The notes under the pieces: model-generated
Seen by the model: only the letters and a program-made list of their open reading frames with translations
What the model was told of the DNA's origin: nothing
Database searches by the model: none
In this document: positions 1 to 64,000 of the stretch, piece after piece
Numbering within the stretch: the stretch's first letter is position 1
How the letters are laid out: every line of letters starts with the position of its first letter
Translations under genes and position numbers: made by a program
Origin: Eledone cirrhosa
Lineage: Eukaryota
Length of the DNA: 64,000 nucleotides
Assembly (NCBI GenBank): GCA_964016885.1
Contig: OZ024741.1
Coordinates: 411,990,001 to 412,054,000, forward strand
Direction of reading: 5' to 3'

Positions 1-176
1 CCAGCCTCAGGCATAGAGTTTTCTCCTTCTCTCAATTTCTCCCTCTCCTCATTTGTTTTGCCCCGACAGTTTATTTTAAAAAGGGACACATTGCATAAGG
101 GAGTCCAGGTGGCAGGAGCATGTTTTACTATAGGTCTGCATAGCCAGGACAGAACAGGAGTTAAACAACATTTCTT

Positions 177-3100
177 TTAAACCTTTCATTACCATATTTC
201 TAATGTAAACACTGTCTATGTTGTTTAACCCTTTCATTACTATATTTTTAATGAAAGACACTGTCTATGTTGTTTAACCCTTTCATTACCATATTTCTAA
301 TGAAAGACACTGTCTATGTTGTTTAACCCTTTCATTACTATATTTCTAATGTAAGACACTGCCTATGTTGTTTAACCCTTTCATTACCATATTTCTAATG
401 AAACACACAGTCTATGTTGTTTAACCCTTTCATTACCATATTTCTAATGAAAGACACTGTCTATGTTGTTTAACCCTTTCATTACTATATTTCTAATGTA
501 AGACACTGGTCTATGTTGTTTAACCCTTTCATTACCATATTTCTAATGAAAGACACAGTCTATGTTGTTTAACCCTTTCATTACCATATTTCTAATGAAA
601 GACACTGTCTATGTTGTTTAACCCTTTCATTACTATATTTCTAATGTAAGACACTGTCTATGTTGTTTAACCCTTTCATTACCATATTTCTAATGTAAGA
701 CACTGTCTATGTTGTTTAACCCTTTCATTACCATATTTCTAATGAAAGACACTGTCTATGTTGTTTAACCCTTTCATTACTATATTTCTAATGTAAGACA
801 CTGTCTATGTTGTTTAACCCTTTCATTACCATATTTCTAATGAAAGACACAGTCTATGTTGTTTAATCCTTTCATTACCATATTTCTAATGTAAGACACT
901 GTCTGTGTTGTTTAACCCTTCATTTCCATATTTCTAATGTAAGACACTGTCTATGTTGTTTAACCCTTTCATTACCATATTTCTAATGAAAGACACTGTC
1001 TATGTTGTTTAACCCTTTCATTTCCAATAATTCTATTGTAAGACACTGTCTATGTTGTTTAACCCTTCATTACCATATTTCTAATGTAAGACACTGTCTA
1101 TGCTGTTTAACCCTTCATTACCATATTTATAATATAAGACGCTGTCTATGTTGTTTAACCCTTTCATTACCATATTTCTAATGTAAGACACTGTCTATGT
1201 TGTTTAATCCTTTCATTACCATATTTCTAATGTAAGACACTGTCTAAGTTGTTTAACCCTTTCATAACCATATTTCAAATGTAAGACACTGTCTATGTTG
1301 TTTAACCCTTTCATTACCATATTTCTATTGTAAGACACTGTCTATGTTGTTTAACCCTTCATTACCATATTTCTAATGAAAGACACTGTCTATGTTGTTT
1401 AATCCTTTCATTACCATATTTCTAATGTAAGACACTGTCTAAGTTGTTTAACCCTTTCATAACCATATTTCTAATGTAAGACACTGTCTATGTTGTTTAA
1501 CCCTTTCATTACCATATTTCTATTGTAAGACACTGTCTATGTTGTTTAACCCTTCATTACCATATTTCTAATGAAAGACACTTTCTATGTTGTTTAACCC
1601 TTCATTAGCATATTTCTAATGTAAGACACTGTCTATGTTGTTTAACCCTTTCATTACCATATTTTTAATGAAAGACACTCTATATGTTGTTTAAGCCTTT
1701 CATTACCATATTTCTAATGTAAGACACTGTCTATGTTGTTTAACCCTTTCATTACCATATTTCTAATGAAAGACAATGTCTATGTTGTTTAACCCTTTCA
1801 TTTCCAATAATTCTATTGTAAGACACTGTCTATGTTGTTTAACCCTTCATTACCATATTTCTAATGTAAGACACTGTCTATGTTGTTTAACCCTTTCATA
1901 ACCATATTTCTAATGTAAGACACTGTCTATGTTGTTTAACCCTTCATTACCATATTTCTAATGTAAGACACTGTCTATGTTGTTTAACCCTTTCATTACC
2001 ATATTTCTAATGAAAGACACTGTCTATGTTGTTTAACCCTTCATTACCATATTTCTAATGAAAGACACTGTCTATGTTGTTTAACCCTTCATTACCATTT
2101 TTCTAATGTAAGACACTGTCTATGTTGTTTAACCCTTTCATTATCATATTTCTAATGAATGACAATGTCTATGTTGTTTAACCCTTTCATTTCCAATAAT
2201 TCTATTGTAAGACACTGTCTATGTTGTTTAACCCTTCATTACCATATTTCTAATGTAAGACACTGTCTATGTTGTTTAACCCTTTCATAACCATATTTCT
2301 AATGTAAGACACTGTCTATGTTGTTTAACCCTTCATTACCATATTTCTAATGTAAGACACTGTCTATGTTGTTTAACCGTTCATTACCATATTTCTAATG
2401 AAAGACACTGTCTATGTTGTTTAACCATTCATTACCATATTTCTAATGAAAGACACTGTCTATGTTGTTTAACCCTTCATTACCATATTTCTAATGTAAG
2501 ACACTGTCTATGTTGTTTAACCCTTTCATTACCATATTTCTAATGAAAGACACTGTCTATGTTGTTTAACCCTTCATTACCATATTTCTAATGAAAGACA
2601 CTGTCTATGTTGTTTAACCGTTTCATTACCATATTTCTAATACAAGACACTGTCTATAATGTTTAACCCTTCATTACCATATTTCTAATGTAAGACTCTG
2701 TATATGTTGTTTAACCCTTTCATGACCATATTTCTATTGTAAGACACTGTCTATGTTGTTTAACCCTTCATTACCATATTTCTAATGAAAGACACTGTCT
2801 ATGTTGTTTAACCCTTTCATTACCATATTTCTAATGAAAGACACTCTATATGTTGTTTAACCCTTTCATTACCATATTTCTAATGTAAGACACTGTCTAT
2901 GTTGTTTAACCCTTTCATTACCATATTTCTAATGAAAGACACTCTATATGTTGTTTAACCCTTTCATTACCATATTTCTAATGTAAGACACTGTCTATGT
3001 TGTTTAACCCTTTCATTACCATATTTCTAATGTAAGACACTGTCTATGTTGTTTAACCCTTTCATAACCATATTTCTAATGTAAGACACTGTCTATATTG

Positions 3101-6100
3101 TTTAACCCTTCATTACCATATTTCTAATGTAAGACACTGTCTATGTTGTTTAACCCTTTCATTACCATGTTTCTAATGAAAGACACTGTCCATGTTGTTT
3201 AACCCTTCATTACCATATTTCTAATGAAAGACACTGTCTATGTTGTTTAACCCTTCATTACCATATTTCTAATGTAAAACACTGTCTATGTTGTTTGAAA
3301 CTTTCATTACCATATTTCTAATGTAAGACACTGTCTATGTTGTTTAACCCTTTCATTACCATATTTCTAATGTAAGACACTGTCTATGTTGTTTAACCCT
3401 TTCATTACCATATTTCTAATGAAAGACACTCTATATGTTGTTTAACCCTTTCATTACCATATTTCTAATGTAAGACACTGTCTATGTTGTTTAACCCTTT
3501 CATTACCATATTTCTAATGAAAGACACTGTCTATGTTGTTTAACCCTTCATTACCATATTTCTATTGTAAGACACTGTCTATGTTGTTTAACCCTTTAAT
3601 TACCATATTTCTAATGAAAGACACTCTATATGTTGTTTAACCCTTTCATTACCATATTTCTAATGTAAGACACTGTCTATGTTGTTTAACCCTTTCATTA
3701 CCATATTTCTAATGAAAGACACTGTCTATGTTGTTTAACCCTTCATTACCATATTTCTAATGTAAGACACTGTCTATGTTGTTTAACCCTTTCATTACCA
3801 TACTTCTAATGAAAGACACTCTATATGTTGTTTAAGCCTTTCATTACCATATTTCTAATGTAAGACACTGTCTATGTTGTTTAACCCTTTCATTACCATA
3901 TTTCTAATGAAAGACAATGTCTATGTTGTTTAACCCTTTCATTTCCAATAATTCTATTGTAAGACACTGTCTATGTTGTTTAACCCTTCATTACCATATT
4001 TCTAATGTAAGACACTGTCTATGTTGTTTAACCCTTTCATAACCATATTTCTAATGTAAGACACTGTCTATGTTGTTTAACCCTTCATTACCATATTTCT
4101 AATGTAAGACACTGTCTATGTTGTTTAACCCTTTCATTACCATATTTCTAATGAAAGACACTGTCTATGTTGTTTAACCCTTCATTACCATATTTCTAAT
4201 GAAAGACACTGTCTATGTTGTTTAACCCTTCATTACCATATTTCTAATGTAAGACACTGTCTATGTTGTTTAACCCTTTCATTATCATATTTCTAATGAA
4301 AGACAATGTCTATGTTGTTTAACCCTTTCATTTCCAATAATTCTATTGTAAGACACTGTCTATGTTGTTTAACCCTTCATTACCATATTTCTAATGTAAG
4401 ACACTGTCTATGTTGTTTAACCCTTTCATAACCATATTTCTAATGTAAGACACTGTCTATGTTGTTTAACCCTTCATTACCATATTTCTAATGTAAGACA
4501 CTGTCTATGTTGTTTAACCGTTCATTACCATATTTCTAATGAAAGACACTGTCTATGTTGTTTAACCATTCATTACCATATTTCTAATGAAAGACACTGT
4601 CTATGTTGTTTAACCCTTCATTACCATATTTCTAATGTAAGACACTGTCTATGTTGTTTAACCCTTTCATTACCATATTTCTAATGAAAGACACTGTCTA
4701 TGTTGTTTAACCCTTCATTACCATATTTCTAATGAAAGACACTGTCTATGTTGTTTAACCGTTTCATTACCATATTTCTAATACAAGACACTGTCTATAA
4801 TGTTTAACCCTTCATTACCATATTTCTAATGTAAGACTCTGTATATGTTGTTTAACCCTTTCATGACCATATTTCTATTGTAAGACACTGTCTATGTTGT
4901 TTAACCCTTCATTACCATATTTCTAATGAAAGACACTGTCTATGTTGTTTAACCCTTTCATTACCATATTTCTAATGAAAGACACTCTATATGTTGTTTA
5001 ACCCTTTCATTACCATATTTCTAATGTAAGACACTGTCTATGTTGTTTAACCCTTTCATTACCATATTTCTAATGAAAGACACTCTATATGTTGTTTAAC
5101 CCTTTCATTACCATATTTCTAATGTAAGACACTGTCTATGTTGTTTAACCCTTTCATTACCATATTTCTAATGTAAGACACTGTCTATGTTGTTTAACCC
5201 TTTCATAACCATATTTCTAATGTAAGACACTGTCTATATTGTTTAACCCTTCATTACCATATTTCTAATGTAAGACACTGTCTATGTTGTTTAACCCTTT
5301 CATTACCATATTTCTAATGAAAGACACTGTCCATGTTGTTTAACCCTTCATTACCATATTTCTAATGAAAGACACTGTCTATGTTGTTTAACCCTTCATT
5401 ACCATATTTCTAATGTAAAACACTGTCTATGTTGTTTGAAACTTTCATTACCATATTTCTAATGTAAGACACTGTCTATGTTGTTTAACCCTTTCATTAC
5501 CATATTTCTAATGTAAGACACTGTCTATGTTGTTTAACCCTTTCATTACCATATTTCTAATGAAAGACACTGTCTATGTTGTTTAACCCTTCATTACCAT
5601 ATTTCTAATGTAAGACACTGTCTATGTTGTTTAACCCTTTCATTACCATATTTCTAATGAAAGACACTCTATATGTTGTTTAACCATTTCATTACCATCT
5701 TTCTAATGTAAGACACTGTCTATGTTGTTTAACCCTTTCATTACCATATTTCTATTGTAAGACACTGTCTATGTTGTTTAACCCTTTAATTACCATATTT
5801 CTAATGAAAGACACTCTATATGTTGTTTAACCCTTTCATTACCATATTTCTAATGTAAGACACTGTCTATGTTGTTTAACCCTTTCATTACCATATTTCT
5901 AATGAAAGACACTGTCTATGTTGTTTAACCCTTCATTACCATATTTCTATTGTAAGACACTGTCTATGTTGTTTAACCCTTTAATTACCATATTTCTAAT
6001 GAAAGACACTCTATATGTTGTTTAACCCTTTCATTACCATATTTCTAATGTAAGACACTGTCTATGTTGTTTAACCCTTTCATTACCATATTTCTAATGA

Positions 6101-9100
6101 AAGACACTGTCTATGTTGTTTAACCCTTCATTACCATATTTCTAATGTAAGACACTGTCTATGTTGTTTAACCCTTTCATTACCATATTTCTAATGAAAG
6201 ACACTCTATATGTTGTTTAAGCCTTTCATTACCATATTTCTAATGAAAGACAATGTCTATGTTGTTTAACCCTTTCATTTCCAATAATTCTATTGTAAGA
6301 CACTGTCTATGTTGTTTAACCCTTCATTACCATATTTCTAATGTAAGACACTGTCTATGTTGTTTAACCCTTTCATAACCATATTTCTAATGTAAGACAC
6401 TGTCTATGTTGTTTAACCCTTCATTACCATATTTCTAATGTAAGACACTGTCTATGTTGTTTAACCCTTTCATTACCATATTTCTAATGAAAGACACTGT
6501 CTATGTTGTTTAACCCTTCATTACCATATTTCTAATGAAAGACACTGTCTATGTTGTTTAACCCTTCATTACCATATTTCTAATGTAAGACACTGTCTAT
6601 GTTGTTTAACCCTTTCATTATCATATTTCTAATGAAAGACAATGTCTATGTTGTTTAACCCTTTCATTTCCAATAATTCTATTGTAAGACACTGTCTATG
6701 TTGTTTAACCCTTCATTACCATATTTCTAATGTAAGACACTGTCTATGTTGTTTAACCCTTTCATAACCATATTTCTAATGTAAGACACTGTCTATGTTG
6801 TTTAACCCTTCATTACCATATTTCTAATGTAAGACACTGTCTATGTTGTTTAACCCTTCATTACCATATTTCTAATGAAAGACACTGTCTATGTTGTTTA
6901 ACCATTCATTACCATATTTCTAATGAAAGACACTGTCTATGTTGTTTAACCCTTCATTACCATATTTCTAATGTAAGACACTGTCTATGTTGTTTAACCC
7001 TTTCATTACCATATTTCTAATGAAAGACACTGTCTATGTTGTTTAACCCTTCATTACCATATTTCTAATGAAAGACACTGTCTATGTTGTTTAACCGTTT
7101 CATTACCATATTTCTAATACAAGACACTGTCTATAATGTTTAACCCTTCATTACCATATTTCTAATGTAAGACTCTGTATATGTTGTTTAACCCTTTCAT
7201 GACCATATTTCTATTGTAAGACACTGTCTATGTTGTTTAACCCTTCATTACCATATTTCTAATGAAAGACACTGTCTATGTTGTTTAACCCTTTCATTAC
7301 CATATTTCTAATGAAAGACACTCTATATGTTGTTTAATCCTTTCATTACCATATTTCTAATGTAAGACACTGTCTATGTTGTTTAACCCTTTCATTACCA
7401 TATTTCTAATGAAAGACACTCTATATGTTGTTTAACCCTTTCATTACCATATTTCTAATGTAAGACACTGTCTATGTTGTTTAACCCTTTCATTACCATA
7501 TTTCTAATGTAAGACACTGTCTATGTTGTTTAACCCTTTCATAACCATATTTCTAATGTAAGACACTGTCTATATTGTTTAACCCTTCATTACCATATTT
7601 CTAATGTAAGACACTGTCTATGTTGTTTAACCCTTTCATTACCATATTTCTAATGAAAGACACTGTCCATGTTGTTTAACCCTTCATTACCATATTTCTA
7701 ATGAAAGACACTGTCTATGTTGTTTAACCCTTCATTACCATATTTCTAATGTAAGACACTGTCTATGTCGTTTAACCCTTTCATTACCATATTTCTATTG
7801 TAAGACACTGTCTATGTTGTTTAACCCTTTAATTACCATATTTCTAATGTAAAACACTGTCTATGTTGTTTGAAACTTTCATTACCATATTTCTAATGTA
7901 AGACACTGTCTATGTTGTTTAACCCTTCATTACCATATTTCTAATGTAAGACACTGTCTATGTTGTTTAACCCTTTCATTACCATATTTCTAATGTAAGA
8001 CACTGTCTATGTTGTTTAACCCTTTCATTACCATATTTCTAATGAAAGACACTCTATATGTTGTTTAACCATTTCATTACCATCTTTCTAATGTAAGACA
8101 CTGTCTATGTTGTTTAACCCTTTCATTACCATATTTCTATTGTAAGACACTGTCTATGTTGTTTAACCCTTTAATTACCATATTTCTAATGAAAGACACT
8201 CTATATGTTGTTTAACCCTTTCATTACCATATTTCTAATGTAAGACACTGTCTATGTTGTTTAACCCTTTCATTACCATATTTCTAATGAAAGACACTGT
8301 CTATGTTGTTTAACCCTTCATTACCATATTTCTAATGTAAGACACTGTCTATGTTGTTTAACCCTTTCATTACCATATTTCTAATGAAAGACACTCTATA
8401 TGTTGTTTAACCATTTCATTACCATCTTTCTAATGTAAGACACTGTCTATGTTGTTTAACCCTTTCATTACCATATTTCTATTGTAAGACACTGTCTATG
8501 TTGTTTAACCCTTTAATTACCATATTTCTAATGAAAGACACTCTATATGTTGTTTAACCCTTTCATTACCATATTTCTAATGTAAGACACTGTCTATGTT
8601 GTTTAACCCTTTCATTACCATATTTCTAATGAAAGACAATGTCTATGTTGTTTAACCCTTTCATTACCATCTTTCTAATGTAAGACACTGTCTATGTTGT
8701 TTAACCCTTTCATTACCATATTTCTATTGTAAGACACTGTCTATGTTGTTTAACCCTTTAATTACCATATTTCTAATGAAAGACACTCTATATGTTGTTT
8801 AACCCTTTCATTACCATATTTCTAATGTAAAACACTGTCTATGTTGTTTAACCCTTTCATTACCATATTTCTAATGAAAGACAATGTCTATGTTGTTTAA
8901 CCCTTTCATTACCATATTTCTAATGAAAGACACTGTCTATGTTGTTTAACCCTTTCATTTCCAATAATTCTATTGTAAGACACTGTCTATGTTGTTTAAT
9001 TCTTCATTACCATATTTCTATTGTAAGAAACTGTCTATGTTGTTTAATCCTGTCATTACCATATTTCTAATGTAAGACACTGTCTATGTTGTTTAACCCT

Positions 9101-12100
9101 TTCATTACCATATTTCTAATGAAAGACACTATGTATGTTGTTTAACCCTTCATTACCATATTTCTAATGTAAGACACTGTCTATGTTGTTTAACCCTTTC
9201 ATTACCATATTTCTAATGAAAGACACTGTCTATGTTGTTTAACCCTTTCATTACCATATTTCTAATGAAAGACACTGTCTATGTTGTTTAACCTTTCATT
9301 AACATATTTCTAATGTAAGACACTGTCTATGTTGTTTAACCCTTTCATTACCATATTTCTAATGAAAGACACTCTATATGTTGTTTAACCCTTTCATTAC
9401 CATATTTCTAATGTAAGACACTGTCTATGTTGTTTAACCCTTTCATTACCATATTTCTAATGAAAGACACTCTATATGTTGTTTAACCCTTTCATTACCA
9501 TATTTCTAATGTAAGACACTGTCTATGTTGTTTAACCCTTTCATTACCATATTTCTAATGTAAGACACTGTCTATGTTGTTTAACCCTTTCATAACCATA
9601 TTTCTAATGTAAGACACTGTCTATATTGTTTAACCCTTCATTACCATATTTCTAATGTAAGACACTGTCTATGTTGTTTAACCCTTTCATTACCATATTT
9701 CTAATGAAAGACACTGTCCATGTTGTTTAACCCTTCATTACCATATTTCTAATGAAAGACACTGTCTATGTTGTTTAACCCTTCATTACCATATTTCTAA
9801 TGTAAGACACTGTCTATGTCGTTTAACCCTTTCATTACCATATTTCTATTGTAAGACACTGTCTATGTTGTTTAACCCTTTAATTACCATATTTCTAATG
9901 TAAAACACTGTCTATGTTGTTTGAAACTTTCATTACCATATTTCTAATGTAAGACACTGTCTATGTTGTTTAACCCTTCATTACCATATTTCTAATGTAA
10001 GACACTGTCTATGTTGTTTAACCCTTTCATTACCATATTTCTAATGTAAGACACTGTCTATGTTGTTTAACCCTTTCATTACCATATTTCTAATGAAAGA
10101 CACTCTATATGTTGTTTAACCATTTCATTACCATCTTTCTAATGTAAGACACTGTCTATGTTGTTTAACCCTTTCATTACCATATTTCTATTGTAAGACA
10201 CTGTCTATGTTGTTTAACCCTTTAATTACCATATTTCTAATGAAAGACACTCTATATGTTGTTTAACCCTTTCATTACCATATTTCTAATGTAAGACACT
10301 GTCTATGTTGTTTAACCCTTTCATTACCATATTTCTAATGAAAGACACTGTCTATGTTGTTTAACCCTTCATTACCATATTTCTAATGTAAGACACTGTC
10401 TATGTTGTTTAACCCTTTCATTACCATATTTCTAATGAAAGACACTCTATATGTTGTTTAACCATTTCATTACCATCTTTCTAATGTAAGACACTGTCTA
10501 TGTTGTTTAACCCTTTCATTACCATATTTCTATTGTAAGACACTGTCTATGTTGTTTAACCCTTTAATTACCATATTTCTAATGAAAGACACTCTATATG
10601 TTGTTTAACCCTTTCATTACCATATTTCTAATGTAAGACACTGTCTATGTTGTTTAACCCTTTCATTACCATATTTCTAATGAAAGACAATGTCTATGTT
10701 GTTTAACCCTTTCATTACCATCTTTCTAATGTAAGACACTGTCTATGTTGTTTAACCCTTTCATTACCATATTTCTATTGTAAGACACTGTCTATGTTGT
10801 TTAACCCTTTAATTACCATATTTCTAATGAAAGACACTCTATATGTTGTTTAACCCTTTCATTACCATATTTCTAATGTAAAACACTGTCTATGTTGTTT
10901 AACCCTTTCATTACCATATTTCTAATGAAAGACAATGTCTATGTTGTTTAACCCTTTCATTACCATATTTCTAATGAAAGACACTGTCTATGTTGTTTAA
11001 CCCTTTCATTTCCAATAATTCTATTGTAAGACACTGTCTATGTTGTTTAATTCTTCATTACCATATTTCTATTGTAAGAAACTGTCTATGTTGTTTAATC
11101 CTGTCATTACCATATTTCTAATGTAAGACACTGTCTATGTTGTTTAACCCTTTCATTACCATATTTCTAATGAAAGACACTATGTATGTTGTTTAACCCT
11201 TCATTACCATATTTCTAATGTAAGACACTGTCTATGTTGTTTAACCCTTTCATTACCATATTTCTAATGAAAGACACTGTCTATGTTGTTTAACCCTTTC
11301 ATTACCATATTTCTAATGAAAGACACTGTCTATGTTGTTTAACCTTTCATTAACATATTTCTAATGTAAGACACTGTCTATGTTGTTTAACCCTTTCATT
11401 ACCATATTTCTAATGTAAGACACTGTCTATGTTGTTTAACCCTTTCATTATCATATTTCTAATGTAAGACACTGTCTATGTTGTTTAACCCTTTCATTAC
11501 CATATTTCTAATGTAAGACACTGTCTATGTTGTTTAACCCTTTCATTACCATATTTCTAGTGTAAGACACTGTCTATGTTGTTTAACCCTTTCATTATCA
11601 TATTTCTAATGTAAGACACTGTCTATGTTGTTTAACCCTTTCATTACCATATTTCTAATGTAAGACACTGTCTATGTTGTTTAACCCTTTCATTACCATA
11701 TTTCTAGTGTAAGACACTGTCTATGTTGTTTAACTCTTTTATTACCATATTTCTAATGTAAGACACTGTCTATGTTGTTTAACTCTTTTATTACCATATT
11801 TCTAATGAAAGACACTGTCTATGTTGTTTAACTCTTTTATTACCATATTTCTAATGAAAGACACTGTCTATGTTGTTTAACTCTTTTATTACCATATTTC
11901 TAATGAAAGACACTGTCTATGTTGTTTAACTCTTTTATTACCATATTTCTAATGTAAGACACTGTCTATGTTGTTTAACCCTTTCATTACCATATTTCTA
12001 ACGTAAGACACTGTCTATGTTGTTTAACACTTTTATTACCATATTTCTAATGTAAGACACTGTCTATGTTGTTTAACTCTTTTATTACCATATTTCTAAT

Positions 12101-15100
12101 GTAAGACACTGTCTACGTTGTTTAACCCTTTCCTTAACATATTTCTAATGTAAGACACTGTCTATGTTGTTTAACCCTTTCATTACCATATTTCTAATGT
12201 AAGACACTGTCTATGTTGTTTAACCCTTTCCTTACCATATTTCTAATGTAAGACACTGTCTATGTTGTTTAACCCTTTCCTTACCATATTTCTAATGTAA
12301 GACACTGTCTATGTTGTTTAACCCTTTCCTTACCATATTTCTAATGTAAGACACTGTCTATGTTGTTTAACCCTTTCATTACCATATTTCTAATGTAAGA
12401 CACTGTCTATGTTGTTTAACTCTTTCATTACCATATTTCTAATGTAAGAGACTGTCTATGTTGTTTAACCCTTCCATTACCATATTTCTAATGTAAGACA
12501 CTGTCTATGTTGTTTAACCCTTTCCTTACCATATTTCTAATGTAAGAGACTGTGTATGTTGTTTAACCCTTTCCTTACCATATTTCTAATGTAAGACACT
12601 GTCTATGTTGTTTAACCCTTCCATTACCATATTTCTAATGAAAGACACTGTCTATGTTGTTTAACCCTGTCCTTACCATATTTCTAATGTAAGACACTGT
12701 CTATGTTGTTTAACCCTTCCATTACCATATCTCTAATGAAAGACACTGTCTATGTTGTTTAACCCTTTCATTACCATATTTCTAATGTAAGACACTGTCT
12801 ATGTTGTTTAACACTTTCATTAACATATTTCTAATGTAAGACACTGTCTATGTTGTTTAACCCTTTCATTACCATATTTCTAATGTAAGACACTGTCTAT
12901 GTTGTTTAACCCTTTCATTACCATATTTCTAATGTAAGACACAGTCTATGTTGTTTAACCCTTTCATTAACATATTTCTAATGTAAGACACTGTCTATGT
13001 TGTTTAACCCTTTCATTACCATATTTCTAATGTAAGACACTGTCTATGTTGTTTAACCCTTTCATTATCATATTTCTAATGTAAGACACTGTCTATGTTG
13101 TTTAACCCTTTCATTACCATATTTCTAATGTAAGACACTGTCTATGTTGTTTAACCCTTTCAATACCATATTTCTAGTGTAAGACACTGTCTATGTTGTT
13201 TAACCCTTTCATTATCATATTTCTAATGTAAGACACTGTCTATGTTGTTTAACCCTTTCATTACCATATTTCTAATGTAAGACACTGTCTATGTTGTTTA
13301 ACCCTTTCATTACCATATTTCTAGTGTAAGACACTGTCTATGTTATTTAACCCTTTCATTACCATATTTCTAGTGTAAGACACTGTCTATGTTGTTTAAC
13401 CCTTTCATTACCATATTTCTAATGTAAGACACTGTCTATGTTGTTTAACCCTTTCATTACCATATTTCTAGTGTAAGACACTGTCTATGTTGTTTAACTC
13501 TTTTATTACCATATTTCTAATGTAAGACACTGTCTATGTTGTTTAACTCTTTTATTACCATATTTCTAATGAAAGACACTGTCTATGTTGTTTAACTCTT
13601 TTATTACCATATTTCTAATGTAAGACACTGTCTATGTTGTTTAACTCTTTTATTACCATATTTCTAATGTAAGACACTCTCTATGTTGTTTAACTCTTTT
13701 ATTACCATATTTCTAATGTAAGACACTGTCTATGTTGTTTAACCCTTTCATTACCATATTTCTAATGAAAGACACTGTCTATGTTGTTTAACTCTTTTAT
13801 TACCATATTTCTAATGTAAGACACTGTCTATGTTGTTTAACTCTTTTATTACCATATTTCTAATGTAAGACACTGTCTATGTTGTTTAACTCTTTTATTA
13901 CCATATTTCTGATGAAAGACACTGTCTATGTTGTTTAACTCTTTTATTACCATATTTCTAATGTAAGACACTGTCTATGTTGTTTAACTCTTTTATTACC
14001 ATATGTCTAAAGTAAGACACTGTCTATGTTGTTTAACTCTTTTATTACCATATTTCTAATGAAAGACACTGTCTATGTTGTTTAACTCTTTTATTACCAT
14101 ATTTCTAATGTAAGACACTGTCTATGTTGTTTAACTCTTTTATTACCATATTTCTAATGTAAGACACAGTCTATGTTGTTTAACCCTTTCATTAACATAT
14201 TTCTAATGTAAGACACTGTCTATGTTGTTTAACCCTTTCATTACCATATTTCTAATGTAAGACACTGTCTATGTTGTTTAACCCTTTCATTATCATATTT
14301 CTAATGTAAGACACTGTCTATGTTGTTTAACCCTTTCATTACCATATTTCTAATGTAAGACACTGTCTATGTTGTTTAACCCTTTCATTACCATATTTCT
14401 AGTGTAAGACACTGTCTATGTTGTTTAACCCTTTCATTATCATATTTCTAATGTAAGACACTGTCTATGTTGTTTAACCCTTTCATTACCATATTTCTAA
14501 TGTAAGACACTGTCTATGTTGTTTAACCCTTTCATTACCATATTTCTAGTGTAAGACACTGTCTATGTTGTTTAACCCTTTCATTACCATATTTCTAGTG
14601 TAAGACACTGTCTATGTTGTTTAACCCTTTCATTACCATATTTCTAATGTAAGACACTGTCTATGTTGTTTAACCCTTTCATTACCATATTTCTAGTGTA
14701 AGACACTGTCTATGTTGTTTAACTCTTTCATTACCATATTTCTAATGTAAGACACTGTCTATGTTGTTTAACTCTTTTATTACCATATTTCTGATGAAAG
14801 ACACTGTCTATGTTGTTTAACTCTTTTATTACCATATTTCTAATGTAAGACACTGTCTATGTTGTTTAACTCTTTCATTACCATATTTCTAATGTAAGAG
14901 ACTGTCTATGTTGTTTAACCCTTCCATTACCATATTTCTAATGTAAGACACTGTCTATGTTGTTTAACCCTTTCCTTACCATATTTCTAATGTAAGAGAC
15001 TGTGTATGTTGTTTAACCCTTTCCTTACCATATTTCTAATGTAAGACACTGTCTATGTTGTTTAACCCTTCCATTACCATATTTCTAATGAAAGACACTG

Positions 15101-18100
15101 TCTATGTTGTTTAACCCTTCCCTTACCATATTTCTAATGTAAGACACTGTCTATGTTGTTTAACCCTTCCATTACCATATTTCTAATGAAAGACACTGTC
15201 TATGTTGTTTAACCCTTTCATTACCATATTTCTAATGTAAGACACTGTCTATGTTGTTTAACACTTTCATTAACATATTTCTAATGTAAGACACTGTCTA
15301 TGTTGTTTAACCCTTTCATTACCATATTTCTAATGTAAGACACTGTCTATGTTGTTTAACCCTTTCATTACCATATTTCTAATGTAAGACACAGTCTATG
15401 TTGTTTAACCCTTTCATTAACATATTTCTAATGTAAGACACTGTCTATGTTGTTTAACCCTTTCATTACCATATTTCTAATGTAAGACACTGTCTATGTT
15501 GTTTAACCCTTTCATTATCATATTTCTAATGTAAGACACTGTCTATGTTGTTTAACCCTTTCATTACCATATTTCTAATGTAAGACACTGTCTATGTTGT
15601 TTAACCCTTTCATTACCATATTTCTAGTGTAAGACACTGTCTATGTTGTTTAACCCTTTCATTATCATATTTCTAATGTAAGACACCGTCTATGTTGTTT
15701 AACCCTTTCATTACCATATTTCTAATGTAAGACACTGTCTATGTTGTTTAACCCTTTCATTACCATATTTCTAGTGTAAGACACTGTCTATGTTATTTAA
15801 CCCTTTCATTACCATATTTCTAGTGTAAGACACTGTCTATGTTGTTTAACCCTTTCATTACCATATTTCTAATGTAAGACACTGTCTATGTTGTTTAACC
15901 CTTTCATTACCATATTTCTAGTGTAAGACACTGTCTATGTTGTTTAACTCTTTTATTACCATATTTCTAATGTAAGACACTGTCTATGTTGTTTAACTCT
16001 TTTATTACCATATTTCTAATGAAAGACACTGTCTATGTTGTTTAACTCTTTTATTACCATATTTCTAATGTAAGACACTGTCTATGTTGTTTAACTCTTT
16101 TATTACCATATTTCTAATGTAAGACACTCTCTATGTTGTTTAACTCTTTTATTACCATATTTCTAATGTAAGACACTGTCTATGTTGTTTAACCCTTTCA
16201 TTACCATATTTCTAATGAAAGACACTGTCTATGTTGTTTATCTCTTTTATTACCATATTTCTAATGTAAGACACTGTCTATGTTGTTTAACTCTTTTATT
16301 ACCATATTTCTAATGTAAGACACTGTCTATGTTGTTTAACTCTTTTATTACCATATTTCTGATGAAAGACACTGTCTATGTTGTTTAACACTTTTATTAC
16401 CATATTTCTAATGTAAGACACTGTCTATGTTGTTTAACTCTTTTATTACCATATTTCTAATGAAAGACACTGTCTATGTTGTTTAACTCTTTTATTACCA
16501 TATTTCTAATGTAAGACACTGTCTATGTTGTTTAACTCTTTTATTACCATATTTCTAATGTAAGACACAGTCTATGTTGTTTAACCCTTTCATTAACATA
16601 TTTCTAATGTAAGACACTGTCTATGTTGTTTAACCCTTTCATTACCATATTTCTAATGTAAGACACTGTCTATGTTGTTTAACCCTTTCATTATCATATT
16701 TCTAATGTAAGACACTGTCTATGTTGTTTAACCCTTTCATTACCATATTTCTAATGTAAGACACTGTCTATGTTGTTTAACCCTTTCATTACCATATTTC
16801 TAGTGTAAGACACTGTCTATGTTGTTTAACCCTTTCATTATCATATTTCTAATGTAAGACACTGTCTATGTTGTTTAACCCTTTCATTACCATATTTCTA
16901 ATGTAAGACACTGTCTATGTTGTTTAACCCTTTCATTACCATATTTCTAGTGTAAGACACTGTCTATGTTGTTTAACCCTTTCATTACCATATTTCTAGT
17001 GTAAGACACTGTCTATGTTGTTTAACCCTTTCATTACCATATTTCTAATGTAAGTCACTGTCTATGTTGTTTAACCCTTTCATTAACATATTTCTAGTGT
17101 AAGACACTGTCTATTGTGTTTAACTCTTTTATTACCATATTTCTAATGTAAGACACTGTCTATGTTGTTTAACTCTTTTATTACCATATTTCTAATGAAA
17201 GACACTGTCTATGTTGTTTAACTCTTTTATTACCATATTTCTAATGTAAGACACTGTCTATGTTGTTTAACTCTTTTATTACCATATTTCTAATGTAAGA
17301 CACTCTCTATGTTGTTTCACTCTTTTATTACCATATTTCTAATGTAAGACACTGTCTATGTTGTTTAACCCTTTCATTACCATATTTCTAATGAAAGACA
17401 CTGTCTATGTTGTTTAACTCTTTTATTACCATATTTCTAATGTAAGACACTGTCTATGTTGTTTAACTCTTTTATTACCATATTTCTGATGAAAGACACT
17501 GTCTATGTTGTTTAACTCTTTTATTACCATATTTCTAATGTAAGACACTGTCTATATTGTTTAACTCTTTTATTACCATATTTCTAATGTAAGACACTGT
17601 CTATGTTGTTTAACTCTTTTATTACCATATTTCTAATGAAAGACACTGTCTATGTTGTTTAACTCTTTTATTACCATATTTCTAATGTAAGACACTGTCT
17701 ATGTTGTTTAACTCTTTTATTACCATATTTCTAATGTAAGACACAGTCTATGTTGTTTAACCCTTTCATTAACATATTTCTAATGTAAGACACTGTCTAT
17801 GTTGTTTAACCCTTTCATTACCATATTTCTAATGTAAGACACTGTCTATGTTGTTTAACCCTTTCATTATTATATTTCTAATGTAAGACACTGTCTATGT
17901 TGTTTAACCCTTTCATTACCATATTTCTAATGTAAGACACTGTCTATGTTGTTTAACCCTTTCATTACCATATTTCTAGTGTAAGACACTGTCTATGTTG
18001 TTTAACCCTTTCATTATCATATTTCTAATGTAAGACACTGTCTATGTTGTTTAACCCTTTCATTACCATATTTCTAGTGTAAGACACTGTCTATGTTGTT

Positions 18101-21100
18101 TAACCCTTTCATTACCATATTTCTAATGTAAGTCACTGTCTATGTTGTTTAACCCTTTCATTACCATATTTCTAGTGTAAGACACTGTCTATTGTGTTTA
18201 ACTCTTTTATTACCATATTTCTAATGTAAGACACTGTCTATGTTGTTTAACTCTTTTATTACCATATTTCTAATGAAAGACACTGTCTATGTTGTTTAAC
18301 TCTTTTATTACCATATTTCTAATGTAAGACACTGTCTATGTTGTTTAACTCTTTTATTACCATATTTCTAATGTAAGACACTCTCTATGTTGTTTCACTC
18401 TTTTATTACCATATTTCTAATGTAAGACACTGTCTATGTTGTTTAACCCTTTCATTACCATATTTCTAATGAAAGACACTGTCTATGTTGTTTAACTCTT
18501 TTATTACCATATTTCTAATGTAAGACACTGTCTATGTTGTTTAACTCTTTTATTACCATATTTCTGATGAAAGACACTGTCTATGTTGTTTAACTCTTTT
18601 ATTACCATATTTCTAATGTAAGACACTGTCTATATTGTTTAACTCTTTTATTACCATATTTCTAATGTAAGACACTGTCTATGTTGTTTAACTCTTTTAT
18701 TACCATATTTCTAATGAAAGACACTGTCTATGTTGTTTAACTCTTTTATTACCATATTTCTAATGTAAGACACTGTCTATGTTGTTTAACTCTTTTATTA
18801 CCATATTTCTAATGTAAGACACTGTCTATGTTGTTTAACTCTTTTATTACCATATTTCTAATGTAAGACACTGTCTATGTTGTTTAACCCTTTCATTACC
18901 ATATTTCTAATGTAAGACACTGTCTATGTTGTTTAACTCTTTTATTACCATATTTCTAATGTAAGACACTGTCTATGTTGTTTAACTCTTTTATTACCAT
19001 ATTTCTAATGAAAGACACTGTCTATGTTGTTTAACTCTTTTATTACCATATTTCTAATGTAAGACACTGTCTATGTTGTTTAACCCTTTCATTACCATAT
19101 TTCTAATGTAAGACACTGTCTATGTTGTTTAACCCTTTCATTACCATATTTCTAGTGTAAGACACTGTCTATGTTGTTTAACCCTTTCATTACCATATTT
19201 CTAGTGTAAGACACTGTCTATGTTGTTTAACTCTTTTATTACCATATTTCTAATGTAAGACACTGTCTATGTTGTTTAACTCTTTTATTACCATATTTCT
19301 AATGAAAGACACTGTCTATGTTGTTTAACTCTTTTATTACCATATTTCTAATGTAAGACACTGTCTATGTTGTTTAACTCTTTTATTACCATATTTCTAA
19401 TGTAAGACACTCTCTATGTTGTTTAACTCTTTTATTACCATATTTCTAATGTAAGACACTGTCTATGTTGTTTAACCCTTTCATTACCATATTTCTAATG
19501 AAAGACACTGTCTATGTTGTTTATCTCTTTTATTACCATATTTCTAACGTAAGACACTGTCTATGTTGTTTAACTCTTTTATTACCATATTTCTAATGTA
19601 AGACACTGTCTATGTTGTTTAACTCTTTTATTACCATATTTCTGATGAAAGACACTGTCTATGTTGTTTAACTCTTTTATTACCATATTTCTAATGTAAG
19701 ACACTGTCTATGTTGTTTAACTCTTTTATTACCATATTTCTAAAGTAAGACACTGTCTATGTTGTTTAACTCTTTTATTACCATATTTCTAATGAAAGAC
19801 ACTGTCTATGTTGTTTAACTCTTTTATTACCATATTTCTAATGTAAGACACTGTCTATGTTGTTTAACTCTTTTATTACCATATTTCTAATGTAAGACAC
19901 AGTCTATGTTGTTTAACCCTTTCATTAACATATTTCTAATGTAAGACACTGTCTATGTTGTTTAACCCTTTCATTACCATATTTCTAATGTAAGACACTG
20001 TCTATGTTGTTTAACCCTTTCATTACCATATTTCTAATGTAAGACACTGTCTATGTTGTTTAACCCTTTCATTACCATATTTCTAGTGTAAGACACTGTC
20101 TATGTTGTTTAACCCTTTCATTACCATATTTCTAGTGTAAGACACTGTCTATGTTGTTTAACCCTTTCATTACCATATTTCTAATGTAAGTCACTGTCTA
20201 TGTTGTTTAACCCTTTCATTACCATATTTCTAGTGTAAGACACTGTCTATGTTGTTTAACTCTTTTATTACCATATTTCTAATGTAAGACACTGTCTATG
20301 ATGTTTAACTCTTTTATTACCATATTTCTAATGAAAGACACTGTCTATGTTGTTTAACTCTTTTATCACCATATTTCTAATGTAAGACACTGTCTATGTT
20401 GTTTAACTCTTTTATTACCATATTTCTAATGTAAGACACTCTCTATGTTGTTTAACTCTTTTATTACCATATTTCTAATGTAAGACACTGTCTATGTTGT
20501 TTAACCCTTTCATTACCATATTTCTAATGAAAGACACTGTCTATGTTGTTTAACTCTTTTATTACCATATTTCTAATGTAAGACACTGTCTATGTTGTTT
20601 AACTCATTTATTACCATATTTCTAATGTAAGACACTGTCTATGTTGTTTAACTCTTTTATTACCATATTTCTGATGAAAGACACTATCTATGTTGTTTAA
20701 CTCTTTTATTACCATATTTCTAATGTAAGACACTGTCTATATTGTTTAACTCTTTTATTACCATATTTCTAATGTAAGACACTGTCTATGTTGTTTAACT
20801 CTTTTATTACCATATTTCTAATGAAAGACACTGTCTATGTTGTTTAACTCTTTTATTACCATATTTCTAATGTAAGACACTGTCTATGTTGTTTAACTCT
20901 TTTATTACCATATTTCTAATGTAAGACACTGTCTATGTTGTTTAACTCTTTTATTACCATATTTCTAATGTAAGACACTGTCTATGTTGTTTAACCCTTT
21001 CATTACCATATTTCTAATGTAAGACACTGTGTATGTTGTTTAACTCTTTTATTACCATATTTCTAATGTAAGACACTGTCTATGTTGTTTAACTCTTTTA

Positions 21101-22553
21101 TTACCATATTTCTAATGAAAGACACTGTCTATGTTGTTTAACTCTTTTATTACCATATTTCTAATGTAAGACACTGTCTATGTTGTTTAACCCTTTAATT
21201 ACCATATTTCTAATGTAAGACACTGTCTATGTTGTTTAACTTTTTTATTACCATATTTGTAATGTAAGACACTGTCTATGTTGTTTTAACTCTTTTATTA
21301 CCATATTTCTAATGTAAGACACTGTCTATGTTGTTTAATTCTTTTATTACCATATTTGTAATGTAAGACACTGTCTATGTTGTTTAACTCTTTTATTACC
21401 ATATTTGTAATGTAAGACACTGTCTATGTTGTTTAACTCTTTTATTACCATATTTCTAATGTAAGACACTGTCTATGTTGTTTAACTCTTTTATTACCAT
21501 ATTTCTAATGAAAGACACTGTATATGTTGTTTAACTCTTTTATTACCATATTTCTAATGTAAGACACTGTCTATGTTGTTTAACCCTTTAATTACCATAT
21601 TTCTAATGTAAGACACTGTCTATGTTGTTTAACTTTTTTATTACCATATTTGTAATGTAAGACACTGTCTATGTTGTTTTAACTCTTTTATTACCATATT
21701 TCTAATGTAAGACACTGTCTATGTTGTTTAACTCTTTTATTACCATATTTGTAATGTAAGACACTGTCTATGTTGTTTAACTCTTTTATTACCATATTTG
21801 TAATGTAAGACACTGTCTATGTTGTTTAACTCTTTTATTACCATATTTCTAATGTAAGACACTGTCTATGTTGTTTAACTCTTTTATTACCATATTTCTA
21901 ATGTAAGACACTGTCTATGTTGTTTAACTCTTTTATTACCATATTTGTAATGTAAGACACTCTCTATGTTGTTTAACTCTTTTATTACCATATTTGTAAT
22001 GTAAGACACTGTCTATGTTGTTTAACTCTTTTATTACCATATTTGTAATGTAAGACACTGTCTATGTTGTTTAACTCTTTTATTACCATATTTGTAATGT
22101 AAGACACTGTCTATGTTGTTTAACTCTTTTATTACCATATTTGTAATGTAAGACACTGTCTATGTTGTTTAACTCTTTTATTACCATATTTCTAATGTAA
22201 GACACTGTCTATGTTGTTTAACTCTTTTATTACCATATTTGTAATGTAAGACACTGTCTATGTTGTTTAACTCTTTTATTACCATATTTGTAATGTAAGA
22301 CACTGTCTATGTTGTTTAACTCTTTTATTACCATATTTGTAATGTAAGACACTGTCTATGTTGTTTAACTCTTTTATTACCATATTTCTAATGTAAGACA
22401 CTGTCTATGTTGTTTAACTCTTTTATTACCATATTTGTAATGTAAGACACTGTCTATGTTGTTTAACCCTTCCATTACCATATCTCTAATGTAAGACACT
22501 GTCTATGTTGTTTAACTCTTTTATTACATATTTCTAATGAACCATACTGTCTA
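177..22553. repeat. Satellite A: tandem array of a 49-bp unit (48-bp variants), consensus TTAACCCTTTCATTACCATATTTCTAATGTAAGACACTGTCTATGTTGT, roughly 455-460 copies
   Basis: Period read directly (e.g. TAACCCTTTC at 961 recurs at 1010). Copy number estimated as length divided by period. The ORF track shows no ORF within the array body. Confidence 0.98.
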
Positions 22554-22736
22554 TAATTTTCAAATAATTTTGAAAATAATCAAGAAAGTGGTGTGATTTA
22601 GTAATATAAGTAATTTTCCCATTATTAAGCTGGTGTTTGGAATATAACTTAAGAAAAATTCTTACATAAAATTATGATGGAAAGTTTTTAGACGAATATA
22701 AAGACTTTAAATGAAAGAGGGGTGGCATCAAGAGAG
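181..22736. mobile_element. piggyBac-like non-autonomous element (MITE A) whose left end is amplified into satellite A
   Basis: TTAA at 177-180 and 22737-22740. The last array unit runs into a non-repeated AT-rich body (22554-22736) ending GGTGGCATCAAGAGAG|TTAA, whose reverse complement CTCTCTTGATGCCA matches the unit start CTCTTTTATTACCA at 10/14. The body is similar to 43848-44000. A TTAA target with CCC/CTC-starting termini is the piggyBac signature. Confidence 0.72.
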
Positions 22737-23167
22737 TTAATACAGGTGTGTTTAGTAATTATTTAATATCATAGAATGGAGAAAATGTGTCAGTGTTTGT
22801 TGGTGTTTGAATCACTGCTTCACTACCTTTCTTGAGATTTAAGGAGTGCCACTCAGCTCCCCACCTCACATTCCTCTCATGTTGACATACTTTCACACAC
22901 ATACATATACATACATAGATGCATACACTCACTCACTCACACACTCATGTATATGGATGTGTGAGTGTCTAATGGTGTGTGTCCTTTACAGGTACATATG
23001 GCTGAAAGATACAAAACACACACTGACACTAACATACATATACTCCCATGCAGGTTTTGCAGGCCTACTATGAGGGCGTATTAAATTGGAGGTTTCTTGA
23101 AGTGTTCCACAGCACCTCCCACTCTTCCGGGTTCACCCACCACCCTAACACATTCTATCACCTTTAC

Positions 23168-23370
23168 CATCATCATCATCACCGTTTAACGTCCATTTTT
23201 CTACACTATGATGGGTTAGATCAGTTGTCCTGTTGTGAGCAATGCTAGGTCAGGTGACCATGTCTTGCTTATACAGAACTGATTTGGGTTTGGTTTCTAC
23301 AGCTGGATACCCTTCCTAGTGTCAACCTCATTTACAGTGTGGACTGGGTCCTTTTTGTCATGACACCTAC
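23168..23370 (-). mobile_element. RTE-related SINE/non-autonomous element remnant (3' tail plus RTE-5'UTR-derived body), host of satellite B
   Basis: The minus strand of 23168-23200 reads GAAAAATGGACGTTAAACGGTGATGATGATG, like the RTE 3' end at ~56548-56595. 23291-23370 on the minus strand matches the RTE 5' region at 53387-53450 (CCCAGTCCA..CTGTAA..AGGAAGGG.ATCCA). Confidence 0.75.
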
Positions 23371-26300
23371 ATGACCACTCTACAGTGTGGAGTGGGTCCT
23401 TTTTGTCATGATACCTACATGACCACTTTACAGTGTGGAGTGGGTCCTTTTTGTCATGACACCTACATGACCACTTTACAGTGTGGAGTGGGTCCTTTTT
23501 GTCATGATACCTACATGACCACTCTACAGTGTGGAGTGGGTCCTTTTTGTCATGATACCTACATGACCACTCTACAGTGTGGAGTCGGTCCTTTTTGTCA
23601 TGACACCTACATGACCACTTTACAGTGTGGAGTGGGTCCTTTTTGTCATGACACCTACATGACCACTCTACAGTGTGGACTGGGTGCTTTTTGTCATGAC
23701 ACCTACATGACTACTTTACAGTGTGGAGTGGGTCCTTTTTGTCATGACACCTACATGACCACTCTACAGTGTGGACTGGGTGCTTTTTGTCATGACACCT
23801 ACATGACTACTTTACAGTGTGCAGTGGGTCCTTTTTGTCATGATACCTACATGACCACTTTACAGTGTGGAGTGGGTCCTTTTTGTCATGATACCTACAT
23901 GACTACTTTACAGAGTGGACTGGGTGCTTTTTGTCATGACACCTACATGACTACTTTACAGTGTGGAGTGGGTCCTTTTTGCCATGATACCTACATGACT
24001 ACTTTACAGTGTGGACTGGGTGCTTTTTGTCATGACACCTACATGACTACTTTACAGAGTGGACTGGGTGCTTTTTGTCATGACACCTACATGACTACTT
24101 TACAGTGTGGAGTGGGTCCTTTTTGTCATGATACCTACATGACTACTTTACAGAGTGGACTGGGTGCTTTTTGTCATGACACCTACATGACTACTTTACA
24201 GTGTGGAGTGGGTCCTTTTTGTCATGACACCTACATGACTACTTTACAGAGTGGACTGGGTGCTTTTTGTCATGACACCTACATGACTACTTTACAGTGT
24301 GGACTGGGTGCTTTTTGTCATGACACCTACATGACTACTTTACAGAGTGGACTGGGTGCTTTTTGCCCTGACACCTACATGACCACTTTAAAGAGTGGAC
24401 TGGGTGCTTTTTGTCATGATACCTACATGACCACTTTACAGTGTGGACTGGGTGCTTTTTGTCATGATACCTACATGACTACTTTACAGTGTGGACTGGG
24501 TGATTTTGTCATGACACCTACATGACTACTTTACAGTGTGGAGTGGGTCCTTTTTGTCATGATACCTACATGACCACTTTACAGTGTGGAGTGGGTCCTT
24601 TTTGTCATGATACCTACATGACCACTTTACAGTGTGGAGTGGGTCCTTTTTGTCATGATACCTACATGACCACTTTACAGTGTGGAGTGGGTCCTTTTTG
24701 TCATGATACCTACATGACCACTTTACAGTGTGGACTGGGTGCTTTTTGTCATGACACCTACATGACTACTTTACAGAGTGGACTGGGTGCTTTTTGTCAT
24801 GACACCTACATGACCACTTTACAGTGTGGACTGGGTGCTTTTTGCCCTGACACCTACATGACCACTTTACAGTGTGGACTGGGTGCTCTTTGTCATGACA
24901 CCTACATGACCACTTTACAGTGTGGACTGGGTGCTTTTGTCATGACACCTACATGACCACTTTACAGTGTGGACTGGGTGCTTTTTGTCATGATACCTAC
25001 ATGACTACTTTACAGTGTGGACTGGGTGCTTTTTGTCATGACACCTACATGACCACTTTACAGTGTGGAGTGGGTCCTTTTTGTCATGATACCTACATGA
25101 CCACTTTACAGTGTGGACTGGGTGCTTTTTGTCATGACACCTACATGACTACTTTACAGAGTGGACTGGGTGCTTTTTGTCATGACACCTACATGACCAC
25201 TTTACAGTGTGGACTGGGTGTTTTTTGTTGTGACACCTACATGACTACTTTACAGTGTGGGCTGGGTACTTTTTGTTGTGACACCTACATGACCACTCTA
25301 CAGTGTGGAGTGGGTGTTTTTTGTTGTGACACCTACATGACCACTTTACAGTGTGGACTGGGTGTTTTTTGTTGTGACACCTACATGACCACTTTACAGT
25401 GTGGACTGGGTGCCTTTTGTCATGACACTTACATGACCACTTTACAGTGTGGACTGGGTGTTTTTTGTTGTGACACCTACATGACCACTTTACAGTGTGG
25501 ACTGGGTATTTTTTGTCATGACACCTACATGACCACTTTACAGTGTGGACTGGGTACTTTTTGTTGTTATACCTACATGACCACTTTACAGTGTGGACTG
25601 GGTGTTTTTTGTTGTGACAGCTACATGACCACCTTACAGTGTGGGCTGGGTACATTTTGTTGTGACAGCTACATGACCACTTTACAGTGTGGACTGGGTG
25701 CCTTTTGTCATGAAACCTACATGACCACTTTACAGTGTAGACTGGGTACTTTTTGTTGTTACACCTACATGACCAGTTTACAGTGTGGGCTGGGTACCTT
25801 TTGTTGTGACACCTACATGACCACTTTACAGTGTGGACTGGGTGTTTTTTGTTGTGACACCTACATGACCACTTTACAGTGTGGACTGGGTATTTTTTGT
25901 CATGACACCTACATGACCACTTTACAGTGTGGACTGGGTGTTTTTTGTTGTGACACCTACATGACCACTTTACAGTGTGGACTGGGTATTTTTTGTCATG
26001 ACACCTACATGACCACTTTACAGTGTGGACTGGGTGTTTTTTGTTGTGACAGCTACATTGTGACAGCTATTTTGTTGTGACACCTACATGACCACTTTAC
26101 AGTGTGGACTGGGTGCCTTTTGTCATGACACCTACATGACCACTTTACAGTGTAGACTGGGTGTTTTTTGTTCTGACACCTACATGACTACTTTACAGTG
26201 TAGACTGGGTACTTTTTGTTGTTACACCTACATGACCACTTTACAGTGTGGGATGGGTACCTTTTGTTGTGACACCTACATGACCACTTTACAGTGTGGA

Positions 26301-29300
26301 CTGGGTGTTTTTTGTTGTGACACCTACATGACCACTTTACAGTGTGGACTGTGTGCCTTTTGTCATGACACCTACATGACCACTTTACAGTGTGGACTGG
26401 GTGTTTTTTGTTGTGACACCTACATAACCACTTTACAGTGTGGACTGGGTATTTTTTGTCATGACACCTACATGACCACTTTACAGTGTGGACTGGGTAC
26501 TTTTTGTTGTTATACCTACATGACCACTTTACAGTGTGGACTGGGTGTTTTTTGTTGTGACAGCTACATGACCACTTTACAGTGTGGGCTGGGTACATTC
26601 TGTTGTGACAGCTACATGACCACTTTACAGTGTGGACTGGGTGCCTTTTGTCATGACACCTACATGACCACTTTACAGTGTAGACTGGGTACTTTTTGTT
26701 GTTACACCTACATGACCACTTTACAGTGTGGGCTGGGTACCTTTTGTTGTGACACCTACGTAACCACTTTACAGTGTGGACTGGGTGTTTTTTGTTGTGA
26801 CACCTACATGACCACTTTACAGTGTGGACTGGGTGCTTTTTGTCATTACACCTACATGACCACTTTACAGTGTGGACTGGGTGCTTTTTGTCATGATACC
26901 TACATGACTACTTTACAGTGTGGACTGGGTGCTTTTTGTCATGACACCTACATGACCACTTTACAGTGTGGAGTGGGTCCTTTTTGTCATGATATCTACA
27001 TGACCACTTTACAGTGTGGAGTGGGTCCTTTTTGTCATGATACCTACATGACCACTTTACAGTGTGGACTGGGTGCTTTTTGTCATGACACCTACATGAC
27101 TACTTTACAGAGTGGACTGTTGCTTTTTGTCATGACACCTACATGACCACTTTACAGTGTGGACTGGGTGCTTTTTGCCCTGACACCTACATGACCACTT
27201 TACAGTGTGGACTGGGTGCTCTTTGTCATGACACCTACATGACCACTTTACAGTGTGGACTGGGTGCTTTTTGTCATGACACCTACATGACCACTTTACA
27301 GTGTGGACTGGGTGCTTTTTGTCATGATACCTACATGACTACTTTACAGTGTGGACTGGGTGCTTTTTGTCATGACACCTACAAGACCACTTTACATTGT
27401 GGAGTGGGTCCTTTTTGTCATGATACCTACATGACTACTTTACAGTGTGGACTGGGTGCTTTTTGTCATGACACCTACATGACTACTTTACAGAGTGGAC
27501 TGGGTGCTTTTTGTCATGACACCTACATGACCACTTTACAGTGTGGACTGGGTGTTTTTTGTTGTGACACCTACATGACTACTTTACAGTGTGGGCTGGG
27601 TACTTTTTGTTGTGACACCTACATGACCACTTTACAGTGTGGACTGGGTGTTTTTTGTTGTGACACCTACATGACCACTTTACAGTGTGGACTGGGTGCC
27701 TTTTGTCATGACACCTACATGACCACTTTACAGTGTGGACTGGGTGTTTTTTGTTGTGACACCTACATGAGCACTTTACAGTGTGGACTGGGTGTTTTTT
27801 GTTGTGACACCTACATGACTACTTTACAGTGTGGGCTGGGTACTTTTTGTTGTGACACCTACATGACCACTTTACAGTGTGGACTGGGTGCTTTTTGTTG
27901 TGACACCTACATGACCACTTTACAGTGTGGACTGGGTATTAATTGTCATGACACCTACATGACCACTTTACAGTGTGGACTGGGTACTTTTTGTTGTTAT
28001 ACCTACATGACCACTTTACAGTGTGGACTGGGTGTTTTTTGTTGTGACAGCTACATGACCACTTTACAGTGTGGGCTGGGTACATTTTGTTGTGACAGCT
28101 ACATGACCACTTTACAGTGTGGACTTGGTGTTTTTTGTTGTGACACCTACATGACCACTTTACAGTGTGGACTGGGTATTTTTTGTCATGACACCTACAT
28201 GACCACTTTACAGTGTGGAGTGGGTGTTTTTTGTTGTGACACCTACATGACCACTTTACAGTGTGGACTGGGTGTTTTTTGTTGTGACAGCTACATGACG
28301 ACTTTACAGTGTCGGCTGGGTACATTTTGTTGTGACAGCTACATGACCACTTTACAGTGTGGACTGGGTGCCTTTTGTCATGACACCTACATGACCACTT
28401 TACAGTGTAGACTGGGTACTTTTTGTTGTTACACCTACATGACCACTTTACAGTGTGGGCTGGGTACCTTTTGTTGTTACACCTACATGACCACTTTACA
28501 GTGTGGACTGGGTGTTTTTTGTTGTGACACCTACATGACCACTTTACAGTGTGGAGTGTGTGCCTTTTGTCATGATACCTACATGACCACTTTACAGTGT
28601 GGACTGGGTGTTTTTTGTTGTGACACCTACATGACCACTTTACAGTGTGGACTGGGTATTTTTTGTCATGACACCTACATGACCACTTTACAGTGTGGAC
28701 TGGGTACTTTTTGTTGTTATACCTACATGACCACTTTACAGTGTGGACTGGGTGTTTTTTGTTGTGACAGCTACATGACCACTTTACAGTGTGGGCTGGG
28801 TACATTCTGTTGTGACAGCTACATGACCACTTTACAGTGTGGACTGGGTGCCTTTTGTCATGACACCTACATGACCACTTTACAGTGTAGACTGTGTGCT
28901 TTTTGTCATGACACCTACATGACCACTTTACAGTGTGGACTGGGTGCTTTTTGTCATGACACCTACATGACCACTTTACAGTGTGGACTGGGTGCTTTTT
29001 GTCATGATACCTACATGACTACTTTACAGTGTGGACTGGGTGCTTTTTGTCATGACACCTACATGACCACTTTACAGTGTGGAGTGGGTCCTTTTTGTCA
29101 TGATACCTACATGACTACTTTACAGTGTGGACTGGGTGCTTTTTGTCATGACACCTACATGACTACTTTACAGAGTGGACTGGGTGCTTTTTGTCATGAC
29201 ACCTACATGACCACTTTACAGTGTGGACTGGGTGTTTTTTGTTGTGACACCTACATGACTACTTTACAGTGTGGGCTGGGTACTTTTTGTTGTGATACCT

Positions 29301-32300
29301 ACATGACCACTTTACAGTGTGGACTGGGTGTTTATTGTTGTGACACCTACATAACCACTTTACAGTGTGGGCTGGGTATTTTTTGTCATGACACCTACAT
29401 GACCACTTTACAGTGTGGACTGGGTACTTTTTGTTGTTATACCTACATGACCACTTTACAGTGTGGACTGGGTGTTTTTTGTTGTGACAGCTACATGACC
29501 ACTTTACAGTGTGGGCTGGGTACATTTTGTTGTGACAGCTACATGAGCACTTTACAGTGTGGACTTGGTGTTTTTTGTTGTGACACCTACATGACCACTT
29601 TACAGTGTGGACTGGGTATTTTTTGTCATGACACCTACATGACCACTTTACAGTGTGGAGTGGGTGTTTTTTGTTGTGACACCTACATGACCACTTTACA
29701 GTGTGGACTGGGTATTTTTTGTCATGACACCTACATGACCACTTTACAGTGTGGACTGGGTGTTTTTTGTTGTGACAGCTACATGACCACTTTACAGTGT
29801 GGGCTGGGTACATTTTGTTGTGACAGCTACATGACCACTTTACAGTGTCGGCTGGGTACATTTTGTTGTGACAGCTACATGACCACTTTACAGTGTGGAC
29901 TGGGTGCCTTTTGTCATGACACCTACATGGCCAATTTACAGTGTAGACTGGGTACTTTTTGTTGTTACACCTACATGACCACTTTACAGTGTGGGCTGGG
30001 TACCTTTTGTTGTGACACCTACATGACCACTTTACAGTGTGGACTGGGTGTTTTTTGTTGTGACACCTACGTGACCACTTTACAGTGTGGACTGTGTGCC
30101 TTTTGTCATGACACCTACATGACCACTTTACAGTGTGGACTGGGTGTTTTTTGTTGTGACACCTACATGACCACTTTACAGTGTGGACTGGGTATTTTTT
30201 GTCATGACACCTACATGACCACTTTACAGTGTGGACTGGGTACTTTTTGTTGTTATACCTACATGACCACTTTACAGTGTGGACTGGGTGTTTTTTGTTG
30301 TGACAGCTACATGACCACTTTACAGTGTGGGCTGGGTACATTCTGTTGTGACAGCTACATGACCACTTTACAGTGTGGACTAGGTGCCTTTTGTCATGAC
30401 ACCTACATGACCACTTTACAGTGTAGACTGGGTGCTTTTTGTCATGACACCTACATGACCACTTTACAGTGTGGACTGGGTGCTTTTTGCCCTGACACCT
30501 ACATGACCACTTTACAGTGTGGACTGGGTGCTCTTTGTCATGACACCTACATGACCACTTTACAGTGTGGACTGGGTGCTTTTTGTCATGACACATACAT
30601 GACCACTTTACAGTGTGGACTGGGTGCTTTTTGTCATGATACCTACATGACTACTTTACAGTGTGGACTGGGTGCTTTTTGTCATGACACCTACATGACC
30701 ACTTTACAGTGTGGAGTGGGTCCTTTTTGTCATGATACCTACATGACTACTTTACAGTGTGGACTGGGTGCTTTTTGTCATGACACCTACATGACTACTT
30801 TACAGAGTGGACTGGGTGCTTTTTGTCATGACACCTACATGACCACTTTACAGTGTGGACTGGGTGTTTTTTGTTGTGACACCTACATGACTACTTTACA
30901 GTGTGGGCTGGGTACTTTTTGTTGTGACACCTACATGACCACTTTACAGTGTGGACTGGGTGTTTTTTGTTGTGACACCTACATGACCACTTTACAGTGT
31001 GGACTGGGTATTTTTTGTCATGACACCTACATGACCACTTTACAGTGTGGACTGGGTACTTTTTGTTGTTATACCTACATGACCACTTTACAGTGTGGAC
31101 TGGGTGTTTTTTGTTGTGACAGCTACATGACCACTTTACAGTGTGGGCTGGGTACATTCTGTTGTGACAGCTACATGACCACTTTACAGTGTGGACTAGG
31201 TGCCTTTTGTCATGACACCTACATTACCACTTTACAGTGTAGACTGGGTGCTTTTTGTCATGACACCTACATGACCACTTTACAGTGTGGACTGGGTGCT
31301 TTTTGCCCTGACACCTACATGACCACTTTACAGTGTGGACTGTGTGCTCTTTGTCATGACACCTACATGACCACTTTACAGTGTGGACTGGGTGCTTTTT
31401 GTCATGACACCTACATGACCACTTTACAGTGTGGACTAGGTGCTTTTTGTCATGATACCTACATGACTACTTTACAGTGTGGACTGGGTGCTTTTTGTCA
31501 TGACACCTACATGACCACTTTACAGTGTGGAGTGGGTCCTTTTTGTCATGATACCTACATGACTACTTTACAGTGTGGACTGGGTGCTTTTTGTCATGAC
31601 ACCTACATGACTACTTTACAGAGTGGACTGGGTGCTTTTTGTCATGACACCTACATGACCACTTTACAGTGTGGACTGGGTGTTTTTTGTTGTGACACCT
31701 ACATGACTACTTTACAGTGTGGGCTGGGTACTTTTTGTTGTGACACCTACATGACCACTTTACAGTGTGGACTGGGTGTTTTTTGTTGTGACACCTACAT
31801 GACCACTTTACAGTGTGGACTGGGTATTTTTTGTCATGACACCTACATGACCACTTTACAGTGTGGACTGGGTACTTTTTGTTGTTATACCTACATGACC
31901 ACTTTACAGTGTGGACTGGGTGTTTTTTGTTGTGACAGCTACATGACCACTTTACAGTGTGGGCTGGGTACATTTTGTTGTGACAGCTACATGACCACTT
32001 TACAGTGTGGACTGGGTGCCTTTTGTCATGACACCTACATGACCACTTTACAGTGTAGACTGGGTACTTTTTGTTGTTACACCTACATGACCACTTTACA
32101 GTGTGGGCTGGGTACCTTTTGTTGTGACACCTAAATGACCACTTTACAGTGTGGACTGGGTGTTTTTTGTTGTGACACCTACATGACCACTTTACAGTGT
32201 GGACTGGGTGCCTTTTGTCATGACACCTACATGACCACTTTACAGTGTGGACTTGGTTTTTTTTTGTTGTGACACCTACATGACCACTTTACAGTGTGGA

Positions 32301-34711
32301 CTGGGTGTTTTTCGTTGTGACACCTACATGACCACTTTACAGTGTGGACTGGGTATTTTTTGTCATGACACCTACATGACCACTTTACAGTGTGGACTGG
32401 GTGTTTTTTGTTGTGACAGCTACATGACCACTTTACAGTGTCGGCTGGGTACATTTTGTTGTGACAGCTACATGACCACTTTACAGTGTGGACTGGGTGC
32501 CTTTTGTCAGGACACCTACATGACCACTTTACAGTGTGGACTGGGTACTTTTTGTTGTTATACCTACTTGACCACTTTACAGTGTGGACTGGGTGCTTTT
32601 TGTCATGACACCTACATGACCACTTTACAGTGTGGACTGGGTGCTTTTTGTCATGATACCTACATGACTACTTTACAGTGTGGACTGGGTGCTTTTTGTC
32701 ATGACACCTACATGACCACTTTACAGTGTGGAGTGGGTCCTTTTTGTCATGATACCTACATGACTACTTTACAGTGTGGACTGGGTGCTTTTTGTCATGA
32801 CACCTACATGACTACTTTACAGAGTGGACTGGGTGCTTTTTGTCATGACACCTACATGACCACTTTACAGTGTGGACTGGGTGTTTTTTGTTGTGACACC
32901 TACATGACTACTTTACAGTGTGGGCTGGGTACTTTTTGTTGTGACACCTACATGACCACTTTACAGTGTGGACTGGGTGTTTTTTGTTGTGACACCTACA
33001 TGACCACTTTACAGTGTGGACTGGGTATTTTTTGTCATGACACCTACATGACCACTTTACAGTGTGGACTGGGTACTTTTTGTTGTTATACCTACATGAC
33101 CACTTTACAGTGTGGACTGGGTGTTTTTTGTTGTGACAGCTACATGACCACTTTACAGTGTGGGCTGGGTACATTTTGTTGTGACAGCTACATGACCACT
33201 TTACAGTGTGGACTGGGTGCCTTTTGTCATGACACCTACATGACCACTTTACAGTGTAGACTGGGTACTTTTTGTTGTTACACCTACATGACCACTTTAC
33301 AGTGTGGGCTGGGTACCTTTTGTTGTGACACCTAAATGACCACTTTACAGTGTGGACTGGGTGTTTTTTGTTGTGACACCTACATGACCACTTTACAGTG
33401 TGGACTGGGTGCCTTTTGTCATGACACCTACATGACCACTTTACAGTGTGGACTTGGTTTTTTTTTGTTGTGACACCTACATGACCACTTTACAGTGTGG
33501 ACTTGGTTTTTTTTCGTTGTGACACCTACATGACCACTTTACAGTGTGGACTGGGTATTTTTTGTCATGACACCTACATGACCACTTTACAGTGTGGACT
33601 GGGTATTTTTTGTCATGACACCTACATGACCACTTTACAGTGTGGACTGGGTGTTTTTTGTTGTGACAGCTACATGACCACTTTACAGTGTCGGCTGGGT
33701 ACATTTTGTTGTGACAGCTACATGACCACTTTACAGTGTGGACTGGGTGCCTTTTGTCAGGACACCTACATGACCACTTTACAGTGTAGACTGGGTACTT
33801 TTTGTTGTTACACCTACATGACCACTTTACAGTGTGGGCTGGGTACCTTTTGTTGTGACACCTACATGACCACTTTACAGTGTGGACTGGGTGTTTTTTG
33901 TTGTGACACCTACATGACCACTTTACAGTGTGGACTGGGTGTTTTTTGTTGTGACACCTACATGACCACTTTACAGTGTGGACTGGGTATTTTTTGTCAT
34001 GACACCTACATGACCACTTTACAGTGTGGACTGGGTACTTTTTGTTGTTATACCTACTTGACCACTTTACAGTGTGGACTGGGTGTTTTTTGTTGTGACA
34101 GCTACATGACCACTTTACAGTGTGGGCTGGGTACATTCTGTTGTGACAGCTACATGACCACTTTACAGTGTGGACTGGGTGCCTTTTGTCATGACACCTA
34201 CATGACCACTTTACAGTGTAGACTGGGTACTTTTTGTTGTTACACCTACATGACCACTTTACAGTGTGGGCTGGGTACCTTTTGTTGTGACACCTACATA
34301 ACCACTTTACAGTGTGGACTGGGTGTTTTTTGTTGTGACACCTACATGACCACTTTACAGTGTGGGCTGGGTACATTTTGTTGTGACAGCTACATGACCA
34401 CTTTACAGTGTGGACTGGGTGCCTTTTGTCATGACACCTACATGACCACTTTACAGTGTAGACTGGGTACTTTTTGTTGTGACACCTACACGACCACTTT
34501 ACAGTGTGGACTGGGTACTTTTTGTTGTTACACCTACATGACGACTTTACAGTGTGGGCTGGGTACATTTTGTTGTGACAGCTACATGACCACTTTACAG
34601 TGTGGACTGGATGCCTTTTGTCATGACACCTACATGACCACTTTACAGTGTAGACTGGGTACCTTTTGTTGTGACACCTACATAACCACTTTACAGTGTG
34701 GACTGGGTACT
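23331..34711. repeat. Satellite B: 48-bp tandem array, consensus ATGACCACTTTACAGTGTGGACTGGGTGCTTTTTGTCATGACACCTAC, about 237 copies
   Basis: Period of 48 read directly (16-aa periodicity in the ORF track). Occasional 1-bp indels and one partial unit near 26055. Confidence 0.98.
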
Positions 34712-34785
34712 TCACCATGTCAAATTCCCCAATACTTGGTCACACCACTGTAGGCGCCAGAGAACCATTAGGTGTGTCAGGGGCA

Positions 34786-34890
34786 TGACAACCTCTCTCG
34801 TGTTGGTGACCTACAGGATAAATGAGCGCCCAGTACACTCTGTAAAGTGGTTGGTGAAAGGAAGGGGATCTAGATATAGAAAACTTGCCA
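34786..34890 (+). mobile_element. SINE/RTE 5'-region fragment, inverted relative to satellite B
   Basis: GACAACCTCTCTCGTGTTGGTG..GCGCCCAGTACACTCTGTAAAGTGGTTGGTGAAAGGAAGGGGATC aligns by eye to 53369-53450. Confidence 0.7.
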
Positions 34891-35068
34891 ACTCACACAT
34901 AGGATCACAAGGACTTTTCAGGTGTGTCAAAACTATAACAATTTCCTGAGTGTTCGTAACACATTAAAATGACTCTGGTATAGTGTACAAGAGGGTATGT
35001 TTGGCCCCCAGCCCACTCAGAGGGCAGAAACTCTGCTTCAGTACAGACATTATATGATGATAATGATG

Positions 35069-35126
35069 GCCCAGTGTGCTGTGCAATGGATTTGAACCAT
35101 ACATTGTTGTCGAGCAAGTTTCTTAA
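35069..35126 (-). mobile_element. Degenerate tRNA-derived SINE head
   Basis: The minus strand reads TTAAGAAACTTGCTCGACAACAATGTATGGTTCAAATCCATTGCACAGCACACTGGGC, with a B-box-like GGTTCAAATCC. It is cut at its TTAA by the adjacent MITE. Confidence 0.5.
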
Positions 35127-35694
35127 CCCTTTTCCATTTACATTACTCTATATATACTATTGTATTGTCACAGTAAAGGCTATACCCCACATAATATCTC
35201 ACATAACATTTACATTACTCTATATACACTATTGTATTGTCACAGTAAAGGCTTTACCCCACATAATATCTCACATAACATTTACATTACTCTATATATA
35301 CTATTGTATTGTCACAGTAAAGGCTTTACCTCACATAATATCTCACATAACATTTACATTACTCTATATATACTATTGTATTTTCACAGTAAAGGTTTTA
35401 CCTCACATAATATCTCACATAACATTTACATTACTCTATATATACTATTGTATTTTCACAGTAAATGTTTTACCTCACATAATATCTCACATAACATTTA
35501 CATTACTCTATATACACTATTGTATTGTCACAGTAAAGGCTTTACCTCACTTAATATCGAATCTATGAGATTTTGATATTGTTTATTTTGAGAACAATAC
35601 CTTAACATCAGTATAAGTGGCCAGTTACGGCTGGTTTGAACAGAAAGAGGTGAGAGAATTCTGGCTGGATACGGCTGGTTTAAATCCTAAGGGG
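35127..35694. mobile_element. Second piggyBac-like MITE (MITE B) with an internal tandem expansion
   Basis: TTAA at 35123-35126 and 35695-35698. Left end CCCTTTTCCATTTA versus right-end reverse complement CCCCTTAGGATTTA (10/14). Confidence 0.72.
35137..35558. repeat. 72-bp tandem repeat, about 5.9 copies, inside MITE B
   Basis: TTTACATTACTC recurs at 35137, 35209, 35281, 35353, 35425 and 35497. Confidence 0.95.
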
Positions 35695-35749
35695 TTAAAA
35701 ACCTGCAGATTTAACCCATATATGAACCAATAGTCAATCACAAAATAAA

Positions 35750-35973
35750 CGCACACACACAGACCCCCCCCCCGCACCACCACCACACACACATACAACA
35801 CCCCTGCCCACACCCTCAGACAACACCACTCCCCCCACACACAGACAACCCCCCATACCACCACAGCCCCACACATAGACAACTCCCCTCCACACACAAA
35901 CAAAACCACACACACACACACACACAGACAAAACCACACACACAGACAGACAAAACCATACACACACACACAC
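35750..35973. repeat. Degenerate CA/C-rich low-complexity tract
   Basis: Interrupted (CA)n and C runs seen directly. Confidence 0.85.
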
Positions 35974-36098
35974 TGTGGTAGTTTGAAAGTATCTAGTTAG
36001 TATTATTATTACATAACCCTTCACTAAAACAGAAAGATATTTGAAATATTCAGTGGAAACTTGAGAGAATAATCTATCATAGGTGGGATTGGTAGATA

Positions 36099-39000
36099 TA
36101 GCTTACTACTGTAGAGCCTTGGCCTCCATAGGGCAGTATCTAGCTTACTACTGTAGAGCCTTGGCTTTCATAGGGCAGTATCTAGCTTACTACTGTAGGG
36201 CCTTGGCCTCCATAGGGCAGTATCTAGCTTACTACTGTAGGGCCTTGGCTTTCATAGGGCAGTATCTAGCTTACTACTGTAGAGCCTTGGCCTCCATAGG
36301 GCAGTATCTAGCTTACTACTGTAGAGCCTTGGCCTCCATAGGGCAGTATCTAGCTTACTACTGTAGAGCCTTGGCCTCCATAGGGCAGTATCTAGCTTAC
36401 TACTGTAGAGCCTTGGCCTCCATAGGGCAGTATCTAGCTTACTACTGTAGAGCCTTGGCCTCCATAGGGCAGTATCTAGCTTACTACTGTAGAGCCTTGG
36501 CCTCCATAGGGCAGTATCTAGCTTACTACTGTAGAGCCTTGGCTTTCATAGGGCAGTATCTAGCTTACTACTGTAGAGCCTTGGCCTCCATAGGGCAGTA
36601 TCTAGCTTACTACTGTAGGGCCTTGGCTTTCATAGGGCAGTATCTAGCTTACTACTGTAGGGCCTTGGCCTCCATAGGGCAGTATCTAGCTTACTACTGT
36701 AGGGCCTTGGCCTCCATAGGGCAGTATCTAGCTTACTACTGTAGAGCCTTGGCCTCCATAGGGCAGTATCTAGCTTACTACTGTAGGGCCTTGGCCTTCA
36801 TAGGGCAGTATCTAGCTTACTACTGTAGGGCCTTGGCCTTCATAGGGCAGTATCTAGCTTACTACTGTAGGGCCTTGGCCTTCATAGGGCAGTATCTAGC
36901 TTACTACTGTAGGGCCTTGGCCTCCATAGGGCAGTATCTAGCTTACTACTGTAGAGCCTTGGCCTCCATAGGGCAGTATCTAGCTTACTACTGTAGGGCC
37001 TTGGCCTTCATAGGGCAGTATCTAGCTTACTACTGTAGGGCCTTGGCCTTCATAGGGCAGTATCTAGCTTACTACTGTAGGGCCTTGGCCTTCATAGGGC
37101 AGTATCTAGCTTACTACTGTAGGGCCTTGGCCTCCATAGGGCAGTATCTAGCTTACTACTGTAGAGCCTTGGCTTTCATAGGGCAGCATCTAGCTTACTA
37201 CTGTAGGGCCTTGGCCTCCATAGGGCAGTATCTAGCTTACTACTGTAGGGCCTTGGCCTCCATAGGGCAGTATCTAGCTTACTACTGTAGAGCCTTGGCC
37301 TCCATAGGGCAGTATCTAGCTTACTACTGTAGAGCCTTGGCCTCCATAGGGCAGTATCTAGCTTACTACTGTAGAGCCTTGGCTTTCATAGGGCAGTATC
37401 TAGCTTACTACTGTAGAGCCTTGGCTTTCATAGGGCAGTATCTACCTTACTACTGTAGAGCCTTGGCCTCCATAGGGCAGTATCTAGCTTACTACTGTAG
37501 GGCCTTGGCCTCCATAGGGCAGTATCTAGCTTACTACTGTAGAGCCTTGGCTTTCATAGGGCAGTATCTAGCTTACTACTGTAGGGCCTTGGCTTTCATA
37601 GGGCAGTATCTAGCTTACTACTGTAGAGCCTTGGCCTCCATAGGGCAGTATCTAGCTTACTACTGTAGGGCCTTGGCCTCCATAGGGCAGTATCTAGCTT
37701 ACTACTGTAGGGCCTTGGCCTCCATAGGGCAGTATCTAGCTTACTACTGTAGAGCCTTGGCCTCCATAGGGCAGTATCTAGCTTACTACTGTAGAGCCTT
37801 GGCCTCCATAGGGCAGTATCTAGCTTACTACTGTAGAGCCTTGGCCTCCATAGGGCAGTATCTAGCTTACTACTGTAGAGCCTTGGCTTTCATAGGGCAG
37901 TATCTAGCTTACTACTGTAGAGCCTTGGCCTCCATAGGGCAGCATCTAGCTTACTACTGTAGAGCCTTGGCCTCCATAGGGCAGCATCTAGCTTACTACT
38001 GTAGAGCCTTGGCCTCCATAGGGCAGCATCTAGCTTACTACTGTAGGGCCTTGGCTTTCATAGGGCAGTATCTAGCTTACTACTGTAGAGCCTTGGCCTC
38101 CATAGGGCAGTATCTAGCTTACTACTGTAGGGCCTTGGCCTCCATAGGGCAGTATCTAGCTTACTACTGTAGGGCCTTGGCCTCCATAGGGCAGTATCTA
38201 GCTTACTACTGTAGGGCCTTGGCTTTCATAGGGCAGCATCTAGCTTACTACTGTAGGGCCTTGGCTTTCATAGGGCAGCATCTAGCTTACTACTGTAGGG
38301 CCTTGGCTTTCATAGGGCAGTATCTAGCTTACTACTGTAGAGCCTTGGCCTCCATAGGGCAGTATCTAGCTTACTACTGTAGGGCCTTGGCCTCCATAGG
38401 GCAGTATCTAGCTTACTACTGTAGGGCCTTGGCCTCCATAGGGCAGTATCTAGCTTACTACTGTAGGGCCTTGGCCTCCATAGGGCAGTATCTAGCTTAC
38501 TACTGTAGGGCCTTGGCTTTCATAGGGCAGTATCTAGCTTACTACTGTAGAGCCTTGGCCTCCATAGGGCAGTATCTAGCTTACTACTGTAGGGCCTTGG
38601 CCTCCATAGGGCAGTATCTAGCTTACTACTGTAGGGCCTTGGCCTCCATAGGGCAGTATCTAGCTTACTACTGTAGGGCCTTGGCTTTCATAGGGCAGTA
38701 TCTAGCTTACTACTGTAGAGCCTTGGCCTCCAAAGGGCAGTATCTAGCTTACTACTGTAGAGCCTTGGCCTCCATAGGAAAGTATCTAGCTTACTACTGT
38801 AGAGCCTTGGCCTCCATAGGGCAGTATCTAGCTTACTACTGTAGGGCCTTGGCCTCCATAGGGCAGTATCTAGCTTACTACTGTAGGGCCTTGGCCTCCA
38901 TAGGGCAGTATCTAGCTTACTACTGTAGGGCCTTGGCCTCCATAGGGCAGTATCTAGCTTACTACTGTAGAGCCTTGGCCTCCATAGGGCAGTATCTAGC

Positions 39001-42000
39001 TTACTACTGTAGGGCCTTGGCCTCCATAGGGCAGTATCTAGCTTACTACTGTAGGGCCTTGGCCTCCATAGGGCAGTATCTAGCTTACTACTGTAGGGCC
39101 TTGGCCTCCATAGGGCAGTATCTAGCTTACTACTGTAGGGCCTTGGCTTTCATAGGGCAGTATCTAGCTTACTACTGTAGGGCCTTGGCCTCCATAGGGC
39201 AGTATCTAGCTTACTACTGTAGGGCCTTGGCTTTCATAGGGCAGCATCTAGCTTACTACTGTAGGGCCTTGGCCTCCATAGGGCAGTATCTAGCTTACTA
39301 CTGTAGGGCCTTGGCTTTCATAGGGCAGTATCTAGCTTACTACTGTAGGGCCTTGGCCTCCATAGGGCAGTATCTAGCTTACTACTGTAGAGCCTTGGCC
39401 TCCATAGGGCAGTATCTAGCTTACTACTGTAGAGCCTTGGCCTCCATAGGGCAGTATCTAGCTTACTACTGTAGGGCCTTGGCTTTCATAGGGCAGTATC
39501 TAGCTTACTACTGTAGGGCCTTGGCCTCCATAGGGCAGTATCTAGCTTACTACTGTAGAGCCTTGGCCTCCATAGGGCAGTATCTAGCTTACTACTGTAG
39601 AGCCTTGGCCTCCATAGGGCAGTATCTAGCTTACTACTTTAGGGCCTTGGCTTTCATAGGGCAGTATCTAGCTTACTACTGTAGGGCCTTGGCCTCCATA
39701 GGGCAGTATCTAGCTTACTACTGTAGAGCCTTGGCCTCCATAGGGCAGTATCTAGCTTACTACTGTAGGGCCTTGGCCTCCATAGGGCAGTATCTAGCTC
39801 ACTACTGTAGGGCCTTGGCCTCCATAGGGCAGTATCTAGCTTACTACTGTAGGGCCTTGGCCTCCATAGGGCAGTATCTAGCTTACTACTGTAGAGCCTT
39901 GGCCTCCATAGGGCAGTATCTAGCTTACTACTGTAGGGCCTTGGCCTCCATAGGGCAGTATCTAGCTTACTACTGTAGGGCCTTGGCCTCCATAGGGCAG
40001 TATCTAGCTTACTACTGTAGAGCCTTGGCCTCCATAGGGCAGTATCTAGCTTACTACTGTAGGGCCTTGGCCTCCATAGGGCAGTATCTAGCTTACTACT
40101 GTAGAGCCTTGGCCTCCATAGGGCAGTATCTAGCTTACTACTGTAGGGCCTTGGCCTCCATAGGGCAGTATCTAGCTTACTACTGTAGGGCCTTGGCTTT
40201 CATAGGGCAGTATCTAGCTTACTACTGTAGGGCCTTGGCCTCCATAGGGCAGTATCTAGCTTACTACTGTAGGGCCTTGGCCTCCATAGGGCAGTATCTA
40301 GCTTACTACTGTAGGGCCTTGGCCTCCATAGGGCAGTATCTAGCTTACTACTGTAGGGCCTTGGCTTTCATAGGGCAGTATCTAGCTTACTACTGTAGGG
40401 CCTTGGCCTCCATAGGGCAGTATCTAGCTTACTACTGTAGAGCCTTGGCCTCCATAGGGCAGTATCTAGCTTACTACTGTAGAGCCTTGGCCTCCATAGG
40501 GCAGTATCTAGCTTACTACTGTAGGGCCTTGGCTTTCATAGGGCAGTATCTAGCTTACTACTGTAGGGCCTTGGCCTCCATAGGGCAGTATCTAGCTTAC
40601 TACTGTAGGGCCTTGGCCTCCATAGGGCAGTATCTAGCTTACTACTGTAGAGCCTTGGCTTTCATAGGGCAGTATCTAGCTTACTACTGTAGGGCCTTGG
40701 CCTCCATAGGGCAGTATCTAGCTTACTACTGTAGGGCCTTGGCCTCCATAGGGCAGTATCTAGCTTACTACTGTAGAGCCTTGGCCTCCATAGGGCAGTA
40801 TCTAGCTTACTACTGTAGGGCCTTGGCTTTCATAGGGCAGCATCTAGCTTACTACTGTAGGGCCTTGGCCTCCATAGGGCAGTATCTAGCTTACTACTGT
40901 AGAGCCTTGGCCTCCATAGGGCAGTATCTAGCTTACTACTGTAGGGCCTTGGCCTCCATAGGGCAGTATCTAGCTTACTACTGTAGGGCCTTGGCCTCCA
41001 TAGGGCAGTATCTAGCTTACTACTGTAGGGCCTTGGCCTCCATAGGGCAGTATCTAGCTTACTATTGTAGAGCCTTGGCCTCCATAGGGCAGTATCTAGC
41101 TTACTACTGTAGGGCCTTGGCCTCCATAGGGCAGTATCTAGCTTACTACTGTAGAGCCTTGGCCTCCATAGGGCAGTATCTAGCTTACTACTGTAGGGCC
41201 TTGGCCTCCATAGGGCAGTATCTAGCTTACTACTGTAGAGCCTTGGCCTCCATAGGGCAGTATCTAGCTTACTACTGTAGGGCCTTGGCCTCCATAGGGC
41301 AGTATCTAGCTTACTACTGTAGAGCCTTGGCCTCCATAGGGCAGTATCTAGCTTACTACTGTAGGGCCTTGGCCTCCATAGGGCAGTATCTAGCTTACTA
41401 CTGTAGGGCCTTGGCTTTCATAGGGCAGTATCTAGCTTACTACTGTAGAGCCTTGGCCTCCATAGGGCAGTATCTAGCTTACTACTGTAGAGCCTTGGCT
41501 TTCATAGGGCAGTATCTAGCTTACTACTGTAGAGCCTTGGCCTCCATAGGGCAGTATCTAGCTTACTACTGTAGAGCCTTGGCTTTCATAGGGCAGTATC
41601 TAGCTTACTACTGTAGAGCCTTGGCCTCCATAGGGCAGTATCTAGCTTACTACTGTAGAGCCTTGGCTTTCATAGGGCAGTATCTAGCTTACTACTGTAG
41701 GGCCTTGGCTTTCATAGGGCAGTATCTAGCTTACTACTGTAGGGCCTTGGCCTCCATAGGGCAGTATCTAGCTTACTACTGTAGAGCCTTGGCCTCCATA
41801 GGGCAGTATCTAGCTTACTACTGTAGAGCCTTGGCTTTCATAGGGCAGTATCTAGCTTACTACTGTAGAGCCTTGGCCTCCATAGGGCAGTATCTAGCTT
41901 ACTACTGTAGAGCCTTGGCTTTCATAGGGCAGTATCTAGCTTACTACTGTAGAGCCTTGGCCTCCATAGGGCAGTATCTAGCTTACTACTGTAGAGCCTT

Positions 42001-43351
42001 GGCTTTCATAGGGCAGTATCTAGCTTACTACTGTAGAGCCTTGGCCTCCATAGGGCAGTATCTAGCTTACTACTGTAGAGCCTTGGCTTTCATAGGGCAG
42101 TATCTAGCTTACTACTGTAGGGCCTTGGCTTTCATAGGGCAGTATCTAGCTTACTACTGTAGGGCCTTGGCCTCCATAGGGCAGTATCTAGCTTACTACT
42201 GTAGAGCCTTGGCCTCCATAGGGCAGTATCTAGCTTACTACTGTAGAGCCTTGGCCTCCATAGGGCAGTATCTAGCTTACTACTGTAGGGCCTTGGCCTC
42301 CATAGGGCAGTATCTAGCTTACTACTGTAGGGCCTTGGCTTTCATAGGGCAGTATCTAGCTTACTACTGTAGGGCCTTGGCCTCCATAGGGCAGTATCTA
42401 GCTTACTACTGTAGAGCCTTGGCCTCCATAGGGCAGTATCTAGCTTACTACTGTAGAGCCTTGGCCTCCATAGGGCAGTATCTAGCTTACTACTGTATGG
42501 CCTTGGCCTCCATAGGGCAGTATCTAGCTTACTACTGTAGGGCCTTGGCCTCCATAGGGCAGTATCTAGCTTACTACTGTAGGGCCTTGGCCTCCATAGG
42601 GCAGTATCTAGCTTACTACTGTAGGGCCTTGGCCTCCATAGGGCAGTATCTAGCTTACTACTGTAGAGCCTTGGCTTTCATAGGGCAGTATCTATCTTAC
42701 TACTGTAGGGCCTTGGCCTCCATAGGGCAGTATCTAGCTTACTACTGTAGGGCCTTGGCTTTCATAGGGCAGTATCTAGCTTACTACTGTAGAGCCTTGG
42801 CCTCCATAGGGCAGTATCTAGCTTACTACTGTAGGGCCTTGGCCTCCATAGGGCAGTATCTAGCTTACTACTGTAGGGCCTTGGCCTCCATAGGGCAGTA
42901 TCTAGCTTACTACTGTAGGGCCTTGGCCTCCATAGGGCAGTATCTAGCTTACTACTGTAGGGCCTTGGCCTCCATAGGGCAGTATCTAGCTTACTACTGT
43001 AGGGCCTTGGCCTCCATAGGGCAGTATCTAGCTTACTACTGTAGAGCCTTGGCTTTCATAGGGCAGTATCTAGCTTACTACTGTAGGGCCTTGGCCTCCA
43101 TAGGGCAGTATCTAGCTTACTACTGTAGGGCCTTGGCTTTCATAGGGCACATCCAGCTACCTGTAGGGCCTTGGCCTCCATAGGGCAGCATCTAGCTTAC
43201 TACTGTAGGGCCTTGGCTTTCATAGGGCACATCCAGCTACCTGTAGGGCCTTGGCTTTCATAGGGCAGTATCTAGCTTACTACTGTAGGGCCTTGGCCTC
43301 CATAGGGCAGTATCTAGCTTACTACTGTAGGGCCTTGGCTTTCATAGGGCA
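36099..43351. repeat. Satellite C: 42-bp tandem array, TAGCTTACTACTGTAG(A/G)GCCTTGGC(CTC/TTT)CATAGGGCAGTATC, about 172 copies, very homogeneous
   Basis: Period of 42 read directly. Only two common variable sites. Two shortened variant units near 43148 and 43228. Confidence 0.98.
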
Positions 43352-43459
43352 CACCTAGAAATCAATTATCTTACCTGTTATTATCACATGTCCTACATTT
43401 GTCTATTTGTTTACTTTGATATTTAGTAATGTCAAGGAAAAAAAAAACTAAATAAAATC

Positions 43460-43845
43460 GATGTAGGTTTAGCTGACATCTTACAAGCTTGCATTTTGTA
43501 AGGTCTTTGGGGGTGTTTTAAAGATAGGTGCCCCAGTCATGTCAAGTTGTTGTTGTTGTTACAGCTCACACTGATGTAGGTTTAGCTGACCTTTTACGAA
43601 GTCGTACTTTGTAAAGTTTTTTGGGGTTGTTTTAAATATAGTGGCCCCAATCCTATCATGCTGTTATAGCTCACAGCTATTTAGATTTAGCTGACTTCCT
43701 GCAACGTGGCATTTTGAAAGGCTTTTGAGGAGTGCTTTAAATATCGGGCCCCTAATCCTGTCATGTTGTTGTTATTGTTACAGCTCACATTTAGCTGGGG
43801 GCATTTTGAAAAGTTTTTCATGGGTGTATGTTACAACGGCCCCTA
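43460..43845. repeat. Old, diverged ~105-113-bp tandem repeat, about 3.5 copies
   Basis: GATGTAGGTTTAGCTGAC at 43460 and 43573, with a related motif at ~43678. Each copy ends ...GTTA(C/T)AGCTCACA. Confidence 0.85.
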
Positions 43846-43847
43846 TA

Positions 43848-44302
43848 GTTTTCAAGTAATTTTGAAAATAATCAAGTCTTTGGAGGGATTTAGTAGTATA
43901 ACTAACTTTCTTATTGTTAAGCTGGTGTTAGGAACATAACTTAACAAAGGTTCTTACGTAAAATTATGATGGAAAACTTTTAGATAGATATAAACACTTT
44001 TAAAATAAACAGTTTTGAACCATAGAACCTGGTTGATGTTTGGAACATAACTTAACGGTTCTTACATAAAATTATGATGCAAAGTTGTTAAATAAATATA
44101 AACACTTTTAAAATAAACAGTTTTCTATCATAGAACCAGAGCTGTTTGGAACATAACTTAACAAAGGTTCTTAGATAAAATTATGATGAAAAGTTTTTAG
44201 ATAAATATAAACAATTTAACATAAATAGTTTTGTATCATAGAATCAGTGGCAGTTTCAGATAGTTTGCTATCTGGAACATAACTTAAAAAAGGTTCTTAC
44301 AT
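43848..44302 (+). mobile_element. Internal fragment of the MITE A family with a ~106-127-bp internal tandem repeat (3+ copies)
   Basis: TAATTTTGAAAATAATCAAG..TTAAGCTGGTGTT.GGAA.ATAACTT..AAAATTATGATGGAAA matches 22565-22690. GGAACATAACTT recurs at 43931, 44042, 44148 and 44275. Confidence 0.8.
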
Positions 44303-44608
44303 TGGATGTCACTTAGTCAACATTATTCCTTTATCCCAATCTGATATTAAACTGGTACCTGCCACTAGTCACGTACTTCAAACAGTGAGACATATTTGTT
44401 TTATTTTTGTTTTCACACATACAGTCATGTGAGCAAGAAATCATTGAATTTCTCGCTAAACATTGAATAGATGCATTTTATAAATAATGACTTAAAAATA
44501 AACTGTTGATTAATTGGAGAGTTTACAGAAACCATTGTGAAATATATGGTTAGCACTGTTTGAGGGAATGTTTGTATAATGTAGGATAGAAATACATGAG
44601 TGAAAACT

Positions 44609-44628
44609 TGTGTGTGTGTATATATGTG

Positions 44629-44663
<35 letters not shown>

Positions 44664-44696
44664 ATATATGTGTGTGTGTGTATGTGTGTGTGTATG

Positions 44697-44729
<33 letters not shown>

Positions 44730-44792
44730 ATGTGTGTGCGTGTGTATATATATGTCTGTGTGTGTGTGTGCACATATATATGTGTATGTGTG

Positions 44793-44823
<31 letters not shown>

Positions 44824-44879
44824 ATATATATATATGTGTGTGTGTGTGTACATATATATGTGAATATGTGCATATGTGC
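44609..44879. repeat. Compound (TG)n/(TA)n microsatellite
   Basis: Seen directly. Confidence 0.95.
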
Positions 44880-44904
44880 CAATCCTACTCTCAATATTGA
44901 ATAC

Positions 44905-44995
44905 ATTTACTCAAAAAGAAGAACTGGTCTACATCATTAGATGCAAATGAAGTCGCAGGTTATATGTCAGAGGGACCTTCTCTGAGAGAGATGTC
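44905..44995 (+). pseudogene. Possible decayed GIY-YIG endonuclease fragment of a Penelope-like element
   Basis: Hand translation from 44924 gives LVYIIRCK*SRRLYVRGT, resembling the NLVYxIxCxxCxxxYVGET motif. The match is short and has a stop. Confidence 0.3.
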
Positions 44996-45291
44996 TTAAT
45001 ATATATATATTATAAAACATTGGGAAATACATGGTTATGATTGTTTGGGGGAAGGCCAGTCCAATGTAAGTTAGAATTAAAGGAGTGAAAAACTAGATAT
45101 AGTAAGAAAAAGAAAACATTTGAAGTGCAGGTGTGTTGATGAAATATCTTCTGTAAAAGCTGATGGCAGTAGTTTGTGAAACTTAAGACAGTCTTTACAC
45201 ATTGATGTAGTTGTTAAGTGTTATATAACTTATTTGAAACTGATAAAGTTTCAATCAGTTAAGTTACAGTTTATTACTACGTCATCCAACC

Positions 45292-45667
45292 CATCATCAT
45301 CATTGTCATCATTTTACGTCCGCTTTTCACTGCTTGCAAGGGTGGGACAGGAACAGATTCTGGCTCCATCTCTACAGCTGGATGCCCTTCCGAACACCAA
45401 CCTCATCTACAGTGTGGGCTGGGTGCTTTTTTTCCGTGGCGCCTACACGCCCACTTTACAGTGTGGGCTGGGTGGCACCTCCACGACCACTTTGCAGTGG
45501 AATATAGAGACCCCAGTCCCTATCATCTCATTTCTACAGCTGAGTAAACTGGAGCAATGTGAAATAAAGTGTCTTGCTCAAGGAAACAACACATCACCCA
45601 GTCTGAGAATTGAACTCAACCTTTCGATTGCAAGGCCAATGCTCTAACCACTAAGCCATGTGCCTCC
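45292..45667 (-). mobile_element. Apparently complete tRNA-derived SINE with bipartite RTE-related body and tail
   Basis: Head with A box TGGCTTAGTGG (45658-45648) and B box GAGTTCAATTC (45617-45607), then TCCTTGAGCAAGACACTT. An RTE-5'-like segment (45500-45370) follows. The 3' end CCTGTCCCACCCTTGCAAGCAGTGAAAAGCGGACGTAAAATGATGA closely matches the RTE end at 56525-56570, then a (GAT)n tail. It could be two abutting elements rather than one. Confidence 0.75.
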
Positions 45668-45751
45668 ATGTGGACGTAAAAACAATGACGATAGTGACTA
45701 CCAGATAAAAATAATAAAAAAAAGATATGTAACTTTCTGAGGGTTCTCCAT

Positions 45752-46040
45752 CTATGTAGTGCCATATAATGCCACGTAGCACCATGTAGTGGCATGTAGC
45801 GCCATGTAGCATCAAGTAGGGACATGTAGCATCATGCAGCACCATGTAGCACCATGTAATGTCGTGCAGCATCATGTAGCACCACGTAATGTCATGCAAC
45901 ACCATGTAGCACCATGTAATGTCATGTAGCACCATGTAATGTCACACAGCACAATGTAGTACCATGTAACACCAAGTAGGAACATGTAGCATCATGTAGG
46001 ATCGTGTAGCACCATGTAACGTCATGTAGCACCATGTAGC
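45752..46040. repeat. Degenerate 10-bp minisatellite (CATGTAGCAC)n with a ~30-bp superperiod
   Basis: ACCATGTAGC, ATCATGTAGC and ACCATGTAAT variants in register. Confidence 0.9.
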
Positions 46041-46117
46041 AACCAAGTTGAATTTTTTGTGATTGCAATTAAATCAATATGCCTGTTTAATGGAATAATT
46101 GTTTTTACTATTGTCAG

Positions 46118-46242
46118 AAGGCCAGCAGTTTGAAAGGAAGGGAAGTCAATTAAATTGACCCAGTATATTACTGGTATTTTATTTTATCGACCATGTAAGG
46201 ATGCAAAGCAAAGTTAATCTTGGTGGGATTTGAACTCAGACC

Positions 46243-46244
<2 letters not shown>
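46118..46244 (-). mobile_element. tRNA-derived SINE fragment (B box plus conserved central domain)
   Basis: The minus strand reads TCTGAGTTCAAATCCCACCAAGATTAACTTTGCTTTGCATCCTTACATGGTCGATAAAATAAAAATACCAGT. The B box is evident. Family recognition is from memory of invertebrate SINE bodies. Confidence 0.6.
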
Positions 46245-46290
<46 letters not shown>

Positions 46291-46310
46291 GTAATAATAA
46301 TAATAATAAT
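46245..46310. repeat. (AAT)n microsatellite, tail or target of the Tx1 element
   Basis: About 22 triplets with one AGT interruption. Confidence 0.95.
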
Positions 46311-46611
46311 GATTTCTTTATTGGCCACAAGGGCTGACATCAAGAAAAACATTACAGACGGCACAGGACGGTACGATGTGGGTTTTGTGCATGTAAATAT
46401 TTTTATTATTTATATAAGAAAAGAAGAAAAAAAAAAAGGACATAGAAACATATATATATATATAAACAATAAAAATGAAAATTGAAACAATGAAAAATTC
46501 CCCAATAGGGGGAAACCTCCGAGGGTTACTCGTGGCAAAAACCACACAAAAGACCACGGCCACCCTGACCACCAGGGCAAGCGCCCTCTCTCAATTTTTC
46601 CATCTCTCAAA

Positions 46612-49600
46612 CTACAGGCGTATATTCAGAGCAGTCCCGTTCACTCGGACCATTCTCGCTACATTCACCCACCTTTCAACAAACTTGCTAGAGGGCAGCA
46701 CTTGCCTCTCCACCCTGATTTTCCTCTTCAAGTGAAACTTGCCACCCGGCAGATGAAAACCGCCTGTCCTTCCTCCTCGAAGGAAGACGGCGAGACCATC
46801 TGCACAATGGACTCAGTCGACAACCGGATCAGTCCTACACGCGACAGCAACTGTTCGACATAGCTCCACAAGTTAGCAATGCTCGGACACTGAACGAGTG
46901 CGTGCACGACGGTTTTGTAGCTCTGCGCGCATCTCGGACAGGCTCGGCTGACGGCACTTCCGTGCCTATAGAGCTTATCTCAAACTGGCAGCGCTCCCTG
47001 GTAGCACTGCCAGGCCAGGGATTTTTGGAAGTTATCCATAGGCCTCGGGCTGAAAGTTCTCCGGAAGAAAGCAAACAGCTGATCTTCAACGCCCAGGATC
47101 TCTCCGAGAATGTTGTCGCTCTTCCCCTCCACTAGTCCTCTATAGAACGCCGAGGTGGATGTTCCACCGATACTGGTGCCCAGCTGGGAGAGGGCAGTGA
47201 GCGCCTGGAGACATTCCAGTTTCCAAGCGCTATCCCTCGGTCTTTTTCTGACCCAGGTCTGCAGCTCTGTCAAGGAGACGAGCTGTGGGAAAATGTGCCT
47301 GGCGAACGGCGACCACACCTGTTCACCATCAAGGAAGCACCAGCGATGTTGCAGCCTCAGCGCATGTTTGCGCATCATCAGCCATGGCATGCCCAGTCCT
47401 CCACGCAATGGGTGTTGACAGCAGATGGATCGTCTGACCATGGGAGCGCATCCCTTCCACAAAAAGCGGAAGAGGAGGCGCTCCATTTTGGTGAGAGTTG
47501 GGCTGGAGCAAGGGACGACGGTGAGGCGGTAGCAGATGACGGATGTGATGTACGCATTCCCCATCTCCGCCCGGCCTTTCAGGGACAACTTCCTCTCGGC
47601 CCATTTCTGGATGAGGGAGGCCACCCTGCTTGTCACCTCGTTCCAGTTTTTCTCCATCTGGAAGTCCGGTCCGAACCAGACCCCGAGCAATTTAACCGGT
47701 CCGTCCGTCCGAAGCCCCACGATGCTGTTGGACAGCATGGACTTGCCTCTCCAGGTGCCGAGCCCACCGACTTTTCCTGGTTTATCTTTGCTCCTGTCAC
47801 CTCTTCGTATTCCTTGAGAGCGGTGCCAAGCATCTGGACGTGTCTGGTGCTCGACACCACCACGGTGACGTCGTCAGCGTAAGCCGACTCAGATTTCCAA
47901 CATCCTAGTTCGCGTGGGACGCCCCTCATCGCCCCAGTTTGTGCAGTAACGGCTCGAGAGCCAATACGTACAAGAGGGACGAGAGGGGACAAACCCGGCG
48001 GACTGAGCGCATGATGCTGAACGGCTGCGACAGGTGACCATTCACCCTCACAACTGAGCAGATGTCGCTGTACATTGCTGCGATCCAGCCCCTGAAAACG
48101 GGCCCCGAAACCGGCTGCCTCGAGGACCGCCGCCAGGTCCCGATGGTCGACCCTATCGAATGCTTTGGATTGATCCAAGTTGATCAGGACTCCACCCTTG
48201 CCAGGTTCCTTAACCACTCTCTCTATGATGTATCGCATGAGGTGGAGGTTGTCGTGTATGGATCTGTCCGGGATGGCGCATGTCTGCGCCTCTCCGACCA
48301 GACCCTTGACGACAAGCGCCAACCTCGTTGCCAACACCTTGGCCAAAATCTTGAACTCTGCGTTTAGCAGGGTTATGGGCCTGAAGTTATCAATAACATC
48401 CTCCTTGTTCGGGTCTTTTCTCAGTAGTGCCACTGCTCCCCGGCTCACAAAACTGGGAATGCTCCCGTTCTGCTGCCAGTTGCAGTAGACGTCTGCCAAG
48501 AGGTCACCGAACAAGTCTGGCATAAATGCATAAAGCTTGTAGGGCAGACCATCCAAACCTGGCGATTTACCCCTCGTGCAGTTAGCTATCGCTTCCCGTA
48601 TTTCACCAGCTGTAATTGGCTTTTCGCAACACTGTGCTGCGGTCGTCGAGAGCCGAGGCAGTCCGTCGAGGTATGCACTGAAGTCCATGCCCCGATCCGG
48701 GCCGCCGCTGCTCCCGAACAGTTCAGCAAAGTGCTGCTGAAAAGCTTCCCACATATGCTCTGGTTCAAGCAACACGCACCTGTTTTGGTCAGATAAAGAC
48801 CGAATTGTGGCTTTGTTGCCACGTCGCGCTTCTGCCACCCAGGCCCATTGGACGGCTTTTGTCCCCTCGTGTTTCAGAGCACGCGCTCTAGCTCTGACAA
48901 CGCAGCCTTCGTGTTTTGCGTTGAAGAATTGGTCGAGTGCCAATCTCGCCGCAAGCACGTCGGTTGCGATGCCTGTCCTAAACGCCTCTTCTAGCTTTCT
49001 GACTAGCTCTCCCTCTACTCTATTTTCCTCTATCACTACTCCTTTACTAAACCTAATCAACTCTACTTTAATTGCCCTTTTCAGGGCGAACCATCACCTG
49101 TTGTTGACGATCGCTCCCGTCAACGCCCGCTTAACTAATACGCTAATCCGGTCTCTGTAGGCTTTGCGCGCCGGGAAAGACGCGTTCAGCTTCCAGTAAC
49201 CAGGCCCTTGTCTATGAAGTCTGTCTATGTCGATCTCACAGATCACAAATTTGTGGTCTGTGTAGTCGACTATTTTAAATTGTGGACAACTTATATTAGC
49301 CTTATCTAGTTCTCTGCAGAATACCCTATCGAGATACGATCTGGATGACCCGATGCGGTTTGTCCATGTCCACATTGGCACATTCGGGTGATCCAGTCGA
49401 TACCTGTCAGACAGTTCAAAACGTCTGAGCAGGTTGGTGAGGCTCTTGCACCCTCCTCCCCTATCCACTAGCCCCACACGATCCCAGCGTGCATCCAAGA
49501 TACCGTTCCAGTCGCCCACTAACACTAAAGAGCGGGACGTTCCAAGAAAGGTCTCTAGACGTCTGAAGAAATCTGGCCGTCCTGCCCCTGTTGGGGCGTA

Positions 49601-49933
49601 GACGGCTACTAGCCTGAAAGCATTGCCTTCGCTGCTGGTCACGTCCAGCACCACCGACTTACCTTCTGGGTCTAGGAAGATGGCCCGTATCGCGAGATCC
49701 AAGCCTCTCCGAAAAAGGACGACGATCCCTCCCCCAGATCCTGGACGGCTGGTAGATGCGTAAACATCGTAGCCGCCGAAGATCGGTGCGAAGGCTTGTG
49801 CTTCAGAGATTCTGGTTTCACTGATGGCCACCACCTCTATGTTTAGTGACCTGAGGTCGTTGAGCAGGTGACCCTGCTTCCAAGATGACCCCAGGCCACG
49901 TGCATTTATACTGCCTATTCTGAGTACGGCCAT
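46612..49933 (-). pseudogene. Tx1-clade ORF2 (APE endonuclease + reverse transcriptase), disrupted
   Basis: ATG at 49933 (MAVLRIGSINARG). In-frame stop at 49094-49096 and several frameshifts (track pieces 49094-49969, 47633-49060, 46980-47738). C-terminal stop at 46612-46614. Confidence 0.92.
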
Positions 49934-49965
49934 GTTGGATGAGAAACGGGGCAAGTGAGAAAGGG

Positions 49966-51726
49966 TCACTTACCTTGTTCGTGTGGTGAAGGGACAGTAG
50001 AACCGTCCCTTTCGCTGGTCATGGGTGTTTCCAAGAGGATGTCAGTGTATATCCTCTTGGTAACCGACCCTCTGAAGTCTCCAACTGCGTTGGGAAATTT
50101 TTGTTTTAAAGGTTTGTACTGTTCTATTGAGATTTCGATGATGCTTATGTTTGTCGGGAGAGTTCTTGGTGTTGGTGGGGTGTAGTAGTTTTTTTCTGTG
50201 ATGTCTGTGTGCTGCTTTATATATTGTATGAGTTCTTTTTTTGCCATGTTTATGGCTGTGTACTTTTTTTTTTTGGGGGGGGGGGGATTTTGTTGCTATT
50301 TTCTTCTTGTTGCTGTTTGGTGTGTGTGTCTTGTTGTGTTTGCGTTGTTGGTGTTTTTGGTGATGCTGGTGGTGGTGTGGTTGTTATTGTCAGTGGTGCT
50401 TGTGGTGGTGATGGTGGTGGTGTTGCTGCAAGTTTCTTTGCTGCCTTTACCCCTCTTTGTATGCCTTCTCTTTTGGAGGGTGAATCTAAGGGGCTTTTTC
50501 TTTTTTGTTTTTGTGGCAGACCGTAGTGGAGCCCTCTTCGGCAATTTTGTTGCTGGGGTAGCTACTTCAAATGTAGCTATTGGTGTTGCCGCCACTGATG
50601 ATGCTGCTTTAGTTGTCCGTGGCCTTGGTACGGGTGCTACGGACGTTGCCCTCCTACTCACCGTGGAAGGGGCTTCTTCGTTTGTTGCCTGCCTTGCTCT
50701 TGGTAGCAGCGGACCAGGTATTGGAAGGAGAGGGGCCTTCTTCGCTGTCTTCTGCGGGCAAAAGGCCCTGAGGTGACCTTTCGACCCACAGAAATAACAT
50801 TTTGGCCGTCTTCCTTCTACACTTATAGGGAGTTGGAGTCCTTCCTCGATGTCTATGATATCGGGGATAGCGTCGATACATTCCTGGTCAGTTTGTATAA
50901 GCATTTGCATGCCTATACCTGACCAGTTCTCTCTCCCTAAGGCGAAAAGTACGTCTACTGTGGCGTACTTTCTGCCTCGGGTGATGTGGGTTTTGCGTGC
51001 CCAGACGCACCCCAAGGCCTTTTGGATTTGAGCCTCCGTGGCTCTCTCCACCCGATGTGAGATTTTGCTAACGGTGCGGTAAGTCACCGTCCGTAGCTGC
51101 TGGTCCTTGAAAAAATCGGGTGGAGGTTTCAGGGAAACTCTATTTGCGCTTCTTGTCACCATGGCCCTTGCGACTGCCATCTCCTCCTCTGTGACTAACA
51201 CTGTCTCGATATTTCGAGCGACACCTGCAAAAGAAGTGGTCCCTTTTTCAGCAGCACCACTATTGCTGCCGTTACTGGTCTTACTGGTGGTGTTGAGAAC
51301 GCTATTACAGGTATCGGTGCTATTGTTGTTGTTTTCGTTGGTACAGTTGTTGGTGTTGTTGTTGTTGTTTTCGTTGATACTGTTGCTGTTGTTACTGTTA
51401 TTGTGGCTGTTGTTATTATTGTTGTTTTTGTTGATACTGTTCCTACTATTATTGTTGTTGTGGCTGTTGTTATTGTCATTGTTAATGTCGTTCTCGACCT
51501 TACCGCTGTTATTTTTGTTATTGTCGTTCTCGACTTTACCGCTGTTGTTTTTGTTGTTGCTGTTGTTGTTGTTGCTGTTGTTGTTGTTGTTGTTTGTGTT
51601 AGAAATATTTGTTAATTTTAAATCTGTTACAATCTTCTTTTCCTTTGTAATATTTTCATTTATATTTACCTCCGCTGGAACGCTGTGTTGTCTGACAGCG
51701 CTCTCTCTCTTTCTTGTGTTATCCAT
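49966..51726 (-). pseudogene. Tx1-clade ORF1 (gag-like; zinc knuckle CYFCGSKGHLRAFC; Asn-rich N-terminus), broken near the C/A homopolymer at ~50265-50300
   Basis: Track ORFs 50296-51741 and 49966-50247. CX2CX4HX4C motif. First ATG at 51726. Confidence 0.85.
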
Positions 51727-51964
51727 ATTGAAATTTTTCAAAAAAAATATTTTTACACAAATACGAATACGGCACCCCGTAAAGGGGTGCCGTATTATTT
51801 ACTAGTGAACCCCTGTATGAGGTGGGTCACTTCTTCTAAACTTTTATCAAATTTAAAACTTGAATAAAAGGTTTAGAACGGTTGAAAACGAGGTAAAACG
51901 TTGAAAAAAAACTGGAGGCGATAAGAAGCGTGGCTTCTCCAACAATAATAATAATAATAATAAT

Positions 51965-52076
51965 GATTTCTTTATTGGCCACAAGGGCTGACATCAAGAA
52001 AAACATTACAGACGGCACAGGACGGTACGATGTGGGTTTTGTGCGTGTAAATATTTTTATTATTTATATAAGAAAA
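51965..52076 (-). mobile_element. 112-bp copy of the same Tx1 element's 3' end, bracketed by (AAT)n
   Basis: Identical to 46311-46422 except one base (46391 A vs 52045 G). Confidence 0.93.
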
Positions 52077-52145
52077 TAATAATAATAATATACCGAGTGA
52101 GGGATATACCGAGTGAGGGATATACCGACACAAGAGTGGAGTAAT

Positions 52146-52388
52146 ATCACAAAAGAAAATATCAAATTTGTTTTAAATAAATCTGAGAAATGGAAGTGAT
52201 CCGGCCATGACAAAGTACCAAACTTTTGGTTTCACCATCTTAGAGCTAAACATAGTTTGATGGCAAAAACTCTCTCAAAAATCATGATTTTCCTGAGTGG
52301 AGATGCCAGCCTGGGTCATAAAGGGAATAATATTCCTTTTACCCGCAAAATGAAGGAACCGATGAATCTCAGAATTACAGACCAATAA
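52146..52388 (+). pseudogene. Decayed LINE RT fragment, probably R4/Dong clade
   Basis: Hand translation ITKENIKFVLNKSEKWK*SGHDKVPNFWFHHL..MPAWVIKGIIFLLP..NYRPI with frameshifts. The WKxPGxDxxxNFW pattern is typical of R4-clade RTs. Confidence 0.6.
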
Positions 52389-53078
52389 TAATAGAAAACA
52401 GTAATAAGGACCAATTACCAAATAGTAGGGGAGATCTGCAGTTTAGGGCAACTTCAGGGAGAAACCCTACACAAAATTCTGGATTACTCTGTTACCCCAC
52501 AGGCATTGAAAGTGTCTTCTCCCAGTCAGAGGTATAACTTGCCTATGGCAAGCAGTGAAATTGTGACCCCTGTCCAAACATATGACTGTATTTTTATTTA
52601 TAGGCCTTTATATTTATATAAATAGTTTAATGTTCCAGCCACCTTAGTGTTTCTCAGCCATGATAATCAGAGGTTGTTAGACACAAGCCCATAACTTTGT
52701 AATGCTTGGGCACCGGGCGATAGCATGCAAGAAGGCTTCATCACCCTATGTACATCGCAGACAGTTCCGGCTGTCTAGAGATTTAGTTGATCCTTTCAAC
52801 ACTGATACACGTTTTATCAATCTCATATTGTCAAACACACACACACAGTACATCCATCGATCTATATATATATAAGCCTGTTGAATGGAAGTTGGTAGGC
52901 GGTGATTGCGCAGAAGCCTGTTGTGTGTATATATATATATATATAATTTGGAGAATCCGTTGAGATAAGTTCAAGTTTATTATTATTATTCGTATCTCCA
53001 AATTGTTTGGTTCGCATAAGATTTGTACATATTTATATATATATATGTATGTATGTGACATGTATAGATGTATGTATA

Positions 53079-53125
<47 letters not shown>

Positions 53126-53254
53126 ATGTATATGTGATGTGAATGTTAATATTTAAATTTGTGCATATAGCCCACCCACCCGCCCCACCTCCACCACATT
53201 TGGTATCCATACCCAACGCTGTACGATAACCGCTCTCTTGTGAATATATTATCG

Positions 53255-56200
53255 AACAGACAAGGGGTGGACGGAGGCTCTGTAAGCCGTAGTGTAGGCA
53301 ACCCGTCTACGAGAGCTACCACTCCGAATAAATTGGTGCGGGGTAGAGAAGTCCCCTAATACCAGTAAGACAACTTCCCTAGTGTTGGTGGCACGAATAA
53401 AAGCACCCAGTCCATGCTGTAAGGTGGTGCTGGTGTTAGGAAGGGCATCCAACCAGAATGAAATTTGCAACAACTGCGTAAACAGCAATAACACTAACCA
53501 TGTTAGGGCTGCGCATGGTAGTGGGGTGGCTGGTGCGGCCATGTGCGAGAATCCCCCAACCGTCATCAAACAATCGCACAACAGGAAAAAGAACGAGATG
53601 TCGCATCTCGGAGTTTCCACACTTAATGTTGGCACTCTAACAGATAGATCTTGTGAGATAGCGGAGATGCTGGAGAGAAGGCATGTGGATGTGTGCTGCA
53701 TGCAAGAGGTGAGATGGAGAGGTGCCTCTGCAAGACTAATCGCAGGCAAACATCGGAGTTATAAGCTTTTCTGGGTGGGTAATGATGATTGGTTAGGTGG
53801 GGTGGGTATATTACTGGCTGAGAGGTGGATCAGTAAGACAATAGAGGTAGTTAGAGTTAGTGTTAGAATAATTAAGCTTAGGTTAGTTGTAGACAAGAGA
53901 TTACTGACAATCATCTCTACTTATGCTCTCCAGGTAGGCCAAGGAAAAGAAGAGAAAGACTGCTTTTACGAGCAACTTTTACAAACAGCCTCAATGACAG
54001 AGATCAGAGACATCGTTATGCTAGCAGGGGACTTCAATGGACATGTTGGACAGCTCCAGGATGGATACACTGGGGTACATGGTGGGCACGGTTACGGCTC
54101 AAGAAATGAAGAAGGAGTGAGACTTCTTGAATTTTGTGATGCAAATGCACTAACCATTTACAACACTAACTTCCAGAAGCCTACCAACCACCTAATAACC
54201 TACAAATCAGGCGAGCACATAAGCCAGATTGACTTCTTGCTAGTTAGACAGCGAGACAGACAGATGGTGTCAAATATTAAGGCATAGCCTGGGGAAGAAT
54301 GTACCCCACATCATAGGTTAGTCGTTAGTGACATCTCAGTAAGCATGAGAAAGAATGAGACATACAGGAAGGTCTGGGAGCTAAAAGACCTTTTATTAAA
54401 ATATAAATTTAGCAAAGCCCTTCAAGATGTGTATGACGAAAAAGAAGACGATTTAGAGTTGTATGACATAGATAATAACTGGAATTTCTTACGTGACAAC
54501 TTACTGGAGGCTACTGAAGAAACTTATGGTTGGGGCAGAGCTTCAACCAGATAGAGAGTGACCTGGTGGTGGAACAGCATGGTAGATAGGGCCATTAGAG
54601 ACAAAAGACTGGCATGGAAGGCTTGGAAAAAGGGTGGGAGTAGGGAAGGATACACAGCCGCTAGAAGAGAAGCTAGACGTCAGGTGTACTTAGCACGCAG
54701 GGAGGCTGAGAGTAGGAGGTTTGCCAATGTTCTGCGATGGGAAAATCAGAAACATGCGGTGTTCCGCATTGCAAGGCAGTGTGTCAATGCAAATCAGGAT
54801 GTTGTTGGAGATAAGTATGTCCGGAATGATCGGAAAAAGGAGGCCTGGAAATGTCACTATGAGAGACTGATGAATGGGACAGAGAGAAATTATCCCCAAT
54901 AGACCCAACAGAGGGACCAGCTATTGAGATTGATGAATATAGGGTACAAGAGGCAATTAAAGAAATGAAGAATGATAAGGTTGCTGGTCCGTCGGGGATA
55001 GTTGCTGTGATGCTGAAGGCATCAGGTGAAGTAGGCATTAAACTGGTTGCATGCATCATCAATCAAGTTATATATGGTGGTGTCATACCCAAAGACTGGT
55101 GCAGCAGTATTCTCATAAATTGCTACAAAGGTAAAGGGGATGCTCTGGAGAGGAGCACTTATATGGGCATAAAGCTGATGGATCAGGTTATGAAACTGAT
55201 TAGAGAAAGGGTCAAATTAGATGAGATGCAGTTTGGTTTTGTGCCTGGGAAAAGTACAACAGTGAGGCAACTACAAGAGAAGTTCTTAGAGAAGAATAAG
55301 CCATTATACTTAGCTTTTGTTGACCTAGAGAAGGCCTTTGAGGGTACCCCGATCTGTCATCTGGTGGTCCCTAAAGAACTAGGTGTAGAGGAATGGCTTG
55401 TGAGGGCAGTGCAAGCTATGTACAGGGGTGCTGTCAGTAAAGTGAGAGAGGTATGAAGTTTAGTGGGGAATTTCAGATACAAGTAGGTGTACATCAAGGT
55501 TCGGTTCTCAGCCCGCTCTTGTTCATTATAGTCTTCCAAGCCATAACAGAGGAGTTTAAGACTGGCTGTCCATGGGAACTTCTCTATGCTGACGATCTGG
55601 TTCTTATAGCAGAATCAGTAGAGGAGCTAGAGAATAAATTCTGGCTATGGAAACAGCAGTTGGAATTAAGAGGACTGAGAGTGAACCTAACTAAGGCAAA
55701 AGCGTTGATAAGTAGAAGAGAGGACAATACTCCGATTCCATCAAGGAAATGGCCATGTTCGAAATGCAGAAAAGGAACTGGCATAAATTCCATAAAATGT
55801 ACGCAAAGCAGATCTTGGGTACACAAGAGATGTAGTGGGATAGCAGGCAAACTAACAGGTAGGGAAAACTACGTATGCAGTAGATGTACAGGGAAAGTTG
55901 GCAGTAGTAATCACAGTGATAGACACATTTTTCCAATGCAGGTGGGTTCTATAGAAGTGCTTGATAGCTTCCGGTACCTAGGTGATCAGATTAGCATGGG
56001 AGAGGGTTGTTCCGAGGCCATAGTATCTAGAATAAGGACGGGTTGGAAGAAGTTTAGGGAGCTGCTTCCTTTGTTGACAAAGAAGGGTTTCTCCCTGCAT
56101 ACGAAAGGACGGTTATATGATGCCTGTGTGAGATACGCAATGCTGCATGGTAGTGAGACATGGGCAGCAACTGCAGAAGATATGCCACGGCTGGAGAGAC

Positions 56201-56596
56201 ATGAAGCAAGTATGCTCCGTTGGATGTGCAATGTCAATGTGCGTGGACGACCAAGCATAGACGAGTTGAGAAAGAAACTGGGTATAAGAGGGATAAGTTG
56301 TGGTGTGCAGGAGAGAAGGCTGAGATGGTATGTACATGTGATGCGCATGGAGGATGACCGGTGGGTAAAGAAGTGCCAAGAAATCCCAGTAGAAGGAAGA
56401 CGCAGTAGAGGTAGACCACGAAAACCATGGGTGGAGGTGGTGAGAACAGACCTCAGATCGCTGAAACCCACCGAGGAGATGACGAAGGACCGTGACAAAT
56501 GGAGAGATGCTGTGCTGAATAGGACCTGTCCAACCCTTGCAAGAAGGGAAAAGCGACGTAAAATTATGATGTTGATGATGATGATGATGATGATAA
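53255..56596 (+). mobile_element. RTE-clade LINE, near full length, defective
   Basis: 5' region with GGCAACCCGTCTA and AGGAAGGGCATCC motifs, a single EN-RT ORF and a (GAT)n tail at ~56567-56596. The 5' boundary is approximate. Confidence 0.92.
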
Positions 56597-56619
56597 CAAT
56601 TATGCAACTTCTCTACTAA
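53541..56619 (+). pseudogene. RTE APE endonuclease + reverse transcriptase with an internal PHD-like Cys/His finger; multiple stops and frameshifts
   Basis: TLNVGTL, CMQEVRW, GDFNGHVG, SQIDF, FVDLEKAF, GVHQGSVLSPLLF, LLYADD, FRYLG, GSETW, RLRWY.HV, RGRPRK. Stops at 54285 and 54552. Confidence 0.92.
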
Positions 56620-56688
56620 CATATTGAGTACTTTATTTATTTGTGGTTCCTTACTGATACCCTACGGAAAACTACGTATATGTATATG

Positions 56689-56747
<59 letters not shown>

Positions 56748-56751
56748 ATGT

Positions 56752-56901
56752 GACGGGTTTCTGCACAGTTACCGTCTGCCAAATTTCCCTCACAAGACCT
56801 TGGTGCACCCGGGGCTATAGTAGAAAAGACTTGCATAAGGGGCCGCATATTAGGACTAAAGACGGCACCACATTCTTGTCAAGTGAACTCCTAACTACAC
56901 A
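56752..56901 (-). mobile_element. Degenerate tRNA-derived SINE with microsatellite tail
   Basis: The minus strand reads ..GCAAGTCTTTTCTACTATAGCCCCGGG..GTCTTGTGAGGGAAATTTGGCAGACGGTAACTGTGCAGAAACCCGTC followed by (AC/AT)n. A related tail lies on + at ~52885-52925. Confidence 0.6.
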
Positions 56902-56949
56902 AAATCTCATACAATTAAACTAAAATCATGTACAGCTCTTTAAAATACT

Positions 56950-57810
<861 letters not shown>

Positions 57811-57993
57811 TATGAAAGTAAGGCGTGACTTATGAATAAATTATATACAATCATATATATAAAAGTACTATCGTAATTTTATGGGCGTGGCTGGCGTATT
57901 GACGGACGCTGACAACACCACACGTGTTGACACTTTAAAATACGTACCATGTGTTGTTGAAAATAATTGACAACCTAGGTATTTATCTATACA

Positions 57994-58035
<42 letters not shown>

Positions 58036-58044
58036 GTGTGTATT

Positions 58045-58076
<32 letters not shown>

Positions 58077-58221
58077 CATGTGTGGGTGTGTGTGTATTTA
58101 TTTATATACATGTGTGTGTATGTGTATGTTACATGTGTTAGTGTGTTTGTGTATTTATATATATATATGTATGTTATGTGTGTGTCTGTGTGTTATATGT
58201 GTGGGTGTGTATGTGGTCACC

Positions 58222-58831
58222 CACGAGTGAAATCGGAGGTGATCACAATTAAAAAAGTACTCAATACATTAGTAGAGTGTAAACAACATTATTTTGTCAG
58301 TCACAACGTACTTTTAATTTATCAAATATTCAACCTGTTGGAACGGCAAGAGCTCAGCCGTCGGGTCCTGACTCTTTAGACTATATATATATATAGAGAG
58401 AGAGGAGGGGATTCTGTGGTGCTGAGACCGAGTATACCACTAATCATGGGAGTACTCAATACAGAGATTTGTAATATTCCGACCGCGGCGCCCCCCCCCT
58501 CTCTCTCTCTCTCTATATATATATATAAAGTTATTTCTCACCAATATATAAACAACTTTATGAAAAGATCGCGATAGATTTTAGATTCCTAGGAATCTAC
58601 AGCCTCTTTGACTTTGTATACTCGTATATATATATATATATATATAGATGAGATTCTACAGGACTAGAACTGTTTCATTCTTTAGAAATCATCAGGAATC
58701 CTGATGATTTCTAAAGAATGAAACTGTTCTAGTCCTGTAGAATCTCATCTATATTAAAACTTTTATACTCTGCAATGTATTGAGTACCTTACTTACTGTG
58801 GTTACCTCCGACTCAACCCGGAATAACGTAC
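58222..58831. mobile_element. Short dispersed-repeat termini in opposite orientations, probably Penelope-like element ends
   Basis: 58233-58285 (TCGGAGGTGATCACA..GTACTCAATACATTAGTAGAGTGTAAA) is a diverged reverse complement of 58760-58812. Both abut TA/TG microsatellites and lie next to a GIY-YIG remnant. Confidence 0.5.
58642..58754. repeat. 113-bp near-perfect palindrome (56-bp arms, 1-nt spacer at 58698, one mismatch)
   Basis: ATATAGATGAGATTCTACAGGACTAGAACTGTTTCATTCTTTAGAAATCATCAGGA-A-TCCTGATGATTTCTAAAGAATGAAACTGTTCTAGTCCTGTAGAATCTCATCTATAT. Confidence 0.97.
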
Positions 58832-58908
<77 letters not shown>

Positions 58909-59062
58909 GGTATCCACAGTAAGTTGTGGGGTCTATTCTGCATGAAGAACTCGATGTAATCCATATGTTGAAAATGTTGTAGGTTAAGATAAATCCCGGA
59001 AAACAATAAAACATTAAAAGGAAAACAGAGTCATGATATAAGTTAAAACAATGAAATAAAAA

Positions 59063-59254
59063 ATCAAGCTATCGTGGAACACCATTCTACAAAGAACTCC
59101 ATATCTTGGGAACAGGAGAGAATGCAGATTATGTTCAGGGGAGATCTTGGAAATTACTAAATCTAAGGACGACTTGTTAAATAAAAGGCAGGAGCTGATC
59201 ATAGTCTGTAATCACCGTATACGAAGAACATTTAAATACTATAAACCTAATTAA
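59063..59254 (+). pseudogene. C-terminal fragment of a Penelope-like element GIY-YIG endonuclease
   Basis: Hand translation IKLSWNTILQRTPYLGNRRECRLCSGEILEITKSKDDLLNKRQELIIVCNHRIRRTFKYYKPN*. This matches the W-x-I..CxLCxxE..LLNKRxEL..CxH terminus of aquatic-invertebrate Penelope-like elements. Confidence 0.75.
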
Positions 59255-59674
59255 ATATTCTAAATAGCAACTCACTATAATTCTATATAGAGTAACATTT
59301 ATTAGTACCCCTTTCCCCTAATCATATGCATTCATGCTTATTTTTTACATTTTAATGGTTTAGCTTCCTTAGGTTTATGCGTTAATGACTAAAGGCAACA
59401 AGGTACACAACCACCCGTAATTGCATGAGTGAATATATATCTATGTAGGATATGGAAATATATTTATGTGTGTGTATATATATATTTATGTATGTGTATA
59501 TATGTATATATATATATGTATGTGTGTATGTGTCTATATATATATGTGTATTTGTGTGTGTATATGTGAGTATATGTATGTGTATGAGTTTATTATTATT
59601 ATTATTACTATTATTATTACTTTTTTTTTTTTTTTTCTAATTCAATGATGTTCCAGAACAATATAAAAGAGATA

Positions 59675-61604
59675 TGTTTCTTTTATTTGCCACCAGGGCA
59701 TCAAAAGTGGGACAAGTACAATGGGGGAGTTTACAAAACAAGGCGTCCTCAATAAGGAGGAGGCAATAACAATATATAAAAATAAAATAAAATATAACAA
59801 AAAATAAAATTTATAACAAAGTCCTCAATAGAGAGGAGGCGCCTTGGGGGGTCGCCCCCCCCACCCCCCCGAAAAAAAGTGTGCAACCCTTTTCCTCAGG
59901 AGCACAGAGAAGGGGTGCTCCCTTGGTCTTTCATCTTCCTCACCTATAGTCTGATGTAGAGTGAAGGCCCATTCACACGGGCCATTCTCGCCACTTTCAC
60001 CCATCTTTCATAAAAACGGCTGGGGTGCAGCACCTCTCTCCATCCTGATCCTTCTTCCGAAATGATATCGGAAGAAATGGACCAGTTGTTGGCCAGAGAG
60101 AAAGGTGTCTGACCTCAGTCCTTTCAGACGCGTCCACCATACAACCTCTTTCGCCATGGCTATTACGCACAGAAACACCGCCTCTTCTTCGTTTTTGAAG
60201 AGGGGAGGCGGCTTGATCGTTACAATAGACTCGGTGGTCAACCGGATCGGTCCCACCCTTGACAGCAGTTGTTCGACATAGCCCCACAGATCGGCAATGC
60301 CCGAGCAGTGTACCAATGCGTGTGCAACGGTTTCCTCGTCGCACACGCATCTGGGACAGATCTTTTTCGATGGGTCCCTACCCGGGCGCCCGTGTCTGTA
60401 GAGCCTTTCTCGAACGGGCAGAGCCCTTCTGTAGCATTGCCAGGCCAGGGACCTCTGGAAGTTATCCATGGGTCCCGGGCTGAATGTCCTACCGAACAGG
60501 TTGGCCAGTTCGTCTTCCTCCACGCCTAGGGCTTCTCCGAGGGCGTCGTCGCACCTGCTAACCACCAGCCCTCTATAGAATGACGAGGTGGATTCTCCAC
60601 TGACAGCCGGGTCCGCCTGCTAGAGAGCCGTGAGCGCCTGGGCACACTCGGTGTGCCAGGCGCCCAGTTTTCTCGGTCTTTGCTTGACCCAGGATTGCAG
60701 CTCGGTGAGTGAGACGAGTCTGCGAAAGGCTCGCCTCACAAACGGGGCCCACACCGGTTGACCGGAGAGGAATACCTGAAGGTGCCGTAGCCTTAATGCG
60801 TGTTTACGTATCATTAGCCACGGCATCCCCAGCCCTCCTTTCGAAGGGTGTTGACAGCAGATGGATCTCCTCACCATAGGAGCCCGCTTCTTCCAAAGGA
60901 ATTGGAAGAGTGCGCGCTCCATTTTGGCGAGCGTTTCCCTTGGGCAAGGCACAACGGTCAGGCGGTAGTAGATGACGGACGCTATATAAGTGTTCGCCAC
61001 CTCCGCCCGACCTTTCAGGGACAGTTTGCACTCGGCCCACTTCTGGATCAGTGCAAACACCCTGTTCGTTACCTCACCCCAGTTCTTCTCCACCTGGAGG
61101 ACTGGTCCGAACCAGACCCCGAGCAACTTCACCGGGCCCTCCGTCCAGCGCCCGACGCCGCCATCGGAGGGCATCGATCTGCCCCTCCACGTGCCGAGTT
61201 GCAGACCGATCGACTTGTCCCGGTTCAGCTTAGCTCCTGTAAATCTTTCGTACTCCTCCAGTAAGGTGCCAATCGCCCCGATTTCCGAGGCCGTCGACAC
61301 CATTACTGTTACGTCATCGGCGTAGGCTGACACCGCTTTCCGCAATCCCGGTTCCAACGGGATGCCCTGCAACAACTCCAACTTCCGCAGCAGTGGCTCT
61401 AGAGTCATTACATACAGAAGGGAGGAGAGAGGGCACCCCTGTCGGATGGACCGCGCGATTTCGAACGGCTCCGAGAGGTAGCCGTTCACCTTGACCCTAG
61501 AGCAGATGCGGCTGCTGTGCATGGCATTGATCCAGCCCCTGAAAACGGGTCCGAAGCCTGCCGCCGCTAGCACCGCATCCAGGTAACCATGGTCGACCCT
61601 ATCG
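59675..61604 (-). mobile_element. 5'-truncated Tx1-clade LINE (second subfamily) with a 15-bp target site duplication
   Basis: RT from FDRVDH through RQGCPLS, YADDV, GGLGMP and the C-terminal CPRC..H..C. One in-frame stop (60620-60622) and a frameshift near 60035. AATATAAAAGAGATA occurs at 59660-59674 and 61605-61619. Confidence 0.93.
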
Positions 61605-61606
61605 AA

Positions 61607-64000
61607 TATAAAAGAGATAATTGGCAATTTAGGTTCTGGAACAAAAAGATCATTGGCAATAAGGGCAGGGGCCCCAGGTTATCACAGCCTGGGCCCGCTC
61701 GTCATCGTGCCATTGTAATAGAGCCAAACAAGGCATTTAGTCTTGGCTGCTGGAACGTACGGACGCTGCTTGACAGGGATTCCTTGGGGCGTCCTGAACG
61801 AAGGACCACTCTTGTTGCAAAGGAGCTTCGACGTTACGATCTTGACATCGTGGCTTTATCTGAGACGAGGTTAGCTGGAGATGGTCATCTTACAGAATTT
61901 TGTGGAGAATATACATTCTTCTGGAAAGGAAGAGATGAAGGAACCAGAAGAGAGGCTGGGGTAGGATTTGCTGTTAAGACTGTGCTTGTGAACAAATTAG
62001 AAGAATTCCCAGTAGGGATTAGTGAGCGTCTTATGTCCATGAGAGTTCCGCTGGACAAGGGAAGATATGCTACCCTGGTGAGTGTGTATGCTGCAACTAT
62101 GAATTCTGTCGATGAGGAAAAGGTGTCCTTTTACCATGCCTTGAAAGGTGTTTTAAGAAATATCCCTCAGGCAGACAAAGTCATCGTGCTTGGTGACTTT
62201 AATGCTAGAGTGGGTAGGGATTTTAACATATGGAATGTAATCGCAAGGCATGGGGTGGGAAAGTGTAACAGCAATGGTATGCTCCTGCTGCAGATGTGTG
62301 AGGAGTTGGATCTGTGTGTTACCAACACCATGTTCCAACAAAAGAACAAATTCAAGACCACATGGATGCATCCTGCATCTAAGGAATGGCATATTTTGGA
62401 CTACGTCCTAGTCAGGATGCGTGACAGACAGGATATGCAGTGTGTTCGTGTTCTTCGTGGAGCTGAGTGCTGGATGGACCACCGCCTGGTACGCGCAAAA
62501 GTGAAACTAATCACTAAACGTAAAATCCGGACTCCTGGTGTTGCCCTGCCCAAAAGATTGAATGCTGCTCGTCTTAAGGATAAAAATGTGAAGAGGACAT
62601 TGGAAGAAGAGATGCAGGCTGCAGATCTTGGTGAGGATTGGCCGACCCTTAAAAAGTCGGTTTATGATGTAGGCAGGCGTGTTCTGGGATTGGCGCAGAG
62701 GAAACATCAGGACTGGTTTGATGAGAATGATGTACATATAGAAGACTTGTTGGCTGATAAGAGGCGTGCTCTGTCACGCTACTTGACGGCAAAACCACAG
62801 GAGAGGAATACGTTGCATGGGGAACTCAGGGATGTAAAATCACGTGTTAGGCGGAGTCTTTCTCAGATGAAGGATCAGTGGTGGAGTGAGAAGGCTGGTG
62901 AGATACAAACTGCGTCTGATTCCAATAGCACAAAGCTGTTGTACAGTCTCTTGCGTGAGGTTTATGGACCGTCTTCTTCTCTGGTGACACCGCTTCGCAG
63001 CAGGGATGGCAAAGAACTTCTTCGTGACTCACAAGGAATTCTACGAAGGTGGCGAGAGCACTTTGATGATCTTTTGAATCAGCCGTCTGTCGTCAGTGAA
63101 GATTTCCTCAATCTCATTCCAGAAAGTCCTGTGAAAGTAGCTCTCGCAGAACCTCCGACGCTTGTGGAGGTTGCAGTGGCTATTTCGAAGCTGAACAGTG
63201 GAAGATCTCCAGGTATGGATGGCATACATGCTGAGCTCCTACAATATGGTGGTGAGAGACTCCTGCAACATCTTCACTCTTTGTTTGGCAGGATATGGGC
63301 TAATGAATCCGTACCTGAGGACTGGAGAGATGCAGTAATGGTGGTCTTGTACAAGGGAAAGGGTAACAGGAACGATTGTGGGAACTACAGAGGTATATCA
63401 TTGCTTTCTGTCGTAGGGAAAGTTTTATGTAGGGTGCTTCTGGACCGTCTGCTGACACACATTGCAGATTGTGTTCTTCCTGAAAGTCAATCTGGTTTTA
63501 GTGCTGGACGCGGCACTACTGATATGATCTTCTCAGCTAGACAGCTCCAGGAGAAGTGCATGGAACAAGGCTTGGATCTGTATCAGGTTTTTGTCGATAT
63601 GACAAAAGCTTTCGATACTGTTAACAGAGATGCATTATGGAAGGTTCTCCAGAAACTTGGTTGCCCTGATAAGTTCCTTGCTTTAGTTAGGTCTTTCCAT
63701 GACGACATGAAGGCTTGGGTTAATGTCGGGGGTAACATGTCGGAGCCTATCTCAGTAAAAAATGGAGTGAAACAGGGGGATATTCCAGCACCAACCCTGT
63801 TTGCCATATACTTTGCAATGATTTTCTGTATTGCATTCAGGAATTGCGAGCATGGTGTTTACATCCGATATCGAACCTCAGGCAGCATATTTAACATCAT
63901 GCGCTTTGCTGCGAAGACAAAAGTATTTACATCAATCATAAGAGACCTCTTGTATGCAGATGATTGCGATCTTGTAGCGCACACAGAGAGTGATATGCAG
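61607..64000 (+). CDS. RTE-clade (BovB-like) LINE ORF, APE endonuclease + reverse transcriptase, uninterrupted and running off the window
   Basis: Hand translation of ~798 codons finds no stop: GCWNVRTL, ALSETR, GVGFA, GDFNARVG, TWMHP, DHRLV, DWFDEND, SPGMDG, NYRGISLL, KAFDTV, GVKQGD, YADD. Absent from the ORF track because no stop falls in the window. The start codon is not identified. Confidence 0.93.

What the first reader, a model, noticed from the sequence alone, without database searches (positions are those of the whole stretch)
23168..34711. Satellite B is a runaway amplification of a 48-bp piece of an RTE-derived SINE body
Seen: the unit's reverse complement GTAGGTGTCATGACAAAAAGCACCCAGTCCACACTGTAAAGTGGTCAT aligns to the 5' region of the RTE LINE in this window (53387-53428, GGTGGCACGAATAAAAGCACCCAGTCCATGCTGTAAGGTGGT). 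The array's left flank continues with the rest of that motif and then an RTE-type 3' tail. Established: RTE-mobilised SINEs can be bipartite, carrying both 5'UTR and 3' end fragments of the LINE. Inference: LINE, SINE and satellite stages of one lineage are all present here. Array transcripts would be sense or antisense to a large SINE/LINE family and could feed small-RNA silencing.
Basis: partly seen in the sequence, partly recalled or inferred. Interest (0 to 1): 0.75.

Follow-up and report, generated by a model that had tools for sequence, protein, structure and literature searches.

The report
Satellite grown from a LINE's tail
This 11-kb block of 48-letter repeats is attached to the tail of a jumping gene (an RTE LINE) whose other copies mostly carry one to a few of these units, and it likely ballooned in place after landing; this is a new example of a known way for satellite DNA to arise, and nothing here shows that it has a job.

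Summary
The array (23331-34712, 48 bp x 236.5) and its homology to the window LINE's 5' UTR are real (38/46 ungapped; score 60, shuffle maximum 37). The donor is not the SINE. The whole 163-bp left flank is the 3' end of a second RTE LINE family (RTE-V), in which 1-15 units follow the stop codon (29 of 30 ORF-selected copies; tail in 26 of 30). A tRNA-headed SINE carries a related unit but shares only the first ~55 bp of that flank. The window LINE (RTE-W) is a different family, 60-66% identical to RTE-V. The window element is an RTE-V copy cut off at its 5' side inside the repeat, with an 8/9 candidate target-site duplication and internal block duplications of 816 and 1201 bp, so it likely grew in place. 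It is not unique: 14 other multi-kb arrays were examined, among them a 66-kb array still held between an RTE-V ORF end and tail, and a ~698-kb array on contig C25 (a quarter read). Closest known: satellites from Ogre 3' UTR repeats and squamate SINE-derived satellites. Small-RNA function is untested. New member of a known kind.

The parts
23162..23170 (.). Candidate target-site duplication, copy at the element's 3' end (overlaps the last 3 bases of the (TGA)n tail)
   Evidence: 8 of 9 bases match 34710-34718; 145 of 20000 random flank pairs gave as good a match
23168..23330 (-). 3' end of the RTE-V LINE 3' UTR: rest of the motif, family-specific ~110-bp tail, (TGA)n
   Evidence: Aligns over 119-163 bases at 74-89% to 26 of 30 ORF-selected RTE-V copies; only its first 37-58 bases align to the SINE in 29 of 30 copies
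23331..34712 (-). 48-bp tandem array, ~237 units, 80 variants, mean pairwise identity 90%; starts inside a unit (5'-truncated element)
   Evidence: duplicated blocks at offsets of 17, 25 and 42 units
34710..34718 (.). Candidate target-site duplication, copy at the element's 5' end (overlaps the first 3 bases of the array)
34770..35068 (+). Neighbour, not part of the insertion: copy of another dispersed family that carries the same motif and ends in (TGA)n; ends approximate
   Evidence: 34787-34870 is 77% identical to 53369-53449; 1116 candidates genome-wide; copies shown
45292..45670 (-). tRNA-headed SINE with one full and one shortened unit, the motif, and a short tail like that of the window LINE; a relative, not the donor
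   Evidence: Rfam tRNA match 45604-45658, 27.8 bits, below the gathering score of 29, E 0.0012; family of near-identical copies; tail 79% to 56500-56583
53382..53451 (+). The homologous motif in the 5' UTR of the window LINE (RTE-W)
   Evidence: present in 16 of 24 other copies, in 14 of these two or three times at ~89-bp spacing
53200..56595 (+). Decayed RTE-W LINE (5' limit approximate); a different family from the donor
   Evidence: Pfam PF03372 and PF00078; ORF broken into several frames; 60-66% DNA identity to RTE-V copies

Best explanation
The array sits in the 3' UTR end of a 5'-truncated RTE LINE copy (family RTE-V) and likely expanded in place, from a few 48-bp units to ~237, after the copy was inserted. 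Shown: in RTE-V the unit follows the stop codon after a short linker and precedes the tail, at 1-15 units per copy. Inferred steps: (1) an RTE-V ancestor took up, as its 3' end, a segment related to the 5' UTR motif of RTE-W-like LINEs, probably through a non-autonomous element; (2) the segment begins and ends with similar sequence 48 bp apart, so it duplicates easily and became a variable tandem repeat; (3) target-primed reverse transcription spread thousands of copies, many cut off inside the repeat; (4) a few copies grew by slippage and unequal exchange to kilobases and, rarely, to tens or hundreds of kilobases. The process is most likely neutral.
For: ORF-selected copies: 29 of 30 carry at least one unit (1 unit: 9 copies; 2: 10; 3: 4; 4: 1; 7: 2; 14: 2; 15: 1) and 26 of 30 the tail. 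One of the 30 is the query locus, and L060/L067 are a duplicated pair (L065/L075 probably too), so about 27 are independent. The ORF ends about 30 bases before the unit in the copies translated, more where the linker is longer. Three near-full-length copies (L090, L093, L096) have endonuclease, RT and zinc-finger remnants, and their own 5' UTR lacks the motif (scores 16-19, shuffle means 18-20). Window units are 86-89% identical to units of three mid-size RTE-V arrays, 81% to short RTE-V units, 76% to SINE units and 75% to the RTE-W motif. Candidate target-site duplication 8/9, chance 145 of 20000. Internal block duplications: 22 units at an 816-bp offset, 19 units at 1201 bp; a distinct variant is confined to the tail-proximal end. 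Of 14 other multi-kb arrays, the 3' end was seen in 13: 8 end in the tail, 1 in a remnant, 4 in none. The C3 array (65.8 kb) lies between 245 bp of RTE-V ORF end plus linker and the tail, far too long for an RTE transcript.
Against: The window copy has no LINE sequence on its 5' side, so its assignment rests on the tail and the unit. A non-autonomous RTE-V derivative is not excluded. Long arrays are more alike in their units (88-95%) than in their tails (66-87% to the window's), and 54% of the C14 array's units are identical to a window variant. This fits exchange between loci, or insertion of an already long array, as well as independent growth; these arrays were picked by likeness to the window, which inflates the figure. 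No empty site was seen. All RTE-V copies read are decayed.
Confidence: 0.82

Rival explanations
1. One reading: the array is an amplified piece of the body of an RTE-derived SINE.
For: A tRNA-headed SINE with the unit exists, also in this window, and has two units in 2 of 30 copies plus a shortened second unit in the window copy. Bipartite RTE-derived SINEs are well described (PMC5786205).
Against: The SINE's tail differs after ~55 bases of the flank. SINE units are the most distant from the array's among the 48-bp units compared, at 76%. 0 of 29 tail-selected copies have the SINE head upstream. No SINE head lies on the array's 5' side.
Confidence: 0.06
2. The array was already long when it arrived: a multi-kb stretch was copied from another long array by retrotransposition or DNA-level exchange, and long arrays on different chromosomes keep exchanging units.
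For: Long arrays on at least 8 contigs are 88-95% alike in spite of diverged tails and share the CpG-less variant. Genome-wide the CpG-less 30-mer has 23393 exact matches against 2861 for the CpG-bearing one.
Against: 11.4 kb is three times a full RTE-V copy. Large internal duplications and a positional gradient point to growth at this site. CpG loss can recur by itself. The arrays compared were selected by likeness to the window.
Confidence: 0.2
3. The array is kept because its transcripts feed piRNA or siRNA silencing of RTE LINEs and SINEs.
For: The unit is shared, at 70-80% identity, by several abundant families. PIWI genes and piRNAs are reported as broadly expressed in molluscs (PMC6128900, search listing only).
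Against: The continuum from 1 to thousands of units is explained without selection. Six folds of motif, unit and tail were no more stable than shuffles (z -1.2 to +1.0). Thousands of dispersed copies already offer the same sequence.
Confidence: 0.06
4. The array length is an assembly artefact.
For: Long tandem arrays are often mis-sized in assemblies (general knowledge); no read spanning the array was seen.
Against: 80 distinct variants in an ordered, non-periodic series; different flanks on both sides with a candidate target-site duplication; one contig of run X1, perhaps the source sample, runs from the unique left flank 26 bases into the tail.
Confidence: 0.03

Closest known systems
Satellites from tandem repeats in the 3' UTR of Ogre LTR retrotransposons (Lathyrus sativus, PMC7004042: abstract and Discussion read; PisTR-A of pea as cited in PMC9659126, passages)
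   Same: A short variable repeat in a retrotransposon's 3' UTR is dispersed with the element and occasionally expands into long arrays; all stages coexist.
   Different: The host is a non-LTR RTE LINE of an animal. The unit itself derives from a 5' UTR motif of other LINEs. Chromosomal position of the long arrays (primary constrictions in Lathyrus) is not known here.
SINE-derived satellites sSat1-3 of squamate reptiles (PMC10702118: part 1 of 5 and passages read)
   Same: Part of a retroposon is repeated in tandem inside individual copies, from a few to hundreds of units, with the element's ends often left as leading and trailing pieces.
   Different: The donor here is a LINE 3' UTR. The unit is shorter (48 bp against about 70-290). 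The longest array is ~14500 units, against 320 for the longest Indian cobra locus in the passage seen.
Bipartite RTE-derived SINEs and non-autonomous LINEs (Kojima 2018, PMC5786205: parts 1-3 of 5 read)
   Same: An internal piece of an RTE 5' UTR sits next to an RTE 3' end; tails are exchanged between families; some RTE 5' UTRs hold a conserved piece twice. The window SINE fits this pattern.
   Different: Here the 5' UTR piece is fixed in the 3' UTR of a coding LINE family and is the unit of a tandem repeat; the parts read describe neither. Whether this motif is the paper's Ceph-domain piece was not tested (its figures are not held).
Common cetacean satellite (L1 3' part) and HeT-A-derived 18HT satellite (as listed in the review PMC9659126, passages)
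   Same: Satellite derived from the 3' non-coding part of a non-LTR retrotransposon.
   Different: Other LINE clades; intermediate stages still attached to the element were not described in the passages seen.

Membership tests
Satellite from a retrotransposon 3' UTR tandem repeat (Ogre-type route) | Unit occurs as a short tandem repeat in the 3' UTR of dispersed element copies | tested here: met
   29 of 30 ORF-selected RTE-V copies, 1-15 units, after the stop codon
Satellite from a retrotransposon 3' UTR tandem repeat (Ogre-type route) | Expanded arrays still flanked by element sequence | tested here: met
   Window: tail on the 3' side; C3: ORF end on the 5' side and tail on the 3' side of 65.8 kb; 8 of 13 other arrays with a visible 3' end carry the tail
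Satellite from a retrotransposon 3' UTR tandem repeat (Ogre-type route) | Long arrays gathered in primary constrictions | not testable with these tools
   No centromere data for this genome
SINE-derived satellite (sSat) | Unit is part of a SINE family | tested here: inconclusive
   A SINE holds a homologous unit at 76%, but LINE units are closer (81-89%)
SINE-derived satellite (sSat) | Array lies inside a SINE copy (head and/or SINE tail as flanks) | tested here: not met
   Flank is the RTE-V tail; only ~55 of 163 bases match the SINE; no head on the 5' side
RTE-clade LINE (donor RTE-V) | One ORF region with AP endonuclease and reverse transcriptase | tested here: met
   PF14529 and PF00078 on fragments of L090 and L093; colinear with RTE-W at 60-66%; all copies read are broken
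RTE-clade LINE (donor RTE-V) | Short tandem-repeat 3' tail and 5'-truncated copies | tested here: met
   (TGA)n ends and variable 5' starts
RTE-clade LINE (donor RTE-V) | Placement in the RTE clade by RT phylogeny or library match | not tested
   No Repbase or Dfam library on hand; the clade name rests on layout and on my recall of RTE features
piRNA/siRNA source locus | Produces small RNAs with PIWI signatures | not testable with these tools

The most novel reading that the evidence does not exclude
The 48-bp unit, born in a LINE 3' UTR, has become a true chromosome-scale satellite: the ~698-kb array on C25 is centromeric or pericentromeric, and long arrays on different chromosomes are homogenised together as one CpG-less type, giving a full assembled series from one unit in a LINE to a centromere-scale array in a cephalopod-like genome.
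Probability: 0.15. Interest if true: 0.6.

Novelty: new member of a known kind. Interest (0 to 1): 0.27.

Why it matters
It gives an assembled series from 1 unit to ~14500 units, with element ends still attached in many cases, so the birth of a satellite from a LINE 3' UTR can be followed locus by locus in an animal. That documents a known route well; it does not change it. The C25 array is a candidate to test for centromere position in a group for which my searches found no centromeric satellite paper. It also shows a 5' UTR motif moved to the 3' UTR of another LINE family, a small addition to known modular exchange among RTE elements.

Tried and rejected
No RNA holder listed among sequencing runs. 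Run X20, RNA only by guess, laid short pieces on 23287-23327 alone, a stretch shared by many families; not used. Runs with small word shares were not used. Laying four runs on the unique right flank 34714-34790 to look for an empty allele gave no contig; uninformative. A search with the outer left flank found two weak 48-58-bp matches, so no second copy of the target site could be used to test the junction. ARAGORN found no tRNA gene in the window. Rfam found nothing credible in the RTE-W 5' region. Folding of motif, unit and tail showed no stability beyond shuffles; no covariation test was run. The idea that the window LINE is the parent was rejected: the array's tail is not its tail, and its motif repeats at ~89 bp, not 48 bp. 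Literature searches for this satellite listed no paper that describes it. The Octopus vulgaris repeat annotation PMC13282606 has no occurrence of 'satellite' in its main text (passages); its supplements and repeat library were not examined and may hold the family. Repbase and Dfam could not be searched.
Full report
Setting. The window is G000:C2:411990001-412054000, about 4.2 Mb from the end of a 416-Mb contig in a 3.0-Gb genome. The window holds three long arrays (49, 48 and 42 bp), and the neighbouring stretches hold two more (53 and 40 bp).

1. Observation. The 48-bp array runs from 23331 to 34712, 236.5 copies, with 80 variants among 235 segments. A common unit, read on the minus strand, aligns without gaps to 53383-53428 at 38 of 46 bases; score 60 against a maximum of 37 in 300 shuffles. 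The left flank 23168-23330 continues the motif and ends in an RTE-type end with (TGA)n. The LINE at about 53.2-56.6 kb (here RTE-W) has endonuclease and RT domains. The motif is upstream of the ORF in 16 of 24 other RTE-W copies fetched (25 of 40 scored, 2596 candidates), in 14 of them two or three times at ~89-bp spacing.

2. What holds the unit. A search with the flank plus one unit gave 3866 candidates, 40 scored, 30 fetched, one of them the window. The 29 others carry 1-22 units upstream of the same tail. In 10 of 29 the repeat is directly preceded by a shared linker or the end of an RTE ORF, in two more a linker lies further up, and in none is there a SINE head on the same strand within 1.5 kb; most of the rest begin inside the repeat. 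The reverse test used ORF end plus linker as query, without unit or tail (14267 candidates, 40 scored, 30 fetched): 29 of 30 are followed by 1-15 units and 26 of 30 by the tail. One of these is the query locus and one or two pairs are duplicated segments. The exceptions are L057 (another repeat follows the linker), L076, L079 and L081 (no or cut tail). Of 14 copies extended upstream, three share a 5' end and are near full length, about 3.3-3.9 kb with insertions. They are 60-66% identical to RTE-W, show endonuclease, RT and zinc-finger remnants, and lack the motif in their own 5' UTR. So a second RTE family, RTE-V, carries the motif in its 3' UTR as a variable tandem repeat, about 30 bases or more after the stop codon.

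The SINE. At 45292-45670 (minus) lies a SINE with a tRNA-like head, the unit, the motif and a short tail like that of RTE-W. Of 30 copies fetched (40 scored, 1713 candidates), 27 have one unit, two have two, and the window copy has one plus a shortened one. Only the first 37-58 bases of the array's 163-base flank align to the SINE in 29 of 30 copies; the thirtieth match lies in that copy's downstream flank. Window units are 76% identical to SINE units (18 of 30 could be put in register), 81% to short RTE-V units (26 units) and 86-89% to three mid-size RTE-V arrays. The SINE is therefore a relative and not the donor. Whether the SINE took its body from RTE-V or RTE-V took it from an older SINE-like element is not settled.

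The window copy. On its 5' side the array starts inside a unit, against unique sequence. A 9-mer with one mismatch lies at both junctions (23162-23170 and 34710-34718), overlapping tail and unit by 3 bases each; 145 of 20000 random flank pairs did as well. Inside, runs of 22, 19 and 13 near-identical units recur at offsets of 816, 1201 and 2017 bp, and one variant type is confined to the tail-proximal end. The element at 34770-35068 (plus) belongs to another family with the same motif and is not part of the insertion.

The family of arrays. A 3-kb piece of the array found 14 distinct other loci (17 of 8154 candidates scored; three places on C25 proved to be one array). Ten are 2.5-5.4 kb, one is at least 7 kb with its 3' end not reached, and three are much longer. 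Of the 13 whose 3' end was seen, 8 end in an RTE-V-type tail (66-87% to the window's), 1 in a remnant and 4 in none. The C3 array is 65.8 kb and lies between 245 bp of RTE-V ORF end plus linker and the tail. The C1132 array is 77 kb without LINE ends. The C25 array spans about 18,426,700-19,124,300, ~698 kb or ~14500 units, without RTE-V ends; I read about a quarter of it, 28 of 28 interior spot samples were array, and gaps of up to 30 kb were not read. A second query added further arrays, one of ~32 kb on C4. One exact 30-mer of the unit occurs 23393 times in the genome, control 0; it is in 39-46% of units in three arrays and 14% in a fourth, which suggests roughly 50000-60000 units or 2.5-3 Mb (my estimate). 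The window array is one middling member.

3. Mechanism. Shown: position of the unit in the RTE-V 3' UTR, variable unit number, truncated copies, arrays with element ends attached, internal block duplications. Inferred: capture of the motif by RTE-V; first duplication helped by similar sequence at both ends of the unit (RTE-W has near-identical 9-mers at 53382 and 53427); insertion by target-primed reverse transcription; later growth by slippage and unequal exchange. The C3 array makes growth after insertion hard to avoid. Against a purely independent history: long arrays resemble each other more in units (88-95%) than in tails, and nearly all carry the CpG-less variant at one site, which outnumbers the CpG-bearing 30-mer 23393 to 2861. 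Exchange between loci, recurrent CpG loss and my selection by likeness could each explain this. Function: no evidence; folds were unremarkable.

4. Known kinds. Closest is the Ogre route, in which 3' UTR tandem repeats of a retrotransposon occasionally expand into satellites (PMC7004042, abstract and Discussion). Squamate sSats are the SINE counterpart (PMC10702118, part 1 of 5 and passages). Bipartite RTE-derived elements and tail exchange are covered by PMC5786205 (parts 1-3 of 5). LINE 3'-derived satellites are listed in PMC9659126 (passages). It works like the Ogre-type case and meets two of its three features tested or considered; it fails the SINE-hosted test.

5. Novelty. Five searches listed no paper on this satellite; repeat libraries and supplements were not seen. 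Other notes describe several LINE-derived satellites in this genome, so the process is common here.

6. Verdict. Observation confirmed, interpretation partly supported: LINE 3' UTR rather than SINE body, two LINE families rather than one lineage, function untested. New member of a known kind; interest 0.27. The ~698-kb array on C25 is the part most worth a test.

Noticed in passing
G000:C25:18,426,700-19,124,300 (L184, L123-L134, L113): ~698-kb array of the same 48-bp unit; its 5' flank translates to a stretch resembling a Helitron Rep motif (recalled, not tested) and its 3' end is a short fold-back; another tandem repeat lies at 18.30-18.33 Mb.
   Followed up: partly
G000:C3:226,015,950-226,081,762 (L163-L165, L135-L138): 65.8-kb array held between an RTE-V ORF end and the RTE-V tail; it keeps more CpG (0.89 per unit) than the window array (0.05).
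   Followed up: yes
window 35135-35558; L160, L161 (C1132:300 kb and 400 kb): The 72-bp unit, six copies in the window, is 96% identical to a tandem repeat seen in spot samples on contig C1132, which may be a large satellite there.
   Followed up: partly
window 34770-35068; L034 (C24:16,542,628-16,543,423): A further dispersed family carries the same motif in a ~142-bp unit that is tandemly repeated at C24; with the 89-bp repeat of RTE-W this makes three different periods built on one motif.
   Followed up: partly
window 176-22554; L057: The 49-bp array (458 copies) has an 85% identical relative at L057, where it follows an RTE-V linker in place of the 48-bp unit. The sequence after the array (22551-22711) recurs at 43843-44003.
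   Followed up: partly
window 36099-43351: 42-bp array (173 copies, 96% matches) whose plus strand is an open frame of 2366 codons by periodicity alone; no match to RTE-V or RTE-W.
   Followed up: partly
window 46804-51800 and 59965-61678: Two decayed LINE copies of another kind (minus strand; endonuclease and RT frames by eye), 71% identical to each other over 1.4 kb.
   Followed up: no
G000:C1:386,000-2,304,000: The first exact matches of the array-type 30-mer cluster in several arrays within 2.3 Mb of the start of C1, and the window lies near the end of C2; enrichment near chromosome ends was not tested.
   Followed up: no

What the first reader, a model, noticed from the sequence alone, without database searches (positions are those of the whole stretch)
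45370..45500. Seed state of satellite B: a SINE copy carrying only 2-3 units of the same repeat
Seen: TCTACAGCTGGATGCCCTTCC..CAACCTCATCTACAGTGTGGGCTGGGTGC closely matches the entry into satellite B (23296-23350), including the ACCTCAT variant. It is followed by a second unit 49 bp later and a partial third (CGACCACTTTGCAGTGG). Inference: this SINE subfamily carries a built-in minisatellite, so retroposition could scatter seeds that sometimes expand about 100-fold.
Basis: partly seen in the sequence, partly recalled or inferred. Interest (0 to 1): 0.7.

Follow-up and report, generated by a model that had tools for sequence, protein, structure and literature searches.

The report
Retrotransposon-tail repeat seeds scattered satellites
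A 48-49-letter repeat carried in the tail of a common jumping gene, and borrowed by a smaller parasite element, forms long arrays inside separate copies of both elements, likely growing in place after insertion and far more often on one small chromosome and likely near chromosome ends; the neighbouring satellite likely grew from the larger element rather than from the small copy flagged here, and this route to satellites is already known.

Summary
45292-45667 is a minus-strand tRNA-headed SINE with one full 49-bp unit, a second unit shortened by a 14-nt gap and a partial third. The unit comes from the 3' UTR of an RTE-type LINE. The SINE took that UTR and later swapped its last 48 nt for a second LINE's tail. 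Satellite B (236 units) has the LINE's tail, LINE-type units and no SINE head, so it is a cousin of this SINE, not its product. Segmental duplication is refuted: one SINE junction has 15,827 exact matches. Most SINEs are unexpanded (46 of 50 have one unit, 4 have two), yet true SINEs reach 54 units, and LINE-type units fill a ~698-kb array. Expansion depends on place: 87 of 5,002 internal SINE-type units lie on the four largest chromosomes (54% of the genome); 7 of 23 SINEs on C27 have three or more units versus 0 of 50 on C1. Growth in place is inferred. The scan found this unit on other DNA before; parallels are published (Ogre 3' UTR satellites, squamate SINE satellites). New member of a known kind.

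The parts
45590..45667 (-). SINE head, tRNA-derived (A and B boxes)
   Evidence: Rfam tRNA match 45658-45604, 27.8 bits, E 0.0012, just under the gathering score 29; ARAGORN finds no intact tRNA; 5' end lines up in 30 of 30 copies
45501..45589 (-). SINE central domain (CORE-like, label recalled, not tested)
   Evidence: conserved in 30 of 30 copies; absent from LINE copies, which diverge at the first partial unit
45396..45500 (-). SINE copy of the LINE 3' UTR repeat: one full 49-bp unit, one unit with a 14-nt gap, one partial unit
   Evidence: cores at 45406, 45455, 45491; alignment to donor LINE L218
45345..45395 (-). LINE-derived entry motif shared with satellite B's element
   Evidence: part of the 84/103 alignment
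45292..45344 (-). SINE tail taken from a second RTE-type family, ending in (ATG)n
   Evidence: last 48 nt of SINE L006 are the same as those of LINE copy L349; 10-17 differences to the repeat-bearing tails
23167..23330 (-). 3' end of the repeat-bearing RTE-type LINE copy that holds satellite B (tail, (ATG)n, entry motif)
   Evidence: 86-91% matches at 39 other places among 40 scored; several of them run on into ORF C-terminus
23331..34712 (-). Satellite B: 236.5 units of 48 bp, expanded LINE 3' UTR repeat
   Evidence: TRF; 75 distinct 48-mers among 229; identical 17-unit block at 31471 and 32672
34759..34891 (+). older inverted remnant of a related LINE tail with a single unit-like stretch
   Evidence: 72-83% matches to held loci
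53592..56594 (+). broken copy of the second RTE-type family (tail donor), short 3' UTR without the repeat
   Evidence: 57-61% amino-acid identity to the L363 ORF in three frames; 3' end; 1,591 matches of its end motif at up to 1 mismatch

Best explanation
The 48-49-bp unit lies in the 3' UTR of an RTE-type LINE family and in a tRNA-headed SINE that shares that UTR, and it likely expands in place after each copy has inserted, by misaligned repair or unequal exchange between the unit and its partial copy. Retrotransposition scatters seeds of 1-2 units plus a partial unit (shown by copy structure). The SINE likely arose by joining a tRNA/core head to the LINE UTR at the first partial unit (full-tail intermediates exist) and then exchanging its tail for that of a second LINE (shown by identity). 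Satellite B likely grew from a 5'-truncated LINE copy. Whether a seed grows, or keeps its growth, depends on place: C27 for SINE-type units; chromosome ends and some small chromosomes for LINE-type units. No function is shown.
For: LINE link: near full-length copy L363 has one 1,016-aa frame with endonuclease (E 4e-6) and RT (E 3.5e-34) domains followed by a 2-unit UTR and (ATG)n; arrays of 114 and 38 cores run on into ORF end. Series LINE, full-tail SINE, short-tail SINE. Growth in place: arrays occur in four element types and keep their own unit type (between-array distance 0.086 LINE-LINE, 0.076 SINE-SINE, 0.22 LINE-SINE); 19 of 20 long SINE arrays have unrelated flanks, one pair shares a flank; block duplications inside satellite B; a ~698-kb array cannot be a transcript. 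Place effect: 87 of 5,002 internal units on C1-C4 (lengths); 7 of 23 versus 0 of 50, Fisher p 1.5e-4.
Against: Within-array divergence is barely below between-array divergence (0.076 vs 0.086; 0.063 vs 0.076), so copying between loci or spread of pre-expanded masters is not excluded; the arrays were picked by likeness to a query, which inflates this likeness. The SINE sense strand has no run of four T, so Pol III could read through an array. TSDs were inconclusive. The place effect is not general to small chromosomes: 0 internal units and no SINE above 2 cores in 200 kb from C19-C26 and C28. The C1 and C27 samples were chosen in different ways (exact junction versus even spacing). Neither end of the giant array keeps LINE flanks. 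No recombination map, reads or second individual were examined.
Confidence: 0.8

Rival explanations
1. One reading: this SINE subfamily is the seed of satellite B.
For: 82% shared entry; same orientation, 11 kb apart; SINEs do expand elsewhere.
Against: No SINE head or core at satellite B; different tail (17 differences in 48 nt); units cluster with LINE arrays; 0 of 13 long arrays found with a satellite-B query have a SINE head, 10 of 13 show a LINE-type tail (read by eye).
Confidence: 0.03
2. Arrays lengthen during reverse transcription or are spread from pre-expanded master copies (SVA-like), so long copies are inserted long.
For: No Pol III terminator in the unit; units are alike between loci; UTR unit number varies among ORF-bearing copies (2, 2, 2, 4, 6 cores in 5 of 6 examined).
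Against: Insertion should not favour C27 about 2,000-fold per base over C1-C4 (109 versus 0.054 internal units per Mb) when the SINE junction is only about 16-fold denser there than on the sampled start of C1 (42 versus 2.6 per Mb); arrays of 11 kb and 698 kb; internal block duplications.
Confidence: 0.1
3. Expansion happens everywhere at a similar rate, but arrays are removed or not assembled on the large chromosomes (survival or assembly bias), or arrays spread between nearby copies by gene conversion on C27.
For: The Ogre paper raises differential persistence (PMC7004042, discussion); 6 of 22 long SINE-type loci lie on unplaced contigs; units alike between loci.
Against: Long LINE-type arrays are assembled on C1, C2 and C6, near their ends; C1 SINEs are intact 1-unit copies, not deletion scars. 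This rival changes the cause of the place effect, not the origin of the unit.
Confidence: 0.2
4. Local segmental duplication links the two window loci.
For: Proximity only.
Against: Flanks unrelated; thousands of dispersed copies.
Confidence: 0.01

Closest known systems
Ogre/Tat LTR-retrotransposon 3' UTR repeats that expand into satellites (Lathyrus FabTR, pea PisTR-A; PMC7004042, abstract and discussion read)
   Same: short tandem repeat built into a retrotransposon 3' UTR, dispersed with the element, occasionally expanded, with expansion concentrated in particular chromosome regions
   Different: host is a non-LTR RTE-type LINE plus a SINE, in an animal; bias is to C27 and chromosome ends rather than primary constrictions (centromere positions unknown here)
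SINE-derived satellites sSat1-3 of squamates (PMC10702118, abstract, sections 18 and 19 read)
   Same: tandem arrays of part of a SINE with element sequence at the ends, up to about 1,000 units, longer loci subtelomeric
   Different: here the unit is LINE-derived and already present as unit plus partial unit in every copy; both SINE ends are usually kept; LINE and SINE expand in parallel; one array is about 14,500 units
RTE-dependent SINEs and SINE tail exchange (PMC5786205, passages read)
   Same: tRNA head, core-like body, RTE-derived 3' part, and exchange of the tail
   Different: the middle RTE part here is 3' UTR of another RTE family, not a 5' UTR fragment, and it holds a minisatellite seed
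Octopus OR2 CORE-SINE (named in PMC4758252, passages) and RTE-2_OV (PMC9115989, passages)
   Same: general build (tRNA-CORE SINE; single-ORF RTE of about 1,100 aa)
   Different: no sequence comparison was possible; RTE-2_OV is described with a microsatellite starting at the ORF end, unlike the 350-bp repeat-bearing UTR here; that the genome is an octopod is my recall from its repeats, no call names it
SVA VNTR of primates (recalled)
   Same: non-autonomous retroelement with an internal minisatellite of variable length
   Different: most copies here stay at one unit and long arrays depend on place

Membership tests
tRNA-derived SINE | tRNA-like head with A and B boxes | tested here: met
   Rfam tRNA E 0.0012, 27.8 bits, below gathering 29
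tRNA-derived SINE | short, non-coding, dispersed in many copies with a simple-repeat tail | tested here: met
   376 bp; 15,827 exact junction matches; (ATG)n tail
tRNA-derived SINE | 3' end shared with a partner LINE | tested here: met
tRNA-derived SINE | target-site duplications | tested here: inconclusive
   6 of 35 short and 3 of 7 long copies gave a non-simple match of 7 nt or more, nearly all TA-rich; control 126 of 1,722 mismatched pairs; none for the window copy
CORE-SINE / Octopus OR2 | homology to the CORE domain or OR2 sequence | not testable with these tools
   no SINE library on hand; label recalled
RTE-clade LINE | single ORF with AP endonuclease and RT, short 3' UTR ending in a short tandem repeat (definition recalled) | tested here: met
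   one frame of 200 aa or more in L363: Exo_endo_phos + RVT_1 (+ PHD); (ATG)n end
RTE-clade LINE | RT groups with named RTE references in a tree | not tested
   326 homologues found, none of the 120 listed names a clade; no tree built
Retrotransposon-derived satellite (Ogre-like / sSat-like route) | same unit as short array in dispersed elements and as long arrays still joined to element sequence | tested here: met
Retrotransposon-derived satellite (Ogre-like / sSat-like route) | long arrays concentrated in particular chromosome regions | tested here: met
   chromatin type of those regions not testable
Centromeric satellite (for the C25 array) | CENP-A binding or position at the primary constriction | not testable with these tools
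   needs ChIP or FISH

The most novel reading that the evidence does not exclude
Tens of thousands of near-identical SINE and LINE seeds act as a built-in reporter showing that one small chromosome (C27) runs a tandem-amplification regime hundreds of times stronger per copy than the large chromosomes, and one LINE-tail seed has become a ~700-kb array that now serves as the centromere or pericentromere of C25.
Probability: 0.15. Interest if true: 0.7.

Novelty: new member of a known kind. Interest (0 to 1): 0.36.

Why it matters
It is a well-resolved animal case of satellites born from a retrotransposon 3' UTR, with every stage in one genome (1 unit, 2 units, tens, hundreds, about 14,500). Because the same seed sits at many thousands of places, it allows a direct test of which chromosome properties (recombination, chromatin, nearness to ends) let tandem arrays grow or persist, a question the Ogre paper leaves open. 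It also shows a SINE carrying a LINE's minisatellite through a tail swap. It gives no evidence of function.

Tried and rejected
SINE as seed of satellite B: rejected. Segmental duplication: rejected. Short SINE tail as a plain deletion of the LINE tail: my first reading, replaced by a tail swap. The 6,037 matches as internal units: most of the 30 loci read were SINE junction variants, so a stricter pattern was used. 'Small chromosomes in general': not supported by 200 kb from C19-C26 and C28. TSD search: inconclusive; a candidate 9-bp duplication at 23162-23170 and 34710-34718 (8 of 9 alike, read by eye) overlaps both tail and unit and is weak. A regular higher-order repeat in satellite B: only weak peaks at lags 17 and 25 (11% identical units). 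Folding of unit dimers gave only weak hairpins, no shuffle control. Protein homologue search named no clade. A planned comparison of UTR length in ORF-bearing LINE copies on small versus large chromosomes was not run, so the place effect for LINE copies rests on 10 versus 30 copies (Mann-Whitney p 0.023) and on array positions.

Full report
Setting. The window is G000:C2:411,990,001-412,054,000 of a 3.0-Gb animal genome; C2 is 416.3 Mb, so the window is 4.3 Mb from the chromosome end. That the animal is an octopod is my recall from its repeat families; no call names it. Most of the first 43 kb is three tandem arrays; satellite B is 23331-34712, 48 bp x 236.5.

Observation. Confirmed. The stretch from 45371 aligns with the entry of satellite B at 84 of 103 bases (E 5e-25). 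Cores lie at 45406, 45455 and 45491; unit 2 has a 14-nt gap that 2 of 30 aligned copies share. The host is a 376-bp minus-strand SINE with a tRNA-like head (Rfam E 0.0012, just under the gathering score; no intact tRNA) and an (ATG)n tail. Its head and core have no match at satellite B.

Where the unit comes from. Searching with the satellite B flank gave dispersed copies at 86-91% (40 of 4,405 candidates scored). In the 29 non-self loci fetched, 1-22 cores were counted per locus side, and several copies run on into a protein C-terminus on the opposite strand. A sister-subfamily copy, L363, has a single 1,016-aa frame with endonuclease, RT and PHD matches, then about 350 bp of UTR with two diverged units, the shared entry motif and (ATG)n. 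This fits an RTE-type LINE by build (definition recalled; no tree, named no clade). An exact 27-mer of the satellite-B-type tail has 1,251 matches, and an exact 35-mer of its unit 18,098.

How the SINE got it. Aligned copies form a series: LINE copies with the SINE's unit type (L195, L218, L221, L259); SINEs with the full LINE tail (L193, L205, L219, L067); short-tail SINEs such as the window copy. LINE and SINE part at the first partial unit. The 2-unit SINE matches the 2-unit LINE L218 unit for unit, so two units is likely inherited, not a fresh expansion. The short tail is not a plain deletion: the last 48 nt of SINE L006 are the same as those of L349, a copy of a second LINE family with no repeat, and differ at 10-17 places from the seven repeat-bearing tails compared (alignment). 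A broken copy of that second family lies in the window at 53592-56594.

Which element seeded satellite B. The LINE. Satellite B units differ by 0.08-0.14 from 14 LINE-type arrays and by 0.20-0.27 from 16 SINE-type arrays. Of 13 separate long arrays found with a satellite B query (15-185 cores; 40 of 3,378 candidates scored), 10 show a LINE-type tail, 4 the LINE UTR start or ORF end on the far side, and 0 a SINE head (read by eye). A further array on C25 runs from 18,426.8 to 19,124.3 kb, about 698 kb or 14,500 units: 23 of 23 interior 10-kb stretches were wall-to-wall (199-207 cores each), covering about a third of the span. Neither of its ends keeps LINE flanks, so its origin rests on unit sequence.

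Do SINEs expand? Yes, rarely. Of 51 junction-selected positions on C1 (the first listed of 15,827), one was dropped as an identical-context duplicate; of the 50 left, 46 have one unit plus the partial and 4 have two. A search with an expanded SINE array (40 of 2,608 candidates scored) gave 22 distinct loci among the 30 fetched: 21 SINEs (20 by script, 1 by eye) and 1 LINE, with 11-54 units; 11 on C27, 3 on C25, 6 unplaced, 1 on C19, 1 on C1 (the query). Both tail types occur. In 20 of these arrays 446 of 492 internal units are of first-unit type and none carries the mark of the 2-unit form, so the usual seed is likely the 1-unit SINE with its short terminal repeat, not the form flagged here. 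Flanks were unrelated except for one pair.

Place effect. An exact pattern for an internal SINE-type unit has 5,002 matches, 87 of them on C1-C4, which hold 1,617 of 2,996 Mb. In 33 evenly spaced 10-kb stretches of C27 (22.4 Mb) there were 36 internal and 14 junction matches, against 1 internal per 100 junction matches in the first 38 Mb of C1. Seven of 23 complete C27 SINEs have three or more units versus 0 of 50 on C1 (p 1.5e-4; samples chosen differently). Against a general small-chromosome rule: 0 internal and 2 junction matches in 20 stretches from C19-C26 and C28; 0 and 0 in 11 stretches of C3. Long LINE-type arrays on large chromosomes that I saw lie near ends (C1 2.30 Mb, at least 15 kb; C6 98.9 of 102.6 Mb; satellite B), but C28 at 93 of 136 Mb does not, and this was not counted genome-wide.

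Mechanism. Shown: element structures, copy numbers, unit distributions, place bias, tail identity. Inferred: insertion by target-primed reverse transcription (established for LINEs and SINEs; TSDs inconclusive, many insertions in (TA)n); first duplication by misalignment of the partial unit with the first unit; growth by unequal exchange or repair, supported by an identical 17-unit block at 31471 and 32672 and 75 distinct 48-mers among 229. Not excluded: copying between loci (between-array distance barely above within-array), Pol III read-through (no T4 run), and differential survival.

Known work. PMC7004042 (abstract, discussion): satellites from Ogre 3' UTR repeats, with regional bias. PMC10702118 (abstract, sections 18, 19): SINE-derived satellites, subtelomeric. 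PMC5786205 (passages): RTE parts in SINEs and tail exchange. PMC9659126 (passages, table): review listing L1, CR1 and HeT-A 3' ends as satellite sources. PMC9115989 and PMC4758252 (passages), PMC13282606 (part 1 of 3): octopus repeats, nothing on this unit in what I read; supplements were not opened and may list these families. Eight searches listed no paper on this repeat; the library lacks most subscription journals and Repbase. The scan's own notes report the same 48-bp unit on other pieces of this genome and supplied the two closest papers; none were found near this window or by sequence.

Verdict. A real feature and a new member of a known kind. Interest 0.36.

Noticed in passing
G000:C25:18,426,800-19,124,300 (L134-L139, L227-L232, L236, L267-L276, L301-L302): About 698 kb of the same 48-bp LINE-type unit in one orientation; candidate centromeric or pericentromeric array; about a third sampled.
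   Followed up: partly
window 53592-56594: Broken copy of a second RTE-type LINE whose tail the short SINE carries; no repeat in its UTR.
   Followed up: partly
window 34759-34891; L131; L123: Arrays often abut an inverted related tail or inverted units of an older type (fold-back arrangement); could reflect inversion at insertion or insertion into relatives.
   Followed up: no
L250 (C1749) and L261 (C936): Same flank (94.7% over 434 bp) with 54 versus 30 units: possible alleles or duplicates of one insertion with different lengths.
   Followed up: partly
L359, L357: In a sister LINE subfamily a larger block (entry motif plus two units, about 138 bp in L359) is itself duplicated or triplicated in the UTR.
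   Followed up: no
window 176-22554, 36099-43351, 35135-35558: Three more tandem arrays (49 bp x 458, 42 bp x 173, 72 bp x 6) within 4.3 Mb of the C2 end; origin not examined.
   Followed up: no
window 61781-64000 and 47717-48601: Distant reverse-transcriptase matches (25% identity to the L363 protein): other retroelement remains.
   Followed up: no
L363 ORF residues 756-799: PHD-finger match inside the RT-bearing ORF, also in many of the homologues listed.
   Followed up: no
L233 about 7950-8750 (C25): An array of roughly 70-80 bp units inside the core region of another SINE, seen only in a translation print-out.
   Followed up: no

What the first reader, a model, noticed from the sequence alone, without database searches (positions are those of the whole stretch)
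46245..52092. Tx1 LINE with an LTR-like layout: its own 112-bp 3' end is repeated upstream of its 5' end, all joined by (ATT)n
Seen in element orientation: (ATT)n - 112-bp 3' stub - (ATT)7 - full element ending in the same 112 bp - (ATT)22, with one mismatch between the copies. The stub is element-derived, since the second Tx1 copy ends with a related GCCCTGGTGGCAAATAAAAGAAA. Established: many Tx1-clade elements are target-specific, some for microsatellites, and HeT-A uses the 3' end of the upstream copy as promoter. Possible explanations are (a) repeated targeting of (ATT)n including its own tail, (b) transcription starting in an upstream copy's 3' end so the stub co-mobilises, or (c) template jumping in a single insertion.
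Basis: partly seen in the sequence, partly recalled or inferred. Interest (0 to 1): 0.72.

Follow-up and report, generated by a model that had tools for sequence, protein, structure and literature searches.

The report
False LTR from stacked ATT-targeting LINEs
This jumping gene looks as if it had matching ends like a retrovirus, but its family sits in ATT repeats and piles up there, so the extra front end is likely a short sister copy that landed in the same repeat, and most copies of the family lack it.

Summary
The layout is real: (ATT)5, a 112-bp stub, (ATT)7, a decayed 5.6-kb L1/Tx1-type LINE ending in the same 112 bp (111/112), then (ATT)22.

It is not a family trait. All 30 positionally sampled full-length copies start right after (ATT)n, but only 2 have their own family's tail there. 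Ten have a sister family's tail, matching abundance (7811:1673), and 5 have a SINE. One pattern finds only 15 self-junctions genome-wide, of varied length, and the upstream tail is usually no closer to the element's own end than to other copies. A HeT-A-like co-mobilised stub is rejected; repeated (ATT)n targeting is the best reading.

Two results keep a one-event or copy-from-neighbour origin open (about 30%). Short stubs lean towards matching their own element (post hoc, p about 0.02). Stacked neighbours in the sister family share pair-private mutations (11 of 39 pairs against 1.3 expected, replicated).

The scan already reported ATT-targeting Tx1 stacks many times on other DNA of this genome.

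The parts
52110..52388 (.). Fragment of an older, unrelated repeat, broken off at the locus
   Evidence: paralogues at 73-83% run on without any ATT array
52088..52128 (.). 16-bp tandem duplication (2.6 copies) at the junction of flank and ATT
52075..52089 (-). (ATT)5 upstream of the stub; last two T shared with the stub
51965..52076 (-). 112-bp stub: 3' end of a family-A copy (AATAAA signal, ends GAAATC)
   Evidence: 111/112 to 46311-46422
51944..51964 (-). (ATT)7 linker
51727..51943 (-). 5' UTR of the full-length element, starting at the family's shared G; predicted hairpins
   Evidence: z = -3.5 for 51800-51945
49970..51726 (-). ORF1 region (Asn-rich, CCHC knuckle); frame disturbed by deletions; 3' boundary approximate
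   Evidence: a 707-aa relative hits zf-CCHC at E 0.006, below the curated cut-off
46612..49933 (-). ORF2: APE endonuclease, reverse transcriptase, zf-RVT region; broken by stops, frameshifts and an 87-bp deletion
   Evidence: an intact 1139-aa relative has all three domains
46311..46422 (-). The element's own last 112 bp
46244..46310 (-). Tail/target array (ATT)6 ACT (ATT)15
46094..46243 (-). 5'-truncated tRNA-like SINE with (ATT)2 tail; third member of the stack; its 3' end resembles the LINE's
   Evidence: the same SINE borders many other copies. SINE identity rests on box motifs from my own knowledge and on earlier scan notes

Best explanation
The element belongs to an L1/Tx1-type LINE family whose full-length copies sit directly after (ATT)n repeats, and the 112-bp piece in front is likely a separate, 5'-truncated copy of the same family that landed in the same repeat, so the LTR-like look is likely a by-product of stacking. 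Inferred mechanism: the APE endonuclease nicks the AAT strand, reverse transcription starts at the RNA's 3' end, and ATT is left on both sides, giving a fresh target. SINE, full-length copy and stub would thus be three insertions in one tract, in unknown order. Transcription likely starts at the element's own first G. The near-identity is what 3-10% of family 3' ends give anyway, possibly helped by sequence exchange between neighbours. Shown: layout, ATT flanking, partner frequencies. Inferred: nicking, start site, independence of the two insertions.
For: ATT lies directly upstream of 30/30 5' ends found with a 5'-only query and of 30/30 taken by position from 207 exact matches; rough background 24/10008. 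In the positional sample the upstream partner is a B tail in 10, an A tail in 2, a SINE in 5 and something else in 13. B:A of 10:2 fits genome counts of 7811:1673 (binomial p = 1). A permissive pattern finds 15 A-to-A junctions, 65 to over 1500 bp long. In 25 other pairs the upstream end differed from the element's own end by at least 3 changes in 85 nt. Mean rank of the own end among other ends was 0.45 (n = 10) and 0.41 (n = 25 family-B pairs, p = 0.17). 4 of 40 other 3' ends match the stub as well as the own end does, and 1 of 30 positional ends is within one change of the own end, so about one such case among 15 junctions is expected. No short-stub excess in B-to-B junctions: 2/30 against 5/30. 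7 of 8 copies truncated at 0.5-1.35 kb also have ATT at the 5' junction. Double insertion at a preserved target is described for R1 and other non-LTR elements (PMC5932611, passages).
Against: A-to-A junctions lean short: 6/15 under 200 bp against 4/30 (p = 0.06; p = 0.22 without this locus and one diverged row). Short stubs lean towards their own element: mean rank 0.28, p about 0.02 for 7 other pairs, post hoc, and one of the 7 (L323) is not a simple stub. Two family-B loci (L354, L342) repeat the same layout with near-identical stubs. At the average private rate of 1.9% per copy, about 4 differences are expected between two independent copies of one variant and 1 is seen (Poisson about 0.07, my arithmetic). 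Only 1 of 8 solo copies under 300 bp had clear ATT upstream.
Confidence: 0.6

Rival explanations
1. One event or neighbour copying. After finishing the full-length cDNA, the reverse transcriptase jumped to the 3' end of the same or a sister RNA and copied 112 more bases before joining the flank; or the stub was copied or converted from the element's own end.
For: The geometry fits: the stub lies where late cDNA would lie. Same 3' variant in stub and element, a variant I counted in about 6 of 41 own ends. Short-stub trends and the L354/L342 analogues. A 16-bp flank duplication at the junction suggests slippage-prone joining. Stacked family-B neighbours share pair-private variants: 6/25 pairs against 1.0, replicated 5/14 against 0.57, p = 2e-4. 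A template jump is proposed for TART repeats (PMC1636488, passages).
Against: Stub and own end share no private variant. Several short stubs differ in variant or subfamily from their element (L064, L068, L358). No short-stub excess in family B. Neighbour sharing was not significant in 9 family-A pairs (p = 0.31).
Confidence: 0.28
2. Remnant: two long copies once stood in tandem, possibly one duplicated from the other, and a deletion removed all but 112 bp of the first.
For: Internal deletions are common in this family. The flanking old repeat is broken at this point. L265 shows a long upstream copy cut down internally.
Against: ATT stands directly before the stub, as at ordinary truncated insertions.
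Confidence: 0.06
3. HeT-A-like system: transcription starts in the upstream 3' end, so the stub travels with the element as a functional pseudo-LTR.
For: The layout at this locus. HeT-A starts 31-93 nt inside the upstream element (PMC1636488, passages).
Against: 28/30 copies lack an own-family tail. All copies share one sharp 5' start whatever lies upstream, and 15/30 have an extra G, which in L1/SVA is ascribed to cap copying (PMC3287187, passages). No daughter copies with this stub: deletion junction and flank are unique, and the two other copies with the same 5' variant have different upstream DNA.
Confidence: 0.04
4. Assembly duplication.
For: No read or contig laid here bridged the junctions.
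Against: The copies differ at one base and have different tails and flanks; 14 other junctions of this type exist.
Confidence: 0.02

Closest known systems
Kibi (TC)n, Koshi (TTC)n and crocodilian (TTCC)n/(TTTC)n Tx1 families (PMC4494074, PMC3812793; passages)
   Same: APE-type LINE inserted in a microsatellite; meets the paper's criterion of more than 20% of flanks
   Different: The target is (ATT)n. I found no ATT-targeting Tx1 in four searches, but did not see Repbase, Kojima and Fujiwara 2004, or Fig. 3 and the supplements of PMC4494074
R1 tandems and non-LTR dimers by double insertion (PMC5932611; passages)
   Same: A preserved target lets further copies insert head to tail, with target sequence in the junction
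   Different: The target is a dispersed microsatellite shared by several families and a SINE
Dong (TAA)n elements (PMC3812793; passages)
   Same: Same microsatellite; Dong-like RT elements flank many copies on the opposite strand
   Different: Different clade and opposite orientation; the Dong label rests on motifs I recall and on earlier scan notes
HeT-A and TART (PMC1636488; passages)
   Same: 3' sequence found in front of the 5' end
   Different: There it is a rule with promoter function; here it occurs in 2 of 30 copies, with no fixed length and no matched sequence
Gene conversion between neighbouring Alus (PMC8230782; passages citing Aleshin and Zhi 2010)
   Same: Neighbours within about 10 kb share non-diagnostic mutations
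   Different: Here LINE 3' regions about 6 kb apart; conversion is not separated from copying at insertion

Membership tests
L1-group non-LTR retrotransposon | ORF2 with APE endonuclease, RT and C-terminal zinc motif | tested here: met
   nearest solved relative is human L1 ORF2p, E 3e-52, against R2 at 6e-21 (intact relative L341)
L1-group non-LTR retrotransposon | Variable 5' truncation with a fixed 3' end and tail | tested here: met
   28/30 3' ends run into ATT-type units
Tx1 clade | RT phylogeny grouping with Tx1L, Keno, Kibi, Koshi | not testable with these tools
   No named Tx1 reference was returned; the label rests on architecture and target preference
Microsatellite-specific Tx1 | Target repeat in more than 20% of flanks | tested here: met
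   30/30 and 30/30
Microsatellite-specific Tx1 | Endonuclease cuts the repeat | not testable with these tools
   Needs a nicking assay
HeT-A-like upstream-promoter element | Most full-length copies carry an upstream 3' tag of fixed length | tested here: not met
   2/30; lengths 65 to over 1500 bp
HeT-A-like upstream-promoter element | Transcription starts in the upstream 3' end | not testable with these tools
   No RNA holder listed
LTR or TART-like terminal repeats | Both repeats regenerated together, so they match within a copy | tested here: not met
   weak exception for short stubs

The most novel reading that the evidence does not exclude
Stacked ATT-targeting LINEs have a minor route that makes self-matched terminal repeats: the reverse transcriptase jumps from the finished 5' end to an RNA 3' end, or neighbours copy each other. 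This locus, L354 and L342 would be natural snapshots of a non-LTR element acquiring a proto-LTR.
Probability: 0.25. Interest if true: 0.6.

Novelty: new member of a known kind. Interest (0 to 1): 0.3.

Why it matters
As it stands, this is a caution: target-sharing LINEs can mimic LTRs, which misleads annotation and LTR-style dating. The replicated sharing of private mutations between stacked neighbours means these arrays do not evolve as independent copies. If the minority route is real, a genome with thousands of young tandem junctions would allow a direct count of how often a non-LTR enzyme makes matched terminal repeats, a step often invoked for the origin of LTRs (my own knowledge).

Tried and rejected
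Empty site from paralogues: the flanking repeat's relatives have no ATT array there, and its continuation is not downstream, so there is no pre-insertion allele.

Read support: contigs of four runs and two RAD-seq runs did not bridge the junctions; no verdict. No RNA holder listed; no evidence either way.

A sub-lineage marked by the 5' variant shared with L148: only 3 copies exist, with different upstream DNA, and L148 lacks this copy's 33-bp deletion; likely recurrent mutation.

An early short-stub signal (5/7 against 4/30, p = 0.005) shrank after one row proved to be a long copy with an internal deletion and the set was widened.

Long identical conversion tracts between neighbours were not found (p = 0.2-0.4). 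No Rfam ribozyme at the 5' end. The 3' end fold was not significant (z = -1.6). No named Tx1 reference or Atlas result was obtained, so the clade was not tested by a tree.

Rows dropped: 15 of 40 and 6 of 20 family-B loci lacked a recognisable own B end. One 5' locus (L149) was not oriented.

Full report
Observation. The window lies on contig C2 of a 3.0-Gb animal assembly. A protein hit labelled Argonauta and earlier scan notes suggest an octopod. On the minus strand: an old repeat fragment with a 16-bp duplication, (ATT)5, a 112-bp stub (51965-52076), (ATT)7, G, a 5632-bp element, (ATT)6 ACT (ATT)15, and a 5'-truncated SINE with (ATT)2. Stub and own end differ at one CpG site. The element encodes a decayed ORF1 and an APE-RT ORF2. 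An intact relative has APE, RT and zf-RVT and is closest to L1 ORF2p among solved structures. The name Tx1 was not tested by phylogeny.

Is the stub a family trait? No. A query holding stub plus 5' end found many look-alikes, but it is biased. With the 5' end alone, 30/30 loci had (ATT)n directly upstream, and by my reading 7 of the 29 others had a Tx1 tail before it, only one of the same family. An exact 29-mer found 207 5' ends. The first 30 by position all follow (ATT)n, preceded by family-B tails (10), family-A tails (2), the SINE (5) or other DNA (13). Exact 3' motifs number 7811 for B and 1673 for A, so partners come in proportion to abundance. A permissive pattern finds 15 A-to-A junctions with upstream pieces of 65 to over 1500 bp. 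It misses copies with mutated motifs, such as L014.

Does the upstream end match the element's own end? Generally not. In 25 other pairs the difference was 3 or more changes in 85 nt. Ranks of the own end among other ends averaged 0.45 in 10 A or A-like pairs and 0.41 in 25 B pairs (p = 0.17). One pair (L148) ranked first of 34. Ends as close as the window's pair make up 1/30 to 4/40 of the family, so about one such case among 15 junctions is expected. This copy has left no daughters: its deletion junction and flank are single-copy.

Mechanism. The pattern fits a microsatellite-specific LINE that leaves ATT on both sides, so each insertion renews the target. Precedents are Kibi and Koshi (PMC4494074 and PMC3812793, passages) and double-insertion dimers (PMC5932611, passages). 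Long truncated copies also have ATT at the 5' junction (7/8), so the ATT is likely target DNA and not RNA leader. Solo copies under 300 bp mostly do not (1/8), which I cannot explain. The sharp shared start, with an extra G in 15/30 copies, suggests a capped RNA from an internal promoter, by analogy with L1 and SVA (PMC3287187, passages). That is inference.

What keeps the one-event reading alive. A-to-A pieces lean short (6/15 against 4/30, p = 0.06; 0.22 after removing this locus and one diverged row). B-to-B pieces do not (2/30 against 5/30). Among pieces under 350 bp the own end ranks low: mean 0.28 in 7 other pairs, p about 0.02, post hoc, and L323 is a rearranged long copy. L354 and L342 show the same layout in family B, but in a young variant where other copies match equally well.

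Separately, stacked B neighbours share variants seen in no other of about 108 sequences: 6/25 pairs against 1.0 expected, then 5/14 against 0.57 in newly fetched loci, pooled 11/39 against 1.3. Mean distance was lower in the first set (4.3% against 4.8%, p = 0.018) but not in the second (p = 0.47). Most shared sites sit in short identical runs within pairs 2-6% apart. This resembles conversion between neighbouring Alus (PMC8230782, passages). The signal was not significant in 9 A pairs, and the window's pair shares no private variant.

Novelty. Searches returned no ATT-targeting Tx1. A recent Octopus vulgaris repeat paper lists active L1-Tx1 and Dong-R4 families, and the passages I saw do not mention targets (PMC13282606). 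Repbase, subscription papers and supplements were not seen. The scan has already described ATT-targeting stacks, the Dong partner and the SINE in this genome.

Verdict: real, mostly ordinary for this family; interest 0.3.

Noticed in passing
L309-L368 (tandem family-B pairs): Adjacent stacked copies share pair-private mutations far above chance (11 of 39 pairs against 1.3; replicated), with little drop in overall distance.
   Followed up: partly
L131 = G000:C2:411477000-411486990: 557 kb from the window lies a chimera: its 5' 3 kb is 97-99% identical to the window copy and shares its 33-bp deletion, while its 3' half is only 82% identical, like family B.
   Followed up: partly
L354 (C3:45.89 Mb) and L342 (C2:343.45 Mb): Same layout in family B: ATT, a short stub near-identical to the own 3' end, ATT, full element.
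   Followed up: partly
window 59590-61678: Second Tx1-like copy (about 72% identical, 5'-truncated). Its related 3' end is not followed by ATT in element orientation but by about 40 other bases, an A-run and (TAA)n, so it does not follow the ATT rule.
   Followed up: no
L104, L108, L115, L116, L118, L126, L127: Solo copies shorter than 300 bp mostly lack ATT at the 5' junction, unlike longer truncated copies.
   Followed up: no
L174-L197 against L201-L230: Family-B copies in front of family-A 5' ends are all long (10/10 over 1.4 kb; 18/30 in general).
   Followed up: no
L202, L207 and many tails: Opposite-strand RT elements, one with a restriction-like endonuclease end (Dong/R4-like, motif recalled), share the same ATT tracts.
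   Followed up: partly
window 46094-46160 against 46311-46340: The SINE's 3' end resembles the LINE's 3' end, as expected of a partner SINE.
   Followed up: partly
window 176-43351: Three long satellite arrays (49 bp x458, 48 bp x236, 42 bp x173), about 4 Mb from the contig end.
   Followed up: no
window 53298-56619 (+) and 61680-64000 (+): Two other decayed APE-RT LINEs; the first ends in (ATG)n, the second abuts the truncated Tx1-like copy.
   Followed up: no
window 51761-51942: The 5' UTR folds into hairpins (z = -3.5), with a further hairpin at about 51766-51796; no Rfam family near its gathering score.
   Followed up: partly
window 45604-45658: tRNA-like SINE head (Rfam tRNA 27.8 bits, below the gathering score).
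   Followed up: no
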